The notes under the pieces were generated by a model. The model saw only the letters and a list, made by a program, of their open reading frames with translations. It searched no databases and was not told the origin of the DNA. A DNA stretch of 64,000 bases. Source: a virus. Taxonomy: Duplodnaviria > Caudoviricetes. Positions 1 through 64,000 of the stretch are shown here, piece by piece. How positions within the stretch are numbered: position 1 is the first letter of the stretch; each line of letters starts with the position of its first letter. A program made the translations under genes and the position numbers. The stretch lies in IMG/VR virus record IMGVR_UViG_3300020042_012633, positions 8,492-72,491 of that record, one strand, 5' to 3'.

Positions 1-82
1 TAAATTCTTTCTGAGCTACGCTATCTTTACTTGATTCGTTTAACGATTCTTTTATAATTTTAACTAGGTCTGATTTTTTCAT
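1..82 (-). CDS. Hypothetical protein, N-terminal fragment running off the window edge (MKKSDLVKIIKESLNESSKDSVAQKEF...)
   Basis: Manual translation: ATG at 80-82, frame open to position 1; TATTTATA motif upstream at 98-105. Confidence 0.55.
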   Translation of the reverse strand, partial: MKKSDLVKIIKESLNESSKDSVAQKEF

Positions 83-144
83 TGTTATATATTTTAATAT
101 AAATATGTAATGTTTTTAAAAAGAATTACCGTTCTTTTATTAAT

Positions 145-447
145 TTATCCTTTTAATACTTGTTTGTTATTTGTAATCTTTGCCTCCAATTTATCTAGTC
201 TGGAATCTATTGCTGAGTAGATATTGTTTGTAATTTGATCTACTCTGTCGATCTCTTGATCAATCCTACGATTGAGCATTTCATTATTTTGGCTTGCTTC
301 TAATTCTAAAACTGATACAGCCTCTGCCAATTCCTTTACTTGTTTTACTAACCTAACCACTGCCATAATTCCTAATATAATAAGAACTGCACCTGCACCT
401 AGACCAAATGTTACTAGTGTTTCCATAATTTTTGTTTTTAAATTCAA
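145..447 (-). CDS. Membrane-anchored coiled-coil hypothetical protein
   Basis: 100-aa ORF; hydrophobic N-terminal helix followed by a heptad-like charged region. Confidence 0.75.
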   Translation of the reverse strand: MNLKTKIMETLVTFGLGAGAVLIILGIMAVVRLVKQVKELAEAVSVLELEASQNNEMLNRRIDQEIDRVDQITNNIYSAIDSRLDKLEAKITNNKQVLKG

Positions 448-468
448 AGAACGGTAATCTTTAATTTG

Positions 469-593
469 TAGTTAGGACGGGACTCGAACCCGCACCGCAT
501 CCGCACTCCTGCGTTGATCAATTTTTTTATTAACGTGAGGATCGCTTAACCTCAGTGCAGTTTTTTTGTGTCTACCAATTCCACCACCTAACT
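469..593 (-). tRNA. Atypical tRNA-like RNA (Leu/Ser-type D arm and T arm, no canonical anticodon arm, 125 nt)
   Basis: Minus strand: acceptor AGTTAGG/CCTAACT (7 bp), D arm TGGTGGAATTGGTAGACAC, T arm GCGGG-TTCGAGT-CCCGT, discriminator A, no encoded CCA. About 80 nt of non-canonical sequence lies between the D and T arms. Confidence 0.7.
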
Positions 594-744
594 TCCTTAC
601 CAATCTGGGTCTTTCTTGTAGCCTTCCGAGTTATCAGTTACGGGGCTTGTACAAGAGCAGGGTTTCTGGTTTGCTGTCGTAATATAAACCCTTTTTCTTT
701 TTGTGTTCAGCCTAACAGCATGCATTGGTAATTAAAACATGTAC

Positions 745-906
745 TTATTTTACAGTTGTAGTGTCTACTGCTGTGGTATCTACACTTACTGAATCAACTT
801 GTACTGAGGTTGAGTCTACTGTTGTTAGTCTTGCTGGTGCTTCAACTTTTTTACAACTTACTACTACTAAAGCCACTAAGGCTAATGCTAAAAATACTTT
901 TTTCAT
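745..906 (-). CDS. Small lipoprotein (53 aa), not in the ORF track
   Basis: Manual translation MKKVFLALALVALVVVSCKKVEAPARLTTVDSTSVQVDSVSVDTTAVDTTTVK; lipobox VVS-C; VDST/VDTT low-complexity tail; promoter motif directly upstream. Confidence 0.8.
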   Translation of the reverse strand: MKKVFLALALVALVVVSCKKVEAPARLTTVDSTSVQVDSVSVDTTAVDTTTVK

Positions 907-934
907 TTTTGTTTTTATTTATTTATTATACTTT

Positions 935-964
935 AATATACGAAATACTTTTTAAGTATCCAAA
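935..964 (-). promoter_or_regulatory. Sigma70-like early/middle promoter
   Basis: TTGGAT-N17-TATATT with TTTCG before the -10; same architecture at four other sites. Confidence 0.65.
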
Positions 965-971
965 CTTTTTG

Positions 972-1178
972 TTAGAAACTTACTGTAGAAAGAACTTTAA
1001 TAACAGTTGTTTCTGGATCAAAATCATTTCCTAATTGTTTTGCAACTAGTAAATCAATTGATGTTCCATTTTTTTGCTCAATCCATAATTCTTTTAAGAA
1101 TTTAGTTGAATTGATCTCATTTGTATCTACATCTCTTGTGATTGTGAATACTGCTACGTTTACTTGTTTTGGTGTCAT
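972..1178 (-). CDS. Hypothetical protein
   Basis: 68-aa ORF, ATG start, co-directional and tightly packed. Confidence 0.65.
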   Translation of the reverse strand: MTPKQVNVAVFTITRDVDTNEINSTKFLKELWIEQKNGTSIDLLVAKQLGNDFDPETTVIKVLSTVSF

Positions 1179-1183
1179 TTTTT

Positions 1184-1369
1184 TTACTGGTGTTGGTGTT
1201 GATGAGTATTAATTGTTGAATTTCCTTGTAGGGTTAATCCTGAACCATCTGTAATGGTTGTGATAGGTGTTCCTGAATATATGGTGCCTGGGGTACCTGA
1301 GTATGCACCTGATGTTGTTCCTCTTCCATCTGAGAATAATCCTGATAGGTTTGTTGTTGTTTCGTTCAT
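1184..1369 (-). CDS. Hypothetical T/G/S-rich protein
   Basis: 61-aa ORF packed between neighbours (4-5 nt gaps). Confidence 0.55.
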   Translation of the reverse strand: MNETTTNLSGLFSDGRGTTSGAYSGTPGTIYSGTPITTITDGSGLTLQGNSTINTHQHQHQ

Positions 1370-1373
1370 ACTA

Positions 1374-1763
1374 TTATAATCTATAATTTTGAATATCTGA
1401 AATTGAAATAATTATCTCAGAAGAATCTTCTCCGTCTAAGTTTTGTTTGCCATCGAAAAACTCTTTTAGGAATTGCTGTCTGTACAATAAAACATCTCCC
1501 GTATAAGTTCTTGTACTTATTGCTTTCTTTGCAACCTTCTCGTTGCACGTTACAGCTGCTTGTGCAACTTCTTTTCCTAACCGTGCCCCAGCTGCGTATC
1601 CTAAATAATCAAATAAAGATACTGTTGGTTCTTGTTTTATTTCCATTTCATAAACTTTAATTGGGTTCTCATCGATGCTATCAATTAATTGAAGTACATC
1701 TGATTTTAAAAAAACAGAACTTGGTGACTTTGCCACTTTCTCTAATACTAATTTCTTTTCCAT
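1374..1763 (-). CDS. Hypothetical phage protein
   Basis: 129-aa ORF with ATG, preceded by a promoter motif. Confidence 0.75.
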   Translation of the reverse strand: MEKKLVLEKVAKSPSSVFLKSDVLQLIDSIDENPIKVYEMEIKQEPTVSLFDYLGYAAGARLGKEVAQAAVTCNEKVAKKAISTRTYTGDVLLYRQQFLKEFFDGKQNLDGEDSSEIIISISDIQNYRL

Positions 1764-1891
1764 AATGATTTTATTTTACATTTAATATAGGAAAAATATC
1801 CTGCAATGGCAACTAAAAGTGCTGGTAAAGTTATCATGCTTGGATGATTTTCTCCACACGTTCCACAAATGTGATTTATAACTTCTCCCAT
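1748..1891 (-). CDS. Small membrane protein (47 aa, HICGTCGENHP motif), not in the ORF track
   Basis: Manual translation MGEVINHICGTCGENHPSMITLPALLVAIAGYFSYIKCKIKSLWKRN; starts 2 nt after the upstream stop; one hydrophobic helix. Confidence 0.5.
   Translation of the reverse strand: MGEVINHICGTCGENHPSMITLPALLVAIAGYFSYIKCKIKSLWKRN
1784..1812 (-). promoter_or_regulatory. Sigma70-like early/middle promoter
   Basis: TTGCCA-N17-TATATT with TTTCC before the -10; overlaps the small ORF 1748-1891. Confidence 0.5.
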
Positions 1892-1893
1892 GT

Positions 1894-2202
1894 TTAGTCG
1901 ACTGTGGTCATTGTGTTCATCTTATTCTGAATATCATTCCAAGTACTTATGTATTCTTGAATTGTTTTAAAGTGTTTGTTACCTGACATAGGCAATAACT
2001 CTCTTGCTACAACTTTAAGTGCATGGTTGAATGTAGATGGATAGCATATTGTTTTAAAATAAGCTCTGTCTTTTTCTCCTCTAGTAACTCTTTCGTAAAC
2101 TGTGTATCCTCCTGAGGTTGCTTTTACGATGAAGAATGGTTCCATGATTGGATCCTCAATAAGTGTATCCCCTTCTGGGATGGTGTTTGGATTTCGTAAC
2201 AT
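1894..2202 (-). CDS. Hypothetical phage protein
   Basis: 102-aa ORF, ATG start. Confidence 0.75.
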   Translation of the reverse strand: MLRNPNTIPEGDTLIEDPIMEPFFIVKATSGGYTVYERVTRGEKDRAYFKTICYPSTFNHALKVVARELLPMSGNKHFKTIQEYISTWNDIQNKMNTMTTVD

Positions 2203-2215
2203 TTGTTTTTTGTTT

Positions 2216-2479
2216 TTAGTTTAAAATAAAATCTGTTAATTCCTGTTGACCCATTCTTCCAGATTGTGACTTAACTCTTTGTCCGTCTTCTACAATAACT
2301 GTACAAGGAATACCTCTTACTCCGTATTGTCCTGTTAGGTTGTCTGTGTCTTGGTCAATGTTTACTTCTACAAATTCAATACCCTCTTGTAGTTGCTCCT
2401 TTACTTTTTCAAAGGTAGGTGCATATTGATTACATGGTCCACACCAAGGTGCCCAGAACTTAATTACTTGCTTTGCCAT
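2216..2479 (-). CDS. trxA: Thioredoxin
   Basis: FWAPWCGPC active site and GIP cis-proline motif; 87 aa. Confidence 0.95.
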   Translation of the reverse strand: MAKQVIKFWAPWCGPCNQYAPTFEKVKEQLQEGIEFVEVNIDQDTDNLTGQYGVRGIPCTVIVEDGQRVKSQSGRMGQQELTDFILN

Positions 2480-2622
2480 TATGCTCCTTTTGCTTTATAG
2501 TAATCTGCTTTTGAGAACTTTCCCGATGGTTGTTCTTTTAATTCTACGGATGGTTGCTTCTTTAAGGTAACAAGCCACTCCATTAACGACTGATAATTCT
2601 TCTTTGGTGAATTCTTTGACAT
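2479..2622 (-). CDS. Small hypothetical protein (47 aa), not in the ORF track
   Basis: Manual translation MSKNSPKKNYQSLMEWLVTLKKQPSVELKEQPSGKFSKADYYKAKGA; its stop overlaps the thioredoxin start (TAATG). Confidence 0.6.
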   Translation of the reverse strand: MSKNSPKKNYQSLMEWLVTLKKQPSVELKEQPSGKFSKADYYKAKGA

Positions 2623-2640
2623 AAATTTAATTTTTGTTTA

Positions 2641-2844
2641 TTATTTAATATAAGGAATTTCTTTTAGATATCCAAGCATTATCTGATTATTTATTCGATT
2701 TTCCATTGTAGTGTAGTCGTGTATCTCTGTAAGATAGTTGAACTGCTCCATTTGAAAGTCCTTGGAATCATTTAGACAAGTCTCTTCCCACTTATCTGTG
2801 AGGTGATATATCTTGTTTTTAAATTTGAAAGAGTGCTTATCCAT
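2641..2844 (-). CDS. Hypothetical protein
   Basis: 67-aa ORF directly downstream of a promoter motif. Confidence 0.7.
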   Translation of the reverse strand: MDKHSFKFKNKIYHLTDKWEETCLNDSKDFQMEQFNYLTEIHDYTTMENRINNQIMLGYLKEIPYIK

Positions 2845-2849
2845 ACTTA

Positions 2850-2878
2850 AATATAAGGAAAAGTATTGATATATGCAA
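2850..2878 (-). promoter_or_regulatory. Sigma70-like early/middle promoter
   Basis: TTGCAT-N17-TATATT in the gap between the envelope operon and the 67-aa gene. Confidence 0.7.
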
Positions 2879-2883
2879 CTTTT

Positions 2884-4254
2884 TTACAGTTGAAGTTTAG
2901 ATCCTATTGTAATTCCGAAGGTTGTTTTAGATTCTGGATTAGTATTTGCTACTACGTTGCCTCCTAGATTGGCTTTGAATCTTTTTGTTAATGGAAAATC
3001 AAAATTAGACCCTACAATATAAGTAAAGTACTTTGTAATGGTAAATGTATTTGGAATTGCTGTGTAACTTATTGGAGAGAGTGAAGCTGCTACCATTGGA
3101 GAAATAACTATTCTTTTTACTGGGAATGGTTTAGTCATAAAGAATGTTGCTGAGGGTGATAGCATTACGTCTCTTCCTATAAAAATTGCTGTGAATCCAA
3201 ATGCATATCCAGCTACTAATCCTTTTTTTAATAAAAATACATCATTTGCTCCTAAGGAAACAACCTCAGTTCCAAACATAGACATTACTGTTATACTTTG
3301 TCCTGATATTTTATAAATTGATCCCTTTACGTAGTATCCTCCTATTTCCTCTCCTTGTATTTTTATTGGTATTCTTTTATCATGATTGAATAAAATTGTA
3401 GTTTTAGAAGCTGATAGTGAGAATTGTTTTAAGTTTGACCATATCATTGAGTTAGCACTATAGGAAGTTTCTCCTGTGAGGGAGCTTTGGGACATTCCAA
3501 AAGAAGCTACTTGTGAGAAAGTGCCATCTGCATTTTGATTGTTCATCATATTTGCAGCAATCATTACAGGATTGGTTGATTGTTGTTTTTTCTTACTCTC
3601 TTCTTTTTTCTTTTCCTGTTTCTTTTCTTCTTTTTTTTCTTCCTTCTTCTCCTCTTTCTTTTCCTCTTTTGTTTCTTCTTTCTTTTCTTCTTTCGATTCG
3701 GATTTGGTTTCAGACTTTGATTCAGATTTGGTTTCGCTTGTGCTCTCTGTTTTACTTTCAGTTGGAGCAGGAGCTGCTTCACTTGTAGTTGAACTTGGAG
3801 CAGGTGCTTCTACCGTTGGAGCCTCTACTGTTGGTGCTTCTACTGTTGGTACGGGTGTACTAGTAGCAGCGGAGGCAGCTGCAGAAGCTGCTGCACTTGC
3901 ACTTGCTGCTGCTGCTTGAGTTGCTGCTTGAGTAACAGACTCGGTAATTGTTTTTGTAATTATTGCTTTGGTTTCTTCTAGAATGACTTCTGCTGGTGGA
4001 GTTGTTGGACATGGATTTAGTGAAGTATACCATTGGTAGGTTACTTCTAGCCAAGCCTGCAATGCACCTGCTTGTGCTTGCTCTGCTGTCATTATAGTAT
4101 ACTTACTGTAGTATGTAACTACAGTTTGTCCTTGAGAAGCTATAGTAAATACAAGTACCTCACCTGTACACCTATCTGTGTAGGTTTGAATTACATTTTG
4201 ACCATAGGTGCAAAATCCTACAAGTAGGAGTAGTATATGAAGTACTTTTTTCAA
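2884..4254 (-). CDS. Secreted protein: small N-terminal domain, A/P/T- and K/E-rich linker, predicted C-terminal outer-membrane beta-barrel
   Basis: TTG start; signal peptide ending CTYG|Q; two Cys in the N-domain; (KEEK)n linker; C-terminal ~230 aa of alternating hydrophobic strands ending FGITIGSKLQL. Confidence 0.75.
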   Translation of the reverse strand: MKKVLHILLLLVGFCTYGQNVIQTYTDRCTGEVLVFTIASQGQTVVTYYSKYTIMTAEQAQAGALQAWLEVTYQWYTSLNPCPTTPPAEVILEETKAIITKTITESVTQAATQAAAASASAAASAAASAATSTPVPTVEAPTVEAPTVEAPAPSSTTSEAAPAPTESKTESTSETKSESKSETKSESKEEKKEETKEEKKEEKKEEKKEEKKQEKKKEESKKKQQSTNPVMIAANMMNNQNADGTFSQVASFGMSQSSLTGETSYSANSMIWSNLKQFSLSASKTTILFNHDKRIPIKIQGEEIGGYYVKGSIYKISGQSITVMSMFGTEVVSLGANDVFLLKKGLVAGYAFGFTAIFIGRDVMLSPSATFFMTKPFPVKRIVISPMVAASLSPISYTAIPNTFTITKYFTYIVGSNFDFPLTKRFKANLGGNVVANTNPESKTTFGITIGSKLQL

Positions 4255-4256
4255 GT

Positions 4257-4976
4257 CTAGTTAGTAAAAACTTGTTTTTGAATCATTCTCTTAACAACTT
4301 TAGCTGTAGCTGATTCTAGTGCTTTCTTAGTTGCAGTACCAATACTTGATTGATTAAATTTTACTTCTTCTAAGTTTTCATTATTTAATAAAGTAACCTC
4401 TCTTGTTGTAATTGATTTTCCTAATCCTGAACCTGTCATGTATGTTCCAGATTGTGAGTCTACCATCTTAACTTGAAGTCCCAGTCTTGTTACCAAGCTA
4501 TTTTTTACTCCATCTTTTAGATTAATTGTTTCATCTTCTGAGATTGAAAAATCATATACCTCTATGTAGCAGAAGTATTTTGCTAGTACAATATTTCCTT
4601 TTAGTTCAATTTTCTCTGTAGATAATCCTTTCTGAGATGCTTTGTATTGATTAACCATTCTATCTTTGATAGCATCTTTTGTTTCTACGAATTCGAATCT
4701 GAATGTTTCTTCTAGAAAAGCTATTACGATATTGGTAAGTCCAAGACCTACTCTATAATCTCCAAGTTCTGGATATTGATCTATTACCTCTTTACTAACT
4801 CCTATTTCAAGTAGGGCAACAGGAATGGGCTTGCCATTATATTCAGGAATGGAATATATTGATTCCTTACCTTCAAATCCTGCTTGATAGTCCTCTGTTG
4901 TTGTTTTGCCTATTACTTGTCCAAAAGTAAAATGGCCTATAAGAATACAGGCCATTAATATTAATTTCTTTACCAT
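4257..4976 (-). CDS. csgG: CsgG-family (curli secretion channel / TolB-N-like fold) protein
   Basis: Signal peptide TFG|Q; pattern PVALLE...VGLGLTNIVIAFLEETFRFEFVE...LGLQVKMVDSQSGTYMTGSGLG matches CsgG-like proteins; recognised by eye. Confidence 0.75.
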   Translation of the reverse strand: MVKKLILMACILIGHFTFGQVIGKTTTEDYQAGFEGKESIYSIPEYNGKPIPVALLEIGVSKEVIDQYPELGDYRVGLGLTNIVIAFLEETFRFEFVETKDAIKDRMVNQYKASQKGLSTEKIELKGNIVLAKYFCYIEVYDFSISEDETINLKDGVKNSLVTRLGLQVKMVDSQSGTYMTGSGLGKSITTREVTLLNNENLEEVKFNQSSIGTATKKALESATAKVVKRMIQKQVFTN

Positions 4977-4995
4977 AAGTGTATCCTTATTTATA

Positions 4996-5316
4996 TTACC
5001 AATCTAATCCGTCTTCTTTTCTTTTCTCTGTTTCAGTTTTCTTAGGCTTAGCTACTACAGCTGGTGCTGCTTGTGAAGGAGATGCTTTCTCCTTAATGAT
5101 AATAGTTTTACCTGCTGCTTGTTGAGATTGTTGGTTTGTGTTTGTAATGTTGATTACAGGTGCTGCTGCAGGAGCTGCTACTTCTGTTTTGTCCTCTCCA
5201 TTGTCTCCAGTTAATTTATTTGTAACGTACCCTCCTACTCCTAGAGTGATAGTACTTATTAATCCAATTAAGATACTTTTAATTGAACCTCCTCCTGCTT
5301 CTGCTTCTTCTGCCAT
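4996..5316 (-). CDS. Small single-pass membrane protein with Pro/Ala- and N/Q-rich extracytoplasmic tail
   Basis: Hydrophobic helix ILIGLISTITLGVGGYV, then PAAAPVINITNTNQQSQQ. Confidence 0.75.
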   Translation of the reverse strand: MAEEAEAGGGSIKSILIGLISTITLGVGGYVTNKLTGDNGEDKTEVAAPAAAPVINITNTNQQSQQAAGKTIIIKEKASPSQAAPAVVAKPKKTETEKRKEDGLDW

Positions 5317-5323
5317 TTTGTTT

Positions 5324-5707
5324 TTATTTAGTTGTTGTGTCGGACATTGAGAACGATTCTCTTCCTATTATTTTATTATCTTCAGTTTGTAATTCAACAG
5401 TATAAGAGCTAACTGGTAAAGCTGATACATAGATGCTTAGGATGTTATCACCTTCTTTTCCTATTACTTTTTCTTGACTTACTAAGTCTCCAGTAAAGTC
5501 ATAAATTTTAATTTTATAAGTACCTGCTGTTGCTAATTTACTATTAATTTTTACTTGTTTGTCTACTATGTAACTCTCTAATTTAAGTCCCTGAGTTTCT
5601 GTTATTACTAAGGAGTTGTCTATTTGTTGTGTTGGAAGATTCTCTAGTGCTGGATCTTGAGAGCATGCTACCAAGGTTAGTGCTATTAGTGCTAATATTT
5701 TTTTCAT
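5324..5707 (-). CDS. Lipoprotein with a T9SS C-terminal sorting domain-like Ig fold
   Basis: Lipobox LVA-C; C-terminal pattern YKIKIYDFTGDLVSQ...SIYVSALPVSSYTVEL resembles the Por secretion tail (IYDxxG...LxxGxYxV). Confidence 0.7.
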   Translation of the reverse strand: MKKILALIALTLVACSQDPALENLPTQQIDNSLVITETQGLKLESYIVDKQVKINSKLATAGTYKIKIYDFTGDLVSQEKVIGKEGDNILSIYVSALPVSSYTVELQTEDNKIIGRESFSMSDTTTK

Positions 5708-5708
5708 G

Positions 5709-7343
5709 TTATTGTATTTTTAAGATTACTTTAGTTCCGTCTTGCTTAACTGCTTCTGCTAGTTTAAAATAAATTAACCCTGCTGTGTTTGTTATTGGAG
5801 TTTTTGTATTAAATATTAATTTATAAGGAGTTCCAGTTTTAATTGCTGTTAGTCCTGTTGAATCTAAACTACCAATGTAAAGAGTATTGCCTCTTGGAGT
5901 AGCAAAGTTTGTTGCTTGATTACCTGTATCAAACTTTACTGAATCGAATTCAAGTACTGATTGGTCATATTGTATGTTGAATTGGATACCTGCTAGTTGT
6001 TCCATTGTTAAATTAGTTGTCAACACTACTTTACCATCTACTAATGAAGTTGATACTTCTAAGTTATAGGTTTCAGCATTTGCAGCTATCTTAGCTTTAG
6101 AAGCAATCGTTCTCATAGCAGATGAATTATAGTTTGTTGATCCTTGTGCTGTAGGAACGTATGAGTGTGAAAAATCTACGTCTCCTTGAAATCCATGTAC
6201 AAAGTCAAATACTTTTTCTGCATCTGTTGGTCTGATGTATTGATTCTGTCCGAAGTAGTACTGGTCTGTTGATGCTCCGTAATTCTCTATTCTACCCCAA
6301 ACATTTTTACCACCATTAGCAGATGAAGTAAACCAACCACTTGTATTAGTTCCTGTGATATGATTTAACATTACATATGAATCATCAAAATCAACAACAC
6401 CATCATTTGTAACCTCTCCTAAGAGATACTGAATTTGATAACTAAAAATATTGGCAATATCTTCAGGACCTGTTGTAGAAGCTCCAATGGCTTGTTTAAA
6501 GTTTAAAAATGCATCCGATACTGTTACTACATCATTTAACCAACTCCATGCTATGTTATTATCAACCTCAACATAAACGTGATAATCAACATCATTTACT
6601 AATCCTGGTACAGCTGCAGTTCCTGTTGAATCAAAATATCCTTGAGCTACTGTTTGTTGTGTTCCAGTATGTTCTATTCTATATGTGTAATATGCTTTAT
6701 TTGGAACGGGTGTATATAATCTAAGGAAAACAGTACCAGCATCTCCTCCTTTTACAGGTGATAATGCAAGAGTTTGATTTTGAGCTACAACATCATAAAT
6801 GGTTGTTGGGGATTGTTTTTGAAACTTTGCCCAGTTTAACATAGTTACTTTACTGTAGTCTGTATATCCATAAGGAAATTTATCTTTAATTCTAAATCTT
6901 ACATAAATCCAAGGTGTTGAAGACGGAAGTGTTTTAGTAGATTGAATTGTAATTCTTTCTACTGACCAATCTGGATTAGATGGATATGATCCATTTGCTC
7001 CAGTATTCCAAGTGTGCTGTTTAGTTAAGTTATCAATACCATATCTTGTATCAGGATTGAACTTGTAACCATCCCAGTGATTTAATGTAGTTTGTATACC
7101 TGTTATCTGTCCTGTAGGAGTAAAGGTATGGTCTACTTTTTCTAGTAACTTGTTATTGTATTGGTAATCAAATTGAACTAAGTTGGGAGTGGCTGATTGA
7201 TAGATCCCCTCAAACTTAATTGTAATAATGTCTCCTACATTAAACCCATTGGTATTAGGGGTTATGCAGCTTTGAGATAGATAGGCGCTTTGTCCAAAGG
7301 ACATTAAAGGTAACAGTGCCAGTAGCACTAATAATTTTTTCAT
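5709..7343 (-). CDS. Secreted protein with cohesin-like and dockerin-like domains
   Basis: Signal peptide MSFG|Q; cohesin-like segments VQFDYQYNNKLLEKV (N-term) and LAGIQFNIQYDQSVLEFDSV (C-term); dockerin/EF-hand-like loop LLGEVTNDGVVDFDDSYVMLNHI. Confidence 0.7.
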   Translation of the reverse strand: MKKLLVLLALLPLMSFGQSAYLSQSCITPNTNGFNVGDIITIKFEGIYQSATPNLVQFDYQYNNKLLEKVDHTFTPTGQITGIQTTLNHWDGYKFNPDTRYGIDNLTKQHTWNTGANGSYPSNPDWSVERITIQSTKTLPSSTPWIYVRFRIKDKFPYGYTDYSKVTMLNWAKFQKQSPTTIYDVVAQNQTLALSPVKGGDAGTVFLRLYTPVPNKAYYTYRIEHTGTQQTVAQGYFDSTGTAAVPGLVNDVDYHVYVEVDNNIAWSWLNDVVTVSDAFLNFKQAIGASTTGPEDIANIFSYQIQYLLGEVTNDGVVDFDDSYVMLNHITGTNTSGWFTSSANGGKNVWGRIENYGASTDQYYFGQNQYIRPTDAEKVFDFVHGFQGDVDFSHSYVPTAQGSTNYNSSAMRTIASKAKIAANAETYNLEVSTSLVDGKVVLTTNLTMEQLAGIQFNIQYDQSVLEFDSVKFDTGNQATNFATPRGNTLYIGSLDSTGLTAIKTGTPYKLIFNTKTPITNTAGLIYFKLAEAVKQDGTKVILKIQ

Positions 7344-7813
7344 AGTTTTAGTTTTTCAATTAATTGTTCACACAACTTTTTAAGTGCTGATGAAACGTTT
7401 GTTTGAGAAAACTTGCCTCCTGAATCTATAATCAATGTTGCTGTTGAAATAGATTTTGCTTGGCCTTTTACTACAACTGTTTTTAATTCCTTCCCGTCTA
7501 ATAACAGTTTACCTTGTGCAATTATTTCAGTTACTTCTACAGTATTACCGTAGACTGCTAATTGCATGCTTGTACTCTTTACATCAAAGTAGAGAATATC
7601 TATCGTTAAAATTTTTTGTGATTGTGGGTCCAAATCGTACCCTTTTTCTTGAATTACTTCTTCAAGAATGTTTTTGATACCGAAGGCTAGGTCTCTATTA
7701 CCTGCCAGCGGTCCCATTACAATATTATTTTTAATATCACCTATTTTTATAGACTGTTGTGCAGAAACACTTATTCCAAATAGGAGAGATATTAACATAA
7801 AAAAAAGTTTCAT
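7340..7813 (-). CDS. Secreted alpha/beta protein (CsgG/LptE-like periplasmic fold candidate)
   Basis: Likely start ATG 7813 (MKLFF...SVSA|Q signal peptide) rather than 7840; stop overlaps the next start. Confidence 0.7.
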   Translation of the reverse strand: MKLFFMLISLLFGISVSAQQSIKIGDIKNNIVMGPLAGNRDLAFGIKNILEEVIQEKGYDLDPQSQKILTIDILYFDVKSTSMQLAVYGNTVEVTEIIAQGKLLLDGKELKTVVVKGQAKSISTATLIIDSGGKFSQTNVSSALKKLCEQLIEKLKL

Positions 7814-7871
7814 ATCTACTATATAAAGGTTAAAAAACATTTATAAAACAGTTAATATAAAACTTCTTTAA

Positions 7872-7880
7872 AATAAATAG
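7872..7880 (-). promoter_or_regulatory. Putative late-promoter variant (CTATTTATT) upstream of the envelope operon
   Basis: One-mismatch copy of the TATTTATA motif that precedes structural genes; lies in the intergenic gap. Confidence 0.4.
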
Positions 7881-7887
7881 GAGGTAC

Positions 7888-8343
7888 TTACAATAACTCC
7901 TCCTCGATGCGATTACCTGCAACTGCTATCTCATGCCAGTAGACTCGTCCGTCTTCAATTGCAGTCTTTATATTTCTTTGCTTGCCCATTAGTGTTGAGT
8001 TTCCAGACTTTACTTCTATAAAGTGTACCTCACACTTGTTCTTGCTATCTGTATGTGTGAACCCCACATAATCAATTGGCATCCCTAGAAACACTACATC
8101 CTCAGGTGGTACTGGGAAGTTGCTCATGAAGGGAACAAAATGCTCAATAGTCTTACCCCAATTTACTGCTGAGGATCTGAATGTTGAATCTTTCTTTACT
8201 TTTGCTTTCTCCACTATGTGGGAAGCATCTTTTTCAGCTAGTTCTATTTTTAGTTTAATTATTTCTCCTTTGAGATGATTTCCTTGAATAACTATTATAA
8301 ATCCTAGTGCGATGCAGGTTACTGCCAGTATAAATGTTACCAT
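7888..8343 (-). CDS. Holliday junction resolvase-like endonuclease (PD-(D/E)xK) with N-terminal membrane anchor
   Basis: GKTIEHFVPF...FLGMPIDYVGF...FIEVKSG...KQRNIKTAIEDGRVYW pattern; likely start 8343 (the track start 8376 overlaps nrdA). Confidence 0.8.
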   Translation of the reverse strand: MVTFILAVTCIALGFIIVIQGNHLKGEIIKLKIELAEKDASHIVEKAKVKKDSTFRSSAVNWGKTIEHFVPFMSNFPVPPEDVVFLGMPIDYVGFTHTDSKNKCEVHFIEVKSGNSTLMGKQRNIKTAIEDGRVYWHEIAVAGNRIEEELL

Positions 8344-8354
8344 GTTTTTAGTTC

Positions 8355-10064
8355 TTATCCGTCGCAGCTTAGACAATCCTCAGAAGTTCTACTTCCGATG
8401 TCCCCATTAATTACAGAATCTGTTCTTAAATAATATAACGTTTTTAGGCCAAGCTTCCAAGCTGTCTGGTGAACAAGGTTTATAAATTTAGGACTATCTC
8501 CCGGATCGAATGCTAAGTTTAATGATTGAGCTTGATCAACATACTTCTGTCTTACTGAAGCTTGTTCTACTAAAGCCAGTTGGTTTATTTCTGCAAATGT
8601 TAAGAATACTTCTTTATCTTCAAACGGCATAATGTCTTCAGGTAGGTTTGCAATTGATCCTCTGTCTTTGAGAATTTGTTGCCATACCTCTTCTGTATTA
8701 TGTCCTTTATCTTCTAAATACTTTTCTAGTACTGGATTCTTTCTGATGAAAGTTCCTTTAGATGAATTGAAAGTATATACGTTAGCTGGGATTGGTTCAA
8801 TACCTGCTGATACTCCTCCTGAAATTGTTGAATTAGAAACTGTAGGTGCTATTGCAATAAGGTGAGTGTTTCTCATTCCTGTTCCCTTACACCAAACTGG
8901 TTCTCCATATTCCTCAGCTAATTTTCTTGAAGCTGCTTCTGCTTGTGATTTAATTTGAGAGAATATTTTATTTGTCCAAGAAGTTGATGCAATTGAATTG
9001 AATGGTAGTCCTTTTGATTGTAAGAATGAATGCCATCCTAAAACTCCTAATCCTAATGCTCTTCCTTTTTTAGCAGAACGGTGAGATCTAATCATAGACT
9101 CTTTTCCGTTTGTTTTAATTAAGAATTCTTCTAATACCCCATCTAAGAAGTAGATTGCTGTCTCAACTAAGTCAGTATCCTTCCACTCCTCGTATCTTGT
9201 AATGTTTAAAGAAGATAAACAGCATACAAATGAATGCTCTTCGTCAGTATGTAGTGCAATCTCTGAACATATGTTAGTCATTGTAACATCTAAGTTATTC
9301 TTAACGTATGCAGCAGGATTTGCGTTGTTTACATTGTCTTTAAACATGATATACGGTTCTCCTGTCTCTACCCTTGATTTAAGAATTTCAACCCATAGTT
9401 CCATTGCTTCTGGATCTCTATGCTCCAATCTTTTCATAAACTTGTCATCAATGGAAACACATTGGTGTAAGTTCAAACATTGACGGTTTGGATCTCCTTG
9501 AGGTCTTCTAATACGTAAGAATTCTTTTATGTCCCTGTGATTAATATCTAAATTTACAGATGCTGCTCCTCTACGAACTGATCCTTGGTTTGTTGCAATG
9601 ATAGTTGAATCAAAAATTTTAGCCCAAGGCACAATACCTTCTGACTGTCCTGTCTCTCCGTTTCCAATCTTTACTCCTCTTCCTCTTACTCTTCCTAATC
9701 CAATTCCAACTCCACCTCCTAAAGAAGTAAGTCTCATTAGTTCTGCATTTGTTAATCCAATTCCTCTAATAGAGTCTGGGGTGTCTATTCCGAAACAAGA
9801 TATTGGAAGTCCTTTATCTGTTCCTGTATTTGATAGTACGGGTGAAGCTAGGTTTAACCAACCCTTCCACATATACTTAAAAAACTTATTTGCTAGATCT
9901 GGTCGATCTAATCTTTTAGCTACTGCATCAGCAACTCTTCTATATGCTTTCTTTGGATTCTCATCAGGTAATAAATACCCGTTTGAAATTGTAGCCAAAG
10001 AAACTTCATTCATCCATTCCGGATAATCTACGCCTGGTTTCCAGGCACTGTAATCTACTCCCAT
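8355..10064 (-). CDS. nrdA: Ribonucleotide reductase class Ia alpha subunit (short form, no ATP cone)
   Basis: PISCF, TNICSEI, RALGLGVLG, IAPTVSNS, LYYLR, C-terminal CxxC. Confidence 0.97.
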   Translation of the reverse strand: MGVDYSAWKPGVDYPEWMNEVSLATISNGYLLPDENPKKAYRRVADAVAKRLDRPDLANKFFKYMWKGWLNLASPVLSNTGTDKGLPISCFGIDTPDSIRGIGLTNAELMRLTSLGGGVGIGLGRVRGRGVKIGNGETGQSEGIVPWAKIFDSTIIATNQGSVRRGAASVNLDINHRDIKEFLRIRRPQGDPNRQCLNLHQCVSIDDKFMKRLEHRDPEAMELWVEILKSRVETGEPYIMFKDNVNNANPAAYVKNNLDVTMTNICSEIALHTDEEHSFVCCLSSLNITRYEEWKDTDLVETAIYFLDGVLEEFLIKTNGKESMIRSHRSAKKGRALGLGVLGWHSFLQSKGLPFNSIASTSWTNKIFSQIKSQAEAASRKLAEEYGEPVWCKGTGMRNTHLIAIAPTVSNSTISGGVSAGIEPIPANVYTFNSSKGTFIRKNPVLEKYLEDKGHNTEEVWQQILKDRGSIANLPEDIMPFEDKEVFLTFAEINQLALVEQASVRQKYVDQAQSLNLAFDPGDSPKFINLVHQTAWKLGLKTLYYLRTDSVINGDIGSRTSEDCLSCDG

Positions 10065-10073
10065 AAAATTAAA

Positions 10074-11051
10074 TTAAAATGCGTTGTCCCAATCCATATG
10101 CCCTTTGGCATAATTTGTTACTCTTGATGCGAAGAAATCTGTATGCTGTTTTCCTGCTACTACAGCATCAAACCATAACATTTGTTTCAAAGCTCCTTTA
10201 TCGATTTGATCTGAAGGTATTAATGGTTTCAATCCTAAATCTCCCATCTTAGTGTTTACTCTGTGTTTGATAAAGTTTTTCAACTCGTCTTTGGTTAAGT
10301 TTTCCAAATCCCCCATTTCAAATATCTTATCGATAAAATTGAATTCTAGTTGAAGAGCAAGGGTTGCTGCTTCTCTAATATCGTTGATAAGTCTTTCTGT
10401 TTTTAATTCTGGGTATTCTTTCATTAGTGTTCTGAATAACCAGCATCCTGCTTCTGAGTGAAGTGATTCATCTCTTACAGACCATTCAACTATTTGTCCT
10501 ACTCCTTTTAGTTTGTTTCTCATTTTAAATGAAAGTAGTACTGCAAAAGAAGAGAATAGATTTACTCCTTCAGTAAAGGCTGAAAATATTGCTAGAGATC
10601 TAGCTGCTTCATGCCAGTCTGTTTCTCCGTTATTTCCATCTCTAACATCCATTAAAGATTGAATTTTAGCTGCAGTTGATTCATCTTCTAGGAATTCTGC
10701 AAAATTATCCAATCCTAACTGCTCATTTAGTAGAGCATATGCCTCAGCATGAATTGTTTCAAAGGCTCCAAAGGTAACTGCCATCATAATAACCTCAGGT
10801 TTTCTAAACCATTTTGTTACTAAAGATGTCCAGTAATCATTTACAACTGTTTCTGTTTGAGCAAATCCTTTTAGGATTCCTCCTATAACATTTTTTTCGT
10901 GTGGTTTAAGATTTGAGTTCCAATCTGTTACGTCTTGAGACATTGGAACTTCTGTATGTAACCAGTGAGCCTGGTGCGCTTTGAGCCAGTAATCGTGGGC
11001 TTGTGGATATTCAAAGGGCTTGTAAACTATGCGTTCGTCTTTTAGACTCAT
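10074..11051 (-). CDS. nrdB: Ribonucleotide reductase class Ia beta subunit
   Basis: ETIHAEAY, EGVNLFSSF and RDESLH di-iron motifs. Confidence 0.97.
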   Translation of the reverse strand: MSLKDERIVYKPFEYPQAHDYWLKAHQAHWLHTEVPMSQDVTDWNSNLKPHEKNVIGGILKGFAQTETVVNDYWTSLVTKWFRKPEVIMMAVTFGAFETIHAEAYALLNEQLGLDNFAEFLEDESTAAKIQSLMDVRDGNNGETDWHEAARSLAIFSAFTEGVNLFSSFAVLLSFKMRNKLKGVGQIVEWSVRDESLHSEAGCWLFRTLMKEYPELKTERLINDIREAATLALQLEFNFIDKIFEMGDLENLTKDELKNFIKHRVNTKMGDLGLKPLIPSDQIDKGALKQMLWFDAVVAGKQHTDFFASRVTNYAKGHMDWDNAF

Positions 11052-11104
11052 ATTTGTTTTTTTAATATTATTTTGTAATTAAGACTGTAAGAATAAATAG
11101 CATT

Positions 11105-12457
11105 TTAGAATGGAACTTGATTCTCCAATTCAAAGAACTTATTCGCGATTTCTTTAAAATTTCCTCTAGGTCTATCTCCTGATTCAAGTGGTGCCATGTT
11201 TCCTAGAATCTCTATGTGTCCGTTGTTTGTATCTACTTTTGCATCCCAAGTCATACCGTCCATTCCGTATCTATTTTTCATAACGTGGATACGTCCTGTT
11301 CCTAATACCTTATCTTCTTTCATTCTTGATAAAGATAAACATACATCCGCCACCATCATCTTGTCATAAGACCCTGCTGCTTTATCTCCTTCGATAACTG
11401 AATCCTTTGCTCCCATTCTATTAACTTGAGATGGGGTAAGAATAGGTATCTGTAGTTCCTTAGCCAATCCTTTTGTTGCAATGAATACATCATCGATTTC
11501 ATCTTTTCTTTCTGTGAAACGAGATTTTGAAGGTGCTTTCAAGTAATCGACATAATCAATAATAATCATATCTGGTTTATGATCCATATCGATACATTTC
11601 TGGATGTGTGCTTTGATTGTGTTTATTGAAGCTCCTTTTGGTGGATATTCTTTTACGATTAGTTTTCCTTTAAGTTTACCTACAATTTTTTCTACTTCTG
11701 CTCTATGTTTGTTTACTTCTTCAATTCCGTAACCTGTTAGGTAACAGTCAAATCGTTTTCCTACATAATCTTCTCCAAGTTCTAAAGTATAGAAGTTTAC
11801 ATTGTATCCCATTAACACTGCATGTGCTGCTGCAGCTACCATTGTCCATGACTTTCCTCCTCCAGGATTTCCAAACATGATAATCAAATCACCAGGACCA
11901 AATCCTCCACCAATTGTTTCATTAAGTATTGGCCAAGGTGTTGGTATAGTAGGTCTGTAGTTTTCTCTGTAACGACTCTCTACATCTTTATTATATTCAT
12001 GACCCATATTTTTATCCATACCAGCTCTCATGGCTTTTTCAATCACTCCTCTGATTCCATCAAAGTCTCCTTGGTTTAGAAGATCTGCTGAGTTGAGTAG
12101 TGCTGCTTTGAGTTCTTGGTTTTTGGCGAACGTGGTAAATTCTTCTACTACGTATGCTAAATCATCTTGAGTTGCTTCGTAGCAGTTTCTTAATTCTGCT
12201 TTGACTGCTACTTGTAGAATATCATTTTCTACTTTTTGTAGTTCAATCTTTAATGCTTCTAAAGAGATTGTAGTGTGATACTTGTCATAGTACTTGATTG
12301 TAGTTTCTAGAATCCATTTATGGGCATCTGAATCGAAGTAGTCTGGTTGTAGTAGTTCTCTTGTGTTGAGTAGGAACTTCTTGTCTGTTAGGAGTGCTCC
12401 TAGCACTTTCAATTGAAAGCCTTTCCCGTAGGAAGATAGTTTTGCTAATGATGTCAT
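11105..12457 (-). CDS. dnaB: Replicative DNA helicase (DnaB / T4 gp41-like)
   Basis: Walker A GNPGGGKS, IIIDYVDYL, SQVNR, KNRYG. Confidence 0.93.
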   Translation of the reverse strand: MTSLAKLSSYGKGFQLKVLGALLTDKKFLLNTRELLQPDYFDSDAHKWILETTIKYYDKYHTTISLEALKIELQKVENDILQVAVKAELRNCYEATQDDLAYVVEEFTTFAKNQELKAALLNSADLLNQGDFDGIRGVIEKAMRAGMDKNMGHEYNKDVESRYRENYRPTIPTPWPILNETIGGGFGPGDLIIMFGNPGGGKSWTMVAAAAHAVLMGYNVNFYTLELGEDYVGKRFDCYLTGYGIEEVNKHRAEVEKIVGKLKGKLIVKEYPPKGASINTIKAHIQKCIDMDHKPDMIIIDYVDYLKAPSKSRFTERKDEIDDVFIATKGLAKELQIPILTPSQVNRMGAKDSVIEGDKAAGSYDKMMVADVCLSLSRMKEDKVLGTGRIHVMKNRYGMDGMTWDAKVDTNNGHIEILGNMAPLESGDRPRGNFKEIANKFFELENQVPF

Positions 12458-12477
12458 GTAACTTATTTTATTATAAC

Positions 12478-13509
12478 TTATTTTTTATATGTTGAAAGCG
12501 GTCTGAATAATTCTAACCATCCTTCAACGTTTTTGTTTAGAGCTTCGATTTGATCTGACTCTAACATGCTTAAAAAAGTAACTACCTGTAGATTTGGTAT
12601 TGACTCCTTTATCTTCTCTAATATATGAAAAATTTCGTAATCTCCCAAGCGAGGCTCGGATAAATTCATCAATTCCCAATTAGTTTTTACTTTATCCCAA
12701 TCATAGATAATACTTGCAAATATCTTCTTTGGTTTCTTTTCTTGCAACTTTTGTTCACAAATATCATAAATATCTTGCAACTGGAATGATGAATCTTTTA
12801 TCAATCCTGGAAATTCCTTCAGTAATGTTTTAGGTCCTAGTGATTTAACTCCTGAAAGGTTGTCTGAGTTATCACCCAGTAGTGCTTTCATTATTAAATA
12901 ATTCTCAGGAATTAACCCTATTTCTTCTTGAATATCTTTTTTTTGATAGGTTTTTTTCTTAATAGGAGAATAAACTTCTATATTTTCGTCTACTATCTGT
13001 AAAAAATCTTTATCGGAAGAAGTGATTGTTACTTTCTTTCCATTAGCTGCAAACTTCTGAGCTAGATATGAAATAGTATCATCTGCTTCTATTTTATCTA
13101 TTGAAATTAAAGTGATTGGTAAACATTGTAAGTATTCAACCAATCTATGCATTTGCATTGTCATGGAAGCAAACTCATCGTCTTTATCATCGAACAATTC
13201 CCAATTGGTAATCCTCTTTATGTTTCTAGTTGCTTTGTATTCTGGATTGATGCTTTTTCTACTTGAAGAAGAAGCCTGTCCATCGAATACACAAATGATT
13301 CTAGTAGGATCAATTGTTCTCATTAAGAACCCCAAGGACCTTAAGAAGCCAACGAGACCACCTGTGTGGTGGCCTTGTGGATTCATAGATTGTAACATTG
13401 CGAACGACCTTATAAAGGTATTCATGCTGTCCACAATCAAAACATGGTCGTTAAGTTTCCTGTCTGGCTTTTGTTCGATTTTATTTAGGATATCTAAATA
13501 ATTACTCAT
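12478..13509 (-). CDS. 5'-3' exonuclease / flap endonuclease (T4 RNase H-like)
   Basis: LIVDSMN, CVFDG, YKATR, EADD, SSDKDFLQ, GDNSDNLSGV. Confidence 0.93.
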   Translation of the reverse strand: MSNYLDILNKIEQKPDRKLNDHVLIVDSMNTFIRSFAMLQSMNPQGHHTGGLVGFLRSLGFLMRTIDPTRIICVFDGQASSSSRKSINPEYKATRNIKRITNWELFDDKDDEFASMTMQMHRLVEYLQCLPITLISIDKIEADDTISYLAQKFAANGKKVTITSSDKDFLQIVDENIEVYSPIKKKTYQKKDIQEEIGLIPENYLIMKALLGDNSDNLSGVKSLGPKTLLKEFPGLIKDSSFQLQDIYDICEQKLQEKKPKKIFASIIYDWDKVKTNWELMNLSEPRLGDYEIFHILEKIKESIPNLQVVTFLSMLESDQIEALNKNVEGWLELFRPLSTYKK

Positions 13510-14578
13510 CGAGTGCTTCTAGGTTGGTTGTATCCTCTTCTACATCTGCCTCTACCATTACTGTGAAGTCTGTAGATCCTAAAGTGTTAGCCCAAGATCC
13601 TTTATGAGTATCTTTATAGGTATCGATTGCTTTCTTATCGTCTGCAATAAATCCATGACTGGTCATAATAATTGCTCCTCTTGATTGGATACCGTCAATG
13701 TGATTCTTTTCTATCTGAACTTTGGTTCTTTTAGCAAATTCAAACTCTTTTCCTTTTGCAACGGCTTTTATCTTACTTGTTCCTGAGTTTGTGATGTTTC
13801 CAAAAGTAACAATTACTGTTGAGTCATACCACATTGTTTTTCCTCCTTTATTTTCCAATCGAGGTTGTCCCATTGGATGTTCAGGTTTTGCAGTCCAAAC
13901 TTTATTGATTGCTACTAAAGTATTTGTATACTTGCTTGCTTCCTTTCTTGATAACATAATTTTTTGGTTTACGTTATTTCCGAATTGAGTTGACATTGCT
14001 CCTGCATTCCATTCGTTGTTGTTCTTATTTGATCTTACAGATAAGTCACATGGAACTGATCCAACTGAATCCCAGAAGAAACATAAATCATAAGGAAGAT
14101 TTCCTTTCTTTTGTTCATCGATTAAGTCTAGGATGTAAACTGCTACGTCTTCTATGGTGTTTAGAGTTCCTCTATCTGCATATAAGAAAAATCCTTTATA
14201 GTCAGTTATTTCTCCTGTGTCTTCATCAACTACTTCTTGAACCTCAAGACCCATCATTTGAGCATGTGGCCAAGACCATTTCATCTCAGTAATAATGAAT
14301 ACTGGGAGAATTTGTCTTTTTTGTGCTTGAACTGCTGCCTCTAATAGTAAGGTTGTCTTTCCTGTATCGGAATGCCCTCTTAATAGAGTAATATGTCCCA
14401 TAGGAATTCCTTTGAGAGAAGTTACTTCTGAGAAAGCATCTGAAACTTTAATCCAATCTTGGCTCTTAAACTTTACTGAAGTATTTGAGAACCCTTTGTT
14501 CTTTTTAAAGTTGTCCAAACTAAAACCGCCTTTGATTATATCGCTAGCGGTTTTTGTTGTTGTTTTTTTGATTGCCAT
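13502..14578 (-). CDS. recA: RecA/UvsX-like recombinase
   Basis: Walker A GHSDTGKT, FFWDSVGS, GGKTMWYDS. Confidence 0.88.
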   Translation of the reverse strand: MAIKKTTTKTASDIIKGGFSLDNFKKNKGFSNTSVKFKSQDWIKVSDAFSEVTSLKGIPMGHITLLRGHSDTGKTTLLLEAAVQAQKRQILPVFIITEMKWSWPHAQMMGLEVQEVVDEDTGEITDYKGFFLYADRGTLNTIEDVAVYILDLIDEQKKGNLPYDLCFFWDSVGSVPCDLSVRSNKNNNEWNAGAMSTQFGNNVNQKIMLSRKEASKYTNTLVAINKVWTAKPEHPMGQPRLENKGGKTMWYDSTVIVTFGNITNSGTSKIKAVAKGKEFEFAKRTKVQIEKNHIDGIQSRGAIIMTSHGFIADDKKAIDTYKDTHKGSWANTLGSTDFTVMVEADVEEDTTNLEALDE

Positions 14579-14580
14579 TC

Positions 14581-15417
14581 TTAATTGAATAAATCATCGA
14601 ATTTGCTTACTGTACTTTTGTTTCCTGCTGTGGCAGTCTCTAGGGTGAAGTCTGTTTTGTTACTTCCTAAAGCTGATTCCAATGCTGTTGGAGCTTCTAC
14701 TGCTGGTGCAATTGATTCCGTTGGAGTTGCAGGTGGAGTAGTTTCTTCTTCTCCTGGGTTTAAGTACTCTTGTAATTTCTTCTTGATAAATTCATAGTCG
14801 TACTGAGTTTGTACTTCTAATGCGTTTGGTTGATCCTTTAACCAAGAGTTTACTTTACTATCATCATCTGATAATGTTGTTTGCTTTGGTTTAATACGAA
14901 CCGTGGTGCTTGGGAACTGACCTGGTCCTGCAGCTGGTGTATTTTCTACAACCATATCCCATCCGCTCATTACGTCTGTAAAATCTCCAATGTCTTCATC
15001 CTCTGCTAAAGCAAGTAATGCTTTGTAGATGTTCACACCGAATGACCAAAGACGAACTCCTTTTTCTTCTTCTCCTCTTACAACAACAGGAGCAAAGAAT
15101 CTAGATTTAGGAGATAACTTTCCAGACAAAGACCAATTATCTTTATCGGATGTTTTTCTCAATTCTTTTACGAATTCTTCAATTGGATCTTGTTTTCCGT
15201 AATTGGAAAGGGACATCATAGGAAATTTGCCTATGTTGTAATGTAGTTTCAACTCTGTGAAAGGATCCGAAGCATTGAATGCTGAAGGAACAATTCGAAT
15301 TGTTGATTTACCATTTGCCGGTCTCCAATAGATCTTCTCAAAGTCTACTTTCTCACGGTCTTGATTTCCACCACTGTTAAGAGCGGCTAACTTGCTTTTG
15401 ATAGCATTTAAGTCCAT
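14581..15417 (-). CDS. Single-stranded DNA-binding protein (T4 gp32-like)
   Basis: STIRIVP...LHY...VVVRGEEEKGVRLWSFG...DFTDVMSGWD; acidic C-terminus FDDLFN. Confidence 0.8.
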   Translation of the reverse strand: MDLNAIKSKLAALNSGGNQDREKVDFEKIYWRPANGKSTIRIVPSAFNASDPFTELKLHYNIGKFPMMSLSNYGKQDPIEEFVKELRKTSDKDNWSLSGKLSPKSRFFAPVVVRGEEEKGVRLWSFGVNIYKALLALAEDEDIGDFTDVMSGWDMVVENTPAAGPGQFPSTTVRIKPKQTTLSDDDSKVNSWLKDQPNALEVQTQYDYEFIKKKLQEYLNPGEEETTPPATPTESIAPAVEAPTALESALGSNKTDFTLETATAGNKSTVSKFDDLFN

Positions 15418-15452
15418 AATGTAACTGATTTAATTAAAACTTTTATTTATAT

Positions 15453-15481
15453 AATATACGAAATATTCTTGAGTAAAGCAA
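15453..15481 (-). promoter_or_regulatory. Sigma70-like early/middle promoter upstream of the SSB gene
   Basis: TTGCTT-N17-TATATT with TTTCG. Confidence 0.7.
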
Positions 15482-15492
15482 CTATTGTTGCG

Positions 15493-15813
15493 TTATTTAT
15501 ATTTTGATACCCTTATTGAATACCTATACGTAAGCATTACTGGGCTGGGTGGTCTAGTTATTTTTGATGCAGGTATACCTTGTTCTTTTAGTTTTTCTGC
15601 AGCCTCATCTCTGTCAGATTTTTCCTTAAAATACATAACAAGATGGCCATTTATAGTTTCAGCAGCTTTTGCACCTATCTTACTTGGGTCTTTTATGTAC
15701 ATGTTTTTTACCTCTTCAAAAGGTTTTGTTTCTGCTGCTTCTTCGTTTAACATTTTTGAATTAGTAGTTAATTTGTTTTCTACTAAGAATTTTTTTAAAT
15801 TAAAATTTTCCAT
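15493..15813 (-). CDS. Hypothetical protein (MENFNLKKFLVENKL N-terminus)
   Basis: 106-aa ORF, ATG, co-directional. Confidence 0.75.
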   Translation of the reverse strand: MENFNLKKFLVENKLTTNSKMLNEEAAETKPFEEVKNMYIKDPSKIGAKAAETINGHLVMYFKEKSDRDEAAEKLKEQGIPASKITRPPSPVMLTYRYSIRVSKYK

Positions 15814-15817
15814 TTGT

Positions 15818-16273
15818 TTATAGTTCTATTATTCTAAATAATTTTGTGTTTACTCTTTTTAGCTCGTTCCCTTTTGTTAATAGGATGCAATTTTGATAGT
15901 CACTCCACTCTACTTTGAAGTTTGTATCCAATACCCCTCCATTTAAAGACTCGATAAGTCTATTGAGAGAATTGATTGTGTATAGAGTGTTTGATTCTTT
16001 TTTTCTATGAACTAGAATGGTATTATCTAAAAAATTAGATACGTTTCCAAATTCTACGTTATAGGTACAAATATATTCGTCTTGGCTCTTTGAATAAAGA
16101 ACAAATATTTTATTGTATATGATTTTATATTTAGTCTGGATTGTGGTTAGTAATCCATCTAAGTTACTTTCTGTTGAGAAGGTACAAAATAATTTATTTG
16201 ACATTCCTGTATCTTTGTAATCGTATTCGATATCGTAATCGAATTGTGGCGTATATGAGCTGCTTTGAGTCAT
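15818..16273 (-). CDS. Conserved-looking phage hypothetical protein
   Basis: 151-aa ORF; a later start (MSNKLFCTF) is possible. Confidence 0.75.
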   Translation of the reverse strand: MTQSSSYTPQFDYDIEYDYKDTGMSNKLFCTFSTESNLDGLLTTIQTKYKIIYNKIFVLYSKSQDEYICTYNVEFGNVSNFLDNTILVHRKKESNTLYTINSLNRLIESLNGGVLDTNFKVEWSDYQNCILLTKGNELKRVNTKLFRIIEL

Positions 16274-16292
16274 TAATAAATAGGATTTTGTT

Positions 16293-17618
16293 TTACAAAA
16301 CTAAGTTGGTACTGTATTTGAATTTGATTGGGTACTTCTGTCCCTGGTTCATTATCTGTTCTAACGATTCTAACGTGTCTTTTCCGTCTTCTTTATCGAA
16401 ATCGAACACAAATGCATCGTAAGTATAAAGCGCTAGCTTGGTTTTCTTTTTTTGAAGAAACATTAACACATCCTTTAAGATAGTGATATTTCTTGAAGTT
16501 TCCAAGCTCTGCATCATATAATTCATAAGTTTCTGCGGATGCATGTCAGGAAGTTGTTGTGTAAACCTTTTTCCTGAGATTGGATCTTCTACATAGCCTT
16601 GCTCCTGAAATTGCTTCCACAATGTGTCTATGTATGTTTGTATTTTATCAAACACTTCAAGGAAAGCATACTCAGGTGGAATTTTTCCATAAATTGCATG
16701 GAAGTTGATTTGTTTTGCTTTTGCATACTCATCCTCAGCTATTTCATCCTTTCCGAAATACAGTCTTGCTAATTGAACGTGAGCTGACTCTTGTGTTAGT
16801 TCATATCCTATTTGTTCACATAAAAGACGTAAATGATAACCGTCAAAATCCATTTCTACAAATACATCGTTCTGAGGTATGATTGCTTTTCTAAACTCAG
16901 GTGCTTTAGGTATTGCTGCAAAGTTTACAGAGTTGAAAGCATTTGTAGGACGAGAAGTTGTATTATATAAATTATACGAAGTATATGCAATATTATCTTC
17001 AATATTATATACCGGATTGTTTGGTTTAAATAAATCTATGAATGATTGGTATGTGATTCTTAATCCAGATCTTTCAATCATAAAGAAAACCAAAGTTGCA
17101 GTTTTATTGTAGAACTCAAAACCATTTGGTATTGCATATTGCAATATGGAATTTATACTATTGTAATTTTGTTCACACTTTTCAAATAACTTTGCTATAG
17201 GAATAATTGCATTTATTTCTTTAAACTCTTGGAAACGGTTATAATACCAATTACAAGTTGAGTTTGATCTTGGAAGTTCAAGCCTATTGTAATTTGTCAT
17301 TGAATATAGTAAACTGATGTCTGTAACTGACGGTAATATAAAGTGGTACAGAAGTTCTTTTTTATCTAACGTAAAAAGAGTGGTGTATTCTTTTAAGATG
17401 TCGTAGACACAATCTTTACTTAAGTTTAATCCCTCATCATGGGTTATGGGAAGAATATATCCCTCATGATAGTCTAACGGTCTTAGATAAACCGCTACTG
17501 TGGTTGTGAGAAGTGGATGATAGTTATCATTTGAAGAAATGACTTCTACGTATCCCCCCCTTGTACCTAAATTTTTTAGAAGTTGTATTTGATCTTCCGT
17601 CTCTACTATATAAAACAT
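16293..17618 (-). CDS. polA: Compact family A DNA polymerase
   Basis: Motif A variant EMDFDGYHLRLL, motif B AKAKQINFHAIYG, motif C variant LYTYDAFVFD; only 441 aa. Confidence 0.85.
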   Translation of the reverse strand: MFYIVETEDQIQLLKNLGTRGGYVEVISSNDNYHPLLTTTVAVYLRPLDYHEGYILPITHDEGLNLSKDCVYDILKEYTTLFTLDKKELLYHFILPSVTDISLLYSMTNYNRLELPRSNSTCNWYYNRFQEFKEINAIIPIAKLFEKCEQNYNSINSILQYAIPNGFEFYNKTATLVFFMIERSGLRITYQSFIDLFKPNNPVYNIEDNIAYTSYNLYNTTSRPTNAFNSVNFAAIPKAPEFRKAIIPQNDVFVEMDFDGYHLRLLCEQIGYELTQESAHVQLARLYFGKDEIAEDEYAKAKQINFHAIYGKIPPEYAFLEVFDKIQTYIDTLWKQFQEQGYVEDPISGKRFTQQLPDMHPQKLMNYMMQSLETSRNITILKDVLMFLQKKKTKLALYTYDAFVFDFDKEDGKDTLESLEQIMNQGQKYPIKFKYSTNLVL

Positions 17619-17638
17619 TTCTTATAACCTTTAGTTTA

Positions 17639-17667
17639 AATATACGAAAAAAGGCTTACCGAAGCAA
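17639..17667 (-). promoter_or_regulatory. Sigma70-like promoter upstream of polA, overlapping a terminator
   Basis: TTGCTT-N17-TATATT; the -35 lies inside the terminator hairpin. Confidence 0.65.
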
Positions 17668-17672
17668 GCCTT
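17647..17672 (-). terminator. Rho-independent terminator ending the tail/baseplate operon
   Basis: AAGGCTTGC-TTCG-GTAAGCCTT followed by a T tract on the minus strand. Confidence 0.8.
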
Positions 17673-17695
17673 GTTGTGTTTTATTTTATTTTTTA

Positions 17696-18352
17696 TTATT
17701 TTCTCAAATCAAAATTTGCTTTTCGATCATTTTCTAATTGAGTGGCTGCATCAGGTTCGGTAAAGGTCTCTGATGTTAGTTGAGGTTTTTGGGTTGTTGC
17801 TGGATCTTCTACTAGGTATTTGTAATCTGTTATGAAAGTTGATATTCCTTTCATTTGGGATTCTAGTGCCTGTATTGTTTTTTTATTTTTAGATTCAGCT
17901 CCTTCGTATGGATATTTTCCAAACATTTTATCTTCAGCTGGTCCTTTTACTATCCAATCTACTTCCATGAAGTTTCTGTTAGGAACTTGTTTTTTAGTTT
18001 GTAAGTAAGTTGCCTTATCTGTTTCAACTATTTTTTTATTATTTAGATCCTGCACAAAGTACCTTTTTGCTACCCCTTTTTCTTTTTCATTTTGAGTTAG
18101 TTTTTTTTGAAAGAACCCTGCAATAGTTGCTCCTAGTATTCCTATGCCTATTACAGCTACTGTATCTCTAAGGTTATTTGTTATCTTTTCTAATTCTATT
18201 TCAGTATCCATAGGAGTCCTACCACTATAATACTTACCGTCTGATGTTTTTACGTAAGGTCCCCTGTATGGTTGTTGAGAAAGTTTTTCAGCAAAGGCTC
18301 CTAAACTTGCATTTTTAGGCTTTGAATATTTTGCTTCTGGATAGTATGGCAT
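17696..18352 (-). CDS. Hypothetical virion (baseplate-region) protein
   Basis: Likely start ATG 18352 (MPYYP); last gene of the baseplate operon. Confidence 0.7.
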   Translation of the reverse strand: MPYYPEAKYSKPKNASLGAFAEKLSQQPYRGPYVKTSDGKYYSGRTPMDTEIELEKITNNLRDTVAVIGIGILGATIAGFFQKKLTQNEKEKGVAKRYFVQDLNNKKIVETDKATYLQTKKQVPNRNFMEVDWIVKGPAEDKMFGKYPYEGAESKNKKTIQALESQMKGISTFITDYKYLVEDPATTQKPQLTSETFTEPDAATQLENDRKANFDLRK

Positions 18353-18365
18353 GTTTATGTTTTTT

Positions 18366-21128
18366 TTAAGCGTACAGGTTTTTATCTTTTTCAATCTTAC
18401 CCCAGTAGCTGTCAAACTTTTGCTGTCTGTCTGCTAATCCGTTTGTTCCTCCATTTACTCTCTTAGATACTGCTCTTACATTTGCATCCGAACTTCCAGC
18501 CTTTGCTAACCCTGTTATTCCTCTTGAAAGGTATTTCCACCAGTAGCATGCTGAGTCTGCTGCAAAATAGTTGGACTCTAGGAGTTTTGAATTATTCATT
18601 ATATCTGCTTTAGATCCTATAGACTTTAAATAGTTTTGGTATTGTTGGTAATTAGCTCTACCAGTAATTTGAATATATCCTCTTCCTTTAAACTTAACTC
18701 CATCACCCTTTTGGGTATTTCCTAAGGCTTTTCTTCCTTCGTAAGCTGCTCCTGATGCAAATTCTTTCTTCCATGCAAAACCTCCTGATTCGTGAGCACA
18801 TTGTGCAAGGAAGTGAGCTCTTTCTAATGGAGAGGTAATTCCGTACCGTCTCATAGCTTCTACAAGTTCAGTTGGTGGAACCTTTGTTGGTTTAGACATA
18901 CTTGACTGCCTTTCTACATTAGATTCTCTATTGGCAACATCTCTTGCTGTTATACCAGGTACTTGTCCTGCTGCTGCTACTTCATCGGCATCGGGAAGCT
19001 CTGTTGAGTAAAACTGCGTTGTAACAGAAGTTTCCCACTTATTTGAGGAATCTATATTATGTTCAAGACCTGTTATTATATATCCGAACTTGTCTTGATA
19101 CTTACTTGGAAGTATTCCTGCTCCTATTTTAAATGCCTGCCCTATTATAAATCCACCTATTCCATCTAACTTAAATGAAAGTTCTACAGGAACAAGTCCT
19201 GGCATTGCTGCTTTGTTTTGGGTTCTGTATTTTTTTACTACATTTTCAATAGTCCATTCTGCATGCATGGTTTTGATAGATTCCATGTCTTCTTTTTTGT
19301 ACCCATCATTTGAATTAAATTTCATAAATAGCACCATTACATCTTCTACCCACTTAGCTGTCCTATCTGCTAGTTCTTGTTTAGCATTAGCTGCCGCAGT
19401 TTCGGCATCTTTATCTATTGTAGTTTTTACTACTTTTAGTCTATCTATTATTCCTGTATTCCATCTTAATATATTTTCTATATATTCATTTGTACCTGAA
19501 GCGCTACCTTGTGCTGCAATGGATATTTGAGATGCTATTTCGTTACTGATCTTACTGCTGATTCCTACATCAGTAAATACACTTCCTATTCCTGCTAAAG
19601 TAAATACCGGATGTGTTGCTGCATTTTCTGGTGTGTTGTTTCTATCAATTACTGACCATGTTCCTGCTTCATCTTCTTCATCATAGGCTAGTCCTAGATC
19701 GTTAATTCCTCCAAGTGCTGTATTAACTCCCTCAAGAATGCTTTCCGTAATATCATACATACTTTTATTAAACTTTCCATTTTCATCTAAAGCACCATCT
19801 AATGTGGATTTTAAATAAGCAAGTGTTATATAGATATTAAGAACGTCCTCTACAACTCCTACAGGTGGAGTTCCGGTGTGTGGAGATGTTACTGATACAA
19901 AAGAGGGCTTAGCTAGTACGCAAACTGTTGGATCTATTGAAAAATGTTCAGGACTTGTAAGAAAGGTATTGGACTTTGCATAGTCTGTATTAAACCTAGC
20001 AATTACTCTATCTGCAGTTCCTTTTGGCTTAGTAGGATCTACTGGTGATATTAATGTGTTAAATAGATCAAATAATAGTCTTAGCGATATCCAATGCGTT
20101 GGAATGTCTGTATCAATAAGTCCTCCCCAACTACCACCATCTAATTGTACATTCTGGTAGTATCCTACATGGTCTGAAAGAAGGCCATTACCAGGAGTTC
20201 CTAGTACTTCTTTTATTTTAGAGCTATCGAAACTAGTATCTGTAACTGTAGCCATTTTGTTTATGAAAAAATGGTACATACTTTTACGCTGCTCTTTTCC
20301 TGTTTCTGAATCTACTGGTTCAAGTTGAGCTCCTCTTTGTGCTGGATCGAATCTTAGTTGTATAGATTCTAGGATTTCTCCTTGGGATATTATTGAAACG
20401 CTGCAGTCATATCCTCCATCAGGTGTATAGCTCCATGAGAAGTTCTTAATATAGCCAATCATCCCCTCGTAGTTATTATCAGCAGATGTTCTTATTTGTT
20501 TAATTGAAGCTGCTACATTTGACATCTTTATCCCATTGGAAAAAAAGCCATTAGGTACTGTTTGAATATCTTTTTGAAGAGCTCCACTATTATTAACGTA
20601 TAGAGAATGTCCCCACTCTAGGAGAACTGTATATCCTGGTCGAAGATATAGCTCCTCCATTAATTCAAAATCCTCCAGAGTCCAACACATAAACTTTACT
20701 TCCGCTTCTCTTAGCGTACCGTATGTATTTTTTGACTTTACATTCATAGAAGTTATTCCAGGCATTGGTCTTATTCCTGTACTATCCATTCTATTGTTAT
20801 AGGCTGCATTTTGATTATACGCTCCTGTAGTATCGATTCCTTTTCGTAATCCTCTAAGTGGGGTTTGTACTCCTCCAAGAAGTACGTTGTATCCTGCTCT
20901 TTTACTATCTCCTAAAATTTTAGTAGGATCCATTCCCCCTCTTAGTTGCTTAACTTGTCCAATAGATAGTGTATTCACTGAGGAAGACATTTTTATCCAA
21001 CCAGTTTTTGAGTTTAGGTATAGTAGGTCTTCGTTTGTTCTTCCAACCTTTTTTTCTATGATCGCCTTCCTAGCTGCAATTTGATCAGCTACTAACGGTG
21101 AAACTGACTTGCCATGTGCTGTTGCCAT
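18366..21128 (-). CDS. Baseplate hub-like protein fused to a C-terminal GH19 (chitinase-like lysozyme) domain
   Basis: N-terminal RPMPGITSMNVKSK...LREAEVKF...LYLRPGYTVLLEWG hub-like pattern; C-terminal AHFLAQCAHESGGF...FKGRGYIQITGRANY...RVNGGTNGLADR is GH19. Confidence 0.85.
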   Translation of the reverse strand: MATAHGKSVSPLVADQIAARKAIIEKKVGRTNEDLLYLNSKTGWIKMSSSVNTLSIGQVKQLRGGMDPTKILGDSKRAGYNVLLGGVQTPLRGLRKGIDTTGAYNQNAAYNNRMDSTGIRPMPGITSMNVKSKNTYGTLREAEVKFMCWTLEDFELMEELYLRPGYTVLLEWGHSLYVNNSGALQKDIQTVPNGFFSNGIKMSNVAASIKQIRTSADNNYEGMIGYIKNFSWSYTPDGGYDCSVSIISQGEILESIQLRFDPAQRGAQLEPVDSETGKEQRKSMYHFFINKMATVTDTSFDSSKIKEVLGTPGNGLLSDHVGYYQNVQLDGGSWGGLIDTDIPTHWISLRLLFDLFNTLISPVDPTKPKGTADRVIARFNTDYAKSNTFLTSPEHFSIDPTVCVLAKPSFVSVTSPHTGTPPVGVVEDVLNIYITLAYLKSTLDGALDENGKFNKSMYDITESILEGVNTALGGINDLGLAYDEEDEAGTWSVIDRNNTPENAATHPVFTLAGIGSVFTDVGISSKISNEIASQISIAAQGSASGTNEYIENILRWNTGIIDRLKVVKTTIDKDAETAAANAKQELADRTAKWVEDVMVLFMKFNSNDGYKKEDMESIKTMHAEWTIENVVKKYRTQNKAAMPGLVPVELSFKLDGIGGFIIGQAFKIGAGILPSKYQDKFGYIITGLEHNIDSSNKWETSVTTQFYSTELPDADEVAAAGQVPGITARDVANRESNVERQSSMSKPTKVPPTELVEAMRRYGITSPLERAHFLAQCAHESGGFAWKKEFASGAAYEGRKALGNTQKGDGVKFKGRGYIQITGRANYQQYQNYLKSIGSKADIMNNSKLLESNYFAADSACYWWKYLSRGITGLAKAGSSDANVRAVSKRVNGGTNGLADRQQKFDSYWGKIEKDKNLYA

Positions 21129-21433
21129 TATCTTGTCTTGTTAACTTGTCTAAATAATTCTAGAGCTCCTTGTATGTCTGTTGGTATTCTCAATTGTACT
21201 CCTGGTTCTACTATTAGTGATGCTCTTTCTGAATTATTGGCTGCTGCTATTACCCACCATAGAGTGTAGTCACTGTAAAACTGTTGTGCTAAATTATCAT
21301 ACCTATCCCCTCCTGTAGAGATCACGTAGTAGTCCTGGTCAGATAAAGGAATTTCCGGATAGATAGTATTCATTATGTACTCTACTCCATCTGTAGTTCT
21401 TAGCCTTGCTATGTCTCTATATCTGTTTGCCAT
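21128..21433 (-). CDS. LysM-like baseplate protein (T4 gp53 / P2 gpX-like)
   Basis: GDRYDNLAQQFYSDYTLWWVIAAAN...PGVQLRIP. Confidence 0.8.
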   Translation of the reverse strand: MANRYRDIARLRTTDGVEYIMNTIYPEIPLSDQDYYVISTGGDRYDNLAQQFYSDYTLWWVIAAANNSERASLIVEPGVQLRIPTDIQGALELFRQVNKTR

Positions 21434-21437
21434 TTAA

Positions 21438-23954
21438 TTAGTATTTAACAATTTGGAGTTTTTTCTTTTTACTTTCCTCTAAATCTTTTTTATAATCTAT
21501 ACCTATTTGTTCTAGTGTTTTTTTAGGTACTAGTCCATTAGCCTTCATTGCTCTTTCAGAATCTGTCTTTATTCTAGAGTTTTGGGCTGTTCCAGTACTT
21601 TCCTGAACTCTTACTGGAACTACTTTTGGAGGTACAAAGTTATCTTTCTTCTCTTTTGGTACTGGTTTTACTTCTTTTTTCTTTTTAGTTTTAACAACTG
21701 CTTTATCTTCTTTAGGCTCTTTCATTTCTGTAAAATAAGGATATAATCCTGTTTGAGGGGCAAAGTCGTGAATTGGTTTAAATGATATAGAACATTTTAA
21801 TAACATTGGTAAACTCTGTACATCATCATCATGATCATTAACCCCTCTTCCTAATTGAATTTCCCAAGGTGCATTTGGATCTAAACTATATTTTACAGAA
21901 GTTATTACTCCTGGTATATGGCTAAAGTACGAACCAATTGTTAATCTTGCAAGCGTCCCCCTCATTAGTCCTTTGTCTCCGTAAGTAGGTGCTGTAGCTG
22001 ATGCTAGATATATCATTTTTCTATACATAGGCATTAGCTCTTCTCTACTTGCTGCTGCAATATTAAACGATACATTTATGTCTCGATCAAATCCTCCATA
22101 GGTATAAAAGTTTTCTGCTCTACCATTATACTTGCGTCCTTGCCAATCTGCACTATAGCTATCGTCTATTGAATCAATAAATGCTCGAAAGTGTAAAAAC
22201 TGTGATCCATCTGGTGTAATTAGTTCAAAGTAAAACTTGGCAAAGTCTTTTCCTATTGAGTCGAGAGAGGTTGTTGATGGTTCTAGGGCATTTAAAACAT
22301 CCACTCCTGTTCGATCTGGATCTGTAATCCAGTAGTAGTTTGCTTTTTGATTTTTAGCTTTTTGAAAGTCTGTACCTGGTACTCCTAAAAATCCTTGATC
22401 TCCAAGCCTAACTCTTTTCTCTTTACGTACGTTGTTTAGGTATGCAATATCTGTATTAACACTATCTTGGTTAAAAGTTCCTACCGTATCCACTTGGGTA
22501 ACTTCATTAATTGCCCTAGCGTCTGATATGAAGCCGTCTGTATTTGTATCAACTTTAAGGCCAATTTGCTTATCATTTTTAACTGCACCTATATTCTCCT
22601 CTGTAAAAGTTCCTGTATATGGATCCTTCTTATTCCACTCTTTTTCTAATTTAGAAGGTGTGAATATTTCAATAGGGTCTGCAGTAGTTAGGTCATGTAG
22701 TTCGCCTAGTCGCACAGTTGTATTGTTCTGCTCACTTCCAGAAAGTGCTACTCTTATCGGTGATCCATTTAAGGTATTTTGTATATTCTCTTCAGTTTTT
22801 GTTTCTGTATAGGTGGCGTACTGACTGTATCGATCTATACTGTTATTAAAGTTATCTTGCTCTCCTTGAAGCCAAGCTGCATCTCCATAGCCTATTCCTG
22901 ATGACGCAAGAGTAGTTTCCTTTTGCGAACTATCCAAGGGAAAAATTGGGATAGGTGCTCCAGTCTGTGCATTGTTTATTGAAGTTTTTGCTTCTCTTTT
23001 TGTATAGGTATTGTTGTAGGAGTAGGATGCACTTGATACGTTATTTGCTGAATTGGGGGATGCCCAGTCTTTTTGAGCTACTGTGTTTGATCTACTTTTT
23101 ATAGAGCTTTGTACGCTAGGTGTTCCTGGTGTTGGTGTGGTTTGTACTGCACGTTTTATTGTTGGGCTAAGATCGCCAAATTCTTTTGTTGGTGGGCTAC
23201 CAAATGTAACAGGTTTTTTGTACCCAAGTGTTATTGGATTTCCTTCAACAGCATTATAGGCACTTAGTCTATTTGCATCATTTTCTGGTAAGGATTTATT
23301 TGGTTTTTCATTTGCTGAAAGAGTACCTTCACCAACTGGTTGAACCTTTGAATAGTATGCAAATTTTGGTTCTACAGTAGAGTTACTAGGATTAACTATA
23401 GCCCCATTATTTATAGTACTGCCTTGAGTAAAAAATTGGGATTCTACCTTTCCCTCTATAGGTTGTCCTTCTAAAGCTAAAGGTGCTCCTTCAACTCCTC
23501 CTGCTCCAAAAAATCTAGTAAACGCATTTGTGTTTCCTGGGTTTGCAGGCTGTAAGTAGGTGTCCGTCCTAAATCCTTTTAGGAAATGGGTTCCTGTACC
23601 GTTAATAGGAACCTGTGCTAGAGTTGATCCTACAATCTTAACTGTACCAACAAACGTACCGCCAATTTGCTGTAAGATTGCTCCTGCAACAGATTTTCCA
23701 CCCTTTATTGCTTTGGACATTTTATCCTCTGCATTTATTTGTTGAAGCAGAGCTTCATTTGCTAAATACTTTAAGCCAGGTTTGCTCGCAAGCATTTGGA
23801 CAATACGTGACGTATCATCTATTCGCCTAGAAGCTTGTATACCTATTTTATCACTTAAAGGAGGGTTGTTTATGTCCTTAGTGACGTATGGTGTTTCACT
23901 TCCATAACGAAGACTTTTAAGGTCTGTTTGGAGATTGATTAGTCCGTTTGCCAT
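21438..23954 (-). CDS. Baseplate / tail-tube initiator-like protein with a long low-complexity insert
   Basis: C-terminal FRAFIDSIDDSYSADW...GRAENFYTYGGFDRDINVSF...ARLTIG tube-initiator-like pattern; position after the tape measure gene. Confidence 0.7.
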   Translation of the reverse strand: MANGLINLQTDLKSLRYGSETPYVTKDINNPPLSDKIGIQASRRIDDTSRIVQMLASKPGLKYLANEALLQQINAEDKMSKAIKGGKSVAGAILQQIGGTFVGTVKIVGSTLAQVPINGTGTHFLKGFRTDTYLQPANPGNTNAFTRFFGAGGVEGAPLALEGQPIEGKVESQFFTQGSTINNGAIVNPSNSTVEPKFAYYSKVQPVGEGTLSANEKPNKSLPENDANRLSAYNAVEGNPITLGYKKPVTFGSPPTKEFGDLSPTIKRAVQTTPTPGTPSVQSSIKSRSNTVAQKDWASPNSANNVSSASYSYNNTYTKREAKTSINNAQTGAPIPIFPLDSSQKETTLASSGIGYGDAAWLQGEQDNFNNSIDRYSQYATYTETKTEENIQNTLNGSPIRVALSGSEQNNTTVRLGELHDLTTADPIEIFTPSKLEKEWNKKDPYTGTFTEENIGAVKNDKQIGLKVDTNTDGFISDARAINEVTQVDTVGTFNQDSVNTDIAYLNNVRKEKRVRLGDQGFLGVPGTDFQKAKNQKANYYWITDPDRTGVDVLNALEPSTTSLDSIGKDFAKFYFELITPDGSQFLHFRAFIDSIDDSYSADWQGRKYNGRAENFYTYGGFDRDINVSFNIAAASREELMPMYRKMIYLASATAPTYGDKGLMRGTLARLTIGSYFSHIPGVITSVKYSLDPNAPWEIQLGRGVNDHDDDVQSLPMLLKCSISFKPIHDFAPQTGLYPYFTEMKEPKEDKAVVKTKKKKEVKPVPKEKKDNFVPPKVVPVRVQESTGTAQNSRIKTDSERAMKANGLVPKKTLEQIGIDYKKDLEESKKKKLQIVKY

Positions 23955-23965
23955 TTACTGGTGTA

Positions 23966-24166
23966 TTATTTTGGTGGGTTGTCTGAGTACTTGCTTGGAG
24001 TTGCTCCGTCTAAGTCTAAATCAGATGGACTTTGGTCAATATCTGGCTGATCATTTATAGATGATTGAAAATGTAATGTTGATGTGTTTTCAGAACTTGG
24101 TATGTTGGATGGTGTAGATCCTTGCAGTCCTAGATTTGATTTTGGTAATAAGTCTATTAGTCCCAT
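23966..24166 (-). CDS. Small hypothetical virion protein
   Basis: 66-aa ORF preceded by a TATTTATA motif (24189-24197). Confidence 0.7.
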   Translation of the reverse strand: MGLIDLLPKSNLGLQGSTPSNIPSSENTSTLHFQSSINDQPDIDQSPSDLDLDGATPSKYSDNPPK

Positions 24167-24188
24167 ATTGTATATTTTTTTAGTTTAT

Positions 24189-24197
24189 TATAAATAG
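24189..24197 (-). promoter_or_regulatory. Putative late promoter CTATTTATA
   Basis: Intergenic, 23 nt upstream of the ATG; one of many copies. Confidence 0.6.
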
Positions 24198-24210
24198 TTT
24201 GTTATCAAGG

Positions 24211-27210
24211 TTATGGAGTATTGCTTTTTACTAAATTTGTATTTTTAATATTAGCAGTTGCTACAACTTTTCCATCTATGTATACTTTTGTACCTTGTTT
24301 GGCTATTGCTATTAAAGCATCTAGTTTTGCTGCTACAGCTGAAAGAGATCCTTCATCTGCTTTTCCTTTAGCTTCTCCTGCTGACTTACTCTCTCCTGCC
24401 CCAAATAGTGACGCTACCCCTCCTACTACTGCTCCTACACCTGCTATAGCTATTAAAGAAGGTATTGCTAGTGGTCCTGCAATTGCTATTGCTGCAAGTC
24501 CTGCTGCTATTCCAAATAGAGCTGGTCCTAGAAGAAGCATTGGACCTATTCCTGCTGTTATTGCAGAGATTAAAGTAACAAATCCATCTACTATAACTGG
24601 TATTAATGTTGCTATTCCTGCAAAAACTGATGTGATAACTGTTCCAAATGCTTCTATTCCTGGTGCTGCTAGTCCTAAGGCAAATCCCAATCCTATAGCT
24701 GCTACTGTTAGAGCTGCTAAACCTATAGCTCCAAACCCTGTCATCATAGCAGCTCCAAATGAATTTAATGCTGCTCCTAATGCTGTAAGCCCTGGTCCTG
24801 CAACGTTTCCAACTGCTGCAAGTATTCCCATTGATACTGCAAAAGCTCCTAATCCTATTGCAACATTTTTCCAATCTTTAACTTTTTCAAGCTCTTGAAT
24901 TGCTTTTGCAAATATGAAGATACCTACTGCTGCTATAGCCATTGCTGCTGCTGCTTTTATTAACGCTGTTGTGTTAATTTTTGAGAAACTCTCCATCATT
25001 CCACCACCTGGCTTTCCTTTTGCTGATTGGGCTAAGTCTTCTGCTTTGTCAGTTTTTCCTGATAAGTTGGTAATCATTTTTCCTTGCGGAGAGTCTTTGC
25101 TATATAATTTACCTGATTTAGATTTAACCATATCTCCAGCTCCTCCACTCTTTGCTTTGCTATAGGCATCTCCTAAACTACCTCCAAATGTTTTTAATTT
25201 TTCAAGAATGTTGCCTGAAAATAGTGCTTTTGTTGAAGCGAGTAAATCTTTTGTGCCTTTTATGGCTGTACCGAAGAAAGATGCTACTGCCTTTCCTGCA
25301 AATGCTGCTGTAAGTGCAACTACTACCGGGAGTAATAGATACGTTTTATCTAGAAGTTTTACAACGAATCCTATTATTCCTCCTACAACTGCAAGCATTT
25401 TAGCAAGTATGTCAACAACTGGTTCTATTACGTCCAGTAAAGGAGCAAATGCTTGAAAGATTTTATCCATTACCTTTGCCATTTTTTCTTGAACAGCCAT
25501 TCTTCTCATATCTGAAGCCTCTACTCCTGCTGCTGCTGCAGCCTGTTCTTCAGTCATATCTAAGTCAAGAGCTTTGTTATATGCTATCTTTGCTAGTTGA
25601 TCTTTGGTTAGTCCTAATGCTTTTGCATATGCATCTTGCTGAATTCTGTTCATTTTACCGAATTCTGATATAGATGATGAGTTTTTAAATATTTCATCAC
25701 CTACTTCTGCTACCTTATTACTTAGTGCAAGTTCTCTAGCTTTTTCTAAGTTAAGATCCTTTCCTATTAATAGCTCTGCTTCTAGTTCGTTTGAGATTGA
25801 TGATTGAAAGTCTACTAATGAGTCTGAGATGTTATCTAGATCTTTTAGTGTTAGTCCAAGTCTTGCGGCTGATGCGGCTGCTTTAACCAAAGCTGTTCCA
25901 CTGTTGCCTAGTGATAGTTTCATACTATCTGATGCACTGGCTGCATCTCTAAGAGCTACTCCTTGACTTACTGCTGATCTGTTTGATTTATTAAAATTAC
26001 TAACTACAGAGACCATACTAGTAGACATGCCTTTAATGTCCTTACCTCCAGTTTGTGCCATCAATGCTAGTCCTCCAGCCTCTTCAGCTGAAAGTCCCAT
26101 TGTATTTTTTAACTCTGCAGCACCTGCCATTACCTTGGGACTAAATACATTTTGGGCATTTAATCCCATTTGTTTTGTTAGTTCTCCTGCTACTTTAAGA
26201 ACATCCACTGTGTCTGCTAAGGCAAAGTTGGCTCCTGCCATTGCATCACCATTTTGACCTGAAAGTCTGGAAAGTTCTACACTTTCTTTGTTTACATCTA
26301 GGAATGCATTGTAAATTTTACCCATTAAGTAAAGAGGATCTAACATTCCCTTTCCTATGGCTTTTCCTGTTAGCATTGCTCCCTTCGCTGCAAACATAAA
26401 TCTTTGGCCAAACCCTAATGCTTTTCCATCATTTAGCTCAATAGCCTGTCGAACTTGGTTTCGTAGTTTATTGTCTATATCGTCTAACTGGTTTGAGATA
26501 TGTCCCATTCCCATTTTAGATGCTATACTAGATGCTGCTGATAGAGCTACTCCTGTTAGTCCAAAGGTTTTTGTTACCTCTTTTTCTAACTTATACCTTT
26601 TTTCCGTTAGCTCTACAATCTTCTGGTAGGAATCTTTTTGATTCTTGTATGCTCCAATTATTTCATTTTCATCAAAGAGTTGCTTTAGTCGTAGCTGACC
26701 TACTTTTGTTCTATTTTGGAGTTCTGCTGCTTCCAGCTGTCTCTTCTCCTTTCTATTGGCAGTTAGCTTGTCCTGTATACTCATACTCCCTGCTAGGTTT
26801 TCTGCCTCTATTCTAAAGTTTTCAAGCTTTATTCTAGCTTCTTTATTAAGCTGCTGCAATCTCCTCTCGCTTAAGGCATCTAATTCCCTCTCTTCATCTA
26901 TAATCTGCTGACCTATATTAATAATGCCACTCATGGCTTTCTTAGCACGTTGAATTCCTCCATGCTGTTTTTCCATAGAATCTGCTATTGCTCGTGCAAG
27001 GTCTAAGCTATCTCTTAGTTCAGCATTAAAGCTAGAAGCCCCTCTGGTAAGCTTATTTACCTGACCCTCCATTGCTTCTAAAAGATCTGACATACCTTTC
27101 CCAGACTTAGTTGCCTGGTCAAAAGCAGCTTTGAATGCGCTCGTATCTTTATTTAGCGCTATGAGTTTTCGTTGTAGTCTGTCAAACTCTTGTCCGTCTT
27201 GGCTTGCCAT
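24211..27210 (-). CDS. Tail tape measure protein
   Basis: 999 aa, Ala/Gly-rich helical composition with hydrophobic segments; follows tube and chaperone genes. Confidence 0.85.
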   Translation of the reverse strand: MASQDGQEFDRLQRKLIALNKDTSAFKAAFDQATKSGKGMSDLLEAMEGQVNKLTRGASSFNAELRDSLDLARAIADSMEKQHGGIQRAKKAMSGIINIGQQIIDEERELDALSERRLQQLNKEARIKLENFRIEAENLAGSMSIQDKLTANRKEKRQLEAAELQNRTKVGQLRLKQLFDENEIIGAYKNQKDSYQKIVELTEKRYKLEKEVTKTFGLTGVALSAASSIASKMGMGHISNQLDDIDNKLRNQVRQAIELNDGKALGFGQRFMFAAKGAMLTGKAIGKGMLDPLYLMGKIYNAFLDVNKESVELSRLSGQNGDAMAGANFALADTVDVLKVAGELTKQMGLNAQNVFSPKVMAGAAELKNTMGLSAEEAGGLALMAQTGGKDIKGMSTSMVSVVSNFNKSNRSAVSQGVALRDAASASDSMKLSLGNSGTALVKAAASAARLGLTLKDLDNISDSLVDFQSSISNELEAELLIGKDLNLEKARELALSNKVAEVGDEIFKNSSSISEFGKMNRIQQDAYAKALGLTKDQLAKIAYNKALDLDMTEEQAAAAAGVEASDMRRMAVQEKMAKVMDKIFQAFAPLLDVIEPVVDILAKMLAVVGGIIGFVVKLLDKTYLLLPVVVALTAAFAGKAVASFFGTAIKGTKDLLASTKALFSGNILEKLKTFGGSLGDAYSKAKSGGAGDMVKSKSGKLYSKDSPQGKMITNLSGKTDKAEDLAQSAKGKPGGGMMESFSKINTTALIKAAAAMAIAAVGIFIFAKAIQELEKVKDWKNVAIGLGAFAVSMGILAAVGNVAGPGLTALGAALNSFGAAMMTGFGAIGLAALTVAAIGLGFALGLAAPGIEAFGTVITSVFAGIATLIPVIVDGFVTLISAITAGIGPMLLLGPALFGIAAGLAAIAIAGPLAIPSLIAIAGVGAVVGGVASLFGAGESKSAGEAKGKADEGSLSAVAAKLDALIAIAKQGTKVYIDGKVVATANIKNTNLVKSNTP

Positions 27211-27225
27211 TGTAGTGTATTTTTA

Positions 27226-27234
27226 TATAAATAG
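27226..27234 (-). promoter_or_regulatory. Putative late promoter CTATTTATA upstream of the tape measure gene
   Basis: Intergenic, 16 nt upstream of the ATG. Confidence 0.6.
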
Positions 27235-27246
27235 GCAAAGCTTCTA

Positions 27247-27525
27247 TTATCTAGAAGCTTTTGTGCTATAATCAGGTGCTTTAATGTGTCCATTTTGCAA
27301 TATACTACCTTGTCCTGATTGTTTTTCTTGTGCTTTATTTTGTTTTTCGAAATGCTCTATTAAGCTTCTATGGGTAAATCTTCTTAGCCATATAGGAAAT
27401 TCGTATAATGTTTCAAATGAATATCCTCCATTACCATGAAATACTATATCGTGAAGTTGAGCAAAAAGCGCTGCTCTATACTCCGGCGTCAGGCCAAAGA
27501 AATGTAACCCCAATAGGAATATCAA
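27247..27525 (-). CDS. Tail assembly chaperone, downstream (T-like) segment, probably reached by frameshift
   Basis: TTG-only start, no ATG codon in the ORF, overlaps the upstream gene by 50 nt in the +1 frame. Confidence 0.7.
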   Translation of the reverse strand: MIFLLGLHFFGLTPEYRAALFAQLHDIVFHGNGGYSFETLYEFPIWLRRFTHRSLIEHFEKQNKAQEKQSGQGSILQNGHIKAPDYSTKASR

Positions 27526-28216
27526 CCCCTCCTTCTGGTCCGTCTTCTGGGAAGAATCTTAAATCGACATCTGGTTGTACTGTTTTTATATACTCTCTTA
27601 AAGCTCTTGAATCTCTTGCAAGTAAGAAGTTGTCCACAAAATCTCTAATAGTTTTAGGTTCTGAGTTACCTTCTACTGAAGTTATCATTCTTTTTAGTCT
27701 AGTAGATAGTTCAGCTGATGAGTCTTTATTTAATCTTTTCAATCCTTTTACTTCTTGGTTAATGAGAGTTTCATCTCCATGAGTAAGTAGCTTAAATGTA
27801 ATATCTGTATTTGTGGATGGTGTTGTAAAGAAGAATTCATTTTTACCACCTTGTAATAGAGTGTAGTCAATATCTTTATTACGTATCTCTGAAAGATCTA
27901 CTGTTTCTGTTTCTCCTTTATACTCAAACTCGTAATCCTTTCCATATCCTAATACTCGAGAAGCAATTAAGATTGCATTTTTATCTCCTACTAAAAGATC
28001 TCCATAATTAATTGGAGTTACAATAAGAGATTGTAATAGTTTGTCAATAACTACTCCTTGTTGAATATAATTCTGATTAGTTAGAATATCTTCTTCACGA
28101 GCTGTCATATACTTCATTTCAATAGTACCTGCTGCTAGTGCTGAGTCTTTTGGATATAGTAATCCTTTTGATGGTAATTCTACCATTTCGGTAGGAAATT
28201 TTTGCTTTTGTTCCAT
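27476..28216 (-). CDS. Tail assembly chaperone / T4 gp26-like baseplate assembly protein
   Basis: VELPSKGLLYP...MKYMTAREEDIL...GDKNAILIASR...ARDSRALREY; between tube and tape measure genes. Confidence 0.75.
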   Translation of the reverse strand: MEQKQKFPTEMVELPSKGLLYPKDSALAAGTIEMKYMTAREEDILTNQNYIQQGVVIDKLLQSLIVTPINYGDLLVGDKNAILIASRVLGYGKDYEFEYKGETETVDLSEIRNKDIDYTLLQGGKNEFFFTTPSTNTDITFKLLTHGDETLINQEVKGLKRLNKDSSAELSTRLKRMITSVEGNSEPKTIRDFVDNFLLARDSRALREYIKTVQPDVDLRFFPEDGPEGGVDIPIGVTFLWPDAGV

Positions 28217-28246
28217 AAATTTTATTTGTTAGTAACTTTTTCTATA

Positions 28247-28254
28247 TATAAATA
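28247..28254 (-). promoter_or_regulatory. Putative late promoter TATTTATA upstream of the tail chaperone
   Basis: Intergenic copy. Confidence 0.6.
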
Positions 28255-28281
28255 TACACATAAAACTTTTTTAAAACAACA

Positions 28282-28303
28282 AAGCCTGACGATTGCCAGG
28301 CTT
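28282..28303 (-). terminator. Probable terminator after the tail tube gene
   Basis: AAGCCTG/CAGGCTT inverted repeat in the intergenic gap with a T-rich 3' flank on the minus strand. Confidence 0.65.
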
Positions 28304-28325
28304 GTTTATTTTTATTTGTGTTGGA

Positions 28326-28814
28326 TCAATAATTGAGAACACAATAATCCATTGCAATTGAAATTCCTATCTCTACTACTCCATCAGCAGAAGTCCAGTC
28401 AAATTGTCCAAAATCTCCTTTTGTTAAGAAAGCTCCTTTGATAATCCATTCCCCTACGATATCTCCTACAGGACCTAGAATGTTAAGAGTTAAATCTTTT
28501 TTATAGAAATCTGAATAACCAGCTCTACCTGTTACTGATTCGTATCCTAAACGAGCCCATTCCATTACTGCTTGTGCTCCTGAAGGTGTGATTGGTGAGT
28601 ATAGGGTCATATCCATATTTTCCCAGTTTCTTTTTCCTCTTATTTTTCTGTAAGAGTTGATGTGATCAAGTTTGATCTCTGAATCTGTGAAGTTTGGTGC
28701 TTTCACGTTTTTAATCATGAATGCTGGAATGTTGTCTATATACATTACGAACCTGTGTTGAACCATTGGTTCGAAGGCTCTGAACATTATTTCGTTTGGA
28801 TCTAATACTGCCAT
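28326..28814 (-). CDS. Tail tube protein (T4 gp19-like)
   Basis: 162 aa; FEPMVQHRF...WENMDMTLY...YKKDLTL...GDIVGEWIIKGAF; directly downstream of the sheath gene. Confidence 0.9.
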   Translation of the reverse strand: MAVLDPNEIMFRAFEPMVQHRFVMYIDNIPAFMIKNVKAPNFTDSEIKLDHINSYRKIRGKRNWENMDMTLYSPITPSGAQAVMEWARLGYESVTGRAGYSDFYKKDLTLNILGPVGDIVGEWIIKGAFLTKGDFGQFDWTSADGVVEIGISIAMDYCVLNY

Positions 28815-28833
28815 TTTATTTTATTTATTTTAT

Positions 28834-28841
28834 TATAAATA
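28834..28841 (-). promoter_or_regulatory. Putative late promoter TATTTATA upstream of the tail tube gene
   Basis: Intergenic copy. Confidence 0.6.
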
Positions 28842-28855
28842 TCTTTGTTTATAAA

Positions 28856-30961
28856 TTATGAGAAAGTAGCTCCAGTTGGTTCGATTGTGAAATCTAATAC
28901 TACAAATTCAACTGTTTTAGCTGGTTGAATAAATATTTGACCTATCAATTGGTTTCTATCTACAACATCTGCTGTGTTGTTGCTATCATCCATTACTACT
29001 CTGTAAGCATAAAGACCTTGTCTTTGTACTACTGATTCTAAGTAAGGATTTACCGTTGCTAAGAACTTGTTTCTAGTTGAGATAGTATTCTGTTCAAATA
29101 CTAAGTTACGAGCTTGATCACCAATAAATTTCTTAAGTTCGATTAACAATCTTCTTACATTTACTCTATCCAATGCTGATGCTTTGCTTTGTAGAGTTTT
29201 TTGTCCGAATACTGAAATACCTGATCCTGGGAATGTTGCAATTGGGTTAACTTTGGCTGAGTAAAGTGTGTCTCTATCTCCTTTAGTTAGTTTTCTTTCT
29301 GCTTGAATTACTCCTCCAATTCCTCCTCTTACAAGTCCTGCTGGTGCAAACCATGGTGCTGATGAAGCATCTGTGAATGCATATACTCCTGGAATTACTG
29401 TTCCTGCTGGAACGTACTCGTTTCTACCCGTAGCTGATTGGATTTGTAACCAAGGCCAGTAAGTTGCTGCGTATGAACTGTTCAATGTAGCTGCTTGTCC
29501 TGTTACATCACTTACCAATGATCCTGTTTTTACTAAATCTACTACTGCAATACAATCTCCTCTACTTTCTGCTAATACAATGAAAGAGCTGATAGTAGAA
29601 GTAAATCCTGCATTATTAATTAATCCTGGTGTAGATACTATGTTGAACTGGTAGTCATCTTTGTTTGACAATAATGATAATGCAGTTGTGTAGCTTGCAG
29701 GTATTAATCCTTGCGACTCTCCTGAAGTAGTTCCAATTGCTCCAAAATAACTAGCTCCTGATTTAGGTGCTCCGGTTGCATTGTAGAATGCTCCTGATGC
29801 TATTCTTGGTATATATGTTGAGAATAGGTTACCAGCTGCATCTCTATTAACTGTTATTCCATCATTACCTAGGTAGTTTGGAGTTGATAATGCTAGCGAA
29901 GATACTCTAATATAGTTTGATCTGTTAGGGAATGTTCCGTTTAAGTAAGTGTATGATGTTCCTGTTGAAGAATCTGTACCTACTGTTACGTATTGGTTAC
30001 CAATTATTCTTTCAATGTAGTTATCTGAATTTGGATCAAGATTTACATTAAATGTTTCTAGGATTGTTTTATTATTTGTATTATCATCTCCTTGTCTTAC
30101 AATTATTGTAAATGTTCCTAATGCAGTATTAGTATTTTGAATTTCCCATCTTATATTATCTACTGAACCTGATACCAATGATCCGTCTGAGTTTTGTGCT
30201 CCTGGAGATGCTGATCCTGTTGCGTTGTTGTAAAGAACTCCTTTTCCTAGTGTTGTTAAAGTAAACGGTACTTGATCTGTACCACCTGCTAAAGTTGCTA
30301 AAGTAAAGTTTGGTGTTCCACCTGCAATAGATCCTGTTGAGAAAGTTAGTGTATTATATGGTGTTCCTCCTAATGATGCTGTTAATTGTAGTGCTGTTGC
30401 AGTACCTGATGCTGAGACTGGTAGATAAGTTGGGTATAGGTTTATCTCGTTGACTAAATTTGTAATTGTGGCTGCTATTGTTGATCCAGTTGCAAAATAA
30501 AACACTCCGTTAGAAGGTGAATCTCCTGGTGATGATCCAGTGGCAGTAAATGTGTAAGTGGTTCCTGCATACGATATTGCATACTGTTGACCATCCGCTG
30601 ATTGTGATGCAAATGTTCCTGAACCTGTTGCTTTGTTTAATCCTGTAAACAGATTAGTTGAAACTGCTCCTGTATAAGATCCTGATATAACTTTTGTTAC
30701 TAAAGCTGTTTGACCACCATTTTGAAAATAGTTTTTAACTGCTACTGAAGTAAGGAATTCGTATGAAGTAGAACTTGATAAAAAGGTTTCTCCAAACTTT
30801 CTTACGTAGTCACTATAGGATGTAACGATAAGAGGCTGGTTATCCGGTCCCTTTACTGTTGGTCCAACAAATGCTGCTCCTGCCTGGATTGGTGCTGGTG
30901 TGATAAAAGAGATATCGTTTTCTCTTGTATATACTCCTGGAGAGATAATTGATTCTGCCAT
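28856..30961 (-). CDS. Tail sheath protein (T4 gp18-like)
   Basis: SPGVYTRE N-terminus; YAATYWPW, PWFAPAG.RG, DRVNVRRLL, YRVVMDDSNNT, IQPAKTVEF. Confidence 0.95.
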   Translation of the reverse strand: MAESIISPGVYTRENDISFITPAPIQAGAAFVGPTVKGPDNQPLIVTSYSDYVRKFGETFLSSSTSYEFLTSVAVKNYFQNGGQTALVTKVISGSYTGAVSTNLFTGLNKATGSGTFASQSADGQQYAISYAGTTYTFTATGSSPGDSPSNGVFYFATGSTIAATITNLVNEINLYPTYLPVSASGTATALQLTASLGGTPYNTLTFSTGSIAGGTPNFTLATLAGGTDQVPFTLTTLGKGVLYNNATGSASPGAQNSDGSLVSGSVDNIRWEIQNTNTALGTFTIIVRQGDDNTNNKTILETFNVNLDPNSDNYIERIIGNQYVTVGTDSSTGTSYTYLNGTFPNRSNYIRVSSLALSTPNYLGNDGITVNRDAAGNLFSTYIPRIASGAFYNATGAPKSGASYFGAIGTTSGESQGLIPASYTTALSLLSNKDDYQFNIVSTPGLINNAGFTSTISSFIVLAESRGDCIAVVDLVKTGSLVSDVTGQAATLNSSYAATYWPWLQIQSATGRNEYVPAGTVIPGVYAFTDASSAPWFAPAGLVRGGIGGVIQAERKLTKGDRDTLYSAKVNPIATFPGSGISVFGQKTLQSKASALDRVNVRRLLIELKKFIGDQARNLVFEQNTISTRNKFLATVNPYLESVVQRQGLYAYRVVMDDSNNTADVVDRNQLIGQIFIQPAKTVEFVVLDFTIEPTGATFS

Positions 30962-30988
30962 GTTTTTATAATTTGTTTTTTAATTTAT

Positions 30989-30996
30989 TATAAATA
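30989..30996 (-). promoter_or_regulatory. Putative late promoter TATTTATA upstream of the tail sheath gene (second copy at 31046-31054)
   Basis: Two intergenic copies. Confidence 0.6.
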
Positions 30997-31085
30997 TACT
31001 ACGGTTTTGGGAAACCGTCCTATAGTGTTAGGTTCTATATTCTGTTATAAATAGTAACCAACTATCAAAACCGTTCTGCAGGTTG

Positions 31086-31337
31086 TTAGTTTAAGGGAGT
31101 AAATTCTCCTGTCTCAATATTAACTGATCCTTTTCCAAAAATGTCTTCAAGTTCCTGTGCTATGGTTTGTTGCTCCTCTAGAAGATCCTCAAAGTATTTA
31201 TGTGCAGTTTGCTGTCTTTTTTTTAATTGTAATTTTAGGATTTCAATTTCTCCTAGTTCTTGTACAACTGATTGATTCTTTTGTTGAATGCTTTTAATTT
31301 GTTGTAACTGTTGTTGTGATAACTTTTTTGTTTTCAT
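31086..31337 (-). CDS. Small coiled-coil protein
   Basis: 83 aa, Q/E/L-rich heptads, C-terminal GKGSVNIETGEFTP. Confidence 0.75.
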   Translation of the reverse strand: MKTKKLSQQQLQQIKSIQQKNQSVVQELGEIEILKLQLKKRQQTAHKYFEDLLEEQQTIAQELEDIFGKGSVNIETGEFTPLN

Positions 31338-31381
31338 TCCTATTCCTATTGTTTAGTTTATAATATTCTTATTTTATAGAG

Positions 31382-31756
31382 CTACTCATTTATTTTAGCA
31401 ATATAATCATTAATTGCATTTATTCTTTGTGCATCAACTTCAAAACCTGTCATAGAATTTAAAGATACGATTCTTAGTACATGTTGAAAATCACTAAAGT
31501 ATTGGCTATTTGACTTTATCCATAAAGTAACAGTTACAAAATATGCAGCATCACCTTCAGGTATTTCAGGTAAAGGGATATCTGTATCATATATTATTTT
31601 ATCTGAATATACAGCTGGGATTGTTATTAGATCTAAAAAGTTTCCATTTTCATCTAATATGTTTTCTGTTCTTTCGGCTTCTAATATTTCAAATCCTTTT
31701 GGCTTTATTGGTGTCTCTGCACCATATAAATAATTTGCTAATATAAATTTTTCCAT
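31382..31756 (-). CDS. Hypothetical protein downstream of a fibre gene (possible fibre chaperone)
   Basis: 124-aa ORF 4 nt after the fibre stop codon. Confidence 0.65.
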   Translation of the reverse strand: MEKFILANYLYGAETPIKPKGFEILEAERTENILDENGNFLDLITIPAVYSDKIIYDTDIPLPEIPEGDAAYFVTVTLWIKSNSQYFSDFQHVLRIVSLNSMTGFEVDAQRINAINDYIAKINE

Positions 31757-31760
31757 TTTT

Positions 31761-34700
31761 TTAATTATAATATTGACAATAAATTATTCCAGGTGTTCCA
31801 TTACCACCAACAAATGTTGCACTCTTTCCACCACTACCTCCTGCTCCAAAACCAGTTCCAATTGAACCTGTTTTTGAAGTAATAACGGATGGTCCACCAT
31901 TACCCCATCCTTTTGGACTATTACCTCCTGCTCCTGTTGGGACGTTAATCGATACAGCACCACTACTTTGTCCGTTTTGTCCTGGTATGTTTATATCTCC
32001 ATCTGTTCCAGTTCCCCCTATACCTCCTATGGACGATGCGGCACCAATTCCAAAACCTCCTCCAGTAGCTGTATAAGTAGTTAATCCAATAATTAAAGTA
32101 GTTGAAGTTCCTGCTGTTCCATTAGCTGCAGAAGCACCACCTGAACCACTTGCTCCAATGTTACAAGTATAGGTTGTACTTGCTGTCAATCCAGTTAGTT
32201 TTTCATAAACATAGCCACCACCACCACCACCAGCGCCACTTCCTCCTGATCCATTTCCTCCTCCGCCACCACCTCCGCCTCCAACTAATTCTACAATATA
32301 TACAGTTGCTGTTGTAGTATCGGCCGGTGTGGTAAATGATGTTCCTGATGTAACTATTATGTTTCCTGTTTCACCTGGTCTTACTCCGTTTACTAGTAAT
32401 GACCCTGATACTAATAATGAACCTGTTATAACTGCTGATCCTGAGAATGGGAATCCGTTTTTGCTTTCTCCTGCATTTAGTGCATAAGAAGCAGTTGTTG
32501 CAAAAGATGAGCTAACGGCTCTTGAGGAACTTACTGCAAAAGATGCACTTACTGCAAAAGATGCACTTACTGCAAAAGATGCACTTAGTGCAGGATTAGC
32601 ACTTGTAAAAATTGATCCTGTTATGTAGGAAGCTGTTCCGAATAAAGAACCTGTTATTGAACCGCTTACTTTTAATGATCCTGTTATTTGTACTTGAGAT
32701 CCTGATGCAAAGATAAGGTTTGATCTAAAACCAGTAGATGTTCCGTTTCCATGAATAAAGGCCGATTGCGCTGATGATGTTATATTATATTGACCCTGTA
32801 CATGTTGAAAGTCTCCTTTTGCTATTGTACCTATTCCTTCTGCGTGTGAGCCTGTTCCTAGAGCTGTATTTGGAACATTTACTGCATCGTAATAAATACT
32901 CTGTAAAGGATTGGTAGTAAAATTAAAATATGTAGTTCCGTTAGAACCTAGATTAGGATCGTAGTTAGAAGATGATATTATTGCAGAAGCATATTGGCTA
33001 AGATTTGGTGTAATAGTAGTAGAACCACTAGTTAGTATTAATGAAGTTATTGTAAAAGGTGCTGCTGGGAATCCAGATGTTCTGTTATCGTCTGCTTCAA
33101 TTATTGTTGTTGTGGCTAAATTAACAGTTGGAAGAGATATACCATTCACAACCATAGATGTTACAGTAGAAATATTCATAGATGTTCCTAAACCAACACC
33201 TCCTCCTTCTGCGTGTGAAAATTGACCTGATGCTATGTTTCCTTCTGTTCCTTGAGTAAGAGAACCTGTTATCCTTACTGGACCTGTTACTGTTAATCCT
33301 GATCCTGATACTAATAATGAACCTGTTATAACTGCTGATCCTGAGAATGGGAATCCGTTTTTGCTTTCTCCTGCATTTAGTGCATAAGAAGCAGTTGTTG
33401 CAAAAGATGCACTTACTGCAAAAGATGCACTTACTGCAAAAGATGCACTTACTGCAAAAGATGCACTTAGTGCAGGATTAGCACTTGTAAAAATTGATCC
33501 TGTTATAAAAGAAGCTGTTAATGCATATGAGGCACTTAAGGCAGGATTAGCACTTGTAAATATTGAACCTGTTACAAAAGAAGCTGTTAATGCATTTGAT
33601 GCACTTAATGCTCTATTTGTACTTGTAAATATTGATCCTGTTATAAAAGAAGCTGTTAATGCATTTGATGCACTTAATGCTCTATTTGTACTTGTAAATA
33701 TTGATCCTGTTATAAAAGAAGCTGTTCCGAATAAAGAACCTGTTATTGAACCACTTACTCTTAATGAACCTGTTATCTGAACTTGTGAACCAGAAGTAAA
33801 TATTAAATTTGATCTATTAATGTCTGATGTACCGTTTCCATGAATAAACGCTCCAGCTACTGATGATGTTATGTTGAATTGACCTTGAGCGTGTTGGTAG
33901 TTCCCTAAAGCTACTGTACCAAATCCTTCTGCGTGAGACCCTATACCTTGTGCTTTTGTTCCTACTCCCTCTACGTGTGAACCATAACCTGATGCAGTGT
34001 TTACAACTACCCCAGTAGGATCATAATAGGTTGACTGTAGTGGTGGATTAAAAAAAAACTGAGTCAAGTCATTGAAGGCATCGTATGTTGCAGAAGTTAT
34101 TATAGGAGTTGGAGGAAATTTACTGAGGTCTACTGTGTACTCGTAATTACTATTTTGTAGGTGTAAGGAATTTAATGTAAAAGGTACTACCAGACTACTA
34201 CTATAATCTCCAGTTACAGTTATACTAGTGGGCTCTATATAAAGATTTATATCAGAAGTACTATTGAAGTCGAGGCCTGCAAATTCAATATAAGTAATAG
34301 TATTAAGGGGTATTGGGTTTGTAAAGTTTTCATAATTTGTTACACCTTCTGCATGTGATGCAAATCCTGATGCTATTGTGCTCTCTCCTTCTGCATGTGA
34401 AGAGGATCCTGATGCTATTGTATTTGCTCCTTCTGCATGTGAGTATTGTCCTGATGCTGATGTAAAAAATCCTTCTGCATGTGAGAATTGTCCTGATGCT
34501 ATGTTTCCTGCTATTCCTTGAGTAAGAGGCCCTGTTATCTGCTGAGATCCAGAAACAATAACTGTTCCTATTAAAGTCTGAGTATCGTTGGTTGCATCTC
34601 CAAATTGATTTGAACCTGAGGAGTATATTACCGAGGCTGATTCAAATGTTACGTTTAGGTATGCGATTGAAGCAGTTCCTGCTATTGTTAAATTTCCATT

Positions 34701-35327
34701 AATGGTTCCTCCAGTTAAAGGAAGATATAGTGGTGCAAAAGATGCTGTTAATGCATTAGATGCACTTAGTGCATATGAGGCACTTAAGGCAGGATTAGCA
34801 CTTGTATGTATTAGTCCGTTTACATAAGATGCAGTTTGTGCTGTTACAATGTATGATGCTGTTAATGCATTTGATGCACTTAAGGCTCTATTTGTACTTG
34901 TAAATATTGAACCTGTTACAAAAGAAGCACTTTGTGCTGTTATAATGTAAGATGCTGTTAATGCATTTGATGCACTTAATGCATATGAGGCACTTAAGGC
35001 AGGATTAGCACTTGTAAATATTGAACCTGTTACAAAAGAAGCTGTTCCGAATAGAGATCCTGTTATTGAACCGTTTACTTTTAATGATCCTGTTATTTCA
35101 ACTACAGAATCGTATGCATATATTAAGTTTGATCGAGCTACATCTGCTGTTCCGTTTCCATGAATAAAAGCTCCTGCTACTGATGATGAAATACTAAACT
35201 GACCTTGTACGTGTTGATAGTCTCCTGATGCTATTGTATAGTATCCTTCTGCATGTGAAGAAATTCCTGATGCTAGTGTGGAAGTTCCTTCTGCGTGTGA
35301 ATAAGATCCTGATGATGTTGTGCTGTC
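31761..35327 (-). CDS. Tail fibre/adhesin, downstream segment (open frame without its own start; continuation of 36256)
   Basis: Manual translation shows the frame of ORF 31761-34067 stays open up to 35327, encoding more SHAEG repeats, FIHGNGT modules and SASYA stalks; C-terminal Gly-rich domain. Confidence 0.85.
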   Translation of the reverse strand, partial: DSTTSSGSYSHAEGTSTLASGISSHAEGYYTIASGDYQHVQGQFSISSSVAGAFIHGNGTADVARSNLIYAYDSVVEITGSLKVNGSITGSLFGTASFVTGSIFTSANPALSASYALSASNALTASYIITAQSASFVTGSIFTSTNRALSASNALTASYIVTAQTASYVNGLIHTSANPALSASYALSASNALTASFAPLYLPLTGGTINGNLTIAGTASIAYLNVTFESASVIYSSGSNQFGDATNDTQTLIGTVIVSGSQQITGPLTQGIAGNIASGQFSHAEGFFTSASGQYSHAEGANTIASGSSSHAEGESTIASGFASHAEGVTNYENFTNPIPLNTITYIEFAGLDFNSTSDINLYIEPTSITVTGDYSSSLVVPFTLNSLHLQNSNYEYTVDLSKFPPTPIITSATYDAFNDLTQFFFNPPLQSTYYDPTGVVVNTASGYGSHVEGVGTKAQGIGSHAEGFGTVALGNYQHAQGQFNITSSVAGAFIHGNGTSDINRSNLIFTSGSQVQITGSLRVSGSITGSLFGTASFITGSIFTSTNRALSASNALTASFITGSIFTSTNRALSASNALTASFVTGSIFTSANPALSASYALTASFITGSIFTSANPALSASFAVSASFAVSASFAVSASFATTASYALNAGESKNGFPFSGSAVITGSLLVSGSGLTVTGPVRITGSLTQGTEGNIASGQFSHAEGGGVGLGTSMNISTVTSMVVNGISLPTVNLATTTIIEADDNRTSGFPAAPFTITSLILTSGSTTITPNLSQYASAIISSSNYDPNLGSNGTTYFNFTTNPLQSIYYDAVNVPNTALGTGSHAEGIGTIAKGDFQHVQGQYNITSSAQSAFIHGNGTSTGFRSNLIFASGSQVQITGSLKVSGSITGSLFGTASYITGSIFTSANPALSASFAVSASFAVSASFAVSSSRAVSSSFATTASYALNAGESKNGFPFSGSAVITGSLLVSGSLLVNGVRPGETGNIIVTSGTSFTTPADTTTATVYIVELVGGGGGGGGGNGSGGSGAGGGGGGYVYEKLTGLTASTTYTCNIGASGSGGASAANGTAGTSTTLIIGLTTYTATGGGFGIGAASSIGGIGGTGTDGDINIPGQNGQSSGAVSINVPTGAGGNSPKGWGNGGPSVITSKTGSIGTGFGAGGSGGKSATFVGGNGTPGIIYCQYYN
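32404..32509. repeat. About 106-nt direct repeat (second copy 33304-33409) with adjacent 18-nt tandem SASFAV repeats
   Basis: Identical segments 900 nt apart; (actgcaaaagatgcactt)n follows. Confidence 0.85.
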
Positions 35328-36256
35328 CCTTCTGCATGTGAAGAAATTCCTGATGCTAGTGTAGATTGTCCTTCTGCATGTGAACCTGCTCCTGATGCTG
35401 TTCCACCAGCTTCATCTACCCAGTCGTCTCCATCAAAATATCGACCTCCCCCTTCTGCATGGGAATAGTATCCGCTTGCAGCAGCTACATTTCCTTCTGC
35501 ATGTGATGCATATCCTGATGCTATTGTGCTCTCTCCTTCGGCATGTGAATAGTCTCCTGATGCTATTGTATTAGACCCCTCTGCATGTGAAGAAATTCCT
35601 GATGCTAGTGTAGATTGTCCTTCTGCATGTGAGTAGTCTCCTTGTGCTGTTGCGCTACTTCCTTCTGCATGTGAAGATTGGCCTGATGCTAGTGTAGATT
35701 GGCCTTCTGCATGTGAGTAGACTCCATATGCCACTGTAATATTTCCTTCTGCATGTGCACTTTTTCCTGATGCTGTTGTACCCTTTCCTTCTGCATGTGA
35801 ACCTGCTCCTGATGCTGTTCCACCAGCTTCATCTACCCAGTCGTCTCCATCAAAATATCGACCTCCCCCTTCTGCATGGGAATAGTATCCGCTTGCAGCA
35901 GCTTCATATCCCTCTGCATGTGAATAAGGTCCTGATGCTGATGTATCAATTCCTTCTGCATGTGAGGCTTCTCCAGATGCTAGTGTAGATTGTCCTTCTG
36001 CATGTGAACCATATCCTGATGCTACTGTATTATCTCCTTCTGCATGTGAGTAGTTTCCTGATGCTATTGTATTTGCTCCTTCTGCATGGGAAGCTGTTGC
36101 TGATGCTATATTTCCTGGAGATCCTTGAGTAAAAGATCCTGGTATGTATAAAGAAGAGGTTGTAAACGTAGCTTGATTAACTCCGTCCACAGTAATTGTT
36201 ATAGCGCTTTGGCTGAGTTGGTTAAAACCGTTAGGGATTTTGCCTATAAAATTCAT
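35273..36256 (-). CDS. Tail fibre/adhesin, upstream segment with about 20 SHAEG repeats; breaks at 35327-35329
   Basis: 14-aa SHAEGxxTxASGxx repeats (YadA-head-like beta-roll); the last 13 residues are off-frame. Confidence 0.85.
   Translation of the reverse strand: MNFIGKIPNGFNQLSQSAITITVDGVNQATFTTSSLYIPGSFTQGSPGNIASATASHAEGANTIASGNYSHAEGDNTVASGYGSHAEGQSTLASGEASHAEGIDTSASGPYSHAEGYEAAASGYYSHAEGGGRYFDGDDWVDEAGGTASGAGSHAEGKGTTASGKSAHAEGNITVAYGVYSHAEGQSTLASGQSSHAEGSSATAQGDYSHAEGQSTLASGISSHAEGSNTIASGDYSHAEGESTIASGYASHAEGNVAAASGYYSHAEGGGRYFDGDDWVDEAGGTASGAGSHAEGQSTLASGISSHAEGTAQHHQDLIHTQKELPH
35369..35486. repeat. Exact 118-nt direct repeat, copy 1 (copy 2 at 35786-35903)
   Basis: Identical sequence encoding AASGYYSHAEGGGRYFDGDDWVDEAGGTASGAGSHAEG; offset 417 nt. 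Confidence 0.9.
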
Positions 36257-36271
36257 TGTTCTTTATTTTTT

Positions 36272-36604
36272 TTAACTAATTTCTAATACTGATACAACTA
36301 CGTCTGCTGAAGTGGCTGCTGAAGATACTACTGTTAGGTTGTCTAAGGCACTCATTACTACTTTCTGTTCACCTCCTACTAATACAAGACTTCCATTCGC
36401 AGGTACATTAGCATTCTTAACCAAATATACTGTTTTACTTTGTGAATTGCTCGTTAGGGTTACGCTAACATTGATATTGGATGTTATTACATTAGCAACA
36501 CTCATTCCTATTACTGTGGTAGAGGTAGCTGCAGGTACTGTATAAACTATGACGTTTGATGTACCAATTGATCCGCTTATGCTATTTTTAAATATATTTG
36601 CCAT
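36272..36604 (-). CDS. Small virion structural protein (fibre-associated beta-sandwich)
   Basis: 110 aa; YTVPAATSTTVIGMSVAN...LVKNANVPANGSLVLVGGEQKVVM pattern seen next to phage fibre genes. Confidence 0.75.
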   Translation of the reverse strand: MANIFKNSISGSIGTSNVIVYTVPAATSTTVIGMSVANVITSNINVSVTLTSNSQSKTVYLVKNANVPANGSLVLVGGEQKVVMSALDNLTVVSSAATSADVVVSVLEIS

Positions 36605-36622
36605 TTTATTTTATTTTATTTT

Positions 36623-38053
36623 TTATCCCAAAGCAATAGCATATGCTAAAGCTGTATCTAATACATTTACTCCGTTTACATTAACCTGTCCTCCAGATAC
36701 ATTTATACTACCAGTTATTATAGTGCTACCTGATACTAGTAATGATCCTGTTATTATAGCTGATCCTGAGAATGGAAAAGTTGGTCTTCCACTTAATGCA
36801 AAAGATGCTGTTAGAGCATAAGAAGCACTTAGTGTAGGATTAGCACTTGTAAATATTGATCCTGTTACATAAGAGGCTGTTAGTGAATTTACTGCTTGAG
36901 AAGCACTTAAAGCGTAAGATGCACTAATAGAGTAGGAGCTTGATACTGCTTGAGAAGCACTTATTGCATAAGATGCACTAGTGGCATATGAACTTGATAC
37001 TGATTGTAAAACATAAGAAGCTGTTAGAGCATAAGAAGCACTTAGTGCAGGATTACTATTTGTAAAAATTGAGCCTGTTACGTAAGAGGCTGTTAGTGAA
37101 TTTACTGCTTGAGAAGCACTTAATGCATAAGATGCACTTTCTGCTTGCGATGAACTAACACTATAAGAAGCACTTAAAGCGTAAGAGCTTGATGCTGCTT
37201 GAGAAGCACTTAATGCATAAGATGCACTAGTAGCGTAAGATGAACTTAAAGCGTAAGATGAACTTAAAGCGTAAGATGAACTTAAAGCGTACGAAGCACT
37301 TAGTGCAGGGTTAGCACTACTAAATATTGAACCTGTTACATAAGATGCTGTTCCAGATAAAGAACCTGTAAAGGATGTAGCTGTTACATTACTATTAACT
37401 CGAAGACCACCTTGTTCTGATATAGAGGCTGATACTGAACCAGATACTATTTGTGATAGGTTTAAGCCTACTATTCCTGACGCAGGGATATTGTATAAGC
37501 CTGCTCCTGATCCTGAGAATGATCCTGTTATGCCTCCTGTAGCAAGTATAGATCCTGATAGTATTTGATTTCCTATAAAGGTATTTGAACCTGTAGTTGC
37601 AAATGATCCAGATTTAGCTGTAAAGATTGGATCTGTTTCTGCAAAATAGGAAGCTGTTAATGCGTAGGATGCAGTTGTACTATTATTAGAATAGGAACTT
37701 GATATAGATTTTGAACTTGAAACAGCCCACGATGCTGTACCAAATAATGAACCTGTTATTCCTTGAGATACGCTTAGTGATCCTGTAATTAGCAACGAAC
37801 CTGATATAACGGCGGATCCTGTATATGGAAAAGTTGAAACTACTGTAACTGTTGTTGTATTTCCAGTTCCAGATGCTACTACTCCTGCTCCTACAAAGTT
37901 AAGTGTTGTTACTGTAGAGGAAAGAGTTGATCCCTCATCTTTTGTTACTATTGTAGTTCCTCCACCTTCTCCTATAAAATAGGAAGCTGTTAATGCATTT
38001 ACTGCCCAAGATGCTGTTGCTATCTGTTTACCCTGTATTGGTTGTAATGCCAT
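36623..38053 (-). CDS. Tail fibre-like protein with SASYA/SSSYA repeats
   Basis: 476 aa; tandem ASYALS repeats, TGSLLVSGS modules and a KDEG-LNF module. Confidence 0.8.
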   Translation of the reverse strand: MALQPIQGKQIATASWAVNALTASYFIGEGGGTTIVTKDEGSTLSSTVTTLNFVGAGVVASGTGNTTTVTVVSTFPYTGSAVISGSLLITGSLSVSQGITGSLFGTASWAVSSSKSISSSYSNNSTTASYALTASYFAETDPIFTAKSGSFATTGSNTFIGNQILSGSILATGGITGSFSGSGAGLYNIPASGIVGLNLSQIVSGSVSASISEQGGLRVNSNVTATSFTGSLSGTASYVTGSIFSSANPALSASYALSSSYALSSSYALSSSYATSASYALSASQAASSSYALSASYSVSSSQAESASYALSASQAVNSLTASYVTGSIFTNSNPALSASYALTASYVLQSVSSSYATSASYAISASQAVSSSYSISASYALSASQAVNSLTASYVTGSIFTSANPTLSASYALTASFALSGRPTFPFSGSAIITGSLLVSGSTIITGSINVSGGQVNVNGVNVLDTALAYAIALG

Positions 38054-38056
38054 ATC

Positions 38057-39283
38057 TTATGTAAATTTACCTACCATTATTATTTGGTCTGTGCTATCTA
38101 ATGTATATCCTAAATTTGAAAAAGTTATAACAATGTTTGCTCCTGACTGAGCTGTTGCTCTGTTGTTTGCAGGTATAAATATTCCATTTATGTAAACTTG
38201 AAAGTCTTCTTCTCCTACAGAAGCAAAGTTTGTTGGTGCTGTTGCTATTGTTTTTACTAAGAACGTAGCAGTTGTGCTTGCTACTGTGTCTGCTAATGCT
38301 GTATTAGTTAGTCCTACGTATAGTATCTGTTCTGCTGTCATACCTGATTCTCCTTTTATTATTACTTGTCCCGTTGATAGTGGTTGATCATAAAACCTAG
38401 TTGCAGACCTTCTTACAGGTTCTAATGCTTTTTGTGTAAGAGATTGAATATCTCCTGCTGTTTCTATTCCAAAACTAACTGCTGCTTTAGAAAAGAATTT
38501 ATTTGGATTAGCTACTGATGTATTTATTGCATCTGAAACTATGTATCCTGCTATTTTTATTTGAAAAGAAGTTTTTACTGTACGATCTCCTCCATCTATT
38601 AGCTCAGTTGTTGTTGAATAGTTATCAATAGAGGCTCTAAACTTAAATCTTTCAGGATCTCCCCAGTAAGAATCCGATGCAAAGTTAACAGATTCTATTA
38701 TTTTATTCATTTGTTCTACGTATTCTGTAAAAATTACGCAGGTATATACTAGATTTACGTAGTCTGGCATGATAACTCCGTAGTATTCTTTGACTGGAAC
38801 TCTGTTATTTACAGTAGAAAAGTGATCATAGACGTTCTTTTTTGAGTATTTTTTCTCAAAAACACCAAAGTGAATTGGGTTATTTGCGTCCATTTTTTTG
38901 CCTAAAGTCCTGTTTTTCTCTATAGAATCACGTTTTACCATGATAAGAGGAGTCTGAATCTTACCGTTATTGTCTCTGTAAAATCCGTCTTTTTGCATAG
39001 AAGCCCACCTTTCAGGTGATCCGTATAGTATTGGTACGTTTACTTTTAAGCTGTTTTGGATTACTGATGGTCTGATTACATTATTGAAGTAGTAGAAGAT
39101 TGATTCGTCTACGTCTTTTAGTCCTACTGAGAATTGCTTTACGTCATCTCCTTTAACACTTTTCTGATTCTCTCTTCTTTTGTTAGCAGGTACAGGAGCT
39201 TTGCCTTGATTCAAATAAGGTTCAATGGTCTCTTGAGAAAGTTCTACTTGAGATTTTGGTATAGGTTTTCTAGTTAATGCCAT
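38057..39283 (-). CDS. Tail terminator / neck protein (T4 gp15-like) with C-terminal extension
   Basis: VPILYGSPERW...PLIMVKRDS...PDYVNLVY...EQMNKIIE; in the neck gene cluster. Confidence 0.7.
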   Translation of the reverse strand: MALTRKPIPKSQVELSQETIEPYLNQGKAPVPANKRRENQKSVKGDDVKQFSVGLKDVDESIFYYFNNVIRPSVIQNSLKVNVPILYGSPERWASMQKDGFYRDNNGKIQTPLIMVKRDSIEKNRTLGKKMDANNPIHFGVFEKKYSKKNVYDHFSTVNNRVPVKEYYGVIMPDYVNLVYTCVIFTEYVEQMNKIIESVNFASDSYWGDPERFKFRASIDNYSTTTELIDGGDRTVKTSFQIKIAGYIVSDAINTSVANPNKFFSKAAVSFGIETAGDIQSLTQKALEPVRRSATRFYDQPLSTGQVIIKGESGMTAEQILYVGLTNTALADTVASTTATFLVKTIATAPTNFASVGEEDFQVYINGIFIPANNRATAQSGANIVITFSNLGYTLDSTDQIIMVGKFT

Positions 39284-39771
39284 TAAATTCTTTGTTTAAG
39301 TAATCCTACTTTGTCTGCTCTTGTTAAGTGGCAGATACAAATAATTGAAAGTGTTCCTCCAAAGTTTGGTCCGTAAGTAGTCAGTGCATAGTTCTCGTCT
39401 TTTCCTAGGAATAACTGGTTCTCCGTGGTGTTATCTACTTCATAGTAATCCTCATTCCACTGCACTATATCTCCTACCTCAGGGAAGGTATTTGCGTCTA
39501 ATAAATCCTGTCTTAGAAATTTAAAGCTTACAGCTCTTATTGAGTCTACTCCGAAGTCGTCTACTGTTGTTTGTTGATCTCCTGTATCGATTAAACAGTT
39601 TAATTTTATTGGAGACCAGAATAATTTATCTTGAGCCTCTCCGTATATGTTTGCTGTAGTTTGTTCCAAAGATATTTTATGGTATAGAACTTCCTGCTCT
39701 ATTATATCCGATAATAGCTCTCTGTTTATTCCTACAAATAATTTAAAATCGTTTTGGCTTCCAAATATCAT
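39283..39771 (-). CDS. Neck / head-closure protein (T4 gp14-like)
   Basis: NIYGEA...DDFG...FPEVGDIVQWNEDYYEV. Confidence 0.7.
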   Translation of the reverse strand: MIFGSQNDFKLFVGINRELLSDIIEQEVLYHKISLEQTTANIYGEAQDKLFWSPIKLNCLIDTGDQQTTVDDFGVDSIRAVSFKFLRQDLLDANTFPEVGDIVQWNEDYYEVDNTTENQLFLGKDENYALTTYGPNFGGTLSIICICHLTRADKVGLLKQRI

Positions 39772-40076
39772 TATTCTATTTTTTCAATTGACTTAATTGA
39801 GATCTCTACCTTTTTAATATTTGGTACTAATTTAAAAGTGTCTTTTTTTAATTTTTCAAATACGACTGGTCCTGGTTTTGCTGTAAGTATTTTTACTTTT
39901 AGGATTACTATCCTAGTACTCTCATTTGAATCTACTGCTGATACCCTTGTTACTCCAGGCATAGCTCTTACAAAGTCAGCTACTTCAGATGCTGTTATTT
40001 CATCTGTGTGACCTACTCGAACCAATCCTTGGTACATTGTGAATGTTACTTCACTTATTAAATTTTTTACTTTCAT
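39771..40076 (-). CDS. Hypothetical protein within the neck cluster
   Basis: 101 aa, translationally coupled at both ends (1-nt overlaps). Confidence 0.7.
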   Translation of the reverse strand: MKVKNLISEVTFTMYQGLVRVGHTDEITASEVADFVRAMPGVTRVSAVDSNESTRIVILKVKILTAKPGPVVFEKLKKDTFKLVPNIKKVEISIKSIEKIE

Positions 40077-41233
40077 TATCCTACAAATATTACCATTGGA
40101 ACTTGTTTCAGTGTATCTTGTAAAAAGTTTGCTTCTTGAGACTTTCTTTCTAATTGTGATACTCTTGATGTCTTTTCTAACATATCTCTTAAGTTAGTAA
40201 TTAATGCTTCTTTTTCCGACCGTGAATCTGCTAACAGGTCTTGTTGGTTTAAAGTTGCTTCTGAGCCAGGAACTGGTACTGTTGTGTACTTGCCCCTAAC
40301 ATACGCTAATGATTCTTTTGCAAGAGCCAAAGCATATTTATAAATCCACTGTCTTCCCATTGGATTAACTGCACTATATGTTGGATTTTCATAAGGTACG
40401 TTCGATATATTTGTAATAGATCCTCCTACTCCTCCTGGAGTTGAAGCTGAGTCATCTAATAGTTGCTTGTCTGTTAGCTTATAGTATTCGAACCAAATTA
40501 ATCCAGCTGATTTTGGAGTTGGGAAAAGTCTTAGTTTATTATTATGTACTTCAAAAGAGTATGCTGATTTTCTTACTTGGTCATTAAACTCTATTGCTTG
40601 TACTTTTAGTAAGTCATAAGAGATTGGCATAAGAAGGAAGTTTACCCCTGGTGAGAATGAACCAAAATCAAATGCATCCATAAGAGATTGAATACCTGTT
40701 CCAGTTCCTGCGTAAGGGTCAAAGTATCTCATGATAGCAGGTGGTGCTTCGTAGTACACTTTTCGTATTTCTATACCTCCTGTTATTCCCTCAGCTTTTG
40801 CCCATGCGTTAAGATCGTACTCTTGTATGCTTGAAGAAACATTTATGTACCCTTTATTTAACGTGACGTTTCCTCCTACTCCGGCTTCTGTTCCATATGC
40901 TGAGGTTATTCTGATTACGTTTTGAAGACTTGGAGTTATTACCGCTTCGTTTAAAGGATTGTTTATATCTCCTCCTTCTAACGATATGTAATTTTGAACT
41001 GCAAGAGCTTGGTACACTTCGTTACCATAAGTGGTAAGTGCTTCTTCAAAGCAAGCATATAAAGATCCTGATGTTAGTTCTACATCCATTAAAGGATATC
41101 CTAAACGTATTGCACAGAATTTTGCTACTTTATCGGCTTCTGATTGAAAGGATGTATCACTATCGTAGAATCCAAATGGAGTTTGGCCTGCTTTAAAAGT
41201 AGAACTGCCATTCCATATTTGTATGTTAGCCAT
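40076..41233 (-). CDS. Neck / head-tail adaptor protein (T4 gp13-like)
   Basis: RLGYPLMDVELT...WIYKYALALAKESLAYVRGKY...EKEALITNL. Confidence 0.8.
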   Translation of the reverse strand: MANIQIWNGSSTFKAGQTPFGFYDSDTSFQSEADKVAKFCAIRLGYPLMDVELTSGSLYACFEEALTTYGNEVYQALAVQNYISLEGGDINNPLNEAVITPSLQNVIRITSAYGTEAGVGGNVTLNKGYINVSSSIQEYDLNAWAKAEGITGGIEIRKVYYEAPPAIMRYFDPYAGTGTGIQSLMDAFDFGSFSPGVNFLLMPISYDLLKVQAIEFNDQVRKSAYSFEVHNNKLRLFPTPKSAGLIWFEYYKLTDKQLLDDSASTPGGVGGSITNISNVPYENPTYSAVNPMGRQWIYKYALALAKESLAYVRGKYTTVPVPGSEATLNQQDLLADSRSEKEALITNLRDMLEKTSRVSQLERKSQEANFLQDTLKQVPMVIFVG

Positions 41234-41252
41234 GTTATTTGTTTATTTTTAT

Positions 41253-41260
41253 TATAAATA
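41253..41260 (-). promoter_or_regulatory. Putative late promoter TATTTATA upstream of the neck genes
   Basis: Intergenic copy. Confidence 0.6.
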
Positions 41261-41294
41261 TCAACCTATTTCAATAGCTAGTATTTTTGTAGAA

Positions 41295-44200
41295 TTAACC
41301 TACTCCTTGCGATCCTAGCCTTCTTACTACTGATGTTCCTTCTGATCCTGTTGTTAGCCAACCTGTTGTTGTACCTGTTAAGGTACTATTAGGTCCTGCA
41401 AACCATGTCCATGGTCCTGATCCTGAGGTTGCTGTTGAATTTACAACGTCTAGGTAATCTGACATTACTAATCCTGCTGGTGATTTACTTAGTGAGCCAC
41501 CAGTAAGATAAACTCGATTACCTGGTGTTCCTTTAACATCAAAATGTCCTACAGTTTGAGTAGTACCTGTAGCTAGAGACATTGTATGAGCTGAAGTTCC
41601 TGTGTCTCTTAGGTTTGTAAATGTATTACTTCCTTGAAAATGGTTAATGCCATTTGATGATCCTCTAGCAAAAACTACTTCGCCGTATGTTGGACTACCT
41701 CCACTAAAAGTAACAGCACTATTAGATGTATTGCTCATCTTTATAGTAGTATTAGGAAGATATATAGTAGAAGTAGTTGGAATAATCCAAGCTGAACCTG
41801 TTCCTGTTACTGTTATTGTATTAACAGTAGAACTACTAATATTACAGTTACCTAATACATTTAAGGAACCTATACTTAGAATATTCATATTTGATGCTGA
41901 TAGAAATCCTTCAATAGTTATTGATCCTGATGATGAGAAGTTGTCTAACAAGCTTTGAGTATATGGGGACTCTACTTTAATGGACTTTGTGAAAACCTTA
42001 CCAGCTGTTTTTATAGTTCCATTACCATTGAATACTAAATCTGGAGTGGATGTTATGTCTGTAACAGTTCCTAGTGTTAGGCTTCCTGATATATTGAGAG
42101 TTTGGTTATTTGTATTATTCCAGTTTGCTCTAGTAGTAGATATAAATAGTAGATTTGATATAGCTGCCGATAAAAAGGATAGTTGAAATGGTGATGTACT
42201 GTTTACAAAAACATTAGGTTTACCACTAGTGCCTAATGAAGCAGTAATAGGGCCTGTTCCTGTTCCTCCTATATAGAGATTGGTTGAGTAAAAAGTTGGA
42301 CTAAATTCAATTGATCTTGATGTAGCTGAACTTCCACTAATAAGTATGTTAGTTATGCTTGATGTATATTGTACGGGTGCAAAATTAAGCAGTGAACCAG
42401 TTCCTAGATAGTGTAGGCTTGTTGCTGATATTTTGTTTGATGAAGCTCCTTGTGCTAATATGGAGCCAACATATATATTGTTTGAGGCAGATAGTTCTGC
42501 GTTTTCTAACGTAAGTATTGAACTTGAAAAATTATTGGCCACTGCTACGGCAGAATTTATAATAGTTACTGGTGCGTTAGAAAGAATGCTTCCAGTTACG
42601 TTAAGATCTGGGGTTTCGAGTATCGTTAGTGTTCCTGTCTTTAGTTGCTCTTCTACTAGGGATAGGGAGTTAAATCCCGATCCAGAAAGAAGTAAATTAG
42701 GAGTTGCAGTAGTGCTTATTGAACTTGATAAAGTTAAGCTTCCGGTTATAGTTAAAGTCTGTCCCGCTACGTTATTCCAGTTTGCAGTACTACTTGATAT
42801 AAACGATAGGCTTGATATTGTAGAAGTTGCAAAAGTTATAGGTGATGCTGCTGTACTAGTTACGTATACATTTGGCTTAGCTATTGTTCCAAAAGAGCCT
42901 GTTATTGATCCTCCTCCAGCTCCTCCTAAGAATATTGTTGAGGGTCTAAACTGACTGTCGTAGTCAATTAATCTTGTTTGAGCTGTACTTCCATTATAGT
43001 ACAGAGTATTCATACTAGAGGTAAAGTTTAGTACTGCTGGAAGTGGCAGTGAACTTGTCCCTGTATAGTATACGGTATCTGCTATAAGGCTTTTACGTAA
43101 TGTTCCAAGTACGTATAGTGGTCCAATAGATATGGTATTTGGAGCAGTTATGCTTGCTGCATCATCTAATGTAAGGGTACTACTTGAAAAATTATTAGTT
43201 ACTGCTACTGAGCTTGATAAAATCGTAACTGCAGCATTACTTATTAGGCTTCCAGATACTTCAATAGCATTTGGAGTATCAATTGTAAGATTGCCAGTTT
43301 TTAGCTGTTTATCTACTAATTTTAAAGAAGTAAAACTTGAACCAGATAAAATTAAATTAGGAGTTGCGCTAGAGGTCATTGAACCTGTTAATTCCAACTT
43401 TTCAGTTATAGTTACATCTTGTCCTGCTACATTGCTCCAATTTACATTACTACTTGATATAAAAAATAACGAGTTTAATCTAGATGTGGAGAATGATATA
43501 GGAGCTCTTCCAGTATTGGTTACATATACGTATGGAACTCTAGTTGAGCCTAATGAAGCTGATATTGTTCCTGATCCGCTACCTGCTAAATAAACTAAAC
43601 CAGTTTTATGCACACTATCAAACGTAAGAATTCTTTGTGCTGTAGCACTTCCTGTAACGTATATGGCAGTTAATTCAGGAGTAATATTAAAAGCACTAAT
43701 ATCACCACTATTTGTGTATAAGTTACTAATTCCGGTATAAAGTAGATTAGGCGTATTTAGTGTTTTTGTTGCAGTTCCTGATCCGATAGCTAGGTTTCCA
43801 AGAGTTATATCTTCTGAAGCAGAGACAGTTCCTTGATTAATAGTAAGCGTATTTGCAACTATATTAGTTGTCGTAAGTCCTAAATCTACACTACCAGAAC
43901 TAACGGTTAATGCTCCTGCAGTAAACTTAGAACCAGATAAACCAAACGTACCTCCTCCACCTAAAGTAAGTCCACTACTTGAAAAATCATTTTGTACCGC
44001 TACAGAACTAGTGTGGACAGTAACTGCTCCACTACTTGTTAGACTACCAGATATTATAATTGCATTAGGAGTATTGATTGTTAGCGAACCTATTTTTAAT
44101 TCCTTACCTGCTAATTCAATTGAAGTGAAATTAGAACCAGAAAGGATTAAATTAGAAGTTTCTGTAACAGTCATTGAGCTTGTTAAGGTTAGGTTTCCTC

Positions 44201-47200
44201 CTATAGTCAAAGTTTCTCCTGTTACATTGTCCCAGGTTACTGTAGTTCCATTTGAAAAAATTACAGGTCCAGATGTAGAAGTGGAAAAAGATATAGTAGC
44301 TCCTCCAGTATTAGTTACATATACATTTGGTCTTTTAGTTGTTCCAAAACCAGCTGTTATTAAACCTGATCCATTACCTGCTAAGTAGATATTTGGAGCG
44401 TTGAAAATGTTATCTAGTGTTAAAGTTCTTGGAAAAGGGGTACTTCCAGTAATGTATATGTTGGTAATTGAAGGTGTTAGGTTTGCTAATGATGCTGAGG
44501 TGTATAGTGTACCATTTGTAGGAAAGTATAGGTTAGGAGTAGTTAACTCTTTTACACCAGCTCCGGTTGCTAAGAATGACCCTATTGATAAATTATTTGG
44601 AGAGTATACAGTTCCAGCAGTTAGTGAAAGTTGGCCTGCAACTATATTAGTTGTCGTAAGTCCTAAATCTACACTACCAGAACTAACGGTTAATGCTCCT
44701 GCAGTAAAGCTAGAACCAGACGGAGTAAACCTACCTCCGCCACCTAAAGTAAGTCCACTACTTGAAAAATCATTCATCACTGTTAGAGAACTAGTGTAGA
44801 CAGTAACTGCTCCACTACTTGTTAGACTACCAGATATTGTAATTGCATTAGGAGTGTTGATCGTAAGATCGCCAATTTTTAGTTCTTTACTTGCTAGTTC
44901 TATAGAATTAAAAGCAGAACTAGAAAGGATTAAATTAGAAGTTTGTGTAACAGTCATTGAACCTGTTAAGGTTAAATTTCCTGCTATCGTTAAATTTTTT
45001 CCTGCTGCATTACTCCAATTTGCAGTACTACCTGATATATATGATAGACTTGATATTGTTGAGGTTTCAAAAGATATAGGAGCTTGTCCTGTATTAGTTA
45101 CGTATACATTTGGTCTTTTGGTTGTTCCTAGATCTGCTGATATTTGTCCTGTTCCATCACCTGCTAAATAAACTAGAGGAGCATTGTGTATAATGGTGAA
45201 TGTAAGAATTCTTGGACTTGCAGCACTTCCTGTAACGTATATGGCAGTTAGTTGAGGAGTAAAAGAGAAGGTTCCGTCACCATTTACGTATAGGTTACCA
45301 ATTCCTGTATAAAGTAGATTAGGTGTACTTATTACAGCATTTGCACTATTTCCTCCTTGAGTATATAAATTTCCAAGAGTTATATCTTTCGAAGCAGAGA
45401 CAGTTCCTACATTATGAGTAAATGTGTTTGTAATTATATTAGTTGTCGTAAGTCCTAAATCTACACTACCAGAAGTAACGGTTAGTGCTCCTACAGTAAA
45501 GCTAGAACCAGACGGAGTAAGTTTACCTCCCTTTGTTAGGGTAAGTTGACTACTTGAAAAATTATTCATTACTGTTACAGGACTTTGTATAATATCAACA
45601 CTAATACTACTTGTTAGGCTACCAGATACTGTAATTCTATTAGGAGTGTCAATGGTTAGTGAGCCTACTTTTAATTCCTTACCTGCTAAGTCAATGGAAG
45701 TAAAATTAGAACCAGAAAGAGTTAGATTAGGAGTTGCACTAGAGGTCATTGAACCTGTTAGAGTTAACTTTCCTGCTATAGTTAGATACTCTCCTGCTAT
45801 ATTATACCATTCTACGTTGCTACTTGATACAAAAGATAGACTCGATATTGTTGAGGTTTCAAAAGATATAGGAGCTCTTCCAGTATTAGTTACATATATA
45901 TCTGGTCTTCTGGTTGTTCCAAAACCAGCTGTTATATTTCCTATTCCATTACCTGCTAAATAGACACTTGGAGCATAGAAGTCATCGTCTAGTATTAATA
46001 TTCTTAAAGAATTGGTACTTCCAGTAACGTATATGTTACTAATACTTGATGTTACGTTTAAGCCCTGCTGATCGTATAGTTGGTTTGTTCCATGAAAAGA
46101 TAGATTAGGGATAATTATTTTTTTTGTTGTACTATCGTAGGTGGTGAGATTTCCCATTGCTACGTCTTTTGAAGAAGAAATAGTTCCAGCATACATATCC
46201 ACAGAGCTTAGACTGCTTGTTGCAAGACTTAAATCTATACTACCAGAATTAACGGTTAATGTTCCTACAGTAAACTTAGAATTTAAAAATGGAGTAAAAC
46301 TAGATCCTCCACCTAAGGTAAATACACTACTTGAAATATTGTTCTCTACTTTTACAGAACTATTAAAAATGTTTATTGCTACACCACTACTTGTTAGGCT
46401 ACTGGATATAGTAATTATATTGGGAGTGTTAATGGTTAGTGAGCCTACTTTTAATTCTTTATTTGCTAAATCAATTGAAGTAAAATTAGAACCAGATAAA
46501 ATTAAATTAGGAGTTGCACTAGAAGTCATTGAACCTGTTAAGGTTAAATTTCCTGCTATGGTTAAATCTTGTACTACTACATTATTCCAGTTTGCAGTAC
46601 TACCTGATATAAAAGATAGGCCTGATATTGTAGAGGAGTTGAATGATATTTGAGCTTGTCCTGTATTGGTTACGTATACATTTGGTCTTTTAGTTGTTCC
46701 AAGATTTGCTGTTATATATCCTGATCCATTGCCTGCTAAGTAGGTATTTGGAGCATTGTGTGTAGTATCAAACGTAAGAATTCTTTGTGCTGTAGCACTT
46801 CCTGTAACGTATATGGCAGTTAGTGGAGGAGTGAAGGTAAGGTTACTACCATTATTTGTATACAGTGTATCTATTCCCGTATAAAGTAAGTTGGGTGTGT
46901 TTATTACTTTTGTAGTAGCTCCTGTGGCTACAAGATTTCCTATTGTTAAGCCTTTTGAAGAAGATATGATTCCCTCAGTTAGTGTAACAGTTCCAATAGT
47001 GTTTATTGTAGGATCTAGGTTTATGCTACCACTAAGAATCTGTAACGCTCCTACATCAAATTTAGAGTTTAGAGATCCACTAAACCTACTTCCTCCACCT
47101 AAAGTAAACGTAGAACTTGAAATATCATTTTGTACTTTTACAGAACTACTAAAGATGTTTATTGCTATGCTACTAGTTAAGCTACCAGATATATTAATTA

Positions 47201-50200
47201 TATTAGGAGTGTTAATTGTAAGATCACCAGTTCGCAATTCCTTACCTGCTAAATCAATTGAAGTAAAGCCAGATCCAGAAAGAAGTAAATTAGGAGTTGC
47301 ACTAGAGGTCATTGAACCTGTTAAGGTTAAATTTCCTGCTATAGTTAGGGTTTGGTTTGCTTGATTATTCCAATTTGCAGTACTACTTGATATAAATGAT
47401 AGGTTTGCTATTGTGGAATCGTAAAAAGATATAGAGGTTGGTCCTCCTGTGGTAGTTACGTATACATTAGGTTTTCTAGTTGTTCCAAAACTAGCTGCTA
47501 TTATTCCTGCTCCATTACCTGCTAAGTATATATTTGGAGCGTTGAAGTTATTACTTAGTAGTAGGGTTTTAGTATTTGCTGAGCTTCCTGTAACGTATAT
47601 ATTACCAATACTTGATGTTATGTCTGAGTCCTCCTCATCATATAAGTTACCACTTCCTGTAAAAATTAAATTTGGAGCAGTTATTATTTTTCTAACTCCA
47701 TCGCCGCTGGAGCGGAGTATTCCTATTGTTAGGTCTTTTGAAGATGAAACACTTCCTTGAGCAATTGCAAGTTCATCAATACTGCTTGTTGCAAGGCTTA
47801 GGTCTATGCTACTTGATGTAAGTACGTATAGGGTTTGTGCTGTAAACTTAGAATTTAAAAATGGAGTAAAGCTAGATCCCTTTTGTATAGTAAACCATTT
47901 ACTTGTAATATCATTTTCTATTTTTACAGAACTAGTATTGTTAATGTATATATCAATACTACTTGTTAGGCTACTAGATATAGTAATTACATTAGGAGTG
48001 TTAATGGTTAGTGAGCCTACTTTTAATTCCTTACCTGCTAAATCAATTGAGGTGAAAGCAGAACTAGTAAGAAGTAAGGCGGGAGTCAAACTAGTAGTCA
48101 TTGAACCTGTTAAGGTTAAATTTCCTGCTATAGTTAAAGTTTTTCCTGCTGCATTATTCCAGTCTACATTGCTACTTGATATAAAAGATAGGCCTGATAT
48201 TATGGAGGTTTCAAAGGATATAGGAGCTTGTCCTGTATTGGTTACGTATACATTTGGTCTTTTAGTTGTTCCAAGATTTGCTACTATCTCCCCTATTCCA
48301 TCACCTCCTAAGTAGACCAATGAAGCAGTATGTACAGTATCAAATGTAAGAGTTCTTGCTATTGCGCTACTTCCTGTAACGTATATGGCAGTTAATGGAG
48401 GAGTGAAAGTAAAATTAGTACCACTATTTGTATACAGTGTATCTATTCCCGTATAAAGTAAGTTGGGTGTGTTTATAATTTTTGTAGTAGTTCCTGATGC
48501 TATGGTTAGATTTACAAGAGTTAGATCTTTTGAAGAAGATATGTTTCCAGCAGTTATTGAAACAGCTCCAATAGTGTTTATTGTAGGATCTAAGTTTATG
48601 CTACCAGAAAGTATGTTTAACGCTCCTACATCAAATTTAGAGTTTAGAGATCCACTAAACCTACTTCCTCCACCTAAAGTAAAAGCACTACTTGATATAT
48701 CATTTTGTACTTTTACAGAACTACTAAAAATATTTATAGCTATACTACTAGTTAAACTACCAGATATATTAATTAAATTAGGAGTGTTAATGGTTAATGA
48801 ACCTATTGCTAGTTCTTTACCTGCTAAATCAATTGAAGTAAAATTAGAACTAGATAAGAGTAGGCTAGGAGTTGCACTAGAGGTCATTGAACCTGTTAGT
48901 GCTAAATTTCCTACTATGGTTAAAGTGTTTCCTACTACATTATTCCAGTTTACGTTACTACTTGATACGAACGATAGACTAGATATTGTTGAATTTACAA
49001 AAGTTATAGGAGCTTGTCCAGTATTGGTTACGTATACATTTGGTCTTTTGATTGCTAAAAATGAAGATGTTATTGGTCCTATTCCATCACCTCCTAAGTA
49101 GACCAATGAAGCAGTATGTACAGAGTCAAACGTAAGAGTTCTACCAGCTGCAGCGCTTCCTGTAACGTATATAGCAGTTAATAGAGGAATAAAATTAAAA
49201 TCAGTACTAGTATTTAAGTATAAACTACCAATTCCTGTATAAAGTATGTTAGGTGTATTTATAGTTTTCGTACTGCCAATGGTTGCTGAGAGAGTTCCTA
49301 TTAACAGGTCTCTTGAAGAAGATATGTTTCCAGCAGTTATTGAAACAGCTCCAATAGTGTTTATTGTTGGATCTAGATTTATACTACCAGAAGTAATTGC
49401 TAAAGCCCCTACGTTGAAATTAGTACCCAAAGATCCACTAAACCTACTTCCTCCACCTAAAGTGAATGTACTACTTGATATATCATTTTGTATTTTTATA
49501 GAACTACTAAAAATATTTATAGCTATACTGCTAGTTAAACTACCAGATATAGTAATTAAATTAGGAGTGTTAATGGTTAGTGAACCAGTTTGTAATTCTT
49601 TACCTACTAGGTCTATTGAAGTAAAATTAGAACCGGAGAGGATTAAATTAGGAGTTGCACTAGAGCTCATTGAGCTTGTTAGAGCTAAGTTTCCTACTAT
49701 GGTTAGAGTTTGGCTTGCTTGGTTATTCCAATTTGCAGTACTACCTGATACAAATGATAGGCCTGATATTGTAGAAGTGAAGAAAGATATAGGAGCTTGT
49801 CCTGTATTAGTTACGTATACGTTTGGCTTAGAACCTGATCCAAGACCTGCTTTTATGTACCCTGTTCCATTGCCTGCTAAATAGACCAAAGAAGCAGTAA
49901 GTATGTTGTCAAACGTAAGAATTCTGTCACTTGCGGCACTTCCTGTAACGTATATAGCGGTTAATGGAGGAGTGAAAGTAAAATTAGTACCACTATTTGT
50001 ATAAAGTGTACCTATTCCTGTAAAGAGTAGGTTAGGTGTGTTTATAATTTTTGCACCACTTCCGGTTGTTAGAAGTGTTGCTATGGTTAGATCTTTTGAA
50101 GAAGATATGTTTCCAGCAGCTAGTGTAACGTCTCCAATAGTGTTTATTGTAGGATCTAAGTTTATGCTACCAGAAGTAATAGCCAATGCTCCTACGTTGA

Positions 50201-53200
50201 ACTTAGTGTCCAAAGATCCACTAAACCTACTTCCTCCACCTAAAGTAAATGTACTACTTGATATATTGTTCTCTATTTTTACAGAACTAGTAAAAATATT
50301 TATAGCTATACTACTAGTTAAGCTACCAGATATTGTAATTAAATTAGGAGTGTTAATAGTTAGTGAACCAGTTTTTAACTCCTTATTTGTTAAATTAATG
50401 GAAGTAAAATTAGAACCAGATAGGATTAAGTTAGGAGTTGCACTAGAGGTCATTGAACCTGTTAAGGTTAAATTTCCTGCTATAGTTAAAGTTCTTCCTG
50501 CTGTATTATCCCACTTTGCAGTACTGCCTGAGGTAAAAGATAGGCTTGATATTATGGAGGTTTCAAAGGATATAGGAGCTTGTCCTGTATTAGTTACGTA
50601 TACGTTTGGTTTAGAGCCTGATCCGAGATCTGCTATTATTATTCCTAATCCATTACCTGCTAAATAGACTAGAGAGGCAGTATGCATAGGGTCAAACGAA
50701 AGAGTTCTTGTTGATGTAGTGCTCCCTGTAACATATATAGCGGTTAATGGAGGAGTAAACTTAAGATTGGTACTATTAGTAATGTTTGAGTACAAACTAC
50801 CAATTCCTGTATAAAGTATGTTAGGTGTGTTTATGGTTTTTATACTACTTCCACTTACTATTAAATTTCCTATTGTTAGATCTTTTGAAGAGGATATGGC
50901 TCCAGTAGTTAGTGTAACAGTTCCAATAGTGTTTATTGAAGGATCTAGGTTTATGCTACCACTAGAAATAGTTAATGCTACTACATTAAACTTAGAATTT
51001 AAAAATGGAGTAAAGCTGGATCCTCCACCTAAGGTAAATGTAGAACTTGATATATCATTGTTTATTGCTACAGAGCTACTAAAAATATTTATAGCTATAC
51101 TGCTAGTTAAACTACCAGATATAGTAATTAAATTAGGAGTGTTAATGGTTAGTGAACCAGTTTTTAACTCCTTACCTGCTAAGTCAATTGAAGTGAAATT
51201 AGAACCGGAAAGGATTAAATTAGGAGTTGCACTAGAAGTCATTGAACCTGTTAGGGTTAAGCTTCCGGTTATAGTCAAATTCTGGCTTATTAGATTGTCC
51301 CAGTTTACATTGCTGCCTGATATAAAGGATAGGCTTGCTATTGTAGAGGTTGCAAAAGATATAGGAGCTTGTCCAGTATTGGTTACGTATACATTTGGTC
51401 TTTTGGTTGTTCCTAGATCTGCTGATATTTTTCCTACTCCACTACCTCCTAAGTAGACCAGTGAAGCAGTGTGTATAGTATCAAATGTAAGAATTCTCTC
51501 ACTTGCAGCACTTCCTGTAACATATATAGCAGTTAATGGAGGAATAAAACTAAGATTAGTACCATTATTTGTATATAGACTACCAGTTCCTGTATAGAGT
51601 AGGTTGGGTGTATTAATAGTTTTTCTAGTAGTTCCTGATGCTATGGTTAGATTTCCTATTGTTAAATCTTTTGAGGAAGATATAGTTCCAGCTGTTAGTG
51701 ATACAGCTCCAATACTACTTGTTGCAAGACTTAGGTTTATACTACCAGAAAGTACATTTAATGCTCCTATATTAAACCTACTATTTAAGGATGCAGTAAA
51801 AATACTTCCTCCACCTAAGGTGAAGGTACTACTTGAAATACTACTGCTTACTACTACAGAGCTGCTAAAAATATTAATAGGGATATTACCTAGTAAACTA
51901 CCAGATATTGTAATTGCATTAGGAGTATTAATTGTTAGCGAACCTATTTTTAATTCCCTACCTGCTAATTCAATTGAAGTAAAATTAGAACCAGAAAGAA
52001 GTAAATTAGGAGTTGCAGTAGTGTTTATTGAACTTGATAAAGTTAAGCTTCCGGTTATAGTTAAAGTCTGTCCCGGTACGTTATTCCAGTTTGCAGTACT
52101 ACTTGATATAAACGATAGGCTTGATATTGTAGAAGTGTTGAATGATATGTGAGCTGCTCCTATATTGGTTACATATACGTTTGGCTTAGAACCTGATCCA
52201 AGATTTGCTGTTATCACCCCTGGGCCAGTGCCTCCTAGATAAACTAAAGAAGCAGTATGGACGGAGTCAAATGAAAGAGTTCTTGCTATTGCGCTACTTC
52301 CTGTAACGTATATGGCAGTTAATGGAGGAGTGAAGCTAAGAAGTGTTCCTGATGTATATAAACTACCAGTTCCTGTATAAAGTAAGCTAGGTGTGTTTAT
52401 AGTTTTTCTAGTAGTTCCTGATGCTATGGTTAAATTTCCAAGAGTTAGATCTTTTGAAGAAGAAACATTTCCAGCAGTTATTGAAATGTTTCCAATACTA
52501 CTTGTTGCAAGACTTAGGTTTATACTACCAGAAGTAATGGCCAATGTTCTTACAGTAAACTTAGGACCAGATGGAGTAAGCCTAGCTCCTCCACCTAAAG
52601 TAATTGTGCTACTTGAAATCTCGTTGTTTAGCTCTAAAGAACTGCTAAAAATGTTTATTGCTATACTACTTGTTAAACTACCAGTTATGCTAATTGCATT
52701 AGTAGTGTTGATAGTTAAAAAACCAGTTCGTAACTCCTTACCTGCTAAATCAATGGAAGTAAAATTAGAACCAGAAAGAATTAAATTAGGAGTTATGCTA
52801 GAGGTCATTGAACCTGTTAAGGTTAAATTTCCTGCTATGGTTAGGGTTTGGTTTGCTTGAGTATTATTCCAGTTTACATTAGTTCCAGATACAAAAGCTA
52901 ATGGACCGCTTGTAGAGGTTCTAAAAAGTATTGGAGCTTGTCCAGTATTGGTTACGTACACATTTGGCCTAATAGTTGTTCCAAATGAAGCTGTTATTGG
53001 TCCTGATCCAATACCTCCTAAATATATATTTGGAGCATTGAAAAAGTTATCTAATATTAGTTGTTTAGCAGCAGAGGTGCTTCCAGTAACGTATATACCA
53101 CTAGCTGTAGTTGTTAAGTTTGTTGCACCACCAGCACCATATAGTGTACTACTTCCACTAAGATATATATTGGGAGCAATTATTTTTTTTGGATCTGTTC

Positions 53201-55295
53201 CCAGTGTATTTATATATGCTGTTACTATATCTTGTGAAGAGGATATAGTTCCAGCTGTTAGTGTAATAGCTCTAATGGTGTTTATTGAGGGACTTAGGTC
53301 TATAGTACCAGAAACGACATAAAGCTCTACATTAAAAGTAGAACCTGCAAATGGAGTAAAGCTACTTCCTCCACCTAAGGTAAATCCTTGAGCGTAAATA
53401 TTATTTCTCCAATCTACAGAACTACTAAAGATATTTATGTTTATAAGATTTGCAAGACTACTTGATATGGTAATTTTATTAGGAGTATTGATTGTAAGAT
53501 CACCAGTATTCAAAGACTTACCTGCTAAGTCAATGGAAGTGCAAGTAGAGCCTGAAAGTATTAAATTAGGAGAGTATTGTAGGTCTATTGAACTTGTTAG
53601 AGTTAAATTTCCTGCTATAGTTAAAGTCTGTCCTGTTACATTGGTCCAATTTGCAGTACTTCCAGTTGAAAAAACCACGTCCCCAGATGTAGATGTTCCA
53701 AAGGTAATTCTTGCACCATTTTTATTAGTTACAAATACATTTGGCTTTCTAGTTGTTCCAAATGAAGCTGTTATTTGTCCTGATCCATTACCTCCTAAAT
53801 ATATATTTGTAGCGTTAAAGAGATTGTCTAATAGTAGATTTTTAGCAGCAGAGGTGCTTTCGGTAACGTGTATGTTGGTAATTGTGGATGTTAGACTTGC
53901 TAATGATGATGAGGTATATAATGCACCACTTCCGGTAAAATATAAGTTAGGAGTTATTATTGTTTTAGGAAGATTTCCATTTGCTAAGAATGTTCTTATT
54001 ATTAGTTCTTTTGAAGAAGATATAGTTCCGGCTGTTAGTGAAACAGCCCCAATACTACTTGTTGTGAGGCTTAGGTTTATGCTACCAGAAGTGATATTTA
54101 AAGTTCCTACAGTAAACTTAGTATATAAGGATGGAGTAAGATTGCTTCCTCCACCCAAAGTAAGTGTGCTACTTGAAATATCATTGTTTGCTATTACAGA
54201 ACTAGTAAAAAGATTTATAGCTATACTACTTGTTAGTGCATTATTTATAGTAATTGCATTAGTAGTATTAATTGTTAATGAACCTGTTCGTAACTCCTTA
54301 CCTGCTAAATCAATGGAAGTAAAATTAGAACTAGAAAGAATTAAATCAGGAGTTGCACTAGAGGTCATTGTACCTACTAGAGTTAGATTTCCTGCTATAG
54401 TTACAGCTTGGCTTGCTACATTATTCCAGTTTACATTAGTTCCAGGTTGAAAAGTTAAAGGACCTAGTGTGGAATTTGTAAAAGTTATAGGAGCTTGTCC
54501 TGTGTTAGTTATAAGTACCGCTGGTCTTTTGGTTGTTCCAAGAGAAGCTGTTATTGGTCCTGTTCCAATACCTGCTAAAGATGCTGTTGATGCATTAAAT
54601 TGTGCATCAAAGGTAAGCGTCTTACTAGCGGCAGTACTTCCGGTAACATATACGTTGCCAATAGAGGATACTAGTTGTGTTCCGCCTACTGTAGATAAAG
54701 ATCCTACTCCTGTTAATACTAAACTTGAACCAGAAATACTTTTAGCAGTTGCTGTAGAAGTTGATATTGTACCAAACTCAGCACCAGCTTCTATTGATAT
54801 ATTTCCTGCTACAAGTGATACGTTGGTTGTTGGTTGGGTTCTAAAATAGTCTTTAAATGATGCTGTATTGTCGGTAAAACTAGTATTAAAAATAACTGAT
54901 CCAGAAAATGCTTTTCCGTTGCAGAATATCCAACCACTTCCGGATGCGCCAAGTGTAGTTGTTCCTGTATAACTTTGAGTCATTGAGGCTCCCCAAGAAA
55001 ATAATGGGGTTTCTACTGCTGCTCTAGATGCAGAAGCTATAACAAATAATGTTGCTGCTGAGCTTCCACTTAGTGAGCCTTGAAAATAAGTAGCGTCTAA
55101 ACTGCTACAGGAGACAGCACTATTTATTGCTATTGTACCTAATCCAGAGTTTGCATCAAGAATAACGTCGTCGGAAGATGTAGGTTGAGTTGTTGGGTCT
55201 CCTGTCCCTCCAGATCCTAAAAACCAGTTTGCTGATGATGTCCAGTTTGTAACTGTACCTAAATCTGCTGATCCTGACCAATACTTAATAGGCAT
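41295..55295 (-). CDS. Giant 4666-aa S/T/G/N/I-rich repeat protein (putative beta-solenoid fibre/adhesin)
   Basis: Uninterrupted ORF; 17 copies of a [KR]PNVYVTN-type marker, spaced about 785 nt (about 262 aa) for the first 15 and about 660 nt for the last two; unique N- and C-terminal caps. Confidence 0.9.
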   Translation of the reverse strand: MPIKYWSGSADLGTVTNWTSSANWFLGSGGTGDPTTQPTSSDDVILDANSGLGTIAINSAVSCSSLDATYFQGSLSGSSAATLFVIASASRAAVETPLFSWGASMTQSYTGTTTLGASGSGWIFCNGKAFSGSVIFNTSFTDNTASFKDYFRTQPTTNVSLVAGNISIEAGAEFGTISTSTATAKSISGSSLVLTGVGSLSTVGGTQLVSSIGNVYVTGSTAASKTLTFDAQFNASTASLAGIGTGPITASLGTTKRPAVLITNTGQAPITFTNSTLGPLTFQPGTNVNWNNVASQAVTIAGNLTLVGTMTSSATPDLILSSSNFTSIDLAGKELRTGSLTINTTNAITINNALTSSIAINLFTSSVIANNDISSSTLTLGGGSNLTPSLYTKFTVGTLNITSGSINLSLTTSSIGAVSLTAGTISSSKELIIRTFLANGNLPKTIITPNLYFTGSGALYTSSSLASLTSTITNIHVTESTSAAKNLLLDNLFNATNIYLGGNGSGQITASFGTTRKPNVFVTNKNGARITFGTSTSGDVVFSTGSTANWTNVTGQTLTIAGNLTLTSSIDLQYSPNLILSGSTCTSIDLAGKSLNTGDLTINTPNKITISSSLANLININIFSSSVDWRNNIYAQGFTLGGGSSFTPFAGSTFNVELYVVSGTIDLSPSINTIRAITLTAGTISSSQDIVTAYINTLGTDPKKIIAPNIYLSGSSTLYGAGGATNLTTTASGIYVTGSTSAAKQLILDNFFNAPNIYLGGIGSGPITASFGTTIRPNVYVTNTGQAPILFRTSTSGPLAFVSGTNVNWNNTQANQTLTIAGNLTLTGSMTSSITPNLILSGSNFTSIDLAGKELRTGFLTINTTNAISITGSLTSSIAINIFSSSLELNNEISSSTITLGGGARLTPSGPKFTVRTLAITSGSINLSLATSSIGNISITAGNVSSSKDLTLGNLTIASGTTRKTINTPSLLYTGTGSLYTSGTLLSFTPPLTAIYVTGSSAIARTLSFDSVHTASLVYLGGTGPGVITANLGSGSKPNVYVTNIGAAHISFNTSTISSLSFISSSTANWNNVPGQTLTITGSLTLSSSINTTATPNLLLSGSNFTSIELAGRELKIGSLTINTPNAITISGSLLGNIPINIFSSSVVVSSSISSSTFTLGGGSIFTASLNSRFNIGALNVLSGSINLSLATSSIGAVSLTAGTISSSKDLTIGNLTIASGTTRKTINTPNLLYTGTGSLYTNNGTNLSFIPPLTAIYVTGSAASERILTFDTIHTASLVYLGGSGVGKISADLGTTKRPNVYVTNTGQAPISFATSTIASLSFISGSNVNWDNLISQNLTITGSLTLTGSMTSSATPNLILSGSNFTSIDLAGKELKTGSLTINTPNLITISGSLTSSIAINIFSSSVAINNDISSSTFTLGGGSSFTPFLNSKFNVVALTISSGSINLDPSINTIGTVTLTTGAISSSKDLTIGNLIVSGSSIKTINTPNILYTGIGSLYSNITNSTNLKFTPPLTAIYVTGSTTSTRTLSFDPMHTASLVYLAGNGLGIIIADLGSGSKPNVYVTNTGQAPISFETSIISSLSFTSGSTAKWDNTAGRTLTIAGNLTLTGSMTSSATPNLILSGSNFTSINLTNKELKTGSLTINTPNLITISGSLTSSIAINIFTSSVKIENNISSSTFTLGGGSRFSGSLDTKFNVGALAITSGSINLDPTINTIGDVTLAAGNISSSKDLTIATLLTTGSGAKIINTPNLLFTGIGTLYTNSGTNFTFTPPLTAIYVTGSAASDRILTFDNILTASLVYLAGNGTGYIKAGLGSGSKPNVYVTNTGQAPISFFTSTISGLSFVSGSTANWNNQASQTLTIVGNLALTSSMSSSATPNLILSGSNFTSIDLVGKELQTGSLTINTPNLITISGSLTSSIAINIFSSSIKIQNDISSSTFTLGGGSRFSGSLGTNFNVGALAITSGSINLDPTINTIGAVSITAGNISSSRDLLIGTLSATIGSTKTINTPNILYTGIGSLYLNTSTDFNFIPLLTAIYVTGSAAAGRTLTFDSVHTASLVYLGGDGIGPITSSFLAIKRPNVYVTNTGQAPITFVNSTISSLSFVSSSNVNWNNVVGNTLTIVGNLALTGSMTSSATPSLLLSSSNFTSIDLAGKELAIGSLTINTPNLINISGSLTSSIAINIFSSSVKVQNDISSSAFTLGGGSRFSGSLNSKFDVGALNILSGSINLDPTINTIGAVSITAGNISSSKDLTLVNLTIASGTTTKIINTPNLLYTGIDTLYTNSGTNFTFTPPLTAIYVTGSSAIARTLTFDTVHTASLVYLGGDGIGEIVANLGTTKRPNVYVTNTGQAPISFETSIISGLSFISSSNVDWNNAAGKTLTIAGNLTLTGSMTTSLTPALLLTSSAFTSIDLAGKELKVGSLTINTPNVITISSSLTSSIDIYINNTSSVKIENDITSKWFTIQKGSSFTPFLNSKFTAQTLYVLTSSSIDLSLATSSIDELAIAQGSVSSSKDLTIGILRSSGDGVRKIITAPNLIFTGSGNLYDEEDSDITSSIGNIYVTGSSANTKTLLLSNNFNAPNIYLAGNGAGIIAASFGTTRKPNVYVTTTGGPTSISFYDSTIANLSFISSSTANWNNQANQTLTIAGNLTLTGSMTSSATPNLLLSGSGFTSIDLAGKELRTGDLTINTPNIINISGSLTSSIAINIFSSSVKVQNDISSSTFTLGGGSRFSGSLNSKFDVGALQILSGSINLDPTINTIGTVTLTEGIISSSKGLTIGNLVATGATTKVINTPNLLYTGIDTLYTNNGSNLTFTPPLTAIYVTGSATAQRILTFDTTHNAPNTYLAGNGSGYITANLGTTKRPNVYVTNTGQAQISFNSSTISGLSFISGSTANWNNVVVQDLTIAGNLTLTGSMTSSATPNLILSGSNFTSIDLANKELKVGSLTINTPNIITISSSLTSSGVAINIFNSSVKVENNISSSVFTLGGGSSFTPFLNSKFTVGTLTVNSGSIDLSLATSSLSSVDMYAGTISSSKDVAMGNLTTYDSTTKKIIIPNLSFHGTNQLYDQQGLNVTSSISNIYVTGSTNSLRILILDDDFYAPSVYLAGNGIGNITAGFGTTRRPDIYVTNTGRAPISFETSTISSLSFVSSSNVEWYNIAGEYLTIAGKLTLTGSMTSSATPNLTLSGSNFTSIDLAGKELKVGSLTIDTPNRITVSGSLTSSISVDIIQSPVTVMNNFSSSQLTLTKGGKLTPSGSSFTVGALTVTSGSVDLGLTTTNIITNTFTHNVGTVSASKDITLGNLYTQGGNSANAVISTPNLLYTGIGNLYVNGDGTFSFTPQLTAIYVTGSAASPRILTFTIIHNAPLVYLAGDGTGQISADLGTTKRPNVYVTNTGQAPISFETSTISSLSYISGSTANWSNAAGKNLTIAGNLTLTGSMTVTQTSNLILSSSAFNSIELASKELKIGDLTINTPNAITISGSLTSSGAVTVYTSSLTVMNDFSSSGLTLGGGGRFTPSGSSFTAGALTVSSGSVDLGLTTTNIVAGQLSLTAGTVYSPNNLSIGSFLATGAGVKELTTPNLYFPTNGTLYTSASLANLTPSITNIYITGSTPFPRTLTLDNIFNAPNIYLAGNGSGLITAGFGTTKRPNVYVTNTGGATISFSTSTSGPVIFSNGTTVTWDNVTGETLTIGGNLTLTSSMTVTETSNLILSGSNFTSIELAGKELKIGSLTINTPNAIIISGSLTSSGAVTVHTSSVAVQNDFSSSGLTLGGGGTFGLSGSKFTAGALTVSSGSVDLGLTTTNIVANTLTINQGTVSASEDITLGNLAIGSGTATKTLNTPNLLYTGISNLYTNSGDISAFNITPELTAIYVTGSATAQRILTFDSVHKTGLVYLAGSGSGTISASLGSTRVPYVYVTNTGRAPISFSTSRLNSLFFISSSNVNWSNVAGQDVTITEKLELTGSMTSSATPNLILSGSSFTSLKLVDKQLKTGNLTIDTPNAIEVSGSLISNAAVTILSSSVAVTNNFSSSTLTLDDAASITAPNTISIGPLYVLGTLRKSLIADTVYYTGTSSLPLPAVLNFTSSMNTLYYNGSTAQTRLIDYDSQFRPSTIFLGGAGGGSITGSFGTIAKPNVYVTSTAASPITFATSTISSLSFISSSTANWNNVAGQTLTITGSLTLSSSISTTATPNLLLSGSGFNSLSLVEEQLKTGTLTILETPDLNVTGSILSNAPVTIINSAVAVANNFSSSILTLENAELSASNNIYVGSILAQGASSNKISATSLHYLGTGSLLNFAPVQYTSSITNILISGSSATSRSIEFSPTFYSTNLYIGGTGTGPITASLGTSGKPNVFVNSTSPFQLSFLSAAISNLLFISTTRANWNNTNNQTLNISGSLTLGTVTDITSTPDLVFNGNGTIKTAGKVFTKSIKVESPYTQSLLDNFSSSGSITIEGFLSASNMNILSIGSLNVLGNCNISSSTVNTITVTGTGSAWIIPTTSTIYLPNTTIKMSNTSNSAVTFSGGSPTYGEVVFARGSSNGINHFQGSNTFTNLRDTGTSAHTMSLATGTTQTVGHFDVKGTPGNRVYLTGGSLSKSPAGLVMSDYLDVVNSTATSGSGPWTWFAGPNSTLTGTTTGWLTTGSEGTSVVRRLGSQGVG
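42200..54600 (-). repeat. Tandem ~785-nt coding repeat array inside the giant gene
   Basis: The marker ttacgtatacatttgg and variants recur near 45100, 46675, 48245, 49035, 49815, 50600, 51385, 52170; approximate boundaries. Confidence 0.85.
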
Positions 55296-55298
55296 ATT

Positions 55299-55742
55299 TT
55301 ATTTAAAGAATATGTTTATTATTAAATCATTTGCTGCAACACCTGTTGTTGTAGGATCATCAAGAGTGGTTGTAGTAGCTATACAAATCCCTGTTGGAAA
55401 GTCTATACCTGCTGGGAAAGGACAGTTAGCTGCTGATAGTGCTGGGATAGGAATAGTTAAATAAGGAGATGTAAAAGTGGTAGGTGGTGATGTTACATTA
55501 AAAAAACGTACAACTCTTGCAGATCCGTTTGAATTGTATATGTACCAACCTGTTACTTTTCCTGGACTATTCTTTATTAATGTGCTATTATTACCAGAAA
55601 CTGCTACAATATTTTTAACTGTTGCTCCTCCAGTTGCTGCTTCTGCTATGGAAAAGGATGATGTGACGTTTGAAGCGAGTACAACTGGTGCTGAATTGGC
55701 TGCTGTTGTTTGTCCGTTTGGATTGACTGGATTATATGCCAT
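55299..55742 (-). CDS. Virion-associated hypothetical protein (jelly-roll-like)
   Basis: 147 aa; LIKNSPGKVTGWYIYN...FPAGIDFPTGICIATT. Confidence 0.75.
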   Translation of the reverse strand: MAYNPVNPNGQTTAANSAPVVLASNVTSSFSIAEAATGGATVKNIVAVSGNNSTLIKNSPGKVTGWYIYNSNGSARVVRFFNVTSPPTTFTSPYLTIPIPALSAANCPFPAGIDFPTGICIATTTTLDDPTTTGVAANDLIINIFFK

Positions 55743-55754
55743 ATTGTTTTATTT

Positions 55755-56264
55755 TTATATTATGAACCAGTTTGATGCTGATGGTATAAGCGTTACTGAT
55801 GTAAACTGAACTGGAAGTACTACTGGAATTGTACTACTTCCTTCTATAGCTTGTCCTGCTGATCCAGATTTTATTGTTACTGTGTTTGTCCCTGTATTTT
55901 TTACAGTATAAATACTTGTATTACTTGTTGCTGTTGGAAGAGTTAGTGTAGTTGTTCCAGTTACTAAGTAAATGTAGGTAGTACCTGCAGTTGCATCAGT
56001 TATTGTGGTTGTTCCAGTAACTGAGGTAATGTCTGGTGCAGAGCTACCTCCACCTCCTACTAACTGCCAACTTCCCGCAACTGTATTAGCTGCAGCATTT
56101 GTTAGTACGTAAAGCTCATTTGTATCTTTTTGGTATACAACTAACCCTTCGTATACATTTGCAGCAGAAAAAGCAAGACGTGCTGTTTGATTAGCAACTG
56201 TAAGCCTTGAATCAATTGGATCGACGTTAGTAATGTTAAACCCACTAGGTAATATAATTGCCAT
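55755..56264 (-). CDS. Short fibre-like structural protein
   Basis: 169 aa; N-terminal DPIDSRL...YEGLVVYQ module and C-terminal LTLPTA...YTVKN module typical of phage fibres. Confidence 0.75.
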   Translation of the reverse strand: MAIILPSGFNITNVDPIDSRLTVANQTARLAFSAANVYEGLVVYQKDTNELYVLTNAAANTVAGSWQLVGGGGSSAPDITSVTGTTTITDATAGTTYIYLVTGTTTLTLPTATSNTSIYTVKNTGTNTVTIKSGSAGQAIEGSSTIPVVLPVQFTSVTLIPSASNWFII

Positions 56265-56272
56265 CTCTTATC

Positions 56273-57466
56273 CTATGTTAATGTGTATGTAATGATTGTA
56301 CCTGTACCACCTGCTTGTAGCGAAGTTGATCTATATACTTTATATTGACCTACTATTGTTAGTGCAAATGAACCAAATACACCAAATCCACCCGTTGATA
56401 TGTTTGTTAAATCTGCAAGTGAACTATTGAATGCTATATAATGGTACTTGTCCCCAGTCCAAGTTATTGTTAATGTTTGTCCACTCGCTGTTGTTGTTCC
56501 CTTCGATACAGTTCCAACTGTACCACCTAGAGTAGTATCCCATGTGGCTAAATTTTCTAACTGTGTAGATGTAAATGATGTTGTAGCTGTTGCACCATAT
56601 CTTAAACTTCTAATCTTTGTGTATGTGAATGAGTTTGTAGATGTTATTGTCAATGCTGGACTATTGTTAGCTCCCAGCGCTCCTGATGAAGAATAGTTAG
56701 ATGTTGCAGTGGCAGTTATTGAAGCTGATCCAGTTGCAGATCCTGTTACAAATATTGGTGAGGTTGCGTTTGTTGAAGTAAAAACATGAACCCAATCATT
56801 TGCTGCTCCAGAAGCTGATGTGAATGTAATACTACCGGTTGCACCTTGTTCTATTTGGTTTGATGCTGCTGCAAGCTGTACGTTAGCTGTTGGAGTTATT
56901 GTTGGGCTTCCAGGACTTGCTTTAGCTAGAGTTCCTGCTAAAGTGGCTGAAAGTTTTGATAGTGTTTGATCTAATGGACTAGAAGATGTTACTGCTAGGA
57001 GATATGTATGTGAACCACTTGTTGTTGTAGTGTAAGCTAGTGTGGTACCTGTTCCTGTATTTGCTACTAGAATATTATCTTCATATAATGATGCACTAAT
57101 TAAAGTGTACCCATTTACGTTTAAAGTGTTAGTAATAGTGTAGTCATCTAAAACTTTATTAAACCTATCTGTTAAAAAAGTGTCGTTAAAACTAGGAGAA
57201 GGTGTAGTTGGGGCGGTTGGTGTCCCAAATATAAATTTTAGTTTGCCGTCAGTAAATGTTACAGCTACATCTGCGCTATAATCTGCTACTTCAATTTGAG
57301 ATAGAGATTGATTGCTGTTAGTTACGTATAGTATATTTGATAGTGTAGCAGTTGATGCGTTTCCTAGTAACGAACCTGTTATGCCTGCAGTAACAGTTAA
57401 AGATCCTGTTACTACGGAGTTATTTTGTGCGATAAGCCCATTACGAGCTATAAATTCGTTTGCCAT
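56273..57466 (-). CDS. Thr/Ser-rich structural (fibre-like) protein
   Basis: 397 aa; MANEFIARNGLIA N-terminus, TGSLTV module, beta-rich. Confidence 0.75.
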   Translation of the reverse strand: MANEFIARNGLIAQNNSVVTGSLTVTAGITGSLLGNASTATLSNILYVTNSNQSLSQIEVADYSADVAVTFTDGKLKFIFGTPTAPTTPSPSFNDTFLTDRFNKVLDDYTITNTLNVNGYTLISASLYEDNILVANTGTGTTLAYTTTTSGSHTYLLAVTSSSPLDQTLSKLSATLAGTLAKASPGSPTITPTANVQLAAASNQIEQGATGSITFTSASGAANDWVHVFTSTNATSPIFVTGSATGSASITATATSNYSSSGALGANNSPALTITSTNSFTYTKIRSLRYGATATTSFTSTQLENLATWDTTLGGTVGTVSKGTTTASGQTLTITWTGDKYHYIAFNSSLADLTNISTGGFGVFGSFALTIVGQYKVYRSTSLQAGGTGTIITYTLT

Positions 57467-57513
57467 AATTTCTTAGTTTTCCCTATCCAACTAATTTATA
57501 ATAAATATGAACT

Positions 57514-60500
57514 TTATATGAAAGTTGCTAGTGTTTTTATTTTCCAACCTGATGTTGCACAAGTAGCGTCTATCTTTATTTGACTCGATACTATTGCTGA
57601 GGTGATTACTACGTCTGCTGTATTCCCAATATCTGTTGTTGAGTTATCGTAGTATGTGGCTGTTGTTCCATTCCAAACTGTTACAAATTCTCCTGCTCTA
57701 GCATTTGTTCCTTTACTTAAAGTGTACTTTACAAAAGCAGAAGTGTAAGATCCTGTTGCTTTGTTGTATAGGTTTTCAACTTCTAAAATGGAGCTTGCTA
57801 CTAAGCTAATTTGTTGTAAAGAGTCAGTTCCTGTAGTTCCTATTTGTACAGTATCTGTTACTAGTAAAGAACCTGTTATTTGAGCATTTCCTGTGTGTGG
57901 GAAAGTTGAGCCTCCTCCACCTGCTATTGTAACTGTTACATCGTTACCTATAACAGAAGCTGATACCCCATTACCTGCAAAATTTAAACTAGATAAGGTT
58001 GTTGTTAAATTCGTTTCTTCGTCTTTTACTGTAATAGCACTTCCTCCACCTCCACCTCCCATAACGTATGAAGCTGTTAACGCATAAGAAGCAGTCCCTG
58101 CAAATTGAGAGGTCTTTGAGCTTGTATATTGATTAAACGAAGAAGTAGTTACAAGTGAACCTGTGTTGATAGTTGTACCTCCAGGTATATAAACTGTAAT
58201 TGTATTAACCTCACTAGTAACATTAACTCCAGAACCTGAAAAGATTAAGCTACGGAGTGATGGTGTTAAGAGGGTGGTATCTTCGTCTGTGACCGATATA
58301 GGACTTCCTCCACTTACTGCATATTGTGCACGATCGGCTACTAAGGCAAAGGAGGCAGTTAGTGCAGGATTGTTACTTGTAAATATAGATCCTGTTACAT
58401 AGGATGCTGTGCCAAATAAAGATCCTGTTATTGATCCGCTTACCTTTAAAGATCCAGTTATTTGTTGTGAACCAGAAACAGTAAATATGCCATTTGTTGT
58501 TACATTCCCATTAACAGTTCCTCCTACTAAAGGAAGATATGAAGGAGCGTATGAGGCTGTTAATGCATAAGATGAACTTAGTGCAAGATTGTTACTTGTA
58601 AATACTGATCCTGTTACGTAAGAGGCTGTTGTGCTATTGAAAGCGTAAGAAGCTGATAGTGCGTAAGATGAGCTTAGTCCAGGATTGGCACTTGTAAATA
58701 TTGAACCTGTTACGTAAGAGGCTGTTATACTACTAAAAGCTTGTGATGAGCTAATACTATACGATGCACTAGTAGCATACGAACTTGATACTGCCTGTAG
58801 GACGTAAGAAGCAGTTTGTGCATTTTGAGCGTAAGAAGATGTTGCAACAGACATTGAACTAGTTTGACTAGTTAAAACGTAAGGAGCTAACATTGAACCT
58901 GTTACGGAGGTTAAAGTATAGTCAGGTGCATGAGAAGCTGTTTGTGCGTAAGAAGCGCTTGTACTATTTTGAGAATACGAACTTGAGATAGCTTGTGAAC
59001 TTGAAATAGCATATGAAGCGGTTCCAAATAAAGAACCTGTATGAGTTCCTACAAAAGAACCAGTAAAGCTTCCTGTGCTATAACTGCTTGTAAAAGAGTT
59101 AAATGAAGATGTTGTTACAAATGAACTTGTATTTATACTACCTCCGCCGTTCAGGGCGAAAGATGCTGTTAATGCATAAGAAGCTGTACCTGCAAATTGA
59201 GATGTATTTGAACTTGTATATTGGTTGAATGATGATGTTGTTAATAATGAACCAGTATCTACAGTACCTCCACTCCCAGCATTTAGGGCGTAAGAAGCTG
59301 TTAGTGCGTAAGAAGCGCTTGTACTATTATTTGAATAAGAGGATGTTGTTGAATATGAGGCTGTCCCTGTTAAGGTACCTGTAAATGAACCTGTAAAACT
59401 TCCCGTATTGTAGCTACTTGTAAAAGCATTAAATGAAGAAGTGGTAGTAAATGAGCTTGTTTGTGAAGCTACTACAAAGCTTGATGTAGCAGAATTTAGT
59501 ACATAGCTAGGAGCATAGGAAGCTGTTAGTGCATAAGAAGCGCTTAGAGCAGGGTTAGCACTTGTAAATGTAGATCCTGTTACATATGATGAAGTTCCAA
59601 ATAAAGAACCTGTTATTCCTTGATTTACTTTTAAAGATCCACTTATTTCTAAAGAACCGGTCATGTTGTGTTGACCGTTAGCGTTTAGTTCAAATTTTCT
59701 ATTTGTATCTGTACTAATCCCTCCTACGAAAAATTGAAGAGGGTAGTTTGATACATTTCCTATATGGAGATGTCTTCCTGTAGAATATAGGTAAGCATCA
59801 TTTACTCCACCAATATCTCCAGAAAAGTTTTCACTATTAATACCCATGTCAATGTAGTTGATAGTTTCATTCCCATTGTTAGCTGTTGCTACAACGTCAG
59901 AAGAAGCTGCCGTTCCTTGATTGGTATTGTGTATGTTTAGTTGTAAGTAGTTGTTTAAGTTACCTTTTCCTGATATTACATTTATGGAAGTTGGATGTGG
60001 TTGCCAAACATAAAGTGCTTCAGGATTTGCTGATGTATTGTTATCTTGATTAATAATAATACTATATGATCCTGATTGGTATATTGAACTCGTTGCAAGA
60101 GTTGTATCTGTTATAAAGTAAGGAAGGTAAGTTGCTTTACCTCCTAAAATATTCGAAGCTGTAGCTGCATTTTGCGTATAAGAACTTGATAGGGCATAGG
60201 AGGCGCTAACTGTATTCGAGCTTGCTAGTGCATAAGAAGCGCTTAGCACACTCATTGAGCTTGTGCTATTTGTTAGCACGTAAGGAGCTAATAATGAACC
60301 TGTTGTAGAAGCTAAAACGTAGTCAGGAGCATAGGAGGCTGTAGATGAGTATGAGGAGCTATTACTATAAGAAGCACTCAACACGCTCATTGAGCTTGTT
60401 GAAGAGTTTAAAGTGTAATTAGGTGCATACTGTGCATAAGATGCTGTTCCTAGTAGGGAGCCTGTAAAAGAAGATGCAGTTACTGAACCAGATACTTGTA

Positions 60501-61002
60501 ACGTATCTCCTACCTGTCTTATTATACTACTTGTTAATGCAGTGCTGCCACTCCATAGTGGAATGAGTCCATTTGTACCTCCTGATACAAAAGCTCCATC
60601 TATTATTACAGTAACCTCTGTACCGTTAGCAACTGCTGTTACTCCACTACCTGAAAAGTTTAGAGTTTGTAGTAGGGGTGCTATACTATTTCCTTCGTCT
60701 TTAACCGCTACAACATTCTCTCCAGAAAATCCTTGTGGACCTCTAGGTCCTGCTGTAATTACCTCTACAACATTAGGTGTTGCTGATTGAAGAACTTCTA
60801 CGGTGTTGGGTAAGCTGTCTTGAAGTACTTCTACATTATACGAAGTTGATAATTTAAAAACCTCTACAACATTAGGTAGATTGTCTTGAATTACCTCCAC
60901 AGTATATGGTGTAGAGGAATTTACTACCTCTACAATATTGGGTAGACCGTCCTGAACTACCTCTACTACGGCTACTCCGTCTGGTAGTACATTTACTATC
61001 AT
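57514..61002 (-). CDS. Tail fibre-like protein (1162 aa) with VEV repeats, a short collagen triplet, SASYA stalks and KDE-LNF modules
   Basis: N-terminal ~11-aa VEV repeats, GPRGPQG, ASYALTAS repeats shared with other fibre genes. Confidence 0.85.
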   Translation of the reverse strand: MIVNVLPDGVAVVEVVQDGLPNIVEVVNSSTPYTVEVIQDNLPNVVEVFKLSTSYNVEVLQDSLPNTVEVLQSATPNVVEVITAGPRGPQGFSGENVVAVKDEGNSIAPLLQTLNFSGSGVTAVANGTEVTVIIDGAFVSGGTNGLIPLWSGSTALTSSIIRQVGDTLQVSGSVTASSFTGSLLGTASYAQYAPNYTLNSSTSSMSVLSASYSNSSSYSSTASYAPDYVLASTTGSLLAPYVLTNSTSSMSVLSASYALASSNTVSASYALSSSYTQNAATASNILGGKATYLPYFITDTTLATSSIYQSGSYSIIINQDNNTSANPEALYVWQPHPTSINVISGKGNLNNYLQLNIHNTNQGTAASSDVVATANNGNETINYIDMGINSENFSGDIGGVNDAYLYSTGRHLHIGNVSNYPLQFFVGGISTDTNRKFELNANGQHNMTGSLEISGSLKVNQGITGSLFGTSSYVTGSTFTSANPALSASYALTASYAPSYVLNSATSSFVVASQTSSFTTTSSFNAFTSSYNTGSFTGSFTGTLTGTASYSTTSSYSNNSTSASYALTASYALNAGSGGTVDTGSLLTTSSFNQYTSSNTSQFAGTASYALTASFALNGGGSINTSSFVTTSSFNSFTSSYSTGSFTGSFVGTHTGSLFGTASYAISSSQAISSSYSQNSTSASYAQTASHAPDYTLTSVTGSMLAPYVLTSQTSSMSVATSSYAQNAQTASYVLQAVSSSYATSASYSISSSQAFSSITASYVTGSIFTSANPGLSSSYALSASYAFNSTTASYVTGSVFTSNNLALSSSYALTASYAPSYLPLVGGTVNGNVTTNGIFTVSGSQQITGSLKVSGSITGSLFGTASYVTGSIFTSNNPALTASFALVADRAQYAVSGGSPISVTDEDTTLLTPSLRSLIFSGSGVNVTSEVNTITVYIPGGTTINTGSLVTTSSFNQYTSSKTSQFAGTASYALTASYVMGGGGGGSAITVKDEETNLTTTLSSLNFAGNGVSASVIGNDVTVTIAGGGGSTFPHTGNAQITGSLLVTDTVQIGTTGTDSLQQISLVASSILEVENLYNKATGSYTSAFVKYTLSKGTNARAGEFVTVWNGTTATYYDNSTTDIGNTADVVITSAIVSSQIKIDATCATSGWKIKTLATFI

Positions 61003-61397
61003 ACTCCTCGAGTTACTTCTTTATCTAATGTTACTGTTCCTTCTAATAATCTTATTACAAGGCTTCCTGAGTATAGTTCTAAATCGTATTTTGCTTTTGC
61101 GAAGTTAAAGGCAGATGAGGATTCTGCTAAAATATAAATACCTACTGATCCACTTGTTGGTGGTTTTAGTCCTCTTGTAGCACTTCCACTAAAATTTAAT
61201 CCAGTTCCATCTGGTGTTAGGGAACTTGATAAGGTTATGTAGGTTGTTGGTTGATTATCTGCATAGGTAGAACGTATCTGCATTCTACCAGAGTATCCAG
61301 TTAGGTTTATAGGTACTAAATTTGAATCCTTATATTGTATTTCAAAATCTACTGTGGTTCCTTGTTCTATTGTAAAATTATGTATCCCTGCAGCCAT
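60999..61397 (-). CDS. Fibre/baseplate adaptor-like beta-sandwich protein
   Basis: NFTIEQGTT...INLTGYSGRMQIR...YDLEL...RLLEGTVTLDKEVTR pattern common upstream of phage fibre genes. Confidence 0.7.
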   Translation of the reverse strand: MAAGIHNFTIEQGTTVDFEIQYKDSNLVPINLTGYSGRMQIRSTYADNQPTTYITLSSSLTPDGTGLNFSGSATRGLKPPTSGSVGIYILAESSSAFNFAKAKYDLELYSGSLVIRLLEGTVTLDKEVTRGV

Positions 61398-61411
61398 TTG
61401 TATAGTTTATC

Positions 61412-61420
61412 TATAAATAG
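61412..61420 (-). promoter_or_regulatory. Putative late promoter CTATTTATA upstream of the fibre operon
   Basis: Intergenic copy. Confidence 0.6.
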
Positions 61421-61430
61421 TTGTTTTTTA

Positions 61431-62117
61431 TCAATCTCTAAACTCCTGGTATACTTTTAAGATAGGTGATACAATTTCGTGTCTATGGTTTTGTTTTAGT
61501 TCAACTACTCTAAATCCTTTTACTTGCTCTTCGATTCTAGATAGGAATGAAAATCCAGTTTCTTTTTTTATTTTTAAATCTATTTGAGCCATATCTCCAC
61601 AAATAGTCATTTTGGAATTCTTACCCAATCTACCTATTACAGTTTCCATTTGATCGTGAGTTACGTTTTGTGCCTCATCCACTATTACAAATGAATTAAG
61701 AAAGGTCCTACCTCTCATAAATGCAAATGGTACAATTTCAATATTACCATTCTCTAATTCCTTATCTACTTTATCTTTACTATAAAGAGCATATAAGTTG
61801 TGATAAATTGGTGCTAACCAAGGATCCATCTTTTCTTTAATATCTCCTGGTAGAAACCCTATTTCTTCCTTAGATACGGTAGGTCTTGTTATAACAATCT
61901 TTTCTACTTCTTTATTAAATAATAAATCTAAAGCTGCTTGTACTGCTACAAGAGTTTTTCCTGACCCTGCCATCCCTTTTAAGACGGTTACTGGGTTTTC
62001 TAAAATAATTGCTTTGGCTTGTTTTTGTTCTTCGTTAAGAACTAAGTTGAATTTAATAGGCTGTTTTGGTTTTCTCTTTTGAGTATAAACCTCATCTGTG
62101 TGGTGGTTACTTGCCAT
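61431..62117 (-). CDS. phoH: PhoH-family ATPase
   Basis: GMAGSGKT, ITRP, GFLPG, FMRGRT, IVDEAQN, GDMAQIDL. Confidence 0.95.
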   Translation of the reverse strand: MASNHHTDEVYTQKRKPKQPIKFNLVLNEEQKQAKAIILENPVTVLKGMAGSGKTLVAVQAALDLLFNKEVEKIVITRPTVSKEEIGFLPGDIKEKMDPWLAPIYHNLYALYSKDKVDKELENGNIEIVPFAFMRGRTFLNSFVIVDEAQNVTHDQMETVIGRLGKNSKMTICGDMAQIDLKIKKETGFSFLSRIEEQVKGFRVVELKQNHRHEIVSPILKVYQEFRD

Positions 62118-62140
62118 GAATATAAACTTTTATTGTTTCC

Positions 62141-62148
62141 TATAAATA
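62141..62148 (-). promoter_or_regulatory. Putative late promoter TATTTATA upstream of phoH
   Basis: Intergenic copy. Confidence 0.55.
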
Positions 62149-62163
62149 TAGGGAATTATTTGT

Positions 62164-62724
62164 TTACTTCCATCCCTTAGTTATATTTTCTTCCCATGGT
62201 AGCATTTGTAGATTGCTGATGTGTCCGATTTGTTCTGGAGGTGTGTTTTCTATAAACCCTTTTTTTATACTTATGATATGGTCAAGAGTATATGCTCCTG
62301 TTTGTCCATTAACTCCCCTTTTGTTAAAGTTTTCTAGTTGCTGAATTGGTTGTTGGTTTGTTATTCTCCATACGTCAATCTTATATCCTTTCCAAGCTGG
62401 TAGACTATCTTTGTATTGTTGGTAGGTTTGGTAACCGTTTCTTCTTGCTATTTGAAGCATTCTTGTTTCAAAGTTGTGCCATCCTATATTTTTCCAAACT
62501 TCAGAACCTTTATTGACTTTGTAACTATTTCTTGATCCCAAAGGCCTTCCTGTAGGAGTCTTTAAACTATTGTCTCGTCCTTCTTTGCTTGCACAGGGTT
62601 GACATTTTAGCTTGTTTCCTTTACCTATCTTTGTTTTTGCATTACGCCAGCTTCCTATATTAGTATACTGTATTGTGACTTCACACTTTGTACATGTATG
62701 CGTTTCTTTTATAAACTCTTTCAT
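62164..62724 (-). CDS. Free-standing HNH homing endonuclease-like protein with N-terminal zinc ribbon
   Basis: Likely start ATG 62724 (MKEFIKETHTCTKC...CQPC); C-terminal LDHIIS...HISNLQMLPWEENITKG. Confidence 0.75.
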   Translation of the reverse strand: MKEFIKETHTCTKCEVTIQYTNIGSWRNAKTKIGKGNKLKCQPCASKEGRDNSLKTPTGRPLGSRNSYKVNKGSEVWKNIGWHNFETRMLQIARRNGYQTYQQYKDSLPAWKGYKIDVWRITNQQPIQQLENFNKRGVNGQTGAYTLDHIISIKKGFIENTPPEQIGHISNLQMLPWEENITKGWK

Positions 62725-62737
62725 AATACCTTTTTTA

Positions 62738-62746
62738 TATAAATAG
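62738..62746 (-). promoter_or_regulatory. Putative late promoter CTATTTATA upstream of the HNH gene
   Basis: Between the capsid terminator and the HNH ATG. Confidence 0.55.
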
Positions 62747-62767
62747 GGAACTATTACCAAAAGCCTA

Positions 62768-62794
62768 TAAAAAAAGAGAGCCGAAGCTCTCTTT
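62768..62794 (-). terminator. Rho-independent terminator after the major capsid gene
   Basis: AGAGAGC-TTCG-GCTCTCT followed by T7 on the minus strand. Confidence 0.85.
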
Positions 62795-62815
62795 ATTTTT
62801 TCAATCAGTTTTTGA

Positions 62816-63130
62816 CTATACTGTTGTAAGATCACTAACAAAGATTTTTCCGTAAAACTCGGGTCTGATCATTTTCTTAGCATATCTCGTCATTATCCCT
62901 TTACGAGGAGTAAATGTGGTTGGATCGTATACAAGTGGAGTCATGATTAATGGAATGTATGGAGCATAAACTGCACCAGTTTCCAAGAATTGAGATCCTC
63001 TGTATCCTAACAATACAACGTTTTCAGTCATGTAAGGGTTTTTGTAAACTTTAAAACGAGAGTTTAAGTTACCTACTTTTTGAACACCCATTGCAAAATC
63101 CATTTTGTCACCGTTTGTATCTGAAGCATC
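62816..63130 (-). CDS. gp23: Major capsid protein (T4 gp23-like), C-terminal fragment
   Basis: DASDTNGDKMDFAMGVQKVG...VYKNPY...GYRGSQFLETGAVYAPYIPL...FTPRKGIMTRYA; frame truncated upstream at an inversion junction. Confidence 0.9.
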   Translation of the reverse strand, partial: DASDTNGDKMDFAMGVQKVGNLNSRFKVYKNPYMTENVVLLGYRGSQFLETGAVYAPYIPLIMTPLVYDPTTFTPRKGIMTRYAKKMIRPEFYGKIFVSDLTTV

Positions 63131-63184
63131 TCAAACAGGTAACGGTACAATTGGAACACAAAACGGTAACACAGGTGGTGCTGA
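63121..63184 (+). repeat. 64-nt direct repeat, second copy at 63937-64000 (period 816 nt)
   Basis: ctgaagcatctcaaacagg...ggtggtgctga is identical at both positions. Confidence 0.9.
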
Positions 63185-64000
63185 GCAATGGGCAGGTGTA
63201 GCTTTACCATTAGTACGTAAAGTATTCGCTCAAATCGCAGCTAAAGATTTCGTATCTGTACAACCAATGAACTTACCATCAGGTCTTGTATTTTACTTAG
63301 ACTTTAAATATGGTACAGGAACAGCAGGATTCAGCAATGGAGAAAACATGTACGGTAACGTTTCTACAGCTAATACAAAAATTGGAGTAGATAGCGAAGC
63401 ATCAGGAGGTTTATACGGTGCAGGTAGATTTGGTTATTCATTAAATGACTTTACAGCTTCTGTAGGATTAATTGCTTCAGGTTCTGCTACATCGCAATCT
63501 ATCGCTTACCAAGATGGTGTACTTCCATCTGCTTACAGAACATTTACAATTCCAGCAACTTCTATCTCAGGATCAGATTTAAAAGCTGTTAGAGCATTCA
63601 GACTACTATCTGCTTCAGTAGATATTACATCTAACCCAGAATTAACTACAACAGATGGTACCAACGTAACATTCGTAGTAGCAACTTCAGCCTATACTAG
63701 TCCTACTCCATCAGGTGCTATTACTGCTACAGTAATATATACTGCTCAACCAACTGACAACACAAGAGGTGATTTCGAAGATGGTGCTACAAAAACAACA
63801 GCGCCAACTGCAATCACTATTCCAGAGATTAACGTAACATTAGCTTCTGAAGCAATTGTTGCTAAAACAAGAAAATTAAAAGCACAATGGACTCCAGAGT
63901 TCGCACAAGATCTTAACGCTTACCACTCAATCGATGCTGAAGCATCTCAAACAGGTAACGGTACAATTGGAACACAAAACGGTAACACAGGTGGTGCTGA
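63123..64000 (+). CDS. gp23: Major capsid protein (gp23-like), internal fragment in inverted orientation; not in the ORF track
   Basis: Manual translation EASQTG...EQWAGVALPLVRKVF...VSVQPMNLPSGLVFYLDFKYG...IVAKTRKLKAQWTPEFAQDLNAYHSIDAEA, then an in-frame jump back to SQTGNG. Confidence 0.85.

What the first reader, a model, noticed from the sequence alone, without database searches (positions are those of the whole stretch)
2884..7880. Phage-encoded six-gene envelope/secretion module: CsgG-like protein, cohesin/dockerin protein, T9SS-CTD-like lipoprotein and predicted beta-barrel
Seen: six tightly coupled genes (0-19 nt gaps or a 4-nt overlap), every one exported. Four have SPI-type signal peptides, one is a lipoprotein and one has a membrane anchor. 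Order: 157-aa secreted alpha/beta protein, 544-aa cohesin/dockerin-like protein, 127-aa CTD-like lipoprotein, 106-aa anchored protein, CsgG-like protein, 456-aa protein with a long flexible linker and C-terminal amphipathic strands. Established: CsgG forms an outer-membrane secretion channel for curli, and csgG/csgF homologues have been described in some T4-like marine phages. Inference: no curlin-repeat gene is present, so this looks like a different, self-contained phage machine that builds or exports a non-curli structure in the infected cell envelope. Candidate roles are superinfection exclusion, receptor masking, infected-cell aggregation or virion release. A variant of the late-promoter motif sits upstream, hinting at late expression.
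Basis: partly seen in the sequence, partly recalled or inferred. Interest (0 to 1): 0.85.

Follow-up and report, generated by a model that had tools for sequence, protein, structure and literature searches.

The report
Phage-encoded cell-envelope module with CsgG-like proteins
A group of widespread freshwater and marine Flavobacterium-type phages carries a tightly conserved six-gene cassette of exported proteins that most likely remodels the surface of the infected cell; its parts are now identified, but its purpose has not been tested.

Summary
Six back-to-back minus-strand genes (7813 to 2884) all encode exported proteins. They keep the same order in all 34 related viral contigs that span the region.

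- The 239-aa protein is a divergent CsgG-superfamily member, by transitive Pfam hits, a PDB profile hit, and a fold match of Z 11.6.
- The C-terminus of the 456-aa protein models as a 14-stranded outer-membrane barrel (CymA/OmpG, Z 17).
- The genes are co-conserved.

New findings:
- The 157-aa protein is a short paralogue of the CsgG-like protein.
- The 106-aa anchor ends in an invariant DW.
- In two other phage lineages the cohesin protein carries a fused, canonical type IX secretion (T9SS) sorting domain. This points to display on the cell surface through the host's T9SS.

Cautions:
- In this lineage the CsgG-like protein has no lipid anchor, and its hairpins are charged and almost invariant. 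A curli-type membrane channel is therefore doubtful.
- No CsgF or curlin gene is present.
- The late-promoter hint is no better than chance.

CsgG/CsgF genes without a fibre subunit are already described in pelagimyophages and methylophages. I therefore rate this a new variant of a known kind, with function untested. This stretch was also noted by other first-stage readers of the same genome.

The parts
7340..7813 (-). p157: secreted protein (signal peptide then Gln). It is a short paralogue of the CsgG-like protein that lacks the long helix 2 region.
   Evidence: hhalign of its family (A3) against the p239 family (A1): probability 94.6%, E 6.4e-8, 127 columns. Weak Pfam Lipoprotein_16/YajG hit. 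Present in all 34 loci. The immuto gp019 counterpart matches at hhalign 86%.
5709..7343 (-). p544: secreted multidomain binding protein and the most variable gene of the set (23-56% identity). Domains in order: N-terminal cohesin-like region, Ig-like domain (residues 192-276), dockerin-type Ca-loop motif TNDGVVDFDDSYVML (residues 312-326), C-terminal cohesin (about 410-535).
   Evidence: Pfam Cohesin E 3.6e-5 for this copy; 13 of 15 family members hit it, best 4.2e-8. The family profile hits MpAFP RII (E 6.5e-7) and scaffoldin cohesins (E 3.3e-4); the dockerin hit is only E 0.28. The Atlas gives a cohesin lead for the N-terminal part. Invariant columns cluster in the C-terminal cohesin.
5324..5707 (-). 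p127: lipoprotein (LVAC|SQD) made almost entirely of one small beta-sandwich of the T9SS C-terminal-domain / DUF3244 type. In most relatives the residues after the Cys match the Bacteroidota lipoprotein export signal.
   Evidence: Por_Secre_tail E 5.6e-6, exactly at the cut-off of 27.0 bits. 8 of 15 members hit Por_Secre_tail and 9 of 15 hit DUF3244. Relatives read C-A-K-D-E-E, C-T-Q-D-E-E and C-V-R-D-E-E, against the published optimum C-X-K-(D/E)2-X (PMC5080379).
4996..5316 (-). p106: inner-membrane anchor. It has a short acidic N-terminus, one membrane helix (residues 11-31), a low-complexity periplasmic tail and an invariant C-terminal ...DW.
   Evidence: Positional homologues of 74-110 aa lie in every locus, and all end in DW. 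Immuto gp016 ends in ESW. No family match.
4257..4976 (-). p239: divergent CsgG/HfaB-superfamily protein predicted to form head-to-tail oligomers. It has a signal peptidase I signal and no lipobox. The YPEL motif (residues 68-71) lies where CsgG has its constriction loop. Hairpins 144-164 and 186-207 are charged and nearly invariant.
   Evidence: The window copy has no direct Pfam hit, but 17 of 38 aligned homologues hit Pfam CsgG, best 1.9e-17. The profile hits E. coli CsgG at E 3.7e-5. AF2 model pLDDT 82. The Foldseek top 10 are all CsgG. VIA Z 11.6 with rmsd 3.8 over 157 residues, against PelC 9.4 and LptE 8.9. Four-copy fold: score 0.78, best control 0.00.
2884..4254 (-). p456: tethered outer-membrane barrel. 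A small two-Cys N-terminal domain (residues 20-85, nt 4000-4197) is followed by a disordered linker of about 140 aa rich in Ala/Ser/Thr/Pro and then Glu/Lys (nt 3568-3999). The C-terminus is a 14-stranded beta-barrel (residues 230-456, nt 2887-3567) ending ...ITIGSKLQL.
   Evidence: AF2: barrel pLDDT 85-90, linker below 50. Foldseek hits are all outer-membrane barrels. VIA: CymA Z 17.6 (rmsd 2.5 over 209 residues) and OmpG 16.6-16.9. The family consensus ends GSKFQF and linker length varies. The family has no Pfam match.
7867..7880 (-). Weak match (CTATTTATTTTAAA) to the recurrent ATATTTATAATAAA motif, in the 74-nt gap upstream of the first gene.
   Evidence: 3 mismatches of 14, which is not above chance at that stringency.

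Best explanation
This is a portable phage cassette that builds a multi-protein assembly in the envelope of the infected Flavobacteriia cell and uses it to put cohesin-type binding proteins on the cell surface.

**Shown here, by sequence and models**
- All six products leave the cytoplasm through Sec, with Bacteroidota-style signals.
- p456 is a 14-stranded outer-membrane barrel. Its small disulfide domain hangs on a long flexible tether, and it sits in the periplasm if the barrel has the usual topology.
- p239 and its short paralogue p157 have the CsgG/PelC/LptE-type alpha/beta fold.
- p239 is predicted to pack head to tail, as ring-forming relatives do.
- p106 is anchored in the inner membrane and ends in an invariant DW.
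- p544 carries cohesin and dockerin-like modules.
- p127 is a lipoprotein made of a T9SS-CTD-like sandwich.

**Inferred**
- p239, possibly with p157, forms a periplasmic ring under the outer membrane. The ring works with the p456 barrel, much as PelC works with PelB or LptE with LptD.
- p106 ties the assembly to the inner membrane.
- The variable cohesin protein is the payload. In two sister lineages it reaches the surface through the host's type IX secretion system, because there it carries a canonical C-terminal sorting domain.
- In this lineage that domain sits on the neighbouring lipoprotein p127, which has a surface-export signal in most relatives.

**Likely consequence, not shown**
- Changed adhesion or aggregation of infected cells, or masking of surface receptors.

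**My odds**
- About 0.85 that this is one co-functional envelope module with these folds.
- About 0.45 that its job is surface display or adhesion remodelling.
For: **Co-conservation**
- The gene order is the same in 34 of 34 spanning loci.
- These include complete genomes of 65, 66 and 114 kb with terminal repeats, and flanking genes differ between them.
- p239 is 68-92% identical, even in phages whose RNR alpha is only about 60% identical.
- More than 5,000 metagenomic homologues exist.

**Folds**
- CsgG-like.
- Paralogue p157.
- Barrel.

**Self-association of p239**
- Score 0.78 against a best control of 0.00 among three controls.
- The mark was reached by 20 of 30 proteins solved as pairs of one chain and by 1 of 23 solved as single chains.
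- The runs agree in at least 96% of contacts, and partner pLDDT is at least 80.
- My own alignment and four copies were used, unlike the calibration. CsgG rings are solved, so the pass may be from memory.

**Link to T9SS**
- Immuto gp015 is Cohesin (5.9e-9) plus Por_Secre_tail (2.4e-8).
- The L055 647-aa protein is Cohesin (3e-11) plus Por_Secre_tail (2.1e-8). It lies beside a lipidated CsgG-like gene and an N-domain-plus-barrel gene.
- A Cloacimonadota MAG has two T9SS-CTD proteins directly upstream of a CsgG-like gene. That gene is followed by a 413-aa protein with the same layout: signal peptide, N-domain, Lys/Glu linker, and a C-terminus ending ...GANYRF.

**Payload pattern**
- p544 is the most variable gene, while its C-terminal cohesin holds most of the invariant columns.
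Against: - No experiment or expression data exist.
- No contact between different proteins of the module was tested.
- p239 has no lipid anchor in this lineage, so how it is held at the outer membrane is unknown.
- p544 itself has no sorting domain. The window's p127 matches the lipoprotein export signal only partly (C-S-Q-D-P).
- The p127 match to the T9SS domain sits exactly at Pfam's cut-off and is equalled by DUF3244, so it may be just a small Ig-like sandwich.
- The very high conservation of p239 fits a core step of infection, such as lysis, better than an accessory adhesion trait.
- The bacterial parallel rests on one MAG locus. Its barrel protein shows no detectable sequence similarity to p456.
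Confidence: 0.45

Rival explanations
1. The module is an outer-membrane permeabilising or lysis-timing device. The p456 barrel, or a p239 pore, opens the outer membrane late in infection, or admits larger solutes. This is what has been proposed for phage CsgG/CsgF in pelagimyophages and methylophage Melnitz. p106 and p127 would bridge the two membranes.
For: - p239 is as conserved as, or more conserved than, RNR alpha, as expected for a core step of infection.
- CymA and OmpG, the best barrel matches, are wide monomeric channels.
- The pair of an inner-membrane anchor and an outer-membrane lipoprotein encoded side by side recalls two-component spanins.
- The uptake and lysis ideas are published for phage CsgGF (PMC7029224; PMC9004378).
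Against: - This reading does not explain the cohesin/dockerin protein, or its T9SS sorting domain in sister lineages.
- p127 is a folded beta-sandwich rather than a short Pro-rich o-spanin, and the gene order is the reverse of i-spanin then o-spanin.
- No endolysin or holin lies next to the module. In immuto the endolysin is about 6 kb away.
- The p239 hairpins are too charged to face lipid.
Confidence: 0.2
2. The module is a self-contained type-VIII-like secretion machine. p239 forms a CsgG-type channel across the outer membrane, and one of the other products, for example unfolded p544, passes through it to build a non-curli fibre or matrix.
For: - The CsgG fold is the best match.
- The conserved YPEL motif aligns with the CsgG constriction loop.
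- Oligomerisation is predicted.
- More distant homologues, including the L055 phage copy, are lipoproteins like CsgG.
- From my own knowledge of the family: the CsgG relative HfaB exports non-curli holdfast-anchor proteins.
Against: - There is no lipobox in this lineage.
- Hairpins 144-164 and 186-207 carry 7 and 5 charged residues and are almost invariant, unlike lipid-facing strands.
- Some homologues are fused behind a kinase and a membrane helix, or in front of a caspase domain. That suggests a periplasmic module rather than a membrane pore.
- No CsgE, CsgF or curlin gene was found.
- A separate true barrel gene is always adjacent.
Confidence: 0.15
3. The module excludes superinfecting phages by interfering with the host's own surface machinery. 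A lipid-anchored decoy sorting domain (p127), together with the ring and barrel proteins, would jam or retarget type IX secretion and so remove gliding or T9SS-dependent phage receptors.
For: - p127 is little more than a lipid anchor plus a CTD-like domain.
- The module is linked to T9SS cargo in three settings.
- From my own knowledge, not checked here: loss of T9SS or gliding functions is a common route to phage resistance in Flavobacterium.
Against: - No match to known defence or exclusion families was found.
- In sister lineages the sorting domain is an ordinary fused cargo tail, not a decoy.
- Nothing here shows that p127 binds PorV or SprA.
Confidence: 0.12
4. There is no joint function. 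The six genes are a run of unrelated exported accessory genes that merely travel together.
For: - The region lies in a variable part of the genome, between nucleotide-metabolism genes and small ORFs.
- In immuto and L055 the content differs: a lectin, a nuclease and extra membrane proteins appear.
Against: - The order is fixed, with near-zero spacing, in 34 of 34 loci. These loci come from genomes of 65 to about 160 kb, judged from complete relatives of 65, 66 and 114 kb and the 160-kb immuto genome. The flanks differ between them.
- Block boundaries fall exactly at p157 and p456.
- The same core (cohesin protein, small anchor, CsgG-like protein, tethered barrel) recurs in two more distant lineages.
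Confidence: 0.05

Closest known systems
Phage-encoded partial curli (type VIII) clusters: CsgG and CsgF of pelagimyophages (HTVC008M group) and methylophage Melnitz (PMC7029224, PMC9004378)
   Same: - A CsgG-fold gene sits in a small operon of exported proteins.
- The operon lies in a myophage, between the replication and structural modules.
- No curlin subunit gene is present.
- The function is unknown; ideas include uptake, lysis timing and 'sibling capture'.
   Different: - Those CsgG genes are recognisable curli-type genes with CsgF, in phages of Proteobacteria.
- Here the protein is missed by Pfam, has no lipid anchor in this lineage and has a short paralogue.
- It comes with a tethered 14-stranded barrel, a cohesin/dockerin protein, a CTD-like lipoprotein and an inner-membrane anchor.
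- No CsgF is present. The hosts are Bacteroidota.
E. coli CsgG, the curli secretion channel (PDB 4UV3, 6L7A)
   Same: - The fold matches: Z 11.1-11.6 over 157-174 residues.
- The profile matches at E 3.7e-5.
- A conserved Tyr-Pro motif lies at the position of the constriction loop.
- Head-to-tail oligomers are predicted.
   Different: - About 8-10% identity.
- No lipidated Cys.
- The hairpins are shorter, charged and invariant.
- No CsgE, CsgF, CsgA or CsgB partners.
PelC-PelB and LptE-LptD: ring or plug lipoproteins of the same fold class that work with an outer-membrane barrel
   Same: - A small alpha/beta protein of this fold class (PelC Z 9.4, LptE Z 8.9) is encoded next to an outer-membrane barrel. 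PelB appears among the p456 barrel matches (Z 13.6).
   Different: - The barrel here has 14 strands and no TPR or jellyroll domain.
- No polysaccharide or LPS genes are nearby.
- No sequence relationship was shown.
- The ring-barrel contact is my inference and was not tested.
T9SS cargo proteins with type A C-terminal domains, and cargo-specific barrels such as PorP/SprF (the barrels from my own knowledge)
   Same: - Sister lineages encode cohesin proteins with a canonical Por_Secre_tail domain beside the barrel gene.
- A bacterial locus places two CTD proteins directly upstream of the CsgG-like and barrel pair.
   Different: - In the window the CTD-like domain is a separate lipoprotein.
- Neither p456 nor 37 relatives match any Pfam outer-membrane family, PorP_SprF included.
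- No T9SS core gene was identified in the phage proteins examined; the whole record was not searched for T9SS families.
Cohesin-dockerin scaffolds of cellulosomes
   Same: - A cohesin domain is present, with a dockerin-type Ca-loop motif in the same protein. This would allow chains or docking.
   Different: - There are no enzymes, no Pfam dockerin match (best PDB profile E 0.28) and no SLH anchor.
- The setting is a phage of Bacteroidota.

Membership tests
CsgG/HfaB superfamily (Pfam PF03783) | Sequence match to the family model | tested here: inconclusive
   The window protein gives no Pfam hit at E <= 1. However, 17 of 38 aligned homologues hit PF03783 (best 1.9e-17), and the family profile hits E. 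coli CsgG at E 3.7e-5. Membership holds by transitive homology, at the superfamily level.
CsgG/HfaB superfamily (Pfam PF03783) | CsgG alpha/beta fold | tested here: met
   AF2 pLDDT 82. The Foldseek top 10 are all CsgG, E about 4e-6. VIA Z 11.6, rmsd 3.8, 157 residues aligned, above PelC at 9.4.
Curli-type CsgG channel (type VIII secretion) | N-terminal lipobox and lipidated Cys that anchor it in the outer membrane | tested here: not met
   The signal peptide ends ...FTFG|Q, as in all 30-odd close relatives. More distant homologues, including the L055 phage copy (VTGC), do have a lipobox.
Curli-type CsgG channel (type VIII secretion) | Two amphipathic hairpins that form the transmembrane barrel | tested here: inconclusive
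   Long hairpins are modelled (strands 134-152 and 156-173). The tips read SISEDETINLKDGVKNSLVTR and GKSITTREVTLLNNENLEEVKF. They are charged and almost invariant, which argues against lipid contact.
Curli-type CsgG channel (type VIII secretion) | Ring oligomer | tested here: inconclusive
   Four-copy fold: score 0.78 against a best control of 0.00, with head-to-tail interfaces. This is in silico only, four copies rather than nine, and it may reflect solved CsgG rings.
Curli-type CsgG channel (type VIII secretion) | Partner genes csgF and csgE, and curlin-repeat substrates | tested here: not met
   PF10614 (CsgF) and PF07012 (Curlin_rpt) give no match in the 72.5-kb record, in immuto (160 kb), or in three complete and one partial related genomes. 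The E. coli control was found. CsgE was checked only through Pfam scans of the six proteins.
Outer-membrane beta-barrel protein | Closed antiparallel barrel with a C-terminal aromatic or hydrophobic beta-signal | tested here: met
   Residues 230-456 are all-beta with pLDDT 85-90. All Foldseek hits are outer-membrane barrels. CymA Z 17.6 and OmpG Z 16.6-16.9. The family consensus ends GSKFQF; the window copy ends GSKLQL. This is a model, not a structure.
PorP/SprF T9SS barrel family | Sequence match to the family | tested here: not met
   Neither p456 nor 37 relatives hit this or any other Pfam outer-membrane family.
Cohesin (PF00963) | Match to the cohesin model | tested here: met
   24.4 bits against a cut-off of 24.1 for the window copy. 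13 of 15 family members hit it, best 4.2e-8. Scaffoldin cohesins match at E 3.3e-4 in the PDB profile search.
Dockerin type I (PF00404) | Duplicated 22-residue Ca-binding segments | tested here: inconclusive
   There is one clear D/N-x-D-G-x-V-D-x-x-D loop at residues 312-326 and a degenerate GDVDFSHS at 387-394. There is no Pfam hit, and the PDB profile E is 0.28.
T9SS type A C-terminal sorting domain (PF18962 / TIGR04183) | Match to the model, at the C-terminus of a Sec-exported cargo | tested here: inconclusive
   p127 scores 27.0 bits against a cut-off of 27.0. TIGR04183 gives 14.9 bits against 23. 8 of 15 relatives hit the family, and DUF3244 does equally well. The domain is C-terminal, but the 'cargo' is only a lipid anchor and a linker. 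By contrast, immuto gp015 and the L055 647-aa protein meet the definition fully.
Two-component spanin | Type II inner-membrane protein with a periplasmic coiled coil, plus a short Pro-rich outer-membrane lipoprotein, next to lysis genes | tested here: not met
   p106 is of the right membrane type, but its tail is short and low-complexity. p127 is a folded sandwich of 117-129 aa. The gene order is reversed, and no endolysin or holin is adjacent.

The most novel reading that the evidence does not exclude
Many aquatic Flavobacteriia phages share a mobile cassette that makes the dying host build a cellulosome-like cohesin-dockerin scaffold on its own surface. The scaffold would be exported by hijacking the host's type IX secretion or lipoprotein-flipping routes. 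It would be held by a phage-made anchor consisting of a CsgG-fold ring, a tethered 14-stranded barrel and an inner-membrane strut. This would glue infected cells to particles or to sister cells, so that progeny find new hosts. In the window's lineage the sorting domain has been split off as a separate lipoprotein, which would imply piggy-back export of a folded partner through T9SS.
Probability: 0.2. Interest if true: 0.85.

Novelty: new variant of a known kind. Interest (0 to 1): 0.66.

Why it matters
- **Reach.** The CsgG-like gene has more than 5,000 near relatives in public metagenomes. It sits in complete phage genomes of 65 to 160 kb, and it is conserved as strongly as ribonucleotide reductase. 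Every copy is nevertheless annotated 'hypothetical'.
- **What it would add.** This would be a second, independent case, after the SAR11 and OM43 myophages, of phages carrying CsgG-fold envelope proteins without a fibre subunit. It would be the first tied to type IX secretion cargo and to a dedicated barrel.
- **It is testable.** The immuto phages and their host, Flavobacterium sp. LMO8, are in culture. The open question of why marine and freshwater phages carry these pore-like genes can therefore be tested directly.
- **Ecology.** If the module changes adhesion or aggregation of infected Flavobacteriia, it bears on particle colonisation and carbon export in lakes and seas.

Tried and rejected
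**Direct family scans**
- Direct scans of p239 gave no family assignment. Pfam and PHROGs returned no hits; NCBIfam gave only sub-threshold ABC-ATPase hits (E about 0.003, 17 bits against cut-offs of about 380); the PDB sequence search gave one chance hit at E 0.07. The link to CsgG needed a profile of distant homologues.
- PADLOC gave only a low-complexity hit for p456.
- A PDB profile search with the p456 N-domain (A7) found nothing, so its fold remains unassigned.
- The Pfam scan of 38 p456 relatives gave no family.

**Searches for relatives**
- A genome-contig scan with p239 found no close relative in species-representative bacterial genomes.
- 'Relatives' cannot be drawn for a virus record.
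- A phylum-wide search around the Cloacimonadota MAG found only distant CsgG-like genes in 9 other genomes of 81. The bacterial parallel therefore rests on one locus, plus one locus with tandem paralogues.
- P0260 found nothing in viral contigs.

**Weak or negative comparisons**
- hhalign of the MAG's 413-aa protein against the p456 family matched only the signal peptide.
- The L055 156-aa protein did not match the p157 family.
- The motif CCTTATATT is not enriched.
- Sigma-70 and terminator scans were uninformative.

**Ideas considered and set aside**
- Virion structural proteins: all six have export signals.
- Spanins: see the membership test.
- An LpoB-like regulator of peptidoglycan synthases: only 7 of 38 homologues hit LpoB, and always more weakly than CsgG.

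Full report
**Where the window lies.** The window is 64 kb of a 72.5-kb IMG/VR viral contig, estimated to be 44% complete. It encodes a tail sheath, a DnaB-type helicase, ribonucleotide reductase and a 4,666-aa giant protein. Its nearest named relative is Flavobacterium phage vB_FspM_immuto, a 160-kb myovirus from the Baltic.

**The observation.** Six minus-strand genes run from 7813 to 2884. Between them there is a 4-nt overlap, then gaps of 1, 7, 19 and 2 nt. The first gene starts at the ATG at 7813 and gives 157 aa, as in every relative.
- Four products have a signal peptide followed directly by Gln. This is the Bacteroidota 'Q-rule' (PMC5837995).
- One has a lipobox.
- One has a single N-terminal membrane helix.

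The description is therefore correct.

**Co-conservation.** A scan of IMG/VR with the 239-aa protein returned 37 loci.
- tblastn plus ORF calling showed p157, p544, p127, p239 and p456 in the same order in all 34 loci that span the region.
- A small anchor protein lies in the p106 position in each of them, and always ends in DW.
- The flanks differ. RNR alpha lies upstream, lies downstream on the other strand, or is absent. The block boundaries fall at p157 and p456.
- The block occurs in complete genomes of 65, 66 and 114 kb with terminal repeats, so it behaves as a cassette.
- p239 is 68-92% identical across these loci, even where RNR alpha is only about 60%. p544 ranges from 23 to 56%.
- More than 5,000 metagenomic proteins match p239. 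All but a handful are unnamed or called hypothetical.

**The 239-aa protein.**
- It has no direct family assignment in Pfam, PHROGs, NCBIfam or PDB sequences; the few sub-threshold hits look like chance.
- A full HMMER search found 222 clusters.
- Of 38 aligned full-length homologues, 17 match Pfam CsgG (best 1.9e-17) and 7 match LpoB.
- The profile hits E. coli CsgG at E 3.7e-5.
- The AF2 model has pLDDT 82. Its ten best Foldseek matches are all CsgG. VIA-align gives Z 11.6 (rmsd 3.8, 157 residues), above PelC at 9.4 and LptE at 8.9.
- The nearly invariant YPEL motif aligns with the Tyr-Pro of the CsgG constriction loop.
- Four copies fold into head-to-tail contacts. The score is 0.78, against a best control of 0.00 among three. 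The mark was reached by 20 of 30 proteins solved as pairs of one chain and by 1 of 23 solved as single chains. The runs agree in at least 96% of contacts and partner pLDDT is at least 80. My own alignment and four copies were used, and CsgG rings are solved, so the pass may show likeness only.

Two features of curli CsgG fail in this lineage.
- There is no lipidated Cys, although distant homologues have one.
- The two long hairpins are charged and almost invariant. This is not how lipid-facing strands look.

Some homologues are fused to a caspase domain, or sit behind a kinase and a membrane helix. I therefore accept the fold and superfamily, but not the claim of a curli-type membrane channel.

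**The other products.**
- **p157** is a short paralogue of p239 (hhalign 94.6%, E 6.4e-8).
- **p456** has three parts. The first is a conserved two-Cys N-domain. The second is a disordered linker of variable length. The third is a C-terminal all-beta domain with pLDDT 85-90. The beta domain matches only outer-membrane barrels. The best matches are the 14-stranded CymA (Z 17.6, rmsd 2.5, 209 residues) and OmpG.
- **p544** has a C-terminal cohesin: 13 of 15 relatives hit Pfam. It also has an Ig-like domain matching MpAFP RII (E 6.5e-7), one clear dockerin-type Ca loop and probably a second cohesin-like domain at the N-terminus.
- **p127** is a lipoprotein whose single domain matches Por_Secre_tail at the cut-off, and DUF3244 about as well. 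In most relatives the residues after the Cys fit the Bacteroidota lipoprotein export signal (PMC5080379).

**Sister lineages give the best clue to function.**
- In immuto the block reads, in order along the strand: C-type lectin protein, 363-aa protein, gp015, small anchor (ends ESW), CsgG-like protein, tethered barrel, and then a p157-like gene.
- gp015 is Cohesin plus a canonical T9SS sorting domain (5.9e-9 and 2.4e-8).
- A third lineage (L055) has a 647-aa protein that is Cohesin plus Por_Secre_tail. After it come membrane proteins, a secreted nuclease and a p106-like anchor. Next is a CsgG-like protein that does have a lipobox. Last is a 306-aa protein whose N-domain matches that of p456 (96.6%) and which ends ...RVFF.
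- A Cloacimonadota MAG has two T9SS-CTD proteins, then a CsgG-like gene. The next gene encodes a 413-aa protein with a signal peptide, an N-domain, a Lys/Glu linker and a C-terminus ending ...GANYRF.
- A Chitinispirillum MAG has tandem CsgG-like paralogues.

The recurrent core is therefore a cohesin-type T9SS cargo, a small anchor, a CsgG-fold protein and a tethered barrel.

**Interpretation.** The module most likely builds an envelope assembly that serves to display cohesin-type binding proteins on the infected cell, partly through the host's T9SS. The folds, export signals and synteny are shown here. The ring-barrel-anchor contacts, the surface location and the biological purpose are inferred.

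The rivals are:
- outer-membrane permeabilisation or lysis timing, as proposed for phage CsgGF (PMC7029224, PMC9004378);
- a true type-VIII-like channel;
- exclusion by interference with T9SS;
- no joint function.

**Comparison with what is known.** No CsgF or curlin gene exists in this record, in immuto, or in three complete related genomes. The late-promoter hint is not above chance. Partial curli clusters are already described in phages of SAR11 and OM43. This is therefore a new variant of a known kind: a divergent, partly de-lipidated CsgG-fold pair, joined to a dedicated barrel and to T9SS-type cargo, in phages of Bacteroidota.

**Limits.** No heteromeric contacts were tested. Only two proteins were folded.

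Noticed in passing
window 28829-28842, 30984-30997, 41248-41261 (minus strand): The exact 14-mer ATATTTATAATAAA lies 15-25 nt upstream of the start of the tail-sheath gene and of two other structural-region genes. One-mismatch copies are at 93, 24184 and 57495. It is a likely late-promoter element of this phage group.
   Followed up: partly
window 41295-55295 (minus strand): There is a single 4,666-aa ORF. The opposite strand shows evenly spaced shadow ORFs of about 210 aa, which suggests long internal repeats. It is probably a giant fibre or adhesin-like virion protein.
   Followed up: no
window 18366-21128 (minus strand): This 920-aa protein has a C-terminal 170 residues that match endolysin and chitinase-type PHROGs (E 1.9e-38). 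It may be a virion-associated lysin rather than the lysis endolysin.
   Followed up: no
L002 (immuto) 11253-11984, and L055 2572-4515: Two phage proteins are complete T9SS cargo: a signal peptide, a cohesin domain and a canonical Por_Secre_tail domain. Phage-encoded T9SS substrates seem worth a study of their own.
   Followed up: partly
L055 4836-5420, and L002 14162-14740: In L055, a DNA/RNA non-specific endonuclease with a signal peptide ending in Gln (Endonuclease_NS, E 8.8e-28) lies inside the module. In immuto, a gene annotated as nuclease NUC1 lies beside it; I did not check that one for a signal peptide. The L055 enzyme, at least, would be secreted by the infected cell.
   Followed up: no
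L003 and L005, 2269-6484: In two close relatives the variable part is duplicated. There are two p544-like genes and two p127-like lipoprotein genes in tandem.
   Followed up: no
proteins P0283, P0291, P0338, P0324, P0344, P0341: Some cellular homologues of the CsgG-like domain are fused to a C-terminal caspase-like domain. Others sit behind a Ser/Thr kinase and a membrane helix. This points to a periplasmic role in sensing or assembly for this subfamily.
   Followed up: no
L040 1532-9899 (Cloacimonadota MAG) and L041/L044 (Chitinispirillum MAG): These are bacterial counterparts. In the first, two T9SS-CTD proteins are followed by a CsgG-like lipoprotein and a tethered barrel-like protein. In the second, CsgG-like paralogues lie in tandem. 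This may be an undescribed cellular system.
   Followed up: partly
window 35273-36256 (minus strand): This 327-aa protein matches phrog_25468 (unknown function) in four separate stretches, which suggests an internally repeated structural protein.
   Followed up: no
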